Assembly: GCA_001275005.1 (NCBI GenBank)
Contig: JWZX01003168.1
Location: forward strand, 1 to 38,696
DNA: 38,696 nt
Source: Chrysochromulina tobinii
Lineage: Eukaryota
Reading direction: 5' to 3'
Shown: piece after piece, positions 1-38,696 of the stretch
How positions within the stretch are numbered: position 1 is the first letter of the stretch
Layout: each line of letters starts with the position of its first letter
The notes under the pieces: generated by a model
What the model was told of the DNA's origin: nothing
What the model saw: only the letters and a program-made list of their open reading frames with translations
The model's database searches: none
Position numbers and translations under genes: made by a program

Positions 1-1466
1 ACGCCGGCGCCATTGGGCAGCCCGTACGCCGTCGCCCCGATGGACTTGCTCGAATCGCGGTTAGTGATGGGGCCCGTATTGCCGCCGAGGGTCGTGCTGC
101 CGTCAAAGAGGTGGATGTTATTGGTGCTCACACCCGTTGGCAAGTCGACGATATCGAGTGGGAAGAAGGTCGCCCTAGCAATGCCCACCGTCATCGTCAG
201 CTCACCGGTGCAGTATCCGACGCCATTAACGGTGGTACCTGGCGGGTTCGGCACGTCGTTGAGATTGGGCGTCCAGTGGCCGGACTCGCCCGTCGCTCCG
301 ACGACGAGCCACTTGTCGTTGCAATACGCGTACTTGACGCCGCGGCCTTTGAGCACGTTCGCCAGAAATGTACCGCTGCAAATGCCAGTGGTTCGCTGCG
401 TGCAGGTTGCGCGGCACGAGCCTTGGGGGGCGTGCGCCGACGGCAAGGCGTTGGGTTGGGAACTCGACGTTAGATTATAGTAGTTGACACAAGTCGACGC
501 GCTGCTGCCGGAACGCCAGGAGCCCGTCACGCCATTCACTGTCGGGGGGCCACCGCCATTGGTACCGCCACACGTTTTGTAGTTGGCATTGCACGTCAGC
601 GGACCACAGAAACCCCACCCACCACTAGCAACGGGTACTTTGCATTCGGTCGCGCTGAGCGAGTTGGAGTTGACCTCCTGACCCGCCGTCGTGGAGGCAG
701 TGGTCCCCCCGAGAACGAGAGGTGGCGGTGGCGACGCCCGTGTCTGCCAGATAGCCACCGCATGCATCCAAGCAGACGCTCGTGCCCACCGTGCCTCCCG
801 TCACCGTGCACGTCTGCATCACCACGCCATTCGGACCAAGCGGGCCGTAGAGGGGGAAGCCATCGGCCATCCAGCCGATCTGGGGGGAGTGCTGGCCCGC
901 GGTCATCCCAAGTTGCTTCAGTAGGCAGCTAGGGGCCACGTGGTAATGGTAGCTCGGCAACGTGGTGGAGGACGAATGACCGCCGCACTGGTCAAACGTG
1001 TTGCCCTCGAGGTAGGCCGCCGACGTGGTCCAGCCGGTGAGCGGGTACGAGGGCCCGGCAAAGGGCGAGTAGATCATGCCACCATCGTACGCGACGCCAA
1101 CGATGGAGCCGAGTGCGGTTAGGCTCGTCTGCTGGGCCGCGTTGTAGCGGGGGTTGACAGGGATCGTGTACGTGCGCGAGCTCCCGATGGCATAGTTTGG
1201 GTTGAGATTCGCCGTCGGGTGATTCGGGCAGTGGCTGCGAGCAAGGAGCAAGAGCGGGCCGGCATGCAAATTGGTGAGCGAGATGACGTGTGCAGCGTGG
1301 GTGGCGGGGCGCAGGCAGCAGTGTGATGAGCTGCCTGCACTCACTTCGTCGTGATCGTGTGTGTGGTGGCAGAGGTTGTCTCCGACCAAGTATAGCTGGA
1401 GCCTTCTGTCGAGCATGTTTGCCCAAGGGCCGCGTCGAGCAGCAGGCAAAGGAACATGATTCGCAT
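1..1466 (-). CDS. Secreted YHYH-domain protein, probably with two YHYH domains. Runs off the window at its 3' end. Intron at 1344-1235; unexplained frame change near 738.
   Basis: Signal-peptide-like MRIMFLCLLLDAALG. A GTGAGT...GCAG intron joins TTN|HCPNHP. Motifs GVAYDGGMIYSP, FDQCGGH, YHYH, GWMADGFPLYGP, LDACGG. A second frame stays open from about 738 to base 1 (AYCNDKWLVV...NLNDVPNPPG...YGLP). Confidence 0.7.
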
Positions 1467-1709
1467 TCCCGCGGCGGGTTTCCCGGCGTCACCGACGAAG
1501 TTTTCAAGTTTATAGCGGCGAGAAAGTGCGAAGCCCAGGGAAAACTCCGGGAGCTGGTTGAACAAAAAATACTCAACCCGGCGCGGATCCAAAGCCGAGA
1601 CAAAAGACAAACTTTTCTAGCGTCACACAGCTTCATCGCTATACCCGGGCCCGGTCATGTCATATGCAGAACCGCACATTGAGGCCTCGCTCGCCTCGAT
1701 GGCCCTCCA

Positions 1710-2480
1710 CTACGGTCCGACAGCAGCAGACCCGCTACCCGCCTCGCCGCCCCCTTGGCTCGCGAGGAGCGCCTCGACGGCAGAGTAGTCGCCCGCCTTG
1801 AGCGCGGCCTCTAGCCTCTTGACCTCCTCGATGGAGGACGCGTTCGCAATCGCCAACATGATCTTGGCCTTCTGCTCCTCGGAGGGCCCCGCCTTGAGCA
1901 GCGGCGGCGGCGCCGCCGACTGCTGCTGCTGCTGCTGCCGCGCGCCGGAGCCGCTCGTGCCCGGCCCGCGCATGGGCGCTGGCTTGCGGCTTTTCCTGTG
2001 GGCTGCCTCGGCGGCCGCGCGCTCGGCGCCGCGCACGCGCTTGAAGTCGAGCGTGCGCAGCTTGGGCAGAAGCGCGATGACATACGCGCGGTACCCCTCC
2101 GCCTTCGTCACCGGGTTGTCCACGAGCGACAGCGACGTGAGGCCCGCGAGCTGCCCGAGCGGCTCAAGCTGAGTGAGCGTGGCGAGGTGGTTGTTGGTAA
2201 GTACGAGCGTCTTGAGCGACGGGAGCGTCTTACTGAGCCCCTCTGAGATGCGCGTGACCCGGTTGTTGTTGAGCAGCAGCTGCGTGAGACGCGGCAGCAC
2301 CGCCATGCATTCGACCTTGAGGATCTCATTGTCCGAGAGGTCGAGCGAGTCAAACTGGTCCTGCGTGGCTGCAAGATTCTCCATGACGGCGATCTTGTTG
2401 CCGCGCAGGTCGAGCTCGCGGTCCTTGAGCGGGTTGAGGAAGGCTGGAGAGCGCGCGATGACCTCGGCCGTGAGGCGCAT
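1710..2480 (-). CDS. SNRPA1: U2 small nuclear ribonucleoprotein A' (LRR protein)
   Basis: MRLTAEVIARSPAFLNPLKDRELDLRGNKI, LRR units, LRRcap YRAYVIALLPKLRTLDF and C-terminal AIANASSIEEVKRLEAAL. ATG at 2480. Confidence 0.93.
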   Translation of the reverse strand: MRLTAEVIARSPAFLNPLKDRELDLRGNKIAVMENLAATQDQFDSLDLSDNEILKVECMAVLPRLTQLLLNNNRVTRISEGLSKTLPSLKTLVLTNNHLATLTQLEPLGQLAGLTSLSLVDNPVTKAEGYRAYVIALLPKLRTLDFKRVRGAERAAAEAAHRKSRKPAPMRGPGTSGSGARQQQQQQSAAPPPLLKAGPSEEQKAKIMLAIANASSIEEVKRLEAALKAGDYSAVEALLASQGGGEAGSGSAAVGP

Positions 2481-2722
2481 GACGTGCGCGAGGTCGGGAA
2501 CACGTCCGGTGTTAACGTGTAGGTGTGAGTGTGAATAACTTTTGCGCCGTACCGGCACATCGCGCAATGTTCCGTTCCGTGTCAAATGTAGAAGGCGGCC
2601 CTCAAGGCCAGACGCCAGATGCACACCCGGGCTCCCCGAAGTCGTGGTGATCTGGTGGGAAAAACACACGGGCGAGACGCACAGATGACTGCTGTTCTGC
2701 TGCCTCGCGCAGTTCCCGGCCC

Positions 2723-4186
2723 TCAACCAAGGTGGGCTGCTGGCTCGCAGCCCCCAACTGCTGCCGGCTGCACGATTTGAAGCATGTCAAACGGGAGCAC
2801 GGCCATAGCTCCCTTGTCCACCACACCGAAGCGGCGCAGGCGCTCGATGAGGGTGGCTACGATGACCTTGTCGCGGTAATTGGCCTGGTGAATGTTACCT
2901 GACGTGACGTAGGTCTGCATCCAGCCACCAAGGCTGGGCTGTGCGTGAATGAAGCGGTTGACAGCCACCAGCCCATCGTGCACGTGCTGCGCCTGAGGGG
3001 CACAGACGAACCGCTCGGGCATCAAGCGATCACGAGAACGAGGACGCAGACAGCTTCAAGGCCTGATGGCCGATCAAGGGGACTGGGCACTGGGCACGGC
3101 TGGACCTGGTAGCAGCAGGGATCGGCTTCGTGGAGCACTTGCGCCTGAGATCGTCCCACCTCGAGCGCTGCGAGCACGTACATGCACACGAACGAGCAGG
3201 TCTGGTAAAACGGGCGCACCGGGCGCTGCTCGAAATCCGCCGCTACCTCGTGAGCCACACGAAGGACGGGACGGGTGAGTGTGAACACACAAGGAGGGCG
3301 GGTGAGTGTGAACACAAAAGGACGGGATGGCTGAGCTCGGACAGCTGACCTCGGGTAGGTCGGGAACAAAGTTTGGGTAGAGCGTGGTCGGCCACTTGGG
3401 CACTGACCCTGCGATGGGGATGCTGAGCTTGATTCGCGGATCGACCGCCGCCGTCACAGTGGTCGTCCAGCCGCCGCCAGAGAGGCCAACCAGGACGACG
3501 TGCTTGTAGCCCAGCACGTTGACGGCATAATTCACAGATAAGATGACTGGCTCTATGAAGAAGCGGAGAGGGAAGTCGCCCTTGAGCTCCCACTGCTCGA
3601 ACCATTCGTGGTGACTCGAGGTCTCATAGGGAGTGTTGCCGTTGCAGCCATACAGGGGCATAAAGAACTCAAACACATCGTATCCGAGCTGGTTGAAGTG
3701 ATCCACCACGCCGTCGTAATTGGGAGTGCACTTGTTCGTCTCGTGGCCATTGTGGTAGAAGACCACGGTGTCGCCTCGCGCGGTAGGGACGATAGCTGGA
3801 CCGGGCATGCTCGGGCCGTCCTGGGGCCAGTTTCGGGGCGCTCGCCCGCTCGTGTTCAGAGTATGATAGACGGTGGAGTTGAGAGTTATGAAAGGCGTCT
3901 CAATCGTCCACACCAACGCCGTCATATTGTTGCTCCACGAATTGCCCGAGACGTCGCCAACCCCGTCCCCAGGTCCAGGGAAGCCGTGCATGGCATAGTT
4001 AGGCATCGGCACCACGTAGTCGGGATTGCTCCGTGAAGGTAGGGAGCTCGCGTTGAACAACGCGTGAATCAGATTCTGCCGGCAGGCGAGCCATGCTGAG
4101 ATATTGCCGCCCGTGCAGTCCGGCAGCAATGGATCTTGCATCGCCGCGACAAGGAAACTCATATGCACTAGCGATCCCACGATCAT
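2723..4186 (-). CDS. Putative secreted alpha/beta-hydrolase-fold protein, 3 exons (about 4186-3350, about 3247-3106, 2992-2723)
   Basis: Hydrophobic N-terminus, YHNGHE and a GLSGGG (GxSxG) nucleophile elbow. Protein-like sequence continues in other frames (DFEQ...CMYVLAALE...HEADPCCY; SGNIHQ). GT donors at 3349 and 3105, CAG acceptor at 2993. The first acceptor is uncertain. Confidence 0.65.
3272..3326. repeat. Two-copy, about 27-nt tandem duplication inside an intron
   Basis: cgggtgagtgtgaacaca(c/a)aagga occurs twice, at 3272 and 3299. Confidence 0.85.
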
Positions 4187-4392
4187 CCTGCCGATGATTC
4201 TGTGTGCCGATCACCGCGGCACTTCCGACGATATTCCTAAAGGACCGTTGTCGCACGTCAAGTCAACTCAAGTCTGACACGGCGCTCTCGATGAGCCAGC
4301 GGCAAAATGTGGAGGCACTTGCTCTTGCGTTCCTGTGACGAAACGCTACTTCAAAATCGGGCTTCGTCAAGGAAAAACAAGCACCGAGAGCG

Positions 4393-7300
4393 ATGATGAG
4401 AACGCAAGTGCTGGCAGCTGGGCTCACGTGCATCGTCGCCGCCATGATCCTCGTGCGCCGTCGTCGACGCCGCCGCACGGCTCGTGGCTTTCACGACAGG
4501 CCTGCAGAGACCGATCTCGTCGAATTGCGGTCACTCTCTCGGGCGTTGGGATGCACGATCATGGCCAAGTGCGAGCACCAGCATCCGGGCGGATCTGTGA
4601 AAGACCGCGCAGCGCACGCGTTGATTCAGGCGGCCATCGAGTCTGGCGAGCTCCAGCCTGGCGGTACAATCGTGCAGGCCACAGGCGGCAACACGGGCAT
4701 TTCTCTGGCCATGATCGCCAAAGCCAAGGGCTACCGATGCCATTTAACGATCCCCGAGAACATCAGCAACGATAAGAAGGAGCTGCTCCGGATCCTGGGG
4801 GCCACCGTCACGGAGTGCCCGTGCGTGCCCTTTGCCGACCCACGCTCCTACTGCTCGCGGGCCCACGCGATCGCCAAGGCCACCAAGGGCGCCGTGTTGC
4901 CCGACCAATTCGAGCACGTCGCCAATGCAAAGGCCCACTATACCACGACGGGACCCGAGCTCTGGCGGCAGTGCGGGCAGGCACTGGACGGCTTCGTATG
5001 TGCGGCCGGCACAGGCGGTACGATTGCTGGCGTCTCGCGCTTCCTCAAGTCGGCCCACAGTGCCTGCGCCACCTTCCTCATCGATCCGACCGGCTCCGGC
5101 CACAAGTGCTTCGTGGAGACCGGACAATTTGCATCGTCCGGTTCGTGTTTCATCGACGGCATTGGGATCAGCCGTCGGACGGCCAACTTTGGCACCGCTG
5201 TCGTGGATGGAGCCTTTCGCGGCGACGATCGCGAGGCGATCGAGATGGCCTACTACCTGCTGCGGAACGAAGGACTGTTTGTTGGACCTTCGGCGGCGCT
5301 CAACGTGGTGGGCGCGGTCAAGCTCGCCCGCAAGCTCGGGCCAGGGAGCCGAGTGGCGACCGTGCTCTGCGACGGCGGCGAACGGTATCGCGCCACCACG
5401 TTCAACGCGGAGTGGCTTGCGAGCAAGGGCCTGACGCCCAAATGCCAGGGGGATGATCTCTCCTTCGTCAAGGAGGACCCACGCCACACCTTTGAGCTGA
5501 GCCACGAGATGTGGTCTCGCGTCATCTCCGATCTCGTGCGCAATCTCCCACGCGAGTGGCGAGGCACCACGTTCAACAACTCGAACCTGCTAGGGCGTGA
5601 AGGCTTCGCGTGCCGGCTGCATGATCTGCTGACGCGCCGAGCCTTCTCCGGCGAGCCGTTGGTCAGCGAGGATCTCGTCGATCTCGGTCAAGCGGAGGAT
5701 TACCTTCGCGTAGCTTCGAACGTCACCACCACGCTCGAGGCCATCCACGCGCGCCAGTCGGGCCTGGGCGTCTCCCGCGTCTTCAGCTTCCCTTCGGCGC
5801 TCCGGATGCCCATCGCGGCCGTCGTGCTCGCCACGGACAGGGCTGCGGCTGTGCGCGTCTACATTGGCGACGGCCCACCGCCGTTCACGCCAGAGCAGGA
5901 GCGAATGCTCGCACACGTCGGATGTGCACTCATCATCTCGCGCGGCGGGCCGCCGGCCACGCGTCAACGAGAGAGGCTGGCCCAGGAGGACGACGACAAG
6001 TCGGTCGTGCTCTGCGTCCCGTCCGCCCTCCCCGACCGAGGCATCTACAACCTGCGGCGGGCGCCTCCGAGCGCCGTCGACGGCATCGTCGGCGACGGCA
6101 TGCTGCTCATTTTGGACGAAAATCGGATCCGGCCTTCCGACATCCTCGTCGTCCGCAAGCGTCTCTGCACGCCGATGACGACGCCGGTCGCCATTCAGCG
6201 GCTCGAGCAGCTCGCATCAGGACGTGTGCGCGTCGCCGCCGACGCCGACGCGCCACCTCCCCAATCGGAGCTTGACGCATTCAACGCCCATCTGCAGGAA
6301 TTGTCGGGCACGAGCGTGGATGCCGACACCCCCCCAGTGTGCTACACCGCGGGCCTCTCGGCGCTCAGTGCGCTCTGGATTGCACTCATCGCCGGCGGCG
6401 GCGCAGACGTAGTCATGAGCTCCACAGCATACGGGGGCAGCTCGCAGGTGACTGACATCCTCGCCGCGCGAGCGCCATCGAAGCTGCGTAAGCACACGTT
6501 TGAGGTGAGCGGCTGCTCGCAGATTGTCGACACGGTGCGCGGCGCGCTCAACGGACTGCTTCAGCGTGCCTCCCACCATGATGGTGGCTCCACGGGATCC
6601 ACAACGGTCCTCCCGAGATCCTCCCGAGATCGAGATCCTCACGAGATCCTGAACGGCTCCACAACGGTCCTCTTCGTCGAAGCGCCCACGAATCCAGATA
6701 TGAAGGTACCCGACCTGCCCACGCTCGCAACGATGCTGGCCCAGCACGCGGCGGCGACAGGCGCTCGTCCGCTGCTGCTCGTCGACACGACGCTGGCTCC
6801 GATGTCGAGAGTGATGGCGAAGGCGAGGAGTGCAGCCCCAGATCTGCCCGTGATGGTACTACTCTCCATGTCCAAGAGCGTCTCGCGCGGGTTGACTACT
6901 GCGGGGGCTCTGGTCGCCAACCACGCCCCTGACGCTGCCGCGCTTCTCAGCCGCGCGCGAGATGTGGGCGAGATGCTCGAGACGATGGCGACCGACGACC
7001 AGATCCGGCGCCTTGTCGACAACCACGTGGGTACGGAGGAGCGTTGCGCGAAGGCGTACCGGGTTGCCATGGCAGTCGGCGCGCACCTGAGGGCGACCGT
7101 GAGAGAACATTGCGGCGCAACCATGGGATTGTCTACCGTGAGCGCCGAGGCTGCGAGTAACGGCTACGCCTCCACAACGATCTCGTTCAATCTGCCGCCC
7201 CCCAAAGGAACGTCGGAGCAGCAAGCGGCTGCTCTCGCGCAACGCTTTGTCGACGAGCTCTGCCTCGACAAGGCTCGCTTCAAGCCTTGCGTGTCATTTG

Positions 7301-7497
7301 GTCAGGATAACGGGCTCGTCTACTGCACCGTCCCAGCCACCTCCACCCAGGGCGCCATCAAAGCCGAGGATAAGGCGAAGCAAGAGGTTGGTGGCGTGCA
7401 GCTCGTGCGCCTCTCCTTCCCTCCATCGCTCGACGAGGAGGCAGCTTGCCAGACAGTGACGAGGGCAGTTCGCGCGTGCTACCCAACTGCAGCGTGA
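4393..7497 (+). CDS. Fusion of a cysteine synthase/CBS-like enzyme (PLP fold II) with a Cys/Met-metabolism PLP enzyme (cystathionine gamma-lyase/synthase-like, fold I); N-terminal membrane anchor
   Basis: N-half: PGGSVKDR (PLP lysine), TGGNTG, DQF, GTGGT, GPSA, LCDGGERY. C-half: EDYLRV, GLSA, AYGGS, FVEAPTNPDM, VDTT, SMSK, SFG. One uninterrupted 1034-aa ORF. Confidence 0.85.
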   Translation: MMRTQVLAAGLTCIVAAMILVRRRRRRRTARGFHDRPAETDLVELRSLSRALGCTIMAKCEHQHPGGSVKDRAAHALIQAAIESGELQPGGTIVQATGGNTGISLAMIAKAKGYRCHLTIPENISNDKKELLRILGATVTECPCVPFADPRSYCSRAHAIAKATKGAVLPDQFEHVANAKAHYTTTGPELWRQCGQALDGFVCAAGTGGTIAGVSRFLKSAHSACATFLIDPTGSGHKCFVETGQFASSGSCFIDGIGISRRTANFGTAVVDGAFRGDDREAIEMAYYLLRNEGLFVGPSAALNVVGAVKLARKLGPGSRVATVLCDGGERYRATTFNAEWLASKGLTPKCQGDDLSFVKEDPRHTFELSHEMWSRVISDLVRNLPREWRGTTFNNSNLLGREGFACRLHDLLTRRAFSGEPLVSEDLVDLGQAEDYLRVASNVTTTLEAIHARQSGLGVSRVFSFPSALRMPIAAVVLATDRAAAVRVYIGDGPPPFTPEQERMLAHVGCALIISRGGPPATRQRERLAQEDDDKSVVLCVPSALPDRGIYNLRRAPPSAVDGIVGDGMLLILDENRIRPSDILVVRKRLCTPMTTPVAIQRLEQLASGRVRVAADADAPPPQSELDAFNAHLQELSGTSVDADTPPVCYTAGLSALSALWIALIAGGGADVVMSSTAYGGSSQVTDILAARAPSKLRKHTFEVSGCSQIVDTVRGALNGLLQRASHHDGGSTGSTTVLPRSSRDRDPHEILNGSTTVLFVEAPTNPDMKVPDLPTLATMLAQHAAATGARPLLLVDTTLAPMSRVMAKARSAAPDLPVMVLLSMSKSVSRGLTTAGALVANHAPDAAALLSRARDVGEMLETMATDDQIRRLVDNHVGTEERCAKAYRVAMAVGAHLRATVREHCGATMGLSTVSAEAASNGYASTTISFNLPPPKGTSEQQAAALAQRFVDELCLDKARFKPCVSFGQDNGLVYCTVPATSTQGAIKAEDKAKQEVGGVQLVRLSFPPSLDEEAACQTVTRAVRACYPTAA

Positions 7498-8223
7498 CTT
7501 GAGCGTGCCTCGAACAGCCGGTGCCGAAACGTGGTGTGGGGTTATTGGCGTTTTTGACGTGTGGCGTTATTGGCGTCCGGGGTCCGGGGCTTCTTGCTTC
7601 CCTTTCGCGGGAAAAACTCGCATGCGGACCCGGGCGGATGAGCGTCGTCGGTTACGCGTCGGTCGTTTCATTTGTTGTTTTTCGCGCGTTGCGCGCGTAC
7701 TAGCTAATACGGGGCTTTTATTGTTCCGGCCGGCGGTTGCTCGGGTAGGGGGTTGCGGCCGTGCGCGCCCGCGCCCCCCGGCGGCGGCGCGTCTCTCGCC
7801 CGCTCCGGGCGGCGGCCGGCGCGTTCGATCCGTCAATAAAATAATTTCACCCAACATGGGCGCACTCGCGCGCTGCGTTTTCGGCTTTAGCCTTTACGTT
7901 ACATACTGTACGCAATAACGGGATGTGGTCCATCCGCGAGAACTCTCAGGCTCAGCCCATGTGCCACACACTCCTACGACACAACGCTCGTAGGACACCA
8001 AACGAGGTCAAGCATCGATCCGCTCCCAAGCCAACACAGCGAAGTCCAGCCACGGGACAGTTCTAGTTCGAAGAGACGTCGTGCGGCGAGACGGTCATTT
8101 GACCTCACTTGCTCATTGACGAAGCACGGCTGGGCTGGTGCAGACATTCCACCGCTTGGAAATGCCCGACCCCGCCGCTCTCTTCTCGTTGAGCGGCATG
8201 CCATCCACCGCATGCCCTGACCC

Positions 8224-9184
8224 TTAATTGGTCTTCTTCTCGCTCGCTAGGCGCTCGGCGAGCTCTTTGCGCACGAAGGCGCGGCCGAAGAGCTTGAGGA
8301 CCTCGTCGATCAGGATGACCGGCACCGACCAGGCGATGACGAGGATCCAGTCGTTCTTCGTGAGGGGCACGATCGAGAACATGGCGGCGAAGGCTGGCAC
8401 GTAGATGATAGCGTAGGTGGTGATCATCGAGATGACGATCGCGAGGAGGAGGTAGGGGTTGACCCACGGCGGCATCGACAGGAGGGAGCCATCCTCGGAG
8501 ATCGCGTTCATGGCGTTGAACATCTCGATGACCACGAGCACCGCGAGCGACATGGTCGAGGCCGTCTTCTTGCCAGCGGCCCGGAAGTAATCACACGGAG
8601 TGGCCGAGAGGTCGGGTCCACCGTGTGCGACCCAAGGCTTGAAGTCGGGTTTGAAACCCTTAAACTCGGTGCACTTGCCCCAATGGGCCAGCTCGGAGTA
8701 GTTGACCAGCGGATGGTGGTACTCGGACCAGTCGTACCACACGTACCAGTAGACGAAGATGCCAACAGTGGCGATGCCGACGTAGGTGCCGACGATCATG
8801 TAGCGGAAGAAGACCCATGGCGTGATCAGCTGGTCGTCGGCGCGCCGTGGCGGGCGCGACATGATGTCGGCGTCGGGCGGGTTGAAGCCGAGCGCCGTCG
8901 CGGGCGGACCATCGGTCACAAGGTTGACCCAGAGCAGCTGAACCGGGATGAGGCCCTCGGGGAGGCCAAGGAGGGCGGTCAGGAAGATGGACGCCACCTC
9001 GCCGATGTTGGACGAGATGAGGTAGCGAATGAAGGCCTTCATGTTGGAGTAGATGGAGCGACCCTCCTCAATGGCGGCGACGATGGTCGCGAAGTTGTCG
9101 TCGGCGAGCACCATGTCGGCCGCCTCTTTGGCCACCTCCGTGCCGGAGATGCCCATCGCGATGCCGATGGCCGCCTGCTTGAGG

Positions 9185-9216
<32 letters not shown>

Positions 9217-11376
9217 CGCAGGGACCTCGCCTGCTGTGCGAAGCATCTTGACCAGCGCCTGCTTGTCGCGCGGCTCGGTGCGCGAGAAGACCATGTTCTT
9301 GTGCGTCAAGGTCAGCAGCTTGACCCGCTCCTCCTCGGCGAGGTTGAAGAAGTCGGCACCCGTGAAGGAGCGGTTTGCGATGTCCTCGCCCGCCTTGAAG
9401 ATGCCGATCTCGCGCGCAATCGCCTCCGCCGTCGGCTGCGTGTCGCCGGTGATCATCACGACGCGAATGCCCGCCGTCTCGCACGCGGCGATGGCGGGGG
9501 GCACCTCGGGACGCGCGGGGTCCTTGATGCCGGCCACGCCCACAAACGTCATGCCCTGCTCGACATTGATGAACGTGGACGGGTCGACGAGCATCTTATG
9601 TGCGGGGTGTGAGTCGCCATCGTACGTGGCGAGCTCACCAACCTCGTCCTTGAAGGCAAGGCCGATGCAGCGCAGCGGGCGGGCGGCCATCTCCGACACT
9701 GTCGCCAGGATGGCCTTGCGATCAGCCGGCTTCAACTCGACGACCTCGCCACTCTTCAGGCGCACGTGCGAGCACCGCTCGATGACGCGCTCGGGAGCGC
9801 CCTTGACGAAGAGCTTGTTGGCGCCAGCACCCGCCCCGCTGGTGGGGCGGGTGCGCTTGGGCGAGTTGCGTGGGTTCTTTCCAGACGAGACCGCGTCGCC
9901 GGCCGGGGCGGGGGCGAAGCCGCAAAGGGTCGACATGGACTTGCGATCGCGGGAGAACTCGAGGGTGGCCTGGTGCGGATAGAGTTTCATCCAGTGCTCA
10001 TTGGCGGCGGAGCACGCCTCGGCGGGATCGGTGGGCTTGGGCACGCCGTCGAGGCCAATCTTCTCGACGAGCACCTTGAGCGCCGCCTCGGTCGGCTCAC
10101 CCACGCGCTCATACTTGGTCTCGGCCGCATTGTACCGAATCACCGCTTGGTTGCAGAGCGCGCAGACCTTGGCGACCTCGGCGAGCTCGGCCGGCGTGAA
10201 CGTGCCGCTGAGCTCGCCCTGGGGAGCATACGACGTGCCGGTGACGGCAAGCTCGGTCAGCTTGCCCGCCTTCGTGTCCGGGTAGGCGAGCGACACGACG
10301 GTCATCTGGTTGGTCGTGAGAGTACCGGTCTTGTCGGAGCAGATGACGGTGGTGCAGCCGAGGGTCTCGACCGACGGGAGCTTGCGGATGATGGCGTTGC
10401 GCTTGACCATCTTCCGAGTACCGAGGGCGAGGCAGAGGGTGATGACGGCGGGGAGGCCCTCGGGAATGGCGGCGACACCGAGCGCGACAGCGATCTTGAG
10501 GTAGAAGATCAGCCCCTTCCAAAAGCCGCCATGGACGGGATCCGAAAACTGGCGGAAGTTCATGACCCAGACAGCGATGCAAATGTAGAAGATCACCTTG
10601 GCGAGGAGCTCACCGAAGGCATCGATCTTCTGGCCGAGCGGCGTCTTCTCCTCGTCTTCCGCTGCCTTCTGCACGTTCGCCTGGATCTTTCCGATCTCGG
10701 TGCGCATGCCCGTCGCGGTCACGACGGCAATGCAGTTGCCGTTGGAGACCGTGGTGCCAGAGAACATCATATTCTTCTTGTCCTGGATACGCGCCTCTTC
10801 GGCCACCGCCTCCGTCGTCTTCATCACCGTCTCAGACTCGCCCGTGAGCGAGCCCTCGTCGGTACGGACTGAGGTCGTCTTGAGCTTCATCACACGCACA
10901 TCCGCTGGCACCTTGTCGCCGACGTTGATGTTCACAACGTCGCCGGGGACGAGCTCGGCGGCAGGAAGCTCGGGGATGAGGGCGCCGTCGCGGATGCACT
11001 GGCACGTGCACTCCTGCAGGCGCTTGAGGGCCTCAAGCGCATTCTCCGCATTGTGCTCCTGCCACACACCGACGACCGCATTAAGCACGAGGATGAGCAG
11101 GATGACGAACGGCTCGACGAACGCCTCGAGGCCCTCGTGGTCCTCGAAGAAGGCGAGGACGAAGGAGAGGGTGGCGGCGCCAAGCAGGATCTTGACGAGC
11201 AGGTCGTCGAACTGCTGCAGCACCAGCTTCCACAGCGGCGTGCCCTCCTCCTGCTCGAGTTCGTTGGAGCCGTACTCGGCCCTGAGCTTCTCGACCTGCG
11301 TAGAGCTCAGGCCCTTGGCGAGTGTGACGTTGTGCGACGCGAGCACAGCGTCCGTGTCCTGCGACCAGCTTGGCAT
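8224..11376 (-). CDS. P2A-type sarco/endoplasmic reticulum Ca2+-ATPase (SERCA/ECA)
   Basis: [57 protein letters not shown]. Intronless, 1050 aa. Confidence 0.97.
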
Positions 11377-11558
11377 CTCTCAGGCGCTTCTGCTGTGCTA
11401 GATGCGGGGCGGCGAGTGCTTCTCGACGGAAGTGACGTGGCGAGCTCGAAGGAATCCCAAAGCGCCTGTTTCCAAGAATCATGAGACGTGAGAACATGTT
11501 TGTATGCTCGGTCGATGCCACGTGTCCACGGGCCCCTCACAATCCATCCCGTCCACAC

Positions 11559-12185
11559 ATGGACCATCTCCTGGCCGTCCCCCCCATCACGCGCTGTTAC
11601 CTTCTTGGCGCCATCATAGTCACGGCCTCGTGCTCACTCGAGCTTGTCTCACCCTTTGCTCTTTACTTCAACCTTCGGCTCGTCGTGTTCCAAGGGCAGC
11701 TGTGGCGGCTCTTCACCAACTTCTTCTTCTTCGGGGCGCTAGGCGTGGATTTCCTCTTCCACATGTTCTTCCTTGTGCGTTACTGCCGGCTCCTCGAGGA
11801 GGGCTCCTTCCGAGGCCGCTCATGCGACTTTGCGCTCATGCTCCTCTTCGGCGGCGCCGCCATGTGCACCGCGTCCGCCTTCATCTCGGCGCCACCCTTT
11901 CTTGGCTCGTCACTCGCATTCATGATGGTCTACGTTTGGGCGCGCCGCAACGCCGACATGCGCATGTCCTTTCTCGGGCTGTTCAACTTCCGCGCGCCCT
12001 TCCTGCCATGGGTCTTGCTCGGTTTCTCTGTGCTCCTTGGCAACTCGCCATCTGTGGATGTGATGGGCATCGCCGTTGGTCACCTGTACTTCTTCATGGA
12101 CGACGTGTTTCCACACACGCGCGGCGGGCGCGGCTGCCGGCCACTGAGATCCCCCGCCTGGCTTCTGCGCTTGGCCCGCAGTTAG
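11559..12185 (+). CDS. Derlin (Der1/Derlin-2-like) ERAD membrane protein
   Basis: PPITR, QLWRLFTNFFFFG, FLFHMFFLVRYCRLLEEGSFRGR, MMVYVWARRN, APFLPW, GIAVGHLYFF. ATG at 11559. Confidence 0.93.
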   Translation: MDHLLAVPPITRCYLLGAIIVTASCSLELVSPFALYFNLRLVVFQGQLWRLFTNFFFFGALGVDFLFHMFFLVRYCRLLEEGSFRGRSCDFALMLLFGGAAMCTASAFISAPPFLGSSLAFMMVYVWARRNADMRMSFLGLFNFRAPFLPWVLLGFSVLLGNSPSVDVMGIAVGHLYFFMDDVFPHTRGGRGCRPLRSPAWLLRLARS

Positions 12186-12927
12186 GCTTTTAGGAGATAG
12201 GCTTTCTCAGACTACGCCCGGTACGTAGCGGTAACGCGCGCGGCACATACGACATAGGGATAGGCCCCGCACCCCCCTTTCGGACTGTACGGCGTCTCGT
12301 TGTCAATTGGGCGTTGTGCAAGCGTACCTCCGAGTATACTCCGAAAGATATAGAACCTCCGAATGATATAGTAACTCTACAGAGCAACTGCCAACTCCGT
12401 TGTCCGTAGTACAGTGTACTTCTCATATCTCAATTTCGTCCCGCGCGGCCAGGATTCTCGACACTCGAGGGTCCGGCTCAACCCCCATTCCTGCGGGCTC
12501 GTGTCTGGCACAGGCAGCCAGCGGCTCCCCCGCGGCCTGTACCTCGAACGAGAGCTGGGGCACGGACGCCACCCACGTGCGCAACGGCCCATCAATGGGT
12601 GGGTGCCTACGGCCCGCATCCGCTCCATGCCCCGATGCCCCCACTGCCCCCAAAGGCCCCCGCTGCGCAGCCGTCGTCGTAAGTCGTCGTACCGTCGTCG
12701 TGGCGTCTGCAAGAGCCGCCTCCGTCTCAGCTACTACTCAGCTACGTCCACCGCCGCAGTGGCGGCGACCTCCACCGCTGGCTCCGAAGATGTCTTCACC
12801 TGTGGCGCCCCGGGCGCCTCCTTGGCGGCCCCGCCCGCCGTCGACGCACCGACGTCCTCGACGTCCGCGCCCCCGGCCGCCACGAGCTCGGTGCTACTGT
12901 GGCATCCGATTGGAAGGATCACCGTTT

Positions 12928-13923
12928 TCACCCTCTCTGCAGCCAATGCCGCGGCCCAGCCATTCGGATAAGCCTCCCGCGCAGTCCGGCGTAGCGGTAG
13001 TAATAAGGGTCCCGGCCCATGAGAGGCAGCGAATGCCGCGTCGGATGACCTTCCAGCGGCAACGGCCTCGTGCCCTGCATGAGGAATGTACGCCCCCACG
13101 GCAGCCAGAGTTCCGCTGAGAGCTGGAGCCCTGCCCGAGCCAGTGACGCCACGACGCGGGCCTCTTTCTCCGGATCCTCCACCTCCACCCGATCCACGCT
13201 TCCGCCGCGTGGTAGCTCCTCGGTCTCGACCAAGGAGAAGCGCGTCGCGTCCGTGCCCTCGAGCACTCTGTCCTCGGCGCCCTCGACGTCCAGCGAGAAG
13301 TAGTGAAAGTGCTCCGTGGCAAAGCCGTGTGCCGCCATGATGGCATTCATTGGCTGGCAGGGCACCTGCACAATGCCCCTGCCGTCATCTCCTAACCGGT
13401 GCGAATTGCTGAACCTTTTCATGAACGACGGCAGCATGATGTCAGGGCGGCCGGACACGAGGCCGCCATGCTTCGTGAACGGCACAGTGTGGGTCTCGTT
13501 GCACACGGAGGAGTGGACCATCACGGAGCGCCGGCCGCTGCGTGTCCGCATGAGCTCAAAGTTTGTTGGGCTGCCCTCGATAAGCAGCCCTGTCCAATTG
13601 AAGCACATCTCAAGCATGTACGTGTTGCTGCCTGTGACGCCATCGGCCGCGCCCATCTCGATAAAGAGCCCTCCACGCCCCCGTTGTCCAACTGCGTGCA
13701 ATAAGGTGGGCAGCAGGAGCAGGTCCTCGCCCATTCCCGCACGACTTTCTTTCAACGCGCATTCCACATCATGAAAAACCGCTGGTGGATAGAGGTTGTC
13801 ACGGGCGTGCCATCGCTCCGTGCTCAGCTGCTCCGGCGGCCCCGTCAGGAGCTGGATCTTATATCCCAGGAGTTGTGCGATGGCTTGGACGTGGCTGACA
13901 TTGTGAGTGCGCCTAATGTCCAT
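12928..13923 (-). CDS. FkbM-family (Methyltransf_21, Star-like) SAM-dependent methyltransferase
   Basis: GLFIEMGAADGVTGSNT, FNWTGLLIEG, VPCQPM, YFSLDVEGAE. Start codon uncertain. Confidence 0.8.
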   Translation of the reverse strand: MDIRRTHNVSHVQAIAQLLGYKIQLLTGPPEQLSTERWHARDNLYPPAVFHDVECALKESRAGMGEDLLLLPTLLHAVGQRGRGGLFIEMGAADGVTGSNTYMLEMCFNWTGLLIEGSPTNFELMRTRSGRRSVMVHSSVCNETHTVPFTKHGGLVSGRPDIMLPSFMKRFSNSHRLGDDGRGIVQVPCQPMNAIMAAHGFATEHFHYFSLDVEGAEDRVLEGTDATRFSLVETEELPRGGSVDRVEVEDPEKEARVVASLARAGLQLSAELWLPWGRTFLMQGTRPLPLEGHPTRHSLPLMGRDPYYYRYAGLRGRLIRMAGPRHWLQRG

Positions 13924-14586
13924 GAGCGCCAAAGCTGGAGTCCCCTACGAGCCCGTGTCAAACAGCTCCTCAAAATGCAGGGCAGTTAAGTCAGTTTAGT
14001 CAGTCTAGTTAGTTTTCACTTAGATACATGCAAACAGTGTGTGGGTATCTATCCCTTGCGGCGCCGTTTCGGCGCGTAACTCTGCGTGCCCAGTGCACGC
14101 CTTCGTTCACACTGAACACAACCACACCTAACGGCGAGCTCGAGCTCAGCTCACGAACTCAGCGTTTGGATAGTAGTTGTGTTCGAAACAACACAACATC
14201 TCCCAATTACGACTTAGCTGCCTTTGCCATAACTTTGCCACGCGTTTCCCCCAACGAAGTTTACAACGAAGTAGAAAAGTAGATTATGTCGGTTGGCAGC
14301 ACCCAGAGGCGCTTTTCAATGGGCGAATGAGCGGCGATGCGCTTTTCACAATGCGTACCAAGGGTCTCTCGGGATCGAATTGCGAATATATGGAATATGC
14401 GATCATGATATGCATTTGGCCATTTGCCTGCCCTATTAAGCCGTACCGTACTGTAGTACGACTGCTACTCTTGGGAACTTATGTGACTCTGCGATCGAGC
14501 TTTTTAATCTGAGGCAGTTTCTAATCTGTGAGGCAGCACTGGCAGGTGGCAGCGCCCCCTTGCCCGGCGCCGCCCTCGCGGGGCAC

Positions 14587-16179
14587 TCAATCGGGCACCC
14601 ACACGTTGGCTCGAAAGAGGGCGCCCTGGCGCGTCTCCGGCCATCGGGCTGGTCCCGCCACGTGGACGGCGTAGCTCGGGTGCGGCGCGAGCGCGTGATG
14701 GACTTGCTGCTCGGTGAGGCACCGGCGTAGCGTCAGACCCTTCACATCGGTCATTGCACTCTCGCCGCTCACAAAGAGCTGCCCGGACTCCTCGGTGCCG
14801 GGCGGCGCGCAATCGAGGATCGAGTGCGCTGCCCCTGCCGCCGACGTGATCGTCACGCGGTTGCCATTGAGCTCGAGATTAGCTTGCCCATCGCCCGCGT
14901 ATGTGCCCGGTGCGAGCGTCACGACCGCGTGCTTGTCGGAATACGGATCGAGTTGCCGCCCGCTTAGGTGCTGCCAGCATTGGAGCGCGAGGGCTTGCCG
15001 GAGCGTCGCGCACGGCGCGGCCGCGTGCCCGCATCCCTCCGCGTCCGTCCCATTGGGCGCCACCAGAAATTCCAATTGCGCCGCGGCGGGGAGAGGCGAC
15101 GCCGGCCCGCGCAGCGTGCACCGGGGCCCAAAGTAGCCTGGAAAGCATTCGCAGCGGCCCCCGGCGACGCAGACGCCGCGTTCGCACGCGACCGTCGCAC
15201 AGTCGCCCTCGTCGTTCAGCGGCGCCGCGAGCGTCGCCCCCCCACCTATGCGCATCTCCGCCAGCTCGGGGGGGTAGAAGTCTAATTCCCCACACTCGGC
15301 CACGTGAGCTTGCACTATTGGGCCGATGCCCCACGTGCGCGCGATCGACTCGAGCCAGCAGCGGACCACGTGCGCGCTGAGCACACGCCCGCTCGGCGCG
15401 GCGCAGCTTGCCGCCGCGTCCGTCGGGGGCTGCGCGTGCACGAGGCTCCCTGGCACGTGAAGACCCTCGACTTCCCACTCGCCGGAGCGGTTGGTCAGCA
15501 GCGCCGCGCCCAGGTCGCCGTCGCAAAAGGGACCGGCGCGCTCGCCGGGGCGCGCGCTGAGCTCGGCTTGGAGCAGCTGGCGGCTCGCCACCTGCCACAC
15601 GCGCGCTGCGCTCGAGCGTCGCACGCCGCCGCCCGAGCCAGACAGCGATAGTTGGAACTCGGCGCGCTGGTCGGAGCCCGGGTGTGCGCCGAAGCCGACA
15701 GCCAAGGGTGCGAGGCCGATGGTGGCCGGTACGCTCGCGAGGTGCACGGGCGGCACGCACGGCAGCTCGCCGTGCGCGCAGCTCGGGTCCAGCTCGAGCA
15801 GCGCCACGTCCCAGCCCTCACCGCACAGTGCCCGGGTGCACACGGCTGGGACCGCCCACCATGCCGTGAGCCGCACGGCGATGCGCGTGACACGCGCGAC
15901 GACGAGGCCCGCCCGAGCGTCGGCGCCGCCGATGAGCCGCACCGACGACGCGTCCACAAGCGTGCCGTTGCACTCGCCGCGCACGCACGCCCTCTGCTCG
16001 TCCAGCGTGAGCGCCAGCGAGCGCATGAAGCACGAGGCAATGGAGAGGGCGAGGCGTGCGCTGATGTAAACGGCGCCGCATCGACGACGGCCATCAATTT
16101 GCACTACGACGACGGCGTCCAGATCGTGCGCGAGGAAGGGCCCGGGCACGCCGATGCCCGCTAGCAAGGGCGATAGCAT
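14587..16179 (-). CDS. Trypsin-like (probably inactive) domain, EGF-like domain and a beta-helix-cap-like domain
   Basis: CGAVYISARLALSIASC, WDVALLEL, CDGDLGAAL. EGF-like CATVACERGVC...CECFPGYFGPRC. FLVAPNGTDAEGCG...PCATL...LAPGTY. Confidence 0.7.
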   Translation of the reverse strand: MLSPLLAGIGVPGPFLAHDLDAVVVVQIDGRRRCGAVYISARLALSIASCFMRSLALTLDEQRACVRGECNGTLVDASSVRLIGGADARAGLVVARVTRIAVRLTAWWAVPAVCTRALCGEGWDVALLELDPSCAHGELPCVPPVHLASVPATIGLAPLAVGFGAHPGSDQRAEFQLSLSGSGGGVRRSSAARVWQVASRQLLQAELSARPGERAGPFCDGDLGAALLTNRSGEWEVEGLHVPGSLVHAQPPTDAAASCAAPSGRVLSAHVVRCWLESIARTWGIGPIVQAHVAECGELDFYPPELAEMRIGGGATLAAPLNDEGDCATVACERGVCVAGGRCECFPGYFGPRCTLRGPASPLPAAAQLEFLVAPNGTDAEGCGHAAAPCATLRQALALQCWQHLSGRQLDPYSDKHAVVTLAPGTYAGDGQANLELNGNRVTITSAAGAAHSILDCAPPGTEESGQLFVSGESAMTDVKGLTLRRCLTEQQVHHALAPHPSYAVHVAGPARWPETRQGALFRANVWVPD

Positions 16180-16420
16180 CTCGTTTCCCAGGCGGACCTT
16201 TTCTCCCGAGTGCACCTGTGAATGTTGGTTGTTGCCACAAACGCACGGCGCGAAAGCAATTCTGCCAAAGAATGGTTCGGCTTCGAAGACATTTCCGCTT
16301 GGTGCAATTGTGGCGCCAAACACACAGAGATTTTCCACCGGCCATGATGATCCTCGGTGGACGCCGTGCCAAAGCACACGTTGCCTTGGCAATGAGCCTC
16401 AGTGTCGCCAAGAGACGACA

Positions 16421-18934
16421 ATGAGCCTCAGTCACGAGATCGAGTACACCGTCACGAAAGCGACCGACGAGGTGGAGGGCCACACGGCAAGCTCACTCGC
16501 GACTGGCTCGCGCGGCGGCTGGCTCGCCCACTCCACCTTTGGCACGGCGTACATCGACGTCTCCTTTGGCACCGAGTTCTCCATACACAGCATGACGCTA
16601 GTGGCAGTCGGCTGCTCGCGGCTGGTGGTGACACTCAAGTCGCGCAAGGGCGAGCGCGACAATTGGATGGGCGGCAGCGCCGCTCTGCGCGGGGCGGGTG
16701 CCACGCAGACTGGCTCAGTGGTGTACGACGGCTTGCTGCCGGGCGAGGAGTGCAAAAAGTACCTCGCGGCGCGCAACACCGGCGACGGGCTGAAGGCGGT
16801 CGCGTCGCAGGAGGAGTGGGCAGGCATGCGCATCTCGCTCACGCCCGCCACCGGGCACGAGACCTTTGGGCTCAAGAAGCTCACCATCGACCGTCAGCCA
16901 ACCAAATCCGAAGTCGAGGCGCGCCGCGCTGCGATCGCGAAGCAAGCAGCGGAGACGGCCCAGAAGGCGGCGGCGACGGCGGCAGCGACGGCAGCGGCGG
17001 CCTCTGCCCCCGCTTTCGCGTCGACCTCCGTCCCTCTGCCGCCGGCTATGCGCCCGCCAATGAACGCGAGCGCGCAGGCGGGCGGCGTGGGCGGCCTGAG
17101 ACGATCAGCGTGCGCGTGCGGCAAGCCGGGATGCAACGGATGCGGCGGCGAGGGCAAGGTGCGCTGCAAAGCGCACTCGCTCCTGACCTGCCTCAAGATC
17201 TCGAAGAAGAATCGCCCGTTTTGGGCATGCCCCCTCGTACGCAAGCCGGGCAGCCTGCCGTCGGGCGAGGCGTGCGGCTGGGTGTGCTGGTGCGACGAGG
17301 CGATCGGACACGTGGCGACGGTTGAGAAGGTCGTCGAGCTGCCCGAGGAAGAGGACGAGCAGCGCGCTAGCGCGCCCTTCCCCGCCGCCGCTGCCACGAA
17401 GCCAACGAGCGCGCCGGTCAGCTCCACGGCCGCCTGTGCACCACTTGCTGCCTCCGCCTCCGCCTCCGCCAGCAGCAGCGGCAGCGGCGGCGGTACGCGG
17501 CACGCGGCGGTCACCATGGAGGCAGTCTTGTCGTCGTACCAGGCGAAGCTGCAGGCAATGAGCGTCAAGGAGCTCAAGGCAGAGGGCACGAAGCGTAACG
17601 TCGACCTGAGCGGATGCCTCGAGAAGAGCGATCTGGTCGTGCACCTCAGCGCCGCGTATGCCACGGCCAAAGCCGATAAGCTCGCGGCGTATGCCGCAGC
17701 CAAGGCTGAGAAGCGAGCTCTCGAGGCGAAGGCGGCGGAGGCGAAGGCGAAGGCGAAGGCGGCGGAGGCGAAGGCGGCGGAAGTGGCGCGAGAGGGGGGC
17801 AGCGCAAGCGGAGGCTCGTCCAAATTAGGGTCGTCCATGGCCGCCGCCTCCTCGTCCGGGGCCGCCTCCTCGTCGTCGCCCCTCACCCAGCCGGCGATGC
17901 CCAAGACGGCGAGTCGCGGGGGCAGCGCTCTGTGCAAGCGCTCCCACGCCGCGTCGACCTCCACCGACGGCGCCGGCAGCTGGAGCAGCGGCGGGGCGGC
18001 GGCGGGCGCTCGCGGAGCCGCGGACGGCGCCGGCGCATCGTCATCGTCGTCCAAGCGCCCCACGCCCCCGCCGCCGTCATCCGCCACCTCCGCCTCGGCG
18101 TCGTCGTCGTCGCGCAAGGCGGATGCTTGGCTCGGAGTGGCAGAGAAGAGCTCTGGTGATGAGGATGAAGACGATGAGGACGAAGAGGACGAGGCGGCTG
18201 CGGCGGCATCTGCCTTGCGACGGCGGACGTGGGCCGCCGCAGATGCCGTGGGCGGCGGGCGCGCGGCACGCGCCAGCAAGGCGAGTGGCAGCACGCGTGG
18301 CGTCAGCGCCCGAGGCGGCGCCGGCGTCGACGTCGGCGGCGCGGACATGTGGCGCGACAAGCGCGGCAACATCGTCGCCCCGCCCGCTGGGCTCGCGGGT
18401 GGTTCCGAAGACGACCCAATGGCCATCGACGAGGGCGACGAGGACACGGCGGCGGCGGCGGCAGCCGAGGCGCGTCGACGTGCGCAGCAGGAGGCCGCCG
18501 AGCGAGCAGCCGAGGAGGCAGCTGATGACAGCGTGACTGAGGAGGAGGACGACAAGGACGAGGCGGAGAGCGCGCGGCAGCCGGCGCCGCTGCTGTGGCC
18601 GCCCGGGCTGACTCGATGCCCCTTTGACGTGCGCTGCCCGCTGCGACCGCACGGCTGCCTGCGCGGCAACCCCACACATCTACTCAAGGAGTCACACACC
18701 GTCGAGCACGTTCGGCGCCAAGCGCGCAAGGTGGACTGGGCCCATCCTTTTGGACCGCTCTACCGGCTCGTCAGGGATGCCGGCCTGCCGCACGCGCACT
18801 GCACCACGAAGGACGCATGCCTGCGGGCGCTCGACACGGCGCTTGACGCCTTTGAGGTGGCGGGCGCTCGACACGGCGTGCCGTCGGCAACCGCGGGGGA
18901 CTACGCAGCGATGGCGCCAGAGCCGGTCGACTGA
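16421..18934 (+). CDS. Putative DNA-repair scaffold: XRCC1 N-terminal-like domain, GRF zinc finger, SAP/HeH-like motif, acidic tracts and PBZ-like finger
   Basis: XRCC1_N-like 16421-16890 (H..SSL...W...IHSM...W..MRI...FGL). zf-GRF 17165-17296 (CKAH...RPFWAC...CGWVCWCD). SAP-like 17558-17640 (MSVKELK...GCLEKSDLV). PBZ-like 18617-18697 (C...CLRGNPTH...SH). Confidence 0.7.
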   Translation: MSLSHEIEYTVTKATDEVEGHTASSLATGSRGGWLAHSTFGTAYIDVSFGTEFSIHSMTLVAVGCSRLVVTLKSRKGERDNWMGGSAALRGAGATQTGSVVYDGLLPGEECKKYLAARNTGDGLKAVASQEEWAGMRISLTPATGHETFGLKKLTIDRQPTKSEVEARRAAIAKQAAETAQKAAATAAATAAAASAPAFASTSVPLPPAMRPPMNASAQAGGVGGLRRSACACGKPGCNGCGGEGKVRCKAHSLLTCLKISKKNRPFWACPLVRKPGSLPSGEACGWVCWCDEAIGHVATVEKVVELPEEEDEQRASAPFPAAAATKPTSAPVSSTAACAPLAASASASASSSGSGGGTRHAAVTMEAVLSSYQAKLQAMSVKELKAEGTKRNVDLSGCLEKSDLVVHLSAAYATAKADKLAAYAAAKAEKRALEAKAAEAKAKAKAAEAKAAEVAREGGSASGGSSKLGSSMAAASSSGAASSSSPLTQPAMPKTASRGGSALCKRSHAASTSTDGAGSWSSGGAAAGARGAADGAGASSSSSKRPTPPPPSSATSASASSSSRKADAWLGVAEKSSGDEDEDDEDEEDEAAAAASALRRRTWAAADAVGGGRAARASKASGSTRGVSARGGAGVDVGGADMWRDKRGNIVAPPAGLAGGSEDDPMAIDEGDEDTAAAAAAEARRRAQQEAAERAAEEAADDSVTEEEDDKDEAESARQPAPLLWPPGLTRCPFDVRCPLRPHGCLRGNPTHLLKESHTVEHVRRQARKVDWAHPFGPLYRLVRDAGLPHAHCTTKDACLRALDTALDAFEVAGARHGVPSATAGDYAAMAPEPVD

Positions 18935-19390
18935 CGCGAGGCTCCGCGGGGGCCCGCCAGCCGCGTTCCCAAGAGAGCAGCGGTGCTGACGGCTCTCGCG
19001 ATGTTGTGGGGCCGCCCGTGGGGCGCGTCGGCCGTCGGGGTTAGAGCGCCGTTAACGGCGCGTTACGTCTTGTCTCGCATTTGTGCTGTGTAGGTCTCGT
19101 CTCGTCCGTCTGACGAGTGACGTCTCCGGTCGCTCTAGTTCGTTCGCGAGGCCGTCCGCATCGGTCCCATCTGGTGCATGCCGCTGCGCTAAGGTTGAAG
19201 GTAAATACATAAATCGCGGTGACACTAAGCGCGCTGGGCCGCGCTCTGCAAATATGGTATATGCTAACGTAACCATGACGGCTATACGTACGAACCGCGT
19301 CGCGATCGCGTGTGAGAAAATTGTGTGCTGCACGCCCGTTGAACTGTGTGCACATGTACGTATTTCGGCGGCATGTACTCACCGCAGCGC

Positions 19391-20092
19391 TCACCACAGC
19401 TGCTGGCGCGGCGTCGAGCCGACGATGTAGGTTTTGGGGTTCTGGGCGCTCCTGAGCTTGAGGGCGGGCGACATGCGCTCTTCGCCTTCAAGCTCTTTAG
19501 CCTGAACAACGGCGGCGGCGATCTCATGCGGCGTCCACCGCCGCGTCTCGCCGTCCCCCCCAAAGTACTCGCGCGCATCCGGCATCTTCCGCCGCAGACA
19601 TTCCTTGGCGCGCGCCTCCATGAACGCAAGCTGCTTCGGGCGCGGGTCGAGCATGGGAAAGCACTGGAAGAGAGTGTGCGAGGGCGGCGCCTCGAGCATC
19701 ATTTTTTGCGCCAAATCGTAGTACGCGTTCGCCGCCTCGAAGTGGCCGAGGTGGTGGCAGCACGTCGCGAGGTTGTGCATGATGCATGCGTGCGTGTCCG
19801 CGTCGATGACGCGCACACCACCTGAGACGCGGCTGGCGGCATCGATGTACGCGAGAGCGTCGATCATCTCCTCGAGAGCGTGCATCCACCATTGCGCCTT
19901 GCCGTAGATGAGGCCATGCGCGAGGCTCTTTTCGAGGGCCTCCTCATTCTTGCCCACGAAGTAGTTGATGCGCGAGACGATGGTGCTCCGCAAGGTCTCC
20001 TCAGTGAAGACTATCGGGCTCTCCTGGATGAGCAACGGCGCCGACGGTGGCTTTATTACGATGTTGAGTTTCGGGGGCGAAGGACGGTCCAT
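19391..20092 (-). CDS. Hypothetical TPR-like helical protein
   Basis: Coding-like ORF from ATG 20092 with a TPR-like segment ACIMHNLATCCHHLGHFEAANAYYDLA. Confidence 0.6.
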   Translation of the reverse strand: MDRPSPPKLNIVIKPPSAPLLIQESPIVFTEETLRSTIVSRINYFVGKNEEALEKSLAHGLIYGKAQWWMHALEEMIDALAYIDAASRVSGGVRVIDADTHACIMHNLATCCHHLGHFEAANAYYDLAQKMMLEAPPSHTLFQCFPMLDPRPKQLAFMEARAKECLRRKMPDAREYFGGDGETRRWTPHEIAAAVVQAKELEGEERMSPALKLRSAQNPKTYIVGSTPRQQLW

Positions 20093-20462
20093 GGAGCCGC
20101 AGCTGAGTGCAGGTACACCGTCTGCCGGTGCCGGGTGGAGGGCTCGCTGCAGGGTGCAGGTGCGCACAAGCTGCACCAAATAAAGTTTTTTGAAAATGTG
20201 TGCGGAGCCTTAGCTCCAAGAGTGTATGGACACCAACGACAGGAGCGCGCCGCTACGGGCGCACACGGCGGGGAGCCGCCAAAAACCCCAAAGGGGTTAG
20301 GGCCAGCGCCGGGGGCAACAGTAGCGCATCGCGTGGTGTGAACAAAGGGGGCGCCGGAACCTCCGAGCCCGCCTTCTCACCCCTTGGCGCGAATCGCAAA
20401 ACATGGCGATCGCATCCTCACGCACCCCGCTCGCACACACGCTCAAGCTCACGCAATAAAAC

Positions 20463-23400
20463 ATGCCGATCACGTTCGCCATTCACTACAAGCTCGCGGC
20501 CATGGGAGCCTCGGCCGACGACACCAAGCGCGACCGTGCGCTGCACCCGGTCTATGAGGCGGCCGGCAGCGCGAAGTTTGATGGATGGCTTCTTCACCCG
20601 CCGCGCGACGGCGAAGTCGACGGCGGCATCGCCGGTGTCCTTCCGGGCACGCTGGCAAAAATTTGCATGGCATTCGTGCAGTGTGGCGACGATATTGTCA
20701 ACGAAAGCGTCGGGGATAATGGCCTCATACTGGCAGTCGCCTGGGAACGCATCCTCACCACCCTCGCCGAGGTGCACGGGGGGGATGGCTCGAAGGCCAT
20801 TTCGCTGGGCTGCCTCTACGAGGACATGGACGCCAAGCTCTCCAAGGCCACGCCGGTACAGCTCGCTCAGCTCACTCTCTACAAGCACGACCTCGGATCG
20901 TCCATCTCGTTGGCGAGTAAGCCTGTGGCCCCGGTACCGAGCACTGACCCAGCGGCGGCTGCGGCCAATGCGGCGGCGCTCCTTGTGCACGCGCAAGCGC
21001 TGGGCAATTGGGAGGGCAACGAGAAGCACCCCTTCACCTGGCTTCGCCTGCTCACGTTTGGCGACCTGCGCGACAACACTACGGGGCGCCTCGGCGCACT
21101 CGGAAGGCTGATGTGCGCCACCCCCACGTGGGTCTCGGACACGACGCGCGGCGAGGCCATATTCCGGCGCACGCTCACGGCCCTCGCCAAAGCCGCGATC
21201 GAGGGCACCGACATCCAGGTCGGCGACGCCGACGACGTGGCGGGCTGCGTGGCCGAAAAGCTGAAGCTCATCGATCTCCCTCGCGCGATGGAGAGCTTCG
21301 GCGGAGCCACGCAGGAGGCGCGCTCTCGCGCGCTCCTCAAGGAGATCAAGGCGATTGTCAACCCCGCCGCGCGGCAGGAACTTCTTCGCGAACGCTTCAT
21401 CGAGGCCATCGACCGGCTGGCGGGCGTACGGGCCCTCGTGGGCATCCGCGCTGGCGGCGGGTGCGACATGGGCAGCTCCGCATGCTTCGGACTTTGCGCG
21501 GAAGTGGCTACTCGGATGGGCCTCTGCCGCTCGGAGGACGAGTTCTCCTGGGCGTCGCTGCGGGCGCTGCGCGACGAGATCGCTCACCTCGACGAGATGC
21601 TCAGCGCCGAGCCATGGGTCCACCGCACGGCGCGCGACCGTGCGGATCGCGTCATCGATTTCCACCGGACGCAAGCGAAGCGGTCGTCCGCCGCGTCGGT
21701 GCTGTACTCTACGCCCGACCGGACCGCGACGGGACGCAGCCCGGACACCGCGCTGACCGCGGCGGAGTCGCGTCTAAGAGGCACCGTGCCCAGACACTTC
21801 CAAGGGGACTTGTCTCAGGCTACTTCCAATACGCAGTGGCTCGCGCTCAAGGCGGCCATCATCGGCCGTCTAGCGTTGGGCGGCAAAGGATGCCACCTGG
21901 ACGCCATGCAGATCGGGGCATCCGGCGTTGCCCTCGACCCGGCTACGAATATGCCCAAGCAGCGCCAATGGTGCCCGCTGATGGCCATGCTCGCCGAGGG
22001 CGCCACGCGTGGCGTGGATGCGGCAACACTCGATCCGGAGCTGCAAGCACTCACCGACGCAGCGCGCGACCGGTGGCCGGAACTGTACGGCCGCACAGCA
22101 GGGCTCCAACTGGCGCTCGATAAGACGACGCTCCCCGAGGAACTGGAGGGCTGGTGCCTGGACGAGCTGGCGAAGGCATTTGCGTCCGCCGACTGGAGCG
22201 CCATCGACCTCGGCGCGGCATTCGAGCAAACGCGGGCACGCATGCGCTGCGAGAAGTTCGAGGCCGGGCCCGCGGACAAGGCGTACACGAACAGGCGCAG
22301 CATCGAAAATGCTCTCAAGGTAGCCGAGCCCATGCTCATGCTGAGAGGCTTCGGCGGCAACGGCAAGGGCACGTTACCCTTCGTCCTCGAGGAGGTGCGC
22401 CAATCATGGGTCCTCTACGGCGGTCAAGGGGCGCACGAGAAAACCCTCGCGAAGCTAGCTTCGGAAGGGCGCGCATACGTGGTCGACACCCTCGCACATT
22501 TTGGTCGCGTACGCCACGCGGCCATCGCAACCAAGAACCCTCTCGCCCCGGACCACGAGCGCACGACCACGGCGGCGGCAGCTCAGCGCTGGGCGCGCCA
22601 CCTGATTAAGCTGCAGGGCGCTCTCAGCCTCGCCAGCTACGCCGAATATTTTGGCGGCGGGGGCGCGGGCGGAGGCGGCGGAGGCGCGAGCGGGCAATCT
22701 GGCGACGGCGAAGACGGCAGCGGCGGCGGTGGCAGCGGCCACGGAGCCGGCGGGAGTGGCAAGGCAGCCAAGCGCCAGCGCAAGGAGCCGAATGGAGATG
22801 CCGCGAGCGACACACGCGGTGTGACGATGTCCCTCAACCTCAGGGCCGGCACCCTCACCATCACCCCCAAGGACGGCAAGCCCAGGACCTACATCACCGC
22901 GCGCATGCGCGAGCGCGCCAAGAACCCTAAGCGATGCTGCTTCAAAGGAATGGCGGCGGCGGCGCTCCAGATGCAAGAGCGGGCATTCTGCGACTTCGAC
23001 CACAAAGAAGGCAGCACAGAACACCAATGGGCGGCAGCTGGCCCAAACCTCAGTCTCTGCCGATCTGACGGCGTGGAGCGCCCGAAGAAGAAGCAAAAAA
23101 CGGGTCACGATGACGACACGGCGACCGGCGCGGGCGGCGACGACGCCGACGACGGCGACGACGACGACGGCGACGAAGGCGACGCCGATGACGAGGGCGA
23201 CGCAGATGACGCAGGCGGCGCTGGAGCGGACACCGGAGCCGGCGCCGGCGACCCACCCGCACCCGGCAAATCCTCGGCTGCCGCGCGCGGCGGCGGGAAA
23301 GGCGGGAAAGGCGGCAAGGGCAGAGGCCGCGGCGGCAAGGGCGGCGGGCGGAGCGGCGGCAAGGGCGGTCGCAAGACTGTCGCGTTCACAGCCGCTGCGA

Positions 23401-24698
23401 CCACGGCGCCCACGGGCGCGTCGGGGGACGCCACCTCCACAACAACCGCGGCAGCCGGCATGCTTGCCGACGTCACTCAGGCGGGCTATTCCGAGGACGG
23501 CGGCATTGTACGCGTCACGGACCCTGTCCTCGTACAAGCGCTCACGCGCCTCAACCCGCCAATCACGACCATCACTATCGGCGACGACAGTGGGCTCCTA
23601 CGCGACGCGTCCAATAGCGCGGGATGGCCCGCTGTTTCCACCTCCACACTGCCGTGCACGAGCGCGCGACCAGGATTCAGCTTCGCGGGCGACGTCCGCG
23701 ATGTCCTTCGCGTCGCTCAATGGCGACGTGCGATCGCCGCTCCTGACTGGCGCCAGCAAGCTGCGCGCATGGGCCTCAGCATGGCGGCGGTCAAGGCTTC
23801 GGACGGCCGCATTTTCGCATGTATGGCCGCGTGGCTGTACCTTTGGTGCACAGCAGCGGCAGCTGTGTGCATCATGCAGCCGGATATCTTCACAGTCGAT
23901 TTCTATGACGCGCCCTTCGTTGCCACATCACCGGACGCGTGGGGCGACAACGGCAGCGACAGGACGCTGCTTTTCTGGCGTGGCTCCGCGATGCCAGTGC
24001 CGCCCGACGAGAGTGGCAGCACTGCGGCGCCCGTCCTCGAGCGCGCGCAAGCAGGGGGGCAGGCGTGGGCCCCGTCATCCTCGAAACTCGCACACGGTAT
24101 CGCCACGCAGCTCGTGCCCGACGGCAGCGGACCCGACCTTCGGTTCGCCGTCGAGATCGAGCGACTCGCAGCCGCCATGTACTCGGTAGGGCTCCCTATC
24201 CCGCCATGGTACAGCCGTGAGGACGGCGGGCCGCCCGAGCGGGCGGAGCGCGCCTACATGCACGAGCGCGGGCTCGGCGATGGACGACGATTGGACGGCC
24301 GTACCGTCCCTCTGCTGGCACGACGGGATCTCGGCGATCCCGCTTGGCGTGCCGGCATCAACGAGCGCCTCGCCGACACCCTTATGCACTCGAGCATTCC
24401 AGTGGTGTCACGGCGCGGGCACGCGCTCGCCGATGCGTACAGAGCGCTCCGGCGGACCGACGCTGAGCGCGCGCTACGCAAAAGGGCGGCGCGCGCACAA
24501 CGCCGCCTGGAACACGATCGGCTGCGTCCACGCCGACACGCCCGCAACGAATTCGGTCGCGGTCGTGCCGGGACGCATCGTCCACGGCGTCGTCATGCTG
24601 CTATTCCCTGGCGCCTCGCACGCAGCGGCGACCGTGGCAGGTCGCCCGCTGCCTTGCGCGCACGGCGCCACGTCCGAATCGCGCAAACTCATCACTAG
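20463..24698 (+). CDS. Retroelement ORF1: Gag-like region, Cys/His cluster, acidic and KGG/RGG tracts, degenerate phage-type C5 cytosine methyltransferase-like domain
   Basis: 1411-aa ORF upstream of pol. CC...CDFDH...H at 22935-23024, acidic and GGKGG tracts, MTase-like block at 23562-24113. The Gag call is positional. Confidence 0.75.
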   Translation: MPITFAIHYKLAAMGASADDTKRDRALHPVYEAAGSAKFDGWLLHPPRDGEVDGGIAGVLPGTLAKICMAFVQCGDDIVNESVGDNGLILAVAWERILTTLAEVHGGDGSKAISLGCLYEDMDAKLSKATPVQLAQLTLYKHDLGSSISLASKPVAPVPSTDPAAAAANAAALLVHAQALGNWEGNEKHPFTWLRLLTFGDLRDNTTGRLGALGRLMCATPTWVSDTTRGEAIFRRTLTALAKAAIEGTDIQVGDADDVAGCVAEKLKLIDLPRAMESFGGATQEARSRALLKEIKAIVNPAARQELLRERFIEAIDRLAGVRALVGIRAGGGCDMGSSACFGLCAEVATRMGLCRSEDEFSWASLRALRDEIAHLDEMLSAEPWVHRTARDRADRVIDFHRTQAKRSSAASVLYSTPDRTATGRSPDTALTAAESRLRGTVPRHFQGDLSQATSNTQWLALKAAIIGRLALGGKGCHLDAMQIGASGVALDPATNMPKQRQWCPLMAMLAEGATRGVDAATLDPELQALTDAARDRWPELYGRTAGLQLALDKTTLPEELEGWCLDELAKAFASADWSAIDLGAAFEQTRARMRCEKFEAGPADKAYTNRRSIENALKVAEPMLMLRGFGGNGKGTLPFVLEEVRQSWVLYGGQGAHEKTLAKLASEGRAYVVDTLAHFGRVRHAAIATKNPLAPDHERTTTAAAAQRWARHLIKLQGALSLASYAEYFGGGGAGGGGGGASGQSGDGEDGSGGGGSGHGAGGSGKAAKRQRKEPNGDAASDTRGVTMSLNLRAGTLTITPKDGKPRTYITARMRERAKNPKRCCFKGMAAAALQMQERAFCDFDHKEGSTEHQWAAAGPNLSLCRSDGVERPKKKQKTGHDDDTATGAGGDDADDGDDDDGDEGDADDEGDADDAGGAGADTGAGAGDPPAPGKSSAAARGGGKGGKGGKGRGRGGKGGGRSGGKGGRKTVAFTAAATTAPTGASGDATSTTTAAAGMLADVTQAGYSEDGGIVRVTDPVLVQALTRLNPPITTITIGDDSGLLRDASNSAGWPAVSTSTLPCTSARPGFSFAGDVRDVLRVAQWRRAIAAPDWRQQAARMGLSMAAVKASDGRIFACMAAWLYLWCTAAAAVCIMQPDIFTVDFYDAPFVATSPDAWGDNGSDRTLLFWRGSAMPVPPDESGSTAAPVLERAQAGGQAWAPSSSKLAHGIATQLVPDGSGPDLRFAVEIERLAAAMYSVGLPIPPWYSREDGGPPERAERAYMHERGLGDGRRLDGRTVPLLARRDLGDPAWRAGINERLADTLMHSSIPVVSRRGHALADAYRALRRTDAERALRKRAARAQRRLEHDRLRPRRHARNEFGRGRAGTHRPRRRHAAIPWRLARSGDRGRSPAALRARRHVRIAQTHH

Positions 24699-27600
24699 CG
24701 CCGCCGAGGCGATTGGAGACGTGCTCATCGACGCGGGCGCCGCCCGCGACGCGCACGCTGTACGGGCTCGGAGCGCTCTCGCCGCCATCCTCACACGGGG
24801 AGACGTGTCGCTGGCCATCGTGGTCACACTCGTCCCGCCGCAAGTGGATATCAGCTCAGAGGCGGTCAGCGCAGGCTACTCATGGCAGCGCGCGGCGGCG
24901 GCGGCCGGCTCTCCCCGGCACGCTCTTGCGTGCATTGCGGAGCAATACCTGCTACGCTGGGTTACCGCGTCGAGAGATATCTGCATCGCGGGCGTCCGCA
25001 CCGGGGTCGCCAAGGCGCAGCCTACGGCGCGTGCGCTCGATCCCAATCGCCTGAAGAGCGTCGACATGGATGCCGCTACGCGCGAAGAGGCAAGCGCGCT
25101 ACTCTGTGTGGCAGACGGGCTGCTCGAGGCCGCCGCACGCGAACCGCACCTTGCTGACGCGCTCTTATGCTGGCGCGAGAAGGTCACCACCGCGCGCGAC
25201 TTCGCACCTCCGGCAATCGTCGCCGCGGCTGGGCGGGAGCCGCCCGCCTCTCTGGCGAGCAAGCCCTTCAAGCACCGCTGCACTATCCCGAGCACGACGC
25301 CGGTCCCAGTGCAATGGAAGGCGCCGCGGTGGCCCGTTGGCGTGCCAGCACCGGCGACCTTGCTCGACACGTACACGCCGACGGCCCGCGCCGAAGTGCG
25401 CGCGCAGCTGGAAGCGGTCGCTCGGTGGAACGCGACGCGGGTAGGGGGCACTATGGCGCCCCGCCCCGTCCACCGCAGCTGGAGTGACAAAGCGCGCCTG
25501 CCATGGTTCCAAGGCCGCGTGCTATGGGAACGCGACGGCAAATGCGCGCTCGTCGACGGGCGTCTTCCCGCCACGCGCGTTCGCATGCACCGCGAGGCGG
25601 CGCTCTGGCTGCTGCGCGACTACCCGCACAGGCAACTTGTGTCTTTCCTGGTACATGGGGTCACGCTACACGACGACCTCCCTCTTCAGACGTCCATCGC
25701 CGCCAACCTTCTCTCGTTCTACGACGTGCGTGGCGGACCTGACGGCGTAGCCGAAGAAATGCACGGGCTCAAGGAGCGCGGCTGGTATCTCAGCAGCGCG
25801 GGCCTAATTGCGACATCCGCGGCGGTCGCGTCCACAGCAGCGCAGAAGGCGGACACGGCGGCGATGGCGCCAGTGCAGCCCGCGGCGGAATTGACCTCAC
25901 TGCGAGAGGCGCGTCTGATGACGTCGCCGGCCAGGATAAACCCGCGCGGCGCGGTAGCGCGCAAGGATTTAGGGCCGCCCCGAGGAGTAGCCGAGCTCGG
26001 TCACCCACGGCGCGAAACGGTCACGACCGACACCGGCGAGATCGTCACCTCAGTCAACGAGGCCACCAGCACGGAGCGCAGCGTGGCCACCGGCGACGAT
26101 TTCTGGGCGCGGCCGGAGATCAAGCCAAGGCCGAGCGATCTCGTGCTCAACCTGCTCATCCTTCGGGCCATGGGCAATTGCCTGCGGCCGGCCTTCGGCG
26201 GCACGGCACCGGCCATCCTGCTCATCCTCTTCGACTACAAATACTTCTTCCACTCGCTGGCGTACATGGCAGGCGAGGTGTGGAAAACCGGATGCGCCGT
26301 GCCCGCGCGGGCAGCACCGGGCGTGGCGCACCGTAAGCGCTACGACGTCCTTGCGGAGCTCGTCCTAGCCATGGGGTGGACGCAGGCGAGCAAGGTAGCC
26401 CAGGACTTTGGCAACGCCCTTATGTGGCTGCTACTTCGCGCCTTGGACAAGGCGCTCGCCCCGCACGTTGCCGAACTTCGCGAGGCGAGCAAGGCCTTCG
26501 ACTCGATGTGGAAGGGCAGGCTGGCGCTCCAACATGACGACTATGGTACACAAGCGCGCGTCGTCACCGCGTTGCAATACACTGACGACAGCGTCAAGGC
26601 GTGCCTGGGAGCAACGGCCACCGTCACCACCATTGTTGAATTTTGTCGCATCATTGGGCCTCGCTTCTACGCCGGGCCCGACGCACACGAAGCCGCTCGT
26701 GGCACGGTCACGCGATCCGTCGTTGACGAATACGGTGTCGCGCTGCAGGCGTGGCGGCAGCTCGCGCCCAAAGGCAGCGTACGCGCCCACGGGCGAGACG
26801 AGCCCGCGCCGGCCCATGCTAGCACCGTCCCCATTGGAAGGGGAACCGCCGCTGGCAACCCATTTCCAGTCACCGCAACGCAAGACGCGACTCGGGTGAC
26901 CACGGGCTTCGCCTGCTTTCTCGCCAGCGTGCCAGACACATCAGCGCGCGCGGTCGGAGCCCTTCTGAACTTACAAGTCGCCCAGGGGCATGACGAGCGG
27001 CTCGCAGGGCAGCTCCAGGCATATGCCGATCAGCTCGCCTCTCGCGTGCGCGCGGGAGAGCACCTCGCTCTTCAATGCCCGGGCTGCCGCTGTCCCTTGC
27101 AACCGGGGCGATGCCACGCCACGGTTTTCGCGGCGGCGATCGCACAGCGCTGTTCGATAGCACTGGAGGAGGCGGCAGGTCCGCCGACGGACCCAGTTAT
27201 CGCCCCGCCACGGGAGGCCCTCGGGCTTGATCTCGAGGCGGCCAAGATGCACAAATGGCATCTCGGCGGCAGCGGCATCTGGACGGGAGTCGGCGTGAGC
27301 GCAACATTCCTCGTCATTTGGGTCCCGCAGGCGAAAGCGGTGCGATGCCTGGTCGAGATCGCCGACGTGCTCGACGGGCGCTGCGAGGTGGCTCGGTACC
27401 GCAGCCTTCATGGGGCCCTCGCCGACCTCGTCCTCCCCACTGGTGGTGATTGGTACCGCATGCAGGGCATGGCGGTGCCGCTGCGGAGCGACCAGGAGCT
27501 CGGCGAAGGCCCCAACGTTCTTGTGCGCGAGAGACCGCAACTGTGGAAACGACTCAAGGCCTGGCAGACTCTTCTGGCCAACAGCCCTGGATCACCCATG

Positions 27601-30600
27601 ACCGCCACACTCCCAGCGGCGCATTCAGCCGTGCGCACCGACATCGTCACCTGGGACATTGGCGGTGATGCCGCCAAAGATGGCGTGCCCAAACAGGGCC
27701 TAGGCGCATGGTTCTATGGAGTCTGGTGGTGCGCGCCACTTGGGGACTGGCCTGCGCTCGCAGACGCGCACATCACGTGCCTCGAGCTCGTCGAGGTAGG
27801 GCTCGGCGTCGTCATGACGGCCAGATGGCTCGCCGGGGCGAAGCGCGTACGGCTCCGGGCTGACGCGATGGCAGCCTTCCTCACGCTACGTGCGCGGCGG
27901 GATGACGGCTCGCTCGCGCGCGGCGCACAAGCAGCGGAGCTCGTCGCGGCGCACGAGGTCATCATGCAGCAGCCAGAGTGGAAACGGCTACATGACGGTC
28001 GGTGCGAGATTCTCACCGAGCAAACGTTCGGCGAGAGCATGCTGCTGCACGACGCAGCTAGCCGCAACAACCCCGAGCTCATCCGAGACGTGAGCGCTGC
28101 CCTAGGCGTCGTCCCGAAACGGATCGAGCTCTCGGCACGTGCTCGGGCATACCTGCAGGACGTGTCGAACGCGCTCCTCGACACGCGGCGAGGCGCCGCA
28201 CAGCACGCACCGATGCACGCCGCCGCACTCGAACACGGCGCGGCCGGCAATGGTTCAGGGCCGCGCACGCCCTTCTCTCAGGCATGGCCTGGAGCAGCTG
28301 CCTCATCAGCTCGCGCGATGCAACAGCAGATGCAAGCCGACGAGGGCACGGTAGGCGCGCCTCGGCCGTGCGATGAGCAGCTGTGGCTTTTTATACTTTT
28401 CTACGAATCCTACCTCCTCGCCCTCGACGACGAGGCGCTCGCTGGCTTACCGTCTCCACCGTCAAGCGACTACTGGGATTCGCCCCACTCGATTGACAGC
28501 TACAACAATTGGGAACCACCAGACCTCGATCCGCCTGACGAGTTGTCGCCCGGCGAGTGGTTCCCAACCGGCCTCCATCACGCGTGGTCACCTGGCGACG
28601 ACCCGTACCCCGATTCGCCGCAGGGCTCTGGCGGCGACACCGGCGCGGTCGCGGACGCCGTCGACACCGGCGTGACCTGCGCGGCGCGAGATTCACACGT
28701 ACCCATGCACGCCGCTGCTCTCGAGCACGGCGCGGCTGCCAACGGCACTGGCCCGCGCACGCCCTTCGCTCAGGCTTGGCCGGGTGCGCCTGCCTGCTTG
28801 CTGCGCGCAATGCAACGGCAGACGGGCGACGGCGCATCCGACGCATTCACAGCTGGCGCGGCGCAGCACGCCCGGCAGGCGCACGCCGAAGGGCGTCGCC
28901 ACGGGTGCGCGATGGCACCGGCGCCAGCGCTCGGGGCACCATCGGGAGCACCTGACCTGACCGACAGAGTCCTCGCCCGGCGCACCAATCGGAGGCAGGC
29001 CCAGAGCCCGCCCGAGTGTGACGACGACGAGCACGCGACCGCCTTCTCGGCCGCCCTGGCTCGCTGCGCCTCAGGACGCGCACGTTTTCGCGGTCCAGGC
29101 GCCGACCCTGTCGCGCCTTCCCGCGCCCTCGTCACGGCTCGCGCGGTGGCGCCCCCGCTCCGGGCGGTTGAGATCGCGCGGAACGCGCTGCTTACAACGG
29201 CGGCCGCGCCCGCCATGCCAGTGGCGGCACGGCGTGGAGCGGCCGAGCTCGAAGAATCGCAGCGCATGCTCATAGAGCGCAGCATCAAAGACGCTCGGTG
29301 CGACGAGGACGGCCTCGGCATCAGCGGCGCGAGCGACGAGCTCCTTCGAGGGCTGCTCACGGCGGCAATGCTCGCGGTCGAGAAGCGCTTTGCGCCCTCC
29401 ACTCGCGGGCAGGACCGATCCTACTGGAGAATGTGGGCCGAGTGGTGCGATAGCATCGGCACGCCGCCTCTCCGCACCAATTCCGCCGCCAACGACGGGC
29501 GCATCGAACATCTACACCGGCGCGAGGTTGCCCTGGCTCTGGGCGCTTTCATGACCTGGGCGGCGGAGGCGGAGCAACGCGGCTACAAGACTGAGAGCAT
29601 GCTCAACCGGCTGCGCGGCGTGGCGCGGCGCCACTGGGCGGTCACGATTCGATTCGTGTCCCTCGCGCTCGTCGTGCAGGCGGCGCAGGGGCTTGTGCGC
29701 GAGCACATCGATGCCCACGGCGCTGACGCGCTGCGTCGACGCTCCAAGGAGCCACTTGAGACGGCGGAAATCTTCGCGCTCCTCAATCTCCCGAAGGGCA
29801 CCCTCGTAGCCCACGGGTCCTCGTGCGTGGTAGTCGGCGACAACCTCGAATGGCAGGGCGTGGTCGTCTTCATCAACTTGTACTGCACGGGCGGCTGGCG
29901 CAAGGAGGCCATCGCGCTGGGGCCCAAAGAGGTCTTCGGGGGGCGCAAGCTCTCCTTAAGCGAGGTCACGTATCGCATCGGAGGCACCCTCCACCGGGAA
30001 CCGACCGTCGCGATCCTCCAGCAGATCACGTGGGGCGACATGTGCTACATAAACCCGGTGCCTTGCAAGAATGACCCGGACAACTCGAAATTCGGGAGCT
30101 CGCCGGTACCGTCGCGCTACCACGCGACGCAGCCCATCTGCCTGGTGCGCGAGCTCGCCAAATACGAGATCATGCGCATGCGCGCCGACCCCATCGCCTC
30201 GTCTCGGACGCCCCGCAAGGAGATGCCGCTCGTGCTGTCGCCCGCCGGCCGCTCCTGGGCCAAGGCCGACCTCGGCAAGTTCTTCGACGGGCTCATTCGA
30301 CACGTGTGCTCTGAGGAACGCGCCAAACAGCTCTCGGTACACAGCTTCCGCGTGTGGCTCGCCTGCGCGCTGCTCGCAGCAGGGGCCACGCCGGAGCAGA
30401 TTATGCTGATGGTGCGATGGTCGTCGGAAGCCGCGCGGAAACTTTACGCGAGGCTCGCGATGACGACACAATGCTCGCTCCAGGCCGGCGCCGTCGACGC
30501 CAGCTTCGATTCGATCCGAGCGCACACGCTCCTTGACGCGTCCGCGGCGGCCGCTGTCAGCGACGAAGCGCGCGCCGCCGCAGAGGCGCTGCAGGCGACC

Positions 30601-30813
30601 ACCTCCCTGATCGACGCCGTCACGGTCGGCGCAGGAGCACACGTCGCCGCAGCCAAAGACCTCCGGCGCACATGCAACATCGACGACGATGACGTCTTTG
30701 GACTGCTCGACGAGGCGAGCCATGCGCTCGAGGGCCTCGCCGTGAGCGCGGACGCTGCCTTCACGGAGACGGCAGCGACCGAGCCGCAGGCCGAGTCCGA
30801 CGACGAACCGTGA
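24217..30813 (+). CDS. Retroelement ORF2: reverse transcriptase (with DUF4326-like insertion), RNase H and tyrosine recombinase in a single frame
   Basis: RT: LFDYKYFFH (D 26233), LAMGW (26371), YTDD (26578-26589). RNase H: GDAA (27667), LEL (27784), RAD (27862), DAASR (28051). Recombinase: APST...W, GWR (29899), K (30067), HSFR (30340-30351), RW, Y (30445). The true start is probably reached from ORF1. Confidence 0.9.
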   Translation: MRTAGRPSGRSAPTCTSAGSAMDDDWTAVPSLCWHDGISAIPLGVPASTSASPTPLCTRAFQWCHGAGTRSPMRTERSGGPTLSARYAKGRRAHNAAWNTIGCVHADTPATNSVAVVPGRIVHGVVMLLFPGASHAAATVAGRPLPCAHGATSESRKLITSAAEAIGDVLIDAGAARDAHAVRARSALAAILTRGDVSLAIVVTLVPPQVDISSEAVSAGYSWQRAAAAAGSPRHALACIAEQYLLRWVTASRDICIAGVRTGVAKAQPTARALDPNRLKSVDMDAATREEASALLCVADGLLEAAAREPHLADALLCWREKVTTARDFAPPAIVAAAGREPPASLASKPFKHRCTIPSTTPVPVQWKAPRWPVGVPAPATLLDTYTPTARAEVRAQLEAVARWNATRVGGTMAPRPVHRSWSDKARLPWFQGRVLWERDGKCALVDGRLPATRVRMHREAALWLLRDYPHRQLVSFLVHGVTLHDDLPLQTSIAANLLSFYDVRGGPDGVAEEMHGLKERGWYLSSAGLIATSAAVASTAAQKADTAAMAPVQPAAELTSLREARLMTSPARINPRGAVARKDLGPPRGVAELGHPRRETVTTDTGEIVTSVNEATSTERSVATGDDFWARPEIKPRPSDLVLNLLILRAMGNCLRPAFGGTAPAILLILFDYKYFFHSLAYMAGEVWKTGCAVPARAAPGVAHRKRYDVLAELVLAMGWTQASKVAQDFGNALMWLLLRALDKALAPHVAELREASKAFDSMWKGRLALQHDDYGTQARVVTALQYTDDSVKACLGATATVTTIVEFCRIIGPRFYAGPDAHEAARGTVTRSVVDEYGVALQAWRQLAPKGSVRAHGRDEPAPAHASTVPIGRGTAAGNPFPVTATQDATRVTTGFACFLASVPDTSARAVGALLNLQVAQGHDERLAGQLQAYADQLASRVRAGEHLALQCPGCRCPLQPGRCHATVFAAAIAQRCSIALEEAAGPPTDPVIAPPREALGLDLEAAKMHKWHLGGSGIWTGVGVSATFLVIWVPQAKAVRCLVEIADVLDGRCEVARYRSLHGALADLVLPTGGDWYRMQGMAVPLRSDQELGEGPNVLVRERPQLWKRLKAWQTLLANSPGSPMTATLPAAHSAVRTDIVTWDIGGDAAKDGVPKQGLGAWFYGVWWCAPLGDWPALADAHITCLELVEVGLGVVMTARWLAGAKRVRLRADAMAAFLTLRARRDDGSLARGAQAAELVAAHEVIMQQPEWKRLHDGRCEILTEQTFGESMLLHDAASRNNPELIRDVSAALGVVPKRIELSARARAYLQDVSNALLDTRRGAAQHAPMHAAALEHGAAGNGSGPRTPFSQAWPGAAASSARAMQQQMQADEGTVGAPRPCDEQLWLFILFYESYLLALDDEALAGLPSPPSSDYWDSPHSIDSYNNWEPPDLDPPDELSPGEWFPTGLHHAWSPGDDPYPDSPQGSGGDTGAVADAVDTGVTCAARDSHVPMHAAALEHGAAANGTGPRTPFAQAWPGAPACLLRAMQRQTGDGASDAFTAGAAQHARQAHAEGRRHGCAMAPAPALGAPSGAPDLTDRVLARRTNRRQAQSPPECDDDEHATAFSAALARCASGRARFRGPGADPVAPSRALVTARAVAPPLRAVEIARNALLTTAAAPAMPVAARRGAAELEESQRMLIERSIKDARCDEDGLGISGASDELLRGLLTAAMLAVEKRFAPSTRGQDRSYWRMWAEWCDSIGTPPLRTNSAANDGRIEHLHRREVALALGAFMTWAAEAEQRGYKTESMLNRLRGVARRHWAVTIRFVSLALVVQAAQGLVREHIDAHGADALRRRSKEPLETAEIFALLNLPKGTLVAHGSSCVVVGDNLEWQGVVVFINLYCTGGWRKEAIALGPKEVFGGRKLSLSEVTYRIGGTLHREPTVAILQQITWGDMCYINPVPCKNDPDNSKFGSSPVPSRYHATQPICLVRELAKYEIMRMRADPIASSRTPRKEMPLVLSPAGRSWAKADLGKFFDGLIRHVCSEERAKQLSVHSFRVWLACALLAAGATPEQIMLMVRWSSEAARKLYARLAMTTQCSLQAGAVDASFDSIRAHTLLDASAAAAVSDEARAAAEALQATTSLIDAVTVGAGAHVAAAKDLRRTCNIDDDDVFGLLDEASHALEGLAVSADAAFTETAATEPQAESDDEP
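28204..28824 (+). repeat. Two diverged copies of an approximately 42-codon motif in ORF2 (about 28204-28329 and 28696-28821)
   Basis: HAPMHAAALEHGAAGNGSGPRTPFSQAWPG versus HVPMHAAALEHGAAANGTGPRTPFAQAWPG. Confidence 0.95.
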
Positions 30814-31444
30814 GTCCCGCCCCGAAACGGGCTGTGACGCACGGTCACATAGCAGTGCGAGGCGAGCACTACGGTGCCAGCCCGAGCACGGATGCACGAA
30901 CGCACGGCCATCGCAGTGCGCGGCGAGCACCACGGTGCCTGCCCAGTAACCTCCGCTGCGGCGGAGGCAACCAGCAGACGGCGCGAAACCCACACGGGTC
31001 GCGGCAGTCGGCAGAGCACGGCAGAAGCAGTGCGGGGTATCACGCAGACGGCGCGGAACCTTCGGGTCGCGGCAGTCGGCTCAGCACGGCAGAGGCAGTG
31101 CGGGGTATCGTGCAGAGGCACGTACAGGAACGCCAGTGGCGTGACCAACCCACCCACCCGAGAGGGACATACCATAGGGAGGCGACAGATCTGCGCTCAG
31201 CCGCGAGGGACAGTAGCCAGAACGACCGAGATGATCGCCGAGATACACTATCTCGGAGTTTATCTCGGCGAGTTCTGGCGAAGTGCCCAGGGCACGAGAT
31301 GCAACCGAGGATCGGTCGGACCCAATTACCGAGTATGTCCCTATAGCATAGTAAGATGCTAATCCTGTGTACCTATCCACAGGTCACTATTCACAGAGCT
31401 TGAGCGCTCCAAACGAAACAACCATACCAGCCCCGCGGGGCTAA
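30814..31444 (+). other. Structured 3' non-coding region of the retroelement (tandem duplications and a hairpin array)
   Basis: Duplications at 30838/30901 and 30974/31044. Six ACGG(C/T)...GCAGT stems, several UNCG/GNRA-capped hairpins, and 10-11 bp perfect inverted repeats. Confidence 0.75.
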
Positions 31445-31583
31445 CCATAAATACCATATTCTGAACATGAACGCATCAGCCCTGCGAGGAAGGCGACCCA
31501 TTCCCACGCAGCAACACCGCTTTTCAGCTTTTCACGCGTCTTGGCGCGCAACGGTTGTGAATGTGCCTCAACTTTTGACGAAC

Positions 31584-33572
31584 ATGCCTGCAACCATGCG
31601 TCGGACCTGTTTCCGGTCAGCCAGCCCGGCGAGCCTACCGCCTGTGCTGCCACAGGTCACCACCGCCGCCCTGCAGGGTGCACTGCAGGCCAAAGAGAAA
31701 CGCGCCCGGGAGCAACGTGGCAAGGTGACAGATGCGGAAGAGGTAGAAGAGGCCACTTGGGCCGCGCCCAAGGAAATCACTCCAATCGAGACGTTGCTTC
31801 TCCTCCCGGAGAGCGCGGCGCGCGACGATACGCACGAGCTGGTCGTTAACAGGCATGTGCTCGCAGGCTGGGTCGAGCAAGAGTCGCCGTGCTGTGCTGC
31901 AGCAAGCCTCGCCTGCATGTTCAACGCCCTTCGGCGGCATGAAGCCAAAGATGGCAGCGCCATGAAGCCGGCGCCAGTGCTCGCAGCCTTTCGAGATTTA
32001 TTTCTGGGAGAGCTCGCCGACAAGCGTGTGATGACGGCACGTGCACTGAGCCTGCCGGAGGCGAGCGGCGCTGCCAGTCTTGGCGTGCTGCTGCGCTGCG
32101 TAGAGCATCGGCAGGCTCGAAAAGGGAAGCCGATCACGGGGCGCAAGGAGAGGGCGGTCAGCACGGCGGAGCTACGCACGACACTCCGGGAGGTGGTCCT
32201 CGAGGGCCCCGACCCTGCCGCGCGCGAGCTGCTACTCCCAGCCGAGCAACGGCCCTCAGAGAGCCATGAGGCGATGCTGTGGCAGCGCCTGCGCTCCTGC
32301 TACAATGTGAATGCTCCCGCCAATCTCACCGCGGTGGATGCGCCGTCTGCCGCCCCAGTGACGGATACTCCAGCGACGATAGACGCTGCAGCGGCGTTGC
32401 CAGTAGCCAGCACCAGCAGCGCACCCGCTGCCACGTCGGTGGCAACGGGCAGCAGCGGCAGCAGCGGCAGCAGCGGCAGCAGCGGCAGCAGCAGCGGCAG
32501 CAGCGGCAGCAGCAGCGGCAGCAGCGGCAGCAGCGGCAGCAGCGGCAGCTGCGGCAGCTGCAGCGGCAGCGGTAGCGGCAGTGGTGCCGCCGGTGGCCCG
32601 ACGGATGGCGTGAGAATGTACCTGCTCAAGCGCGCCCCGTTCGAAAAGTTCGGCGTGCGCGTGGGCTGTGGATACCCGAATGGACCCCCGCTCGTGACGG
32701 GTCTCTCCGGGGTCGCGACGCGCAGCAAGCTCAAAGTGGGCGACATCATCCAGCGAATGGATGGTAAGGAGGTTGCGAGCGCGGAGGCGGCGACTGTCGC
32801 CTTCGCCCGCGCGGGCACGAGTATCTCCTTGCATGTGCAGCGGCCAGAGGGCGGCGCAGACGCGCCGCTCGAGGGCCGCGCCGCAGAGGCCGACGCGGCC
32901 CTGATCAAGCTCCTCCACAGCCATGTCGGCTTCTGTAAGCTCACTTGCGACGCGCCGTCAACAGCGGCGATCGGCAATGCGCATCTGCTGCGCGCGAGCA
33001 CGGTGCTCAACGGCGAGACAGAGAAGTGCATGCGCGTCTACGGCAGCCGCTTCTGTGGAATCAACCGCGACGACGACGCGGTGCTGATCAGTGAGACCGA
33101 CTCGGCTGAGGCACAAGAGAGCCAATTCCACCGGCTCTGGACGGCTTTCATCAACGAGGATACGGCGCTCATCGCACACTTTTGGAACCATTACGCGCCC
33201 ATCTACGCGCTCCGAAAGTACCACGACCGGACCAGCGGCGAGATGCAACTAGAGCTGCTCACTGCGAAGCCGGCGCAGCGCCCGTCGCGCTGGATCACGT
33301 GGGAAGCGATGCGCGGATGGCTCCTGCAGTGGAATGGGTACGGCATCTTGAGGTTTGACCGGATCGAGGCGAGGCGAGGTGAGAGCCCGTGGCGCCAGGG
33401 CATGAAAGCTGCGCCTGGTGTGAGGACCCTTTGGGGCCCCAGCAGTGTGAGGACCCCGGACTCGGACTCGGACCGGCTCGACGGCCAGAGCGCTATTTTG
33501 GAGAGCCCGTGCCCGGCACCAGAAGTGGACCAGACGCCGGCCAGACGCCGGTCGGACGCCGAACTACGGTAG
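31584..33572 (+). CDS. Papain-fold (C39/BIVM-like) putative cysteine peptidase with an inserted Gly/Ser tract and PDZ domain
   Basis: EQESPCCAAASLA (Q..C), HFWNHY (His), LLTAKPAQRPSRWITW. PDZ-like KFGVRV...LKVGDIIQRMDG...ISLHVQR at 32610-32843. Alternative ATG at 31467. Confidence 0.6.
   Translation: MPATMRRTCFRSASPASLPPVLPQVTTAALQGALQAKEKRAREQRGKVTDAEEVEEATWAAPKEITPIETLLLLPESAARDDTHELVVNRHVLAGWVEQESPCCAAASLACMFNALRRHEAKDGSAMKPAPVLAAFRDLFLGELADKRVMTARALSLPEASGAASLGVLLRCVEHRQARKGKPITGRKERAVSTAELRTTLREVVLEGPDPAARELLLPAEQRPSESHEAMLWQRLRSCYNVNAPANLTAVDAPSAAPVTDTPATIDAAAALPVASTSSAPAATSVATGSSGSSGSSGSSGSSSGSSGSSSGSSGSSGSSGSCGSCSGSGSGSGAAGGPTDGVRMYLLKRAPFEKFGVRVGCGYPNGPPLVTGLSGVATRSKLKVGDIIQRMDGKEVASAEAATVAFARAGTSISLHVQRPEGGADAPLEGRAAEADAALIKLLHSHVGFCKLTCDAPSTAAIGNAHLLRASTVLNGETEKCMRVYGSRFCGINRDDDAVLISETDSAEAQESQFHRLWTAFINEDTALIAHFWNHYAPIYALRKYHDRTSGEMQLELLTAKPAQRPSRWITWEAMRGWLLQWNGYGILRFDRIEARRGESPWRQGMKAAPGVRTLWGPSSVRTPDSDSDRLDGQSAILESPCPAPEVDQTPARRRSDAELR
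32448..32583 (+). repeat. Coding (GGC AGC AGC)n microsatellite giving a Gly-Ser-Ser tract
   Basis: Directly visible tandem ggcagcagc units. Confidence 0.95.
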
Positions 33573-34150
33573 GAACTTGATGACGCCTGGCCGTAAAGAG
33601 CCTATTAGGCTTTAGAGACGTGGACAAGAGGGGACAGACGGCGCTCAGTAACGGATGCACAGAGCCTATGGCTGTGTCAAATCTCTATGACTATGTGTCA
33701 GTCGGCGTATGAGCGTGCGAGTGACACACGTGGTGCCAACGAACCGTGTCGTTAAGCTTTCAGCTTTCACCGGACGGGATGACGGAAACGTTTTGTGTAC
33801 ATGCCCGGCCGGCATTTCGATTTGTATCTTTCGGCACTCACACGTAACTCTGCACCCTGGCCCGCGCTCACCACCACCATGACGCGCTCACAGGGCACGG
33901 CCTCACGCCTCACGCACCTTTCCTGTACGCTCTCCCAGGCGCGATCCGGACAACGCTACCCCTCCCACGGCCTCGCAACGCGCTCGCACGCACGTGCCGC
34001 TCACACATCCTGCCTCGGACGCCGTCTCGGGCGGCCCAGCTGCGCCCTCTTCTTCGGGCCCGACACACACACGCACGCACGCAGCACGCGCGCGCCGCCG
34101 CGGCGGGTGCGCCCCAACCGCCGCCGTCCCAACCGCCGCGACGGCGGCGC

Positions 34151-35702
34151 TCAGCCGGTGTGTGCCATGCAGTTGGTATCCCAAGTGGTACCCGTCCACT
34201 TGGAGACAAACTGCTCCGCGATCGCAAACTCCTTGTACTCATCGCCCTCATTCTCGCCCGGAACGACGACGTTCGTCTCGGAGCACTTAGCTGTCACCAC
34301 GTCCGCGCCGAGCGACTCCTTATTGAGGATGACCTGGGTGCCCGAGCACTTATCGATCGTAACCGTCTGCACGAGCCCGAGTACCATCACCTTGCACGAG
34401 TTGCAGTTGACCAGCTCGATGCCCGCGACGACGGTGTCGAAGACGATGGACACCTTGTTGCACCCGTCGAGTGTGATCGCGTTGCACTTGCCCTTGACCG
34501 TGATGGTCGAGTCGAGGCACTTGTAGATGTACACGACCTGCTTGACCTCGGCGTCGATCGAGATGGACGAGTTCTTGACCTGGTTCTCGATCTCCCACTT
34601 CTTGCCTCCCACGCACTCGCATTTGGGCGGCTTGGTCGCCGCCGCCGTGGCGGCCTTCGGTGTCGACGGCACCGAGGGGACGGGGGCAGGCTTGGCCTTG
34701 CCATATTTGGACGGATCCCAATCCTCGCCCTTGGTTACCTTCTTGAGGCCGGATGTGACTGAGCCACCCTGGTTTATCTGCGCGAACAGCGCCGACGTCG
34801 CGTCGGCGCCGCCGGCTCCAGCCGATGCGGCTGGCGGCGGCGGAGGCGGCGGGGGAGGCGGCGGCGGCGGCGGAGGAGGGCCACCCGGGCCGCCGAGGGC
34901 GGGTGGCGCAAGCGGGGGCGGTGCGAGCGGGGGCGGCGCAGGCGCGGCCGCCTTGCCCGCGTCCTTGACGTCGATGCCCTTCGGGTTCCATTCGAGCCCA
35001 GTCTTGTGGAATTCCTTGACGAAGGCGGCGAGATCGGTGAAGATCGTCTTCACGGCCTTGGCGTACGTGATGTGGTTCTCGTCCTTGCCCTTGTAGGTTG
35101 TGAGGATTTTGGTCTGGCAGAAGGCGCCCGCCTCCCACATGTCGTTGATGTGCGGCACCGGCGTCTTCTCCACCATCACCCACCCAAGCGCAGGGATGGC
35201 CTCCGCCACGGCCTGCCGATGGTTGTAGTCCTCCGCGCGCCGGTCGGACGTCGCGGCGGACTGCACCTGCCCGAGCAGGTCGGAGGTCGCCTTGAGGACG
35301 TTGTTCTGGAAGGTCGCCGCGTCCGGCTTCTTGCACTTGGCGACGAGCACGAGCATGTCGCGCTGTGCCTGAAAGCATGCCTGCACCAGCTTCGCCTGGT
35401 TCAGCGTCTCAGGCATATTGATCGCGGAGGCCGCGTTGACGTAGGCGGCGACTGGCCCGGAGAGGAATGCATTGAAGGCATCCACCTGTTGCGCGCGCGC
35501 ACGCACAGTGAGCGGCACTCGTTGGTGGGCGCGCGGGATTTCGTGGCCGTCGTCGTCTCACCATCGGCGAAGGGCGCTCGTCCTCGACAGCAGCTGCGGC
35601 GACCAGCGGTGCCGCGGCGCCGGCGCCATGGAGCTCCATGGACTCAAGCTTGGTTGTCACGGTCTCGAGACGCTTGAGTAGGGCTTGGAATTTCTCGTCC
35701 AT
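34151..35702 (-). CDS. CAP: Adenylyl cyclase-associated protein (CAP/Srv2); exons 35702-35562 and 35485-34151
   Basis: LLKRLE N-terminal motif, helical domain ALGWV...FHKTGLEWN, poly-Pro, WH2 ALFAQINQGGSVTSGLKKV, CARP domain ending EFAIAEQF. GTGAGA...CAG intron of 76 nt. Confidence 0.95.
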
Positions 35703-35942
35703 GGTGCTTCGGCGCAAAGTGATTGACGCGCGGGCAATCGTAAGCTCCGATCGCGGCGACACCGTAAAGTTCGAAAGTCCGCAGAGCGCTGTGGTGGACA
35801 TCCGTCTCGCCGCCAAGGTCCTCTATCCGTTCAGTGCACTTATTGCGGAGAGAGTAGCTTCGCAAGACTCTATCTATAATACTTGTACATAGCTTTGCAA
35901 GCCATAGGAACCTAATAGATTTTCCAATCGATATCCTCGTCG

Positions 35943-37170
35943 ATGAAGCTCGCTTTGCGGTCGGCCGCCGCGCCACTGCGCGGCTACAGCTTGCTCGCGC
36001 CCGTGCTCCCCCTCCGCGGAGGAGCACAGTCTTCTCGCAAGCTGTCTTCCTCCGCCGAGACGGTCACGGTCTCGATCGCTGAGGCGCGCTCGAAGACAGC
36101 TGCGGCTCTGCGGAAAATTGGCTGGGACGACGAGGATGCTGCGTTGCAGGCGGAGATCATGACTGCGGCGGGTGCGCAGCTGGTTCTCTCGAGCTGCCGG
36201 CGCGTGCCCTCTCCTGCTGCCTCGCGTGCACGCTGCTCACCAGTAGAGCGCTGGCTATCGATCTCTCGTGCCCGCAGAGCTGTGTGGCAACAATCAGGGC
36301 CTCGTCAAAATGTACAACCCGGCGCTGATGGCGCCGTCGCCGGGCACATCGAAGCCGACCGTGGAGCGCGAGACGGCCACCTCCGCCGTGATCAACGCCA
36401 ACCAGTCTCCTGGCATGCTCGCCGCGGTCAGCGCCGCCGACCTCGCGCTCAAGAAGCTCAAGTCCCAGGGGGGACCGATCGCCATCGTGACCGCATACAA
36501 TACCAGCACGTCCTCAGGCCAGCTCGCCTTCTACGTCGAGCGGATGGCGAAGCAGGGCGTGATCGGCATCGCGCTTGCCAACTCGCCCGAGTTCGTCGCC
36601 GCCGCGCCGGGTGGCAAGCCAGTCTTCGGTACAAACCCGATCGCCTTTGGAATCCCACAGGCTCACGGGCCTCCTCAGACGTTCGATATGGCGACCTCTG
36701 CCATCGCCCTCTTCGGAGTGCTCACGTCCAAGGCGAAGGGCCAGCCGCTGCCCGAGGGCGTCGCGTACGGCAAGGACGGTAAGTGGACCGTCGATGCCGC
36801 CGAGGCCCTCGAAGGAGGCGCGATCGCTACGTTTGGTGGGCATAAGGGAGCAGGCCTCTCCCTCTGCGTCGAGCTGCTGGCGGGAGTGCTCTCGGGCGGC
36901 GCGGTGCTCGGCCAGGTTCCGTCCAAGAAGCTCGCCAAGAGCTGGGGCCACACGTTCATCGCCATCCAGCCGGATCTCCTAGTTGACGATTTTGAGGGCA
37001 AGGCGGCCTCGGTGCTCGCTGCCGTCAAGGCCTCTGGGCCGTCCATTCGGCTACCGGGTGAGTCGTCCGCCAAGACGGCCGCCCAGCGCAGCGCGGATGA
37101 TGCGTTGCCCATCCCGACAAAGATCTGGCAGTCCATCTGCCACACCGCCGAGCACGGGTTGCCCAAGTAG
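35943..37170 (+). CDS. Ldh_2 (type 2 malate/L-lactate dehydrogenase superfamily) oxidoreductase with a transit-peptide-like N-terminus; intron 36172-36277
   Basis: A GTGCGC...GCAG intron gives TAAE|LCGNNQG. Motifs GTNPIAF, DMATS, GGHKGAGL, RLPGE. Confidence 0.88.
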
Positions 37171-37582
37171 ATGAAGTCCATTCTGTCGCAACCGGGGCCT
37201 CAGGTCGCCGCGCACAGCCCATCGCTTGAGAAGTCGTGTGCGGTGTGGCGGAATTATGTGCGGCCACGCCATGTCTTGGCATCACTGATGTCGAAGTCGC
37301 GATGATTGTCTCGCTCGAGCGCCCCCGATTAATGATTAAATAGCAGGAATGGTAACAGAATGGTTCCAGATTAATGCGCATGCCATGCTCATGCACGGAA
37401 TCTCATAACAGCTCAACAGTTTTTCGTGGGACAACCAATGTCATAAATTTCAGCTCGCCCGTCTTGGTGACGTTTTGCGTATTGCACCGCGCGTTGCACG
37501 CGCAGCCCTGCACCGAATACGCCAGCAGCGGAGCCCGGCGCAGCTTGTCATGTCGGACCACGCTTGTCTGCTCGACTATGCG

Positions 37583-38191
37583 CTACGGTTCGACCTGTGC
37601 GATCATGTCGATCTCCACCGGCACTGCGCGAGTACAGCGCATCGAACGCACGCTGCGTGAGTCATGCGGCAAGACACTTGAAGGGTGGGGCTGGCATAGG
37701 ACGGGACACTCACCGCCGAGCGGGAGCGTCGTAACGCCGACTGCGACACGTGCATGCACGCCACGCTCCTCAAAGATCTCGCCGAGCAGGTTGCTGCAGC
37801 CGTTGAGCACCTTTGGCAGAGCAGTAACGCTGCTGTCTGCCACCGCAATGTATCCATTCACCTTGACGATCTTCTTGACCTTGTCCAGGTCGCCGATTGC
37901 GAGCTTGAGCGACGCAATCAGCTCGAGACCGACGATCTTTGCAAGCTCGGCGGCCTCGTCAACGGTGAACTCGGCACCCACGCGGCCCACGTGCACACTC
38001 TTCATGTCCTCCTTGAAGGGCAGATGCCCCGCGAGATACACCCATCCATCTTCGTTCGAGACGACGGCGAGCTTGTACGCGCCTGCTGGCTGCGGAAGCT
38101 CGGGAAGTGTGTAGCCAAGCTTCGCGATGCGCGCCTCGGTGTGCACGAAGCGAGCCGAGAGCGCGGCACTTTTTCTTAGTAAAGCCTGCAT
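37583..38191 (-). CDS. RidA/YjgF/YER057c superfamily protein; 90-nt intron at 37713-37624
   Basis: LGYTLP...GAY, VYLAGHLP, KIVKVNGY, NGCSNLL..IF...G.HARVAVG..LPLG|VPVEI. GTGAGT...GCAG intron. Confidence 0.9.
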   Translation of the reverse strand: MQALLRKSAALSARFVHTEARIAKLGYTLPELPQPAGAYKLAVVSNEDGWVYLAGHLPFKEDMKSVHVGRVGAEFTVDEAAELAKIVGLELIASLKLAIGDLDKVKKIVKVNGYIAVADSSVTALPKVLNGCSNLLGEIFEERGVHARVAVGVTTLPLGGECPVLCQPHPSSVLPHDSRSVRSMRCTRAVPVEIDMIAQVEP

Positions 38192-38323
38192 GGACAGTCG
38201 AAGGTTGTGTTACCTTCGGCGTAAGAGAAGAAACCTCGGCAGCTCGCGCAAAAAGCGAGCGAAGCCATTGACGAATCAAGACGAAACTGTTCGCGCGGAC
38301 TTAAGGGCGTACTCGTCGCGTCG

Positions 38324-38696
38324 ATGCTCGCGAGGACGCTCAAGCGGAGCGCGCCAGTTGACAAGGCGAACGCTGATTTCGATGCTGTCCCCGCCGGCAT
38401 GGACGCGAGTGCGGATGTGCCACCGACCCTTGCGCGGCAGAGCTCCTCGAGGTCTTCATTGGACTCGCTGCTCGCCGGGATCTCCCAAGGGCTGATCGTT
38501 CGCCGCTCCGTCTCTGCCGCCCTCCGGGAGTCCCAAGCTGCAGACGCCGAACCCGCCGCCGCTGGTGCAGGGTCGTGCGTGGCGGTGGCGGCCTCGGCCT
38601 CGGCACAACTCACGACAATGTCAGATGGCACATCTCATCAGGCCAAGCGCTTCAAGATGGACGCTGCCAGTGCTGAGGTCTCGGCGCGCCTGCCGC
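38324..38696 (+). CDS. Hypothetical protein, 5' part only (runs off the window)
   Basis: ATG at 38324 opens a frame (MLARTLKRSAPVDK...QAKRFK) with no stop before the window edge. It is divergent from the RidA-like gene. Confidence 0.45.
   Translation, partial: MLARTLKRSAPVDKANADFDAVPAGMDASADVPPTLARQSSSRSSLDSLLAGISQGLIVRRSVSAALRESQAADAEPAAAGAGSCVAVAASASAQLTTMSDGTSHQAKRFKMDAASAEVSARLP

Follow-up and report, generated by a model that had tools for sequence, protein, structure and literature searches.

An incomplete copy of a Ngaro-like tyrosine-recombinase retrotransposon family with reverse transcriptase, RNase H, and recombinase motifs in one frame

Results

The window (the whole 38,696-nt stretch of Chrysochromulina tobinii DNA analyzed here) contains a copy of a tyrosine-recombinase (YR) retrotransposon with its left end at 20198 and its right end at 31427, at CCATAC. 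We conclude, at a probability of about 0.8, that the element is a copy, without the inner A2-B2 repeats, of a Ngaro-type split-direct-repeat family that has reverse transcriptase (RT), RNase H, and YR motifs in one frame, and that its movement probably follows the mechanism proposed for Ngaro elements. The Ngaro-like label comes from the repeats and layout; the trees contain fetched relatives only, with no named Ngaro, PAT, DIRS, or VIPER sequence among them, and the YR tree is a quick tree. RT, RNase H, and YR are present together, as judged by motifs and weak profile or fold matches and, for RNase H, by motif only. A Pfam search of the window matched no integrase family, DDE integrases included. 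The left and right flanks differ both in the window and in locus L009, showing no target-site duplication, and the left flank ends in AAAAT at both loci. Among the joints listed in sequencing-run contigs, which show presence and not absence, there was no empty-site joint. The viral contig and genome contig collections searched returned no relatives, and an Rfam search gave no match. RNA run X15 was rejected as evidence of expression (0.13 of words, thin on the element and none on two flanks).

The 2198-codon frame (24217-30813) of the original prediction is real, and its RT, RNase H, and YR motif residues (RT D682 and YTDD 797-800; RNase H D1160, E1199, D1225, and D1288; YR R1904, K1960, H2051-x-x-R, W2077, and Y2086) are kept in relatives down to about 25% identity.

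24190..30813, plus strand: long frame, 2207 codons stop to stop (2198 from GTG 24217), with Nudix-like region, RT, DUF4326, thumb, RNase H, linker, and YR
25597..26679, plus strand: RT fingers/palm, D at 26233 and YTDD at 26578, motifs conserved
27220..27630, plus strand: RT thumb/connection, best fold match foamy-virus RT (Z 7.1, rmsd 3.4, 87 aligned)
27631..28110, plus strand: RNase H-like domain, D-E-D-D at 27667, 27784, 27862, and 28051
28204..28822, plus strand: linker with in-frame 127-nt duplication, units 28204-28330 and 28696-28822, 80% identical
29257..30564, plus strand: tyrosine recombinase, R 29899, K 30067, HxxR 30340, W 30418, Y 30445

The RT is a predicted one, called from its motifs, its ESM features, and a weak fold match of the thumb. 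Pfam RVT_1 was matched neither in the window nor in any of 48 long relatives (E<=0.001), and the window, L012, and six RT rows matched no Pfam RT or RNase H family. By ESM features the RT is closest to an RVT_1 cluster (0.95; 30% of its members carry RVT_1, and 163 of 256 features are shared), and a distant relative, P0239, scores 0.97 to an RVT_1 cluster. Fold matches of the thumb also include the thumbs of MMLV, HIV-1, HERV-K, and CaMV RT, all with Z < 8. Foldseek found nothing with the RT-RNase H model, which is poor (pLDDT 49 overall, palm of low confidence), and PDB sequence searches with the RT and YR profiles gave chance matches only. The RNase H domain, which had no profile or fold match, is called from its motif pattern, and its residues are conserved as far as P0020. 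The YR matches phrog_1 (E 0.0022) and PF00589 (E 0.046) and is 27% identical to that of P0020 over 565 aa (E 3.5e-43); the YR of relative P0233 exceeds the Pfam cutoff. One unit of the linker duplication is missing from P0007 and P0009-P0011.

Upstream of the long frame lies a second frame that overlaps it.

20463..24698, plus strand: ORF1, from 20460 a stop-to-stop frame of 1412 codons, Gag-like only in its position, with low-complexity linker and decayed methyltransferase
24470..24510 (near 24,490), plus strand: +1 frame break separating ORF1 from the long frame, with siblings uninterrupted here

ORF1 matched nothing in Pfam or PHROG; in single-ORF relatives, the N-terminal 1,340 aa are 57-89% identical to it. 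In siblings 83-92% identical to the window, ORF1 through YR forms a single frame of ~3,440 aa, and there is no interruption at the break position in P0031 (3444 aa), P0038 (3436 aa), and P0004; the break in the window is therefore a frameshift. It is common to L001-L003, and the last ~70 codons of ORF1 extend beyond it. Complete siblings have one frame of 3,300-3,500 aa from the first ATG to the YR (L008, 3481 aa; L012, 3303 aa). The separate gag, RT/RNase H, and YR ORFs usual for Ngaro were thus not found: RT, RNase H, and YR share one frame in the window, and everything lies in one frame in L008, L012, P0031, and P0038. Among 108 fetched proteins, many of them near-duplicates, 36 carry RT, RNase H, and YR, and 18 carry the ORF1 N terminus as well. 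In more distant relatives bearing RNase H, it runs in frame into the YR in 47/78 and the protein ends soon after RNase H in the other 31, and the in-frame label needs 9 changes on the tree (4 forced), which makes the single frame an imperfect marker of clades. Purifying selection acts on all domains, with dN/dS of 0.05-0.31 across the family (ORF1, 0.21-0.28; RT fingers/palm, 0.07-0.12; DUF4326 insertion, 0.10-0.13; RNase H, 0.06-0.11; YR, 0.05-0.08).

Extra phage-like domains had also been predicted, and two, DUF4326 and a decayed C5 methyltransferase, bear this out, both being found in phages as well.

23550..23990, plus strand: decayed phage-type C5 DNA methyltransferase domain in ORF1, catalytic PC reads PD and motif VI E reads M
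24520..25000, plus strand: predicted Nudix-fold domain, no recognizable Nudix box, fold inferred via relative L012
26680..27219, plus strand: insertion of ~180 aa that separates the RT palm from the thumb and contains DUF4326, PF14216 E 2.9e-6, above cutoff

The window's methyltransferase had no direct profile match of its own; it is 34% identical over 143 aa to P0236, which matches phrog_757 (E 2e-46). L012, P0090, and P0096 match the same family, which is the nearest by sequence to the element methylases, and the L012 model matches M.HaeIII (E 6e-5). The enzyme is predicted to be intact in sister clades and inactive in the subclade that contains the window copy. The Nudix-like call comes from L012, whose model in the homologous segment (residues 347-486) aligns with Nudix domains (best Z 10.8, rmsd 3.4, 122 aligned), the window and L012 being 35% identical over a wider region. 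The DUF4326 insertion is missing from P0020 and P0232-P0239, where the palm joins the thumb directly; the confident part of its model resembles the RapZ C-terminal domain at a weak score (Z 6.6, rmsd 3.5, 101 aligned), and tblastn against phage genomes gave no match. Three relatives carry NADAR. No Pfam or PHROG methylase, including a Dam-like adenine methylase after RNase H, was matched in the long frame by libraries that also miss the family's RT, and neither a protease nor a processing route was identified.

The ends of the element are repeats of a type that is complete in related copies.

20198..20463, plus strand: repeat A1, left end of element, 78% match to internal A2 of L009/L010
30837..31116, plus strand: tandem duplications in the 3′ untranslated region, spaced 61 and 68 nt apart, number of units differing between copies (an extra unit in L001)
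31207..31427, plus strand: repeat B, single copy in the window, 96% identical to L009 B2, element end CCATAC at 31427, unique contig beginning at 31398

The right end had been placed at 31444, and the palindrome at 31429-31442 was considered as the element end and rejected as flanking DNA. Self-comparison of 19900-31800 revealed only the 127-nt internal duplication, the short 3′ tandem duplications, and one hairpin, so the claim that long repeats are lacking holds for the window; it fails for the family. Related copies have the order A1-ORF-B1-A2-spacer-B2, with direct repeats of 216-276 nt that are 100% identical within pairs, inner repeats behind the YR, and 80 nt between A2 and B2. The set is complete in L009 (A 276 nt, B 222 nt) and L008 (A 263 nt, B 241 nt), both pairs being 100% identical in each, and partial in L004-L006, L010, and L012 (L010, A1=A2 over 276 nt, 100%; L005/L006, B1=B2 over 216 nt, 100%; L012, a 100% pair of 106 nt running to the contig end). 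A pair is thus seen at 7/7 loci that reach the 3′ region (7/12 loci do), representing about four distinct elements. The inverted terminal repeats and internal complementary region of DIRS1-type elements were not found: the relatives' pairs are direct and the window has none, and one inverted pair, in L004, sits in a block inverted relative to L005. A2-B2 is known only from relatives 70-87% alike because no locus of the near-identical subfamily L001-L003 reaches the repeats. An AATAAA at the end of A was rejected as a poly(A) signal, L008 being without it, and a search for a common target or junction core gave at most one shared letter.

Discussion

A single RNA from A1 into the 3′ repeats may be translated as one polyprotein, in which case RT, RNase H, and YR would work mainly on the RNA from which they were translated. 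The internal B1|A2 join would template restoration of both ends together with a B|A junction, which the YR would join to host DNA, perhaps with a preference for a left flank ending in AAAAT (2/2 loci). A nested stem can form at the B|A junction, placing the end-to-end join atop a CCATAC/GTATGG helix. In three families 60/60 cells of this stem are paired, with one change on both sides; the pair count is no better than a shuffle control (177/500), and the folding energy is weak relative to shuffles (z -0.8 to -3.8). Such a stem would suit a folded single-stranded cDNA substrate, and DIRS-1 cDNA is described as single-stranded in the relevant part of PMC7192593. If correctly assembled, the window copy, with a frameshift and no A2-B2, would depend on helpers or be dead. 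The original prediction of recent activity is supported for the family, with its 100% identical repeat pairs and low dN/dS, and not for this copy.

The proposal that the element comes from a lineage that dispenses with long terminal repeats and uses short structured ends to replicate is now highly improbable. In its favor are the lack of a long repeat in the window, a strong hairpin at the start of B (31216-31279; z -7.2, 0/200 shuffles), and the B-to-A joint, of which the contigs, which show presence and not absence, listed none for sequence of the window's type when 4 runs were compared at 99% likeness, and none among the best 15 of 34 joints at 85%. Against it, a 100% repeat pair is found at every locus reaching the 3′ end, the window copy is bounded by A1 and one B of this repeat system, and run contigs join A (20447) to B (31208) in 3/3 DNA runs and, in 4/4 runs, carry before 31207 a 70-letter loose end that resembles the L009 A2-B2 spacer (24/30 letters shown, by eye). 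Conventional split repeats in other copies had been named beforehand as what would count against the proposal; they leave it unsupported and the window copy incomplete, and the apparent replication without repeats is an artifact of that incompleteness. The break near 24,490 might instead be a programmed +1 frameshift at AAA-AGG, similar to the Ty1 frameshift site, giving the window's subfamily excess Gag, a rarer full polyprotein, and a copy that still makes all its proteins. The same break is found in L001-L003, which diverge from the window 55-100 nt downstream of it, the next 358 codons show 9 synonymous and 3 nonsynonymous differences, and AGG makes up 4-5% of arginine codons. We nonetheless consider this quite unlikely: P0031, P0038, and P0004 are in frame without the site, one or two loci may account for all the L001-L003 assemblies, and ORF1 continues for 70 codons of unconserved sequence.

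The window copy is either truncated or collapsed in assembly. There is close to an even chance that the locus is an intact A1-ORF-B1-A2-B2 element whose B1-A2-B2 was collapsed into one B by the assembler, which would alter the state of the copy and not the identity of the family. The depth of B is far above that of the flanks (683-850 versus 43-51, as summed contig depth and not copy number). Assemblies of one locus conflict by inversions (L004/L005 and L009/L010), and the window is a mosaic, identical to L001 over RT-RNase H yet at dS 0.26 over the YR. However, repeats are resolved in other contigs of the same collection, and B1 x B2 recombination yields exactly the window structure, solo repeat products being reported for Ngaro in the account given in PMC8547959. 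If the assembly is correct, the copy would have arisen through such recombination, about as likely an origin as collapse. Membership of the element in an existing Repbase/Dfam family of the same layout, or in the SymbioDIRS-Dnmt3 radiation with that layout, is unlikely. The fragment P0039 in the Chrysochromulina parva gene set shows that such a genome was open to curators, and in many relatives Pol includes a C5 methylase and the frame ends after RNase H, resembling SymbioDIRS-Dnmt3 as presented in PMC5890265. However, the latter is described there with a Dnmt3-type enzyme and a separate YR ORF, the papers searched (Repbase lay outside that search) contained no description of a haptophyte or single-frame Ngaro, and the sole haptophyte sequence in the part of PMC3266345 concerned is left unassigned. 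The prediction of a distinct, possibly undescribed lineage survives, more strongly than first put, in its single RT-RNase H-YR frame, shared by many relatives and joined to the first gene in close siblings, and falls in its short ends.

We speculate, with far more doubt than belief, that the Ngaro-like family forms part of a large undescribed radiation of microalgal YR retrotransposons with one giant polyprotein and a counter-defense kit taken from phages, in which C5 methylases would mark new cDNA, and the Nudix fold, DUF4326 inside the RT, and NADAR would undo host ADP-ribosylation of element RNA or cDNA, with integration from a folded single-stranded B|A junction like that of integron cassettes. 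Protist annotation overlooks these elements (443 clusters at 50% identity), since Pfam does not recognize their RT. In published descriptions YR retrotransposons have three ORFs, and the making and use of their recombinase has been little tested; RT, RNase H, and YR in one protein, in young copies from a culturable alga, offer a simple system for asking whether the YR acts in cis and on which substrate. Repeated capture of domains related to ADP-ribose, if functional, would point to an ADP-ribosylation defense against transposons in algae. In the literature searched, outside of which lay the paper on the rhodanese-phosphatase superfamily, there was no precedent for DUF4326 inside an RT or a Nudix fold in a YR element.

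Among the closest known systems are the Ngaro elements described in sections of PMC8547959 (Cafeteria burkhardae Ngaro 1-4) and PMC9210276 (Xenopus DIRS-53_XT), which share repeats arranged as A1-[ORFs]-B1A2B2, comparable in size and located behind the YR, and the order of first gene, RT, RNase H, and YR; Pfam and PHROG, which also miss this RT, matched no Dam-type methylase after RNase H here. The described Ngaros differ in having three or four separate, often overlapping ORFs, in about 6 kb in Cafeteria (PMC8547959), whereas the family here is 11-12 kb with one frame, an 80-nt A2-B2 spacer, and C5-methylase, Nudix-fold, and DUF4326 cargo. SymbioDIRS-Dnmt3, as portrayed in PMC5890265, likewise has A-coding-B-A-B repeats and a cytosine methyltransferase in frame with a divergent RT missed by Pfam; its enzyme is Dnmt3-type and its YR a separate ORF, whereas here the YR is in frame and the enzyme, which has decayed in the window, is of the phage phrog_757 type. 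The TATE element of Bodo saltans sets a precedent by carrying the three genes of a YR retroelement in a single ORF, but it is kinetoplastid, with about 1,460 aa aligned and no such cargo reported in the text on it in PMC6681497, where the YR of VIPER/TATE is listed before RT/RNase H, unlike the final YR here. PAT, TOC, and Kangaroo share split direct repeats and a YR; as treated in parts of PMC4157794 and PMC3266345, they carry after RNase H a Dam-like adenine methylase, of which none was detected here at limited sensitivity. The NADAR-carrying Gypsy and Tx1 elements in the pertinent portion of PMC12477816 resemble the three NADAR-bearing relatives as retroelements that have captured ADP-ribose-processing domains, but they are LTR and LINE elements, whereas the element here is a YR element.

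Enzyme domains and reading frames

The features discussed below lie at these positions in the window.

4339-7497, plus strand: frame of 1052 codons, PALP (cysteine synthase-like) domain fused to a Cys/Met PLP-enzyme domain
16070-18934, plus strand: frame of 954 codons, no Pfam match, two cysteine/histidine clusters
20092, minus strand: ATG of a TPR gene, left neighbour of the element
20198-20463: left end of the element, A1 (repeat A of the relatives)
20463-24698: ORF1, the upstream frame
24190-30813, plus strand: long frame, 2207 codons (2198 counted from the GTG at 24217)
31207-31427: right end of the element, B (96% to repeat B2 of the related locus L009)
31467: start of the gene to the right of the element

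The single 2198-codon frame of the original prediction is present, with the reverse transcriptase (RT) residues D682 and YTDD, the D-E-D-D set of RNase H and the R-K-HxxR-W-Y residues of a tyrosine recombinase (YR), all retained in relatives down to ~25% identity. The YR matches profiles in the window (phrog_1, E 0.0022; PF00589, E 0.046), and YRs of relatives, such as protein P0233, score above the Pfam cut-off. No Pfam RT match was obtained for the window or for any of the 48 long relatives scanned; by ESM features, the window RT is nearest an RVT_1 cluster (0.95; P0239, 0.97), in which 30% of members carry RVT_1. The modelled thumb resembles those of retroviral RTs (best Z 7.1), a score too low to exclude a common helical arrangement, and the predicted palm model is poor. 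The putative RNase H is assigned by its motifs. All domains show dN/dS of 0.05-0.31 against relatives. The window is identical to the metagenome locus L001 across RT-RNase H, and its YR block (29250-30560) stands at dS 0.26-0.28 against L001/L002, as expected either from recombination of one subfamily with another or from a mosaic made during assembly.

RT, RNase H and YR occur together in 36 of 108 fetched proteins, 18 of them also with the ORF1 N-terminus, many being near-duplicates. A profile search gave 443 relatives at E<=0.001 (50%-identity representatives), 150 of them listed, and home-made profiles were run on 154 proteins. RNase H was missing from 76, mostly fragments; of the 78 bearing it, 47 continue in frame into the YR (one only partly) and 31 stop <=450 aa past RNase H, in some cases at the end of a contig. 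A fast tree covers 66 of these rows (50 in-frame, four of them close to the window, and 16 ending within 40 aa; others omitted), and on it the in-frame label changes nine times, four of them forced, under midpoint rooting only. Because of these 47 in-frame cases and nine changes, we regard the fusion as common among relatives, yet not fixed.

ORF1 and the long frame are separated by a +1 frame change near 24,490, common to the window and L001-L003. The related proteins P0038 and P0031 (3444 aa; 89% identical to ORF1 and 92% to the long frame) are uninterrupted there, and L008 and L012 have one ORF each (3481 and 3303 aa). A programmed +1 shift in the window copy at an AAA-AGG near this position, similar to the Ty1 frameshift site, is possible in principle and unlikely.

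Split direct repeats and element ends

As originally predicted for this copy, self-comparison of 19900-31800 revealed no long inverted or split repeat. The further suggestion of a lineage devoid of them does not hold: among 12 related loci from metagenome contigs, five end before the 3′ end, and all seven that extend to it (~four distinct elements) carry a 100% identical repeat pair. The full order A1-ORF-B1-A2-spacer-B2 is seen in two elements.

Repeats of related loci (lengths in nt; 100% pair identity in each)
L009: A 276, B 222
L008: A 263, B 241
L010: A 276
L004-L006: B 216
L012: 106, running to the contig end

Aligning other copies to define the ends, as the original prediction advised, thus places split repeats in the relatives and leaves the window with A1 and one B. 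With 20198-20463 corresponding to A1 and 31207-31427 to B, this copy has the structure A1-ORFs-B. Recombination between B1 and B2 and assembly collapse would each yield this structure. Among sequencing runs containing this DNA, 3/3 DNA runs have a contig that links 20447 with 31208, and in 4/4 runs a 70-letter loose end precedes 31207, 24 of its 30 shown letters matching the L009 spacer by eye. Speaking against inner repeats here, no B-to-A joint appeared at 99% likeness among the joints listed for four runs, or at 85% among the 15 of 34 joints listed, and the near-identical copies L001-L003 end before B. Provided that the assembly is correct, the window copy would be defective.

The details of the assemblies are not reliable: inversions distinguish L004 from L005 and L009 from L010, and the window departs from L001 over the YR (dS 0.26) despite identity across RT-RNase H. 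Segments inverted within the element (L004, 5809-6367; L009, 3499-4231 and 6813-7534; L007, 8784-9332) lack clear inverted repeats at their borders; two differ between same-locus assemblies, one is common to L009-L011, and they are probably artefacts rather than real rearrangement. The sister copy seen in L009 (5154-5528, 7547-7970), L010 and L011 has several internal deletions, yet its split repeats are 100% identical, like a recently moved non-autonomous derivative. Summed contig depth at 31028-31491 exceeds 10x that of the flanks, suggesting that repeats containing B, or solo repeats, are numerous in the genome of the host.

No target duplication was found at the element flanks, and the left flank ends in AAAAT in 2/2 loci. 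AATAAA lies at the extreme end of repeat A, directly before the ORF1 ATG (window 20453-20463; L009, L005), and is missing in L008. The start of B in the window forms a hairpin (z -7.2), also in L009 and L005 and weak in L008. In each of three families the B1-A2 junction folds into a matching nested stem, with 60/60 cells paired and one change found on both sides; the folding is of modest energy (z -0.8 to -3.8), and the pair count is not above the shuffle control.

Genomic setting

Genes are densely packed in the window, which is eukaryotic DNA of ~60-70% G+C. The element occupies a would-be 144-nt gap (20092-20197 and 31428-31467) separating two genes in head-to-head order, and a promoter common to both may be affected. 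The 16070-18934 frame has the look of a host gene for DNA repair, its clusters being presumably GRF-like and PBZ-like; contig joints within 18846-18927 point to repetitive sequence at its 3′ end. P0039 of Chrysochromulina parva is 82% identical to ORF1 and clusters with P0004, a window relative at 90% identity, which makes a haptophyte of the Chrysochromulina type the likely host.

Cargo domains

ORF1 ends C-terminally in a phage-type C5 methyltransferase. That of relatives matches phrog_757 (E 8e-8 to 2e-46) as well as phage genes whose annotation is DNA cytosine methyltransferase, in 22 records, and the L012 model (pLDDT 76) matches M.HaeIII (E 6e-5). The window enzyme is 34% identical to P0236 and has PD in place of PC and M in place of E; this decayed form is one subclade (8 rows, support 100/99), still conserved at dN/dS 0.17-0.26. 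Downstream lies a predicted Nudix fold (Z 10.8, rmsd 3.4, 122 aligned; L012 model). DUF4326 lies between RT palm and thumb in a 13-row clade (support 100/100) and is missing from P0020 and P0232-P0239. Among 48 long relatives, 14 have PF00145, three NADAR, one dNK and one zf-CXXC; one has a weak DUF4326 at a different position. In the relatives P0294, P0308, P0350, P0333 and P0366 the added domains are NADAR (in three), a zinc finger of the CXXC type, and a deoxynucleoside kinase placed after RNase H and before the YR. An excerpt of PMC9503650 proposes DUF4326, Nudix and NADAR as processors of ADP-ribose derivatives, a putative role here.

Proposed mechanism and comparison with known elements

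In the Ngaro scheme, ends are rebuilt from the internal B1-A2 join. Anatomy, selection and repeats are observed here, and the proposed transposition steps follow this scheme and the DIRS model (PMC7192593): one RNA would yield one polyprotein, both ends would be restored from the B1-A2 join, and the YR would insert the element without target duplication. Because DIRS-1 cDNA is mostly single-stranded (PMC7192593), the folded junction is plausible as a YR substrate.

The original prediction is partly borne out: the single frame and the repeat-free window copy stand, a repeat-free family does not, and its interpretation is supported in part. Neither the family nor its layout is described in the literature searched, which included few subscription papers, with Repbase and supplements (possibly containing haptophyte DIRS annotations) outside its scope; among the terms searched in bioRxiv 10.64898/2026.05.21.726589, neither haptophytes nor Ngaro is mentioned, and PMC3266345 leaves one Emiliania sequence unassigned. 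There are partial precedents, as far as the excerpted sources go: TATE of Bodo saltans likewise has one ORF (PMC6681497), SymbioDIRS-Dnmt3 carries a C5 methylase in Pol with a separate YR (PMC5890265; bioRxiv 10.64898/2026.05.21.726589), and Gypsy and Tx1 elements carry NADAR (PMC12477816). The element probably works like Ngaro, judging from parts of PMC8547959, PMC9210276, PMC4157794 and PMC3783388, but lacks Ngaro's usual separate ORFs. For this reason, and because it was compared by layout rather than placed among named references, we call it Ngaro-like rather than a filed Ngaro member.

Follow-up and report, generated by a model that had tools for sequence, protein, structure and literature searches.

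Phages, giant viruses and bacteria commonly carry DUF4326, a domain whose function is predicted only. Iyer et al. grouped it with SLOG, Macro and NADAR and predicted for it a role in ADP-ribose terminal-phosphate processing (PMC9503650, PMC7824862). NADAR itself strips ADP-ribose from guanine, eukaryotes included (PMC11543638), and the C-terminal domain of RapZ (RapZ-C) has a Cys/His/Arg pocket that binds sulphate and the RNA backbone (PMC9841335).

Cargo capture by retrotransposons is already known, given the published NADAR domains of Gypsy and Tx1 elements, for which an action on the RNA intermediate was proposed (PMC12477816), and the methylases of DIRS elements (PMC5890265). In the available portions of the literature on DUF4326, haptophyte Ngaro elements, NADAR in retrotransposons and Chrysochromulina DIRS elements, no retrotransposon DUF4326 is reported; fusions of this kind may be included in supplements to the Aravind papers. 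Here we describe a DUF4326 domain within the reverse transcriptase (RT) of a retrotransposon from Chrysochromulina tobinii, found in a window of 38,696 nucleotides (the whole stretch of DNA analysed, contig JWZX01003168.1), which ties the domain to eukaryotic nucleic-acid copying.

The retrotransposon carrying the insert

The element, at positions 20198-31427 of the window, is a Ngaro-like tyrosine-recombinase retrotransposon, an assignment that comes from its repeats and domains, our trees being built without named Ngaro reference elements. Its features are as follows.

20198..20463, + strand: 5' terminal repeat A1, a split direct repeat (78% to the 276-bp A repeat present twice in sister locus L009)
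20463..24479, + strand: Gag-like N-terminal part of the polyprotein (ORF1), whose frame continues to 24698; Gag by position only, with no Pfam match
24480..24490, + strand: frameshift through four bases that the near-identical copy L018 lacks; it splits an ORF that is single in relatives
24190..30813, + strand: open frame with RT, DUF4326, RNase H and tyrosine recombinase (ORF2)
26227..26658, + strand: first part of the RT palm, with motif A (26227-26253), motif B, YTDD (26578-26589) and the helix after it (motifs, structure model)
26659..26769, + strand: N-terminal flank of the insert, like the 30-34-residue loop of short-loop relatives (statistical support weak)
26770..27165, + strand: DUF4326 core, with IGRGTAAGNPF at 26833-26865 and the Cys/His motif at 27076-27117 (Pfam, pLDDT, RapZ-C, Foldseek)
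27166..27222, + strand: C-terminal flank of the insert, GPPxDPV (comparison with relatives)
27223..27620, + strand: RT resumes with motifs D and E (27223-27294) and the thumb (motifs, structure)
27652..28065, + strand: RNase H, its motifs supplying four acidic residues (Z 11.2 to RNase H1)
29890..30456, + strand: tyrosine recombinase motifs R, K, HxxR, W and Y
31207..31427, + strand: 3' terminal repeat B, one copy (96% to the B repeat present twice in L009); A2 and the second B absent

Pfam called no RT in the window protein, and the identity of RT and RNase H comes from motifs and structure. Downstream of these lie HSFR at 30340 and a Tyr near 30445; the Pfam Phage_integrase match is weak in the window copy (E 0.28) and reaches E 1e-5 to 1e-7 in relatives. 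Pfam matched no Dam-type methyltransferase in the two frames of the window element, with E values up to 1 considered. In L009, 276-bp A and 222-bp B repeats follow the order A1-ORFs-B1-A2-B2, and in L005 both A and B are repeated, while the window copy has A1 and one B only.

The 'ORF2' that the earlier note treated as a separate ORF is a product of the frameshift in this copy, as relatives have one Gag-RT-RH-YR frame (L005, 3481 aa; L012, 3288 aa; P0036, 3444 aa). The frameshift is common to L002 and absent from L017/L018. With the frameshift and the missing 3' repeats, the window copy is probably dead; the lack of A2-B2 may, however, reflect a collapse in the assembly. Two proteins point to a haptophyte host: one from Chrysochromulina parva, which shares its cluster with a 90%-identical relative, and another, insert-bearing one from Prymnesium.

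Several further observations concern the locus. AAAAT directly precedes repeat A1 at two insertion sites (window 20193-20197; L009 1016-1020), a possible target preference. A 127-bp in-frame duplication follows RNase H (window 28204-28330 and 28696-28822), and tandem repeats that vary among families stand ahead of repeat B (window 30836-31206). L009-L011 and L004 carry internal inversions and deletions, yet their insert is intact. Elsewhere in the window, 4393-7497 encodes, without introns, a PALP (cysteine-synthase-like) domain fused to a PLP domain of Cys/Met metabolism.

Extent and frame of the insert

Translated on the + strand, 26659-27225 yields 189 residues without a stop, including IGRGTAAGNPF and CPGCRCPLQPGRCH. 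They correspond to residues 824-1012 of the 2207-residue frame and are flanked by YTDD and by GLDLEAAKMHKW...WTGVG (27223-27294), which agrees with the earlier placement of the segment in frame inside the RT, after YTDD and its helix. The RT loop is longer by 186-188 residues than in insert-free relatives and by 152-156 than in short-loop relatives. The whole segment had been taken as the domain; it stands as the insert, but the DUF4326 core proper is narrower (26770-27165), and this core probably sits within an older loop of ~30 residues. The edges of the module are marked by P0263/P0128, a 376-residue protein that has a palm-type core (56% identity to the window core) without an RT around it.

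GGGC is indeed present at both junctions (26656-59 and 27223-26), as pointed out before, but no meaning attaches to it: it consists of a conserved codon for Gly and a single further base, and the junction tetramers of three sister families are GGAC/GGCC, GGAC/GGCC and GGAC/GGAC. A target duplication is therefore ruled out.

Identity and predicted structure of the inserted domain

The proposal that the insert is a DUF4326 domain was borne out by profile search. Pfam DUF4326 (PF14216) matched the window protein with E 4.6e-8 and 34 bits, above the cut-off of 25, and the core alone with E 2e-8 and 35.2 bits. Both the N-terminal motif IGR..GNPF and the C-terminal three Cys, Pro and His (C963, C966, P969, C975, H976) are present, the latter invariant in 20 close copies, and the spacing of the cysteines is longer than usual for DUF4326. 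The canonical phage-type loop CxCxPxxCHG[DE] is not matched: the window has CPGCRCPLQPGRCHAT, without the acidic residue after CH that occurs in 24/24 viral and 34/37 prokaryotic DUF4326 domains in samples chosen by one pattern.

All nine motif residues are invariant in the 20 close, mutually related copies, against 50 of the 132 core positions. A figure of 1e-4 for this invariance is too strong, since the copies are related and two non-motif cysteines are likewise invariant. Across the palm lineages, C-C-CH is kept in 9 of 12 (counted by eye), the core identity among lineages that keep the motif residues being about 30-45%. The other three retain the domain with a broken motif (motif gone in P0018, cysteines gone in P0019, His gone in P0020), and the hydrophobic pattern of the fold and the flanks are still present in them. 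Catalysis is argued against chiefly by this departure from the usual motif and by the three lineages that have lost it.

Searches for a donor of the core found no match among stand-alone proteins, viral contigs, solved sequences or the Atlas, and in phages gave only matches at E above 1. A core-alignment search of longer proteins returned eight, all from the same element family or its fragments, which is weak evidence on absence elsewhere.

An AlphaFold model from motif A to the thumb (396 residues, 69 sequences; mean pLDDT 83.7, pTM 0.55) had a core pLDDT of 92-98 and ~50 in the first linker, so that the orientation of the domain is not set by the model. The palm of MMLV RT aligned to it with Z 9.8 and an rmsd of 2.5 over 120 residues spanning model positions 4-374, that is, across the insert. 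On the point that the earlier note had proposed to check by structure prediction, the RT palm is predicted to close around DUF4326, and the insert is predicted to fold on its own, carried on two linkers. Comparison of the insert with RapZ-C gave Z 6.3 (6.2 in the first model), rmsd 3.4 and 97 aligned residues, a middling score in the range that the tool calls common. With Foldseek, the best named viral match in BFVD was a phage DUF4326 (E 7.9e-4, prob 1.0), and nothing was found in the PDB at E 0.001. Burroughs and Aravind reportedly described a RapZ-C/DUF488/DUF4326 clade in 2023.

These features would also suit a domain that is no enzyme and has become part of the RT, either gripping the RNA template/primer, probably with zinc to stabilise it, or offering a surface for protein contacts. 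Three Cys and a His would suit a metal site, the acidic residue after CH is absent, the motif-less lineages keep the hydrophobic pattern and flanks, and the nearest solved fold, RapZ-C, binds RNA backbone (PMC9841335). The same three Cys and His are, however, shared by stand-alone phage and bacterial DUF4326, and similar domains occur at sites remote from the palm (see below). We regard such a grip as possible, if on the unlikely side.

Selection on the insert

Pairwise dN/dS among four families (Nei-Gojobori) was 0.14-0.26 for the core; RT motifs A-C gave 0.07-0.11 and non-enzyme/linker regions 0.21-0.34. For the whole insert it was 0.12-0.23 among close families and for the N-terminal flank 0.02-0.19; the pair with the distant L012 was saturated (0.41). 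Neutral simulations gave median values of 0.89-0.97 with a minimum of 0.45. The comparison among sister elements that had been suggested thus shows purifying selection, with the core far below the neutral value of about 0.9. The overlap of core and linker values counts against the tethered processing considered below. The dS of the insert is near 1, like that of its flanks, so the insert descended together with the element.

These values decide whether the segment might be an intron or an intein, missing from the working RT. The earlier note had argued from the lack of GT-AG ends, which is correct for the exact ends but fails as an argument, as 55 in-frame GT/GC..AG pairs lie close to the junctions; the ends alone leave an intron possible, and it is the selection on the insert, with dN/dS far under neutral and dS near 1, that excludes one. 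The insert is also stop-free in every full-length copy listed. As to an intein, there is no Hint domain, and the termini (N-terminal Cys/Ser/Thr, C-terminal His-Asn) are absent, as already stated in that note. RNA runs matched 5-13% of words, in contigs that stem from related copies, so that they are no sign of expression of the window copy, and gaps in cover are meaningless. In an RNA library, one contig of a related copy runs through the 5' junction without a break, and the insert is skipped by no joint; the test is a weak one, with contigs of this origin and libraries that may hold DNA. We consider removal of the segment by either route very improbable.

Distribution and phylogeny

Protein searches gave 22 and 150 relatives among the matches listed. 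Out of 238 proteins examined, 127 matched the profiles on both sides of the insert; with one set aside for want of the DD motif, this left 102 distinct sequences. The spacing from YxDD to motif D falls at 27-40 residues in 71 of them, 59-63 in nine and 207-215 in 22, and no long insert other than the DUF4326 type was found at the palm loop of these RTs. No RT relatives were found among viral contigs.

In RT trees computed with the insert left out, the long-insert state forms a single clade (100/100), nested in a clade of long-insert and short-loop sequences (99/97), so that the presence/absence check proposed earlier finds the insert marking one clade, with 22 of the 102 distinct RTs. The short-loop state is paraphyletic (95/95), although its monophyly was not rejected (p-AU 0.069). 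Nesting of the short loop within the long clade was rejected in both forms tried. The likely order is that the short loop came first and DUF4326 entered later. When the short loop was compared with the insert flank, the score lay above nearly all shuffles in just two of eight inserts tested, and a homology of short loop and flanks is suggestive at the level of sequence.

DUF4326 and other cargo elsewhere in the family

DUF4326 also occurs outside the palm. P0150, which has no palm insert, carries it N-terminal of the RT (Pfam 31.4 bits; first Atlas match DUF4326 at 0.89). DUF4326-like domains that score under the Pfam cut-off were found in the RT fingers of P0179 (Pfam E 0.028, profile comparison E 1.4e-6; its sister P0165 is without it), after RNase H in P0119 and P0142 (partial or degenerate) and at the N-terminus of P0110, P0203 and P0219. 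Leave-one-out profiles gave 42, 27.5, 13.4 and 21 bits for P0150, P0179, P0119 and P0142, and at most 4 for reversed sequences. The view of a captured domain displayed on the RT keeps the backing of Pfam and of palm closure in the model, but the palm site is not special, with three other places in relatives. Given these domains N-terminal of the RT, in the fingers and after RNase H, tethering to Pol matters more than the palm site.

On the question of a single origin, retroelement DUF4326 domains grouped together (100/99) against 24 viral domains, but after the addition of 12 viral domains, 17 prokaryotic ones and two degenerate copies the grouping appeared in just 35% of bootstrap trees.

The distribution raises a further reading, in which the domain is a tolerated passenger, once useful or never, kept because palm closure needs its folding and clean deletion is rare. 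Consistent with this, the insert is absent from 71 of the 102 distinct RTs and nine more have just a short loop, the motif is lost in 3 of 12 palm lineages, the core dN/dS is close to linker values, and DUF4326-like domains elsewhere are often degenerate. Yet motif residues persist across lineages with about 30-45% core identity, and Arg, GNPF and C-C-CH are not needed for foldability alone. A passenger of this kind seems to us rather unlikely.

Other cargo was found as well. Scanning of 166 family proteins, many of them fragments, found NADAR in four (three above cut-off) and a C5 methylase in 13, and never NADAR and DUF4326 together in one protein. NADAR lies upstream of the RT in P0023, P0204, P0230 and P0166, on at least three separate branches, and follows the C5 methylase domain in P0166. 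We also observed a deoxynucleoside kinase after RNase H (P0219 1622-1792), an MBD (P0230 2085-2133), a GNAT (P0142 732-779) and a weak NUDIX domain (P0218 256-332). P0119 (about 1320-1470) and P0101 (about 1000-1140) have, after RNase H, regions that look SET-like by eye from what we take to be the SET motif; Pfam gave no SET match. Of 24 viral DUF4326 loci (28 scanned, with no background control), seven have SLOG, NADAR, NUDIX or NAD synthase at a distance of 2 kb or less, and one viral protein (L040 3-4106) unites NADAR, AlkB-like, DUF4326 and helicase domains.

Possible function

We give close to an even chance to the reading that DUF4326 in the RT palm serves as a tethered accessory, either binding phosphate-bearing groups on the RNA or cDNA of the element or taking them off. 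A domain of prokaryotic or viral origin would have entered an older short loop of the palm and, with Gag, RT, RNase H and recombinase on one chain, would be delivered to the RNA/cDNA intermediate. No protease was seen in the polyprotein, and in such a single chain any position should keep the domain near RNA and cDNA. The Arg/GNPF and Cys/His motifs may form a phosphate pocket, with ADP-ribose-derived adducts or blocked ends on RNA or cDNA as candidate targets. In favour of this reading we count the Pfam match, the modelled palm and RapZ-C-like fold, the low core dN/dS, the persistence of the motif residues, the similar domains at other positions, the NADAR domains of relatives, the neighbours of viral DUF4326 and the prediction of Iyer et al. 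An action on the nucleic-acid intermediate or against host defence, as raised in the earlier note, is likewise suggested by context.

A bolder extension is that haptophytes hit retrotransposon intermediates with ADP-ribosylation or end-blocking and that the family repeatedly added phage-type erasers (DUF4326, NADAR) to Pol, once in the palm, which would make DUF4326 a nucleic-acid repair enzyme. We hold this to be rather unlikely. The breadth of the cargo (13 C5 methylases, deoxynucleoside kinase, MBD, GNAT) counts against the tethered-accessory reading, as NADAR may then be just one of many captures.

The family offers natural controls, with insert-free and short-loop RTs, intact and lost motifs, and four positions of the domain. 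The RT loop between motifs C and D is able to bear a whole folded domain over long divergence and, with NADAR in related elements, the question arises whether protists turn ADP-ribose chemistry on transposons.

Comparison with known systems

Compared with the DUF4326 of phages, NCLDVs and bacteria (PMC9503650, PMC7824862), the window domain shares IGR..GNPF, the three Cys and His, and a Pfam score above cut-off; both are fused to nucleic-acid enzymes, and the best Foldseek matches are in BFVD. It differs in its place in a eukaryotic retrotransposon, in ~30 extra mid-domain residues, in the longer Cys spacing and in having no acidic residue after CH. The predicted fold and Cys..His loop are like those of RapZ-C (PDB 5o5s; PMC9841335), but identity is 14%, and the RapZ Arg after His is Ala in the window, going by the motif and not by a residue-level alignment.

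The A1-ORFs-B1A2B2 repeats of sister copies match the Ngaro layout (DIRS order), and RT, RNase H, tyrosine recombinase and the lack of a Dam methylase are common to both (PMC8547959, PMC3783388, PMC3266345). Elements of the window family are about 11 kb long, whereas Cafeteria Ngaro is about 6 kb, and they have a single Gag-RT-RH-YR frame of about 3300-3480 residues with the domain inside the RT. NADAR-bearing Ectocarpus Gypsy and oyster Tx1 LINEs are likewise retrotransposons with a domain of the NAD/ADP-ribose network (PMC12477816), but domain and element class differ, and NADAR there stands N-terminal of Pol or belongs to ORF1 instead of lying within the RT. SymbioDIRS-Dnmt3 resembles the window family in being a YR retrotransposon with split repeats whose Pol has captured an enzyme, at positions that vary; its cargo, in a dinoflagellate host, is a cytosine methylase of known chemistry (PMC5890265).

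Follow-up and report, generated by a model that had tools for sequence, protein, structure and literature searches.

A portable 25-residue peptide at polyprotein domain borders of a haptophyte tyrosine-recombinase retrotransposon and of unrelated mobile elements: a candidate separation signal

Retrotransposons equipped with a tyrosine recombinase usually express this enzyme from an open reading frame (ORF) of its own, whereas the elements considered here fuse everything together. This fusion, combined with the failure to find a protease, turns the way in which the parts separate into a question testable with a 25-codon insert. Here, we addressed whether a duplicated peptide motif located between RNase H and recombinase of one such element may act as a processing signal, as the original prediction had suggested, and which other functions could account for its conservation. 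The element resides in a contig of Chrysochromulina tobinii (JWZX01003168.1), analysed over its 38,696 nucleotides and referred to below as the window.

The architecture of the element is given in Table 1. Coding regions for reverse transcriptase (RT), RNase H and tyrosine recombinase are all present, which places it in the DIRS order on the basis of catalytic motifs, invariant RNase H acids and weak integrase matches, while the three-ORF layout of this order is not seen: the window has two ORFs, and six full-length relatives have a single ORF of 3299–3477 aa encoding everything. The approximate ends of the element were estimated from the relative L003, where an inverted junction matching window positions 31126–31427 is joined to 20198–20262. 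Neither inverted terminal repeats nor an internal complementary region were found in the window; L003, the 5′ end of which is missing, contains, at its positions 5233–6858, tandem repeats of 127 nt, a perfect inverted repeat of 216 nt and the joined element ends copied in inverted orientation, an arrangement absent from the 3′ end of the window. Split direct repeats of the Ngaro/PAT type (A1 ... B1 A2 B2) were not detected in the window either, where no 5′–3′ direct repeat and only local 3′ tandem repeats are present, with collapse in the assembly as a possible reason. RT was assigned by motifs that we take to be typical of this enzyme, with no match in Pfam or PDB, and RNase H was likewise assigned by motifs with no Pfam match, its residues E629, D655 and D718 being invariant in 8 aligned elements. 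The recombinase gave weak matches to Pfam Phage_integrase (E 0.069–0.28), and its relative P0100 a better one (E 0.0036). The DUF4326 domain also occurs, at a different position, in a distant family designated B (P0019). Domain names within ORF1 are presumed likenesses, a Pfam search of this ORF giving no match; around 23560–23900, in what we take to be a cytosine-methyltransferase-like region with no library match, the window has P-D where P0019 and P0101 have P-P-C, and judged by these residues the region is likely inactive. The overlap between ORF1 and ORF2 involves a +1 shift near 24484–24492, at CGC AAA AGG G, which is common to the related loci L001 and L002 and may be either a programmed shift or a subfamily lesion; the frame of ORF2 is likewise open in both loci. 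A neighbouring 722-aa frame (31404–33572) contains a Gly/Ser repeat (32448–32581) and a weak PDZ match (E 0.017). No protease was found in the element by profile searches, and the earlier remark that none is evident is thereby tested weakly, because the same searches also missed RT and RNase H; the model of the unassigned N-terminal part of ORF2 has pLDDT 42.9, with all Foldseek matches at E >0.4.

Table 1. Features of the element within the window (dN and dS are given relative to L003)
Feature	Coordinates	Strand	Remarks
Tyrosine-recombinase (DIRS-order) retrotransposon, ends approximate	20198..31427	+	ends inferred from relative L003
ORF1: Gag-like region, Cys/His motif, methyltransferase-like region (presumed likenesses)	20463..24698	+	overlaps ORF2
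ORF2, 2207 aa stop to stop: RT, RNase H, motif, acidic module, motif, recombinase	24190..30813	+	one frame
Reverse transcriptase core, YTDD at 26578–26589	26125..26610	+	catalytic motifs; dN 0.11
DUF4326 domain, inserted just after the RT YTDD motif	26815..27132	+	Pfam PF14216, E 2.9e-06, above cut-off
RNase H domain	27637..28179	+	acidic catalytic residues; dN 0.08
Motif copy 1, 25-aa core	28210..28284 (extended 28204–28329)	+	dN 0.057, dS 0.82
Optional acidic, aromatic, Pro-rich module	28372..28677	+	conserved core 28381–28524, core dN 0.11
Motif copy 2, 25-aa core	28702..28776 (extended 28696–28821)	+	dN 0.038, dS 0.67
Fast-evolving linker (internal control)	28783..29034	+	36% identity, dN 0.72
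Tyrosine recombinase	29239..30462	+	R, K, HxxR, W, Y motifs at 29893–30456

The two copies of the motif, the first of which begins 52 aa past the D..SR motif of RNase H, lie between RNase H and recombinase exactly as had been proposed, in a shared frame of ORF2 and with an offset of 492 nt (164 codons). The peptides quoted earlier were found verbatim, and codon comparison reproduced the reported 13 synonymous differences over 42 codons, the remainder being 20 identical codons and 9 replacements. The copies differ by 27 bases, 17 of them at third positions (NG86 dN 0.12, dS 0.85), and random placement of 27 differences yields on average 4.5 synonymous codons (p = 0.0002, 20,000 draws). Constraint is confined to the 25-aa core, while the final ~17 codons of the repeat drift. 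Between the copies a spacer of 139 aa, which completes the repeat unit of 164 aa, is indeed acidic, aromatic and Pro-rich, with 24 D/E against 3 K/R, 17 Pro and 14 aromatic residues. An alternative reading frame as the cause of conservation was rejected, since no other frame of the five maintains a conserved peptide free of stops across the four copies for which DNA was available, and the antisense frame sharing third positions is interrupted by a stop in each of the two window copies; a structured RNA element was rejected as well, with no unusual fold in the four copies (z +0.16, +0.29, -0.37 and -0.57) and no Rfam match within 20000–31600. Removal of the motif at the RNA level was also considered, as the public gene model of C. 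tobinii (P0021) places at ~28088–28624 an intron that would take out copy 1 together with the acidic core. Contigs from RNA libraries are unspliced over copy 1 and the module, with pieces covering 28114–28477 and 28319–28576; these are of low depth and may represent DNA carry-over. No splice joints were present among contigs of 4 runs, and splicing out is not supported within the limits of contigs, which cannot prove absence.

A metagenome scan yielded at least three loci, of which two share 98.5% identity with the window. Relative to L003 the recombinase has dN 0.05–0.10 and both motif copies are as conserved as the enzymes, unlike the adjoining linker, all these values coming from one diverged pair because two of the three metagenome loci are near-identical to the window. 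Segment 28100–29000 has no differences from L001 and L002 over 900 nt despite ~1.5% overall divergence, which may reflect mosaic assembly or recent homogenisation, and contigs of the DNA runs contain a higher-depth variant of 28531–28714. Indels of the acidic module in related contigs preserve the frame. Family searches, retaining 15 of 7985 and 11 of 7996 scored candidates, provided 19 proteins that span from the end of RNase H to the start of the recombinase, all 19 with the motif, a proportion biased upward because the set was retrieved using the motif region. The acidic module accompanies the duplicated state without exception, being present in 11/11 double-copy and 0/8 single-copy proteins of this set. 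Trees were built without the near-duplicates P0005 and P0008, truncated P0015 and fragment P0023, and P0020, P0024 and P0025 were too short for the RT–RNase H tree. Double and single states are interleaved, with at least three changes on each tree (RT–RNase H and recombinase), and a single clade of double-copy proteins was rejected on the first (11 rows, AU p 0.0007) and not on the second (14 rows, p 0.12). The single copy of P0017 has a left flank of copy-1 type and a right flank of copy-2 type, and from this junction it looks like a crossover product of the two copies. Because states interleave and P0017 has this appearance, the duplication is best seen as a bracket around cargo gained and lost by recombination, the similar DNA copies possibly serving as crossover points for whatever lies between them. 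In full family polyproteins of 3300 aa the motif occupies one place only and is absent between Gag and RT. The acidic module is also present (66–110 bits) in the distant family B, represented by P0018, P0019, P0022 (two tandem modules) and P0028, where the same domains are fused and no scoring motif occurs. After RNase H these four proteins have their own conserved 22-aa stretch ending with P-F-A-H at the position of the motif, and after the acidic module a short stretch resembling the motif start, with a profile score that is not significant; both are possibly divergent or split versions of the motif. The conserved aromatic-acidic core of the module suggests a protein-binding effector as its candidate function.

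Judged from the sequences collected, the motif is more general than the duplicated pair, being tied to an optional acidic module and common to other classes of elements. Comparison of the region profile with 1.84 billion representatives gave 15 matches, ten of which have the motif and fall outside both acidic-module families, and a profile of the motif only retained 34 of 7992 scored candidates. Altogether 69 of 115 proteins are carriers, many of them near-identical cluster mates, with 101 copies, 52 of which are distinct; after masking of the motif, 24 representative proteins fall into 12 groups without BLAST links. The advice to look for the motif at domain boundaries of related elements proved fruitful: in relatives its position goes with the RNase H boundary, and in unrelated elements with borders between domains. 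In the distant recombinase elements P0046, P0051, P0053 and P0054 it lies past the D..SR motif of RNase H at distances, in ascending order, of 48, 51, 120 and 131 aa (51–53 aa in the family), and in P0038 manual reading placed it after RNase H of a recombinase element. Sixteen distant copies are identical to copy 2 at 14–19 of 25 positions, while the neighbouring enzymes are 24–33% identical. In the Copia polyprotein P0040 a SET domain is flanked by a copy on either side, ahead of Pol_BBD (protease-like) and rve (integrase) domains; in P0031 the motif precedes a LINE-endonuclease-like domain (PDB E 0.02–0.11), in P0030 (twice) and P0037 it follows a DUF927-like helicase region known from an ESM Atlas lead only, NUDIX polyproteins have up to three copies, and in other proteins, one of them named Prymnesium polylepis, it stands before SET domains. 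Only two carriers have eukaryote names, both haptophytes. Beyond these, no relatives were detected in four scans of viral contigs or, by alignment, in prokaryote genomes, no match to the motif in phage and plasmid records, and no usable match for the repeat region in ESM Atlas; six matches of a degenerate pattern in prokaryote genomes lack the first half of the motif, two of them with stops, and were read as chance. P0035, P0036 and P0037 contain a second, degenerate conserved stretch like the C-terminal half of the motif (4–8 bits) and share Pro-rich PSAPPSPP segments.

Some carriers hold known separation signals besides the motif. RLRGG occurs in 3/23 non-redundant carriers against 0.057 expected and the 2A octamer in 1/23 against 0.0006 expected, both counts being chosen post hoc; since RLRGG of P0036, situated 20 aa ahead of the stop in a place that homologs do not conserve, may be due to chance, two cases remain (p ~0.002, calculated by hand). 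In P0051 a cysteine-rich acidic stretch, missing from the 60%-identical relative P0054, is enclosed by the motif on one side and RLRGG on the other. The class-B-like 2A peptide and the RLRGG sites resembling a ubiquitin tail, all in polyproteins of algal-type mobile elements, are located at P0036 residues 190–205, P0039 705 and P0051 291; no paper was found in a literature search combining LRLRGG with retrotransposon. Where the ORF ends right after the motif (groups of P0039, P0041 and P0083), the motif has decayed with its first half persisting, whereas in P0032, the ORF of which continues, it is intact, although such terminal decay may represent only one or two events.

Within the motif, Asn, Gly three places on and F/Y are invariant in 52/52 variants, Gly follows Asn in 51/52 and Pro precedes F/Y in 49/52. 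The peptide has no predicted fold of its own (pLDDT 59.9) and no Foldseek match. An Ankyrin repeat was dismissed (only E 0.54 to a DARPin, no Pfam match, no helix pair predicted), as was Ser/Thr self-acylation, for the candidate position may be occupied by A, T, S, V, I or C, and an internal start at the motif Met is disfavoured by Leu in 7/52. A further alternative, implied by the earlier comparison with 2A peptides, is a divergent 2A/StopGo signal with skipping at the G-P bond. This junction is present in 43/52 variants, and one carrier has the motif right before a LINE-like endonuclease, where other LINEs have 2A according to PMC3708506. Nevertheless, P is replaced by K in 5 and by A in 4 of the 52 variants, the residue before Gly is A, T, S, V, I or C and Pro in none of the 52, so that P-G-P never occurs, and conservation runs 6 residues downstream of the junction; we regard skipping at G-P as very improbable, and the 2A analogy of the original prediction was not borne out. 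A ribosome might also be paused or partly terminated by the motif without restart, lowering the dose of downstream domains (recombinase, integrase, endonuclease) or keeping the RNA for cis-preference. Such an effect accords with a tunnel-sized conserved block followed by a free position and with the usual location upstream of enzymes whose dose matters, but two or three serial copies would strongly reduce an essential recombinase and the motif is also found both before and after cargo domains such as SET, which makes pausing unlikely.

It is equally necessary to consider that duplication is merely a by-product of insertion of the acidic module, the repeat being retained because its DNA homology permits swapping, and the peptide having no function. 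Interleaving of the double and single states, the rejection of one double origin, though on the RT–RNase H tree only, and the mixed flanks of P0017 all agree with swapping; yet silent sites have diverged freely between the motif DNA copies (dS 0.46–1.2) while the peptide was kept, and it is conserved across unrelated proteins. DNA homology thus explains gain and loss of the copies and not retention of their sequence, and as a sole cause it is largely refuted, its probability being quite low. More serious is the idea of a non-cleaved short linear docking motif, widely borrowed, whose binding to a host factor would serve localisation, packaging or translation and which would gain avidity from a second copy. 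Location in disordered linkers without a fold, conservation of the whole block with no obvious scissile bond, copy number ranging from 1 to 3 and persistence of the first half at protein ends all argue for docking. The first ten positions also loosely match the spacing of PAM2, presumably the ligand of poly(A)-binding protein, with the key aromatic residue absent; PAM2 itself was rejected because His or Leu replaces the conserved Phe and 12 motif copies fall into no Pfam family at E up to 10, which likewise counts against docking in general. Docking is further opposed by cargo bracketed on both sides in two element classes (the window and P0040), by cargo bounded in P0051 by the motif together with RLRGG, by decay at C-termini, where docking should still function, and by the fact that the SET protein of Prymnesium was the only named host protein found to have the motif. 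We consider docking the main contender, possible though less likely than separation.

The same bracketing, the mixed boundary of P0051, the presence of RLRGG and class-B-like 2A sites among carriers and the decay where the ORF ends after the motif favour separation over docking. The link of the motif with the RNase H boundary and with other domain borders made a processing signal the leading reading, so that this part of the original prediction gained support. On evidence that is comparative throughout, we would give about even chances to the motif being a portable 25-residue polyprotein-separation cassette shared by unrelated mobile elements. Against it stand the absence of the motif from the Gag–RT border and family B, which does without a scoring copy, and, for a StopGo-like variant in particular, the lack of a conserved residue after the block. 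As described DIRS-order elements generally have three ORFs, a way to free the recombinase would be needed if it works separately. According to this proposal a single motif would free the recombinase from RT–RNase H, and two copies would release the acidic module as a piece of 164 aa, the size anticipated earlier and given by the repeat offset provided that cutting occurs at equivalent bonds of the two copies. Being context-independent, unfolded and of tunnel length, and occurring in elements with and without a recognisable protease, the motif would have to act alone or via a host machine. The break may take place during translation, with the nascent peptide in the ribosome exit tunnel, and near the P-F-A end rather than at G-P; ribosome-dependent release at this point is a tentative suggestion, cutting by a host protease a somewhat fainter one, and self-cleavage at the invariant Asn-Gly is improbable.

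Should the motif separate proteins by itself, its chemistry, whether recoding or self-cleavage, would be new, and it could join 2A as a tool for co-expression; a docking motif would instead identify a host factor exploited by many algal mobile elements. Its presence in DIRS-order, Copia, LINE-like and helicase elements points to dependence on a shared host machine and to exchange of cassettes between classes. A doubtful extension is that, besides 2A and with a sequence unrelated to it, there is another class of peptides that separate proteins autonomously, passed around by algal retrotransposons and DNA elements and used to release as free proteins the cargo (acidic module, SET, NUDIX) placed between two copies. 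A literature search found no paper with the motif peptides or on self-cleavage of haptophyte polyproteins, though an earlier mention may exist in Repbase or in supplementary lists of 2A peptides.

Comparison with known systems delineates the position of the motif. To our knowledge, it has no sequence match among ribosome arrest peptides or self-cleaving domains; eukaryotic arrest peptides and Asn-dependent self-cleaving domains resemble it in a size of ~25 residues or an invariant Asn, the self-cleaving domains being folded, whereas the motif peptide gave no confident fold. Ubiquitin-tail RLRGG di-glycine sites in polyproteins, cut by deubiquitinase-type proteases (PMC9741609), are similar as short borrowed separation signals that co-occur with the motif and bound cargo with it in P0051, but the motif, at five times their length, lacks a di-glycine and mimics no host protein that we found. 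DIRS-order elements generally have three long, often overlapping ORFs (PMC6681497), a single-ORF layout being reported for two TATE copies (PMC6681497, PMC8547959). The element of the window shares with DIRS1-like, PAT and Ngaro elements the order of Gag-like region, RT/RNase H and recombinase and the methyltransferase-like region, and its relative L003 adds the inverted repeat and a copy of the end-to-end junction; it differs in the recombinase fused in frame to RT–RNase H (in six relatives to Gag too), in DUF4326 inside RT and in the motif and acidic module within the linker. 2A peptides are 18–22 aa long. The 2A/StopGo peptides of RNA viruses and APE-type non-LTR retrotransposons (PMC3708506, PMC12338488, PMC12846837) have the core octamer (D/G/C/N)(V/I)ExNPGP or listed rare variants and a defined A-site residue (PMC12846837), and their activity requires PGP in both class A and class B (PMC12338488). 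Since both the octamer with its listed variants and PGP are missing, the motif falls outside this class, differing also in G-P that is not invariant, in conservation on both sides of this junction and in its length of 25 aa. What it shares with 2A, as a peptide of only candidate activity, is being short, portable, located at polyprotein domain borders and of about exit-tunnel length, with an endonuclease-like domain downstream in one carrier and a class-B-like 2A present in another carrier.
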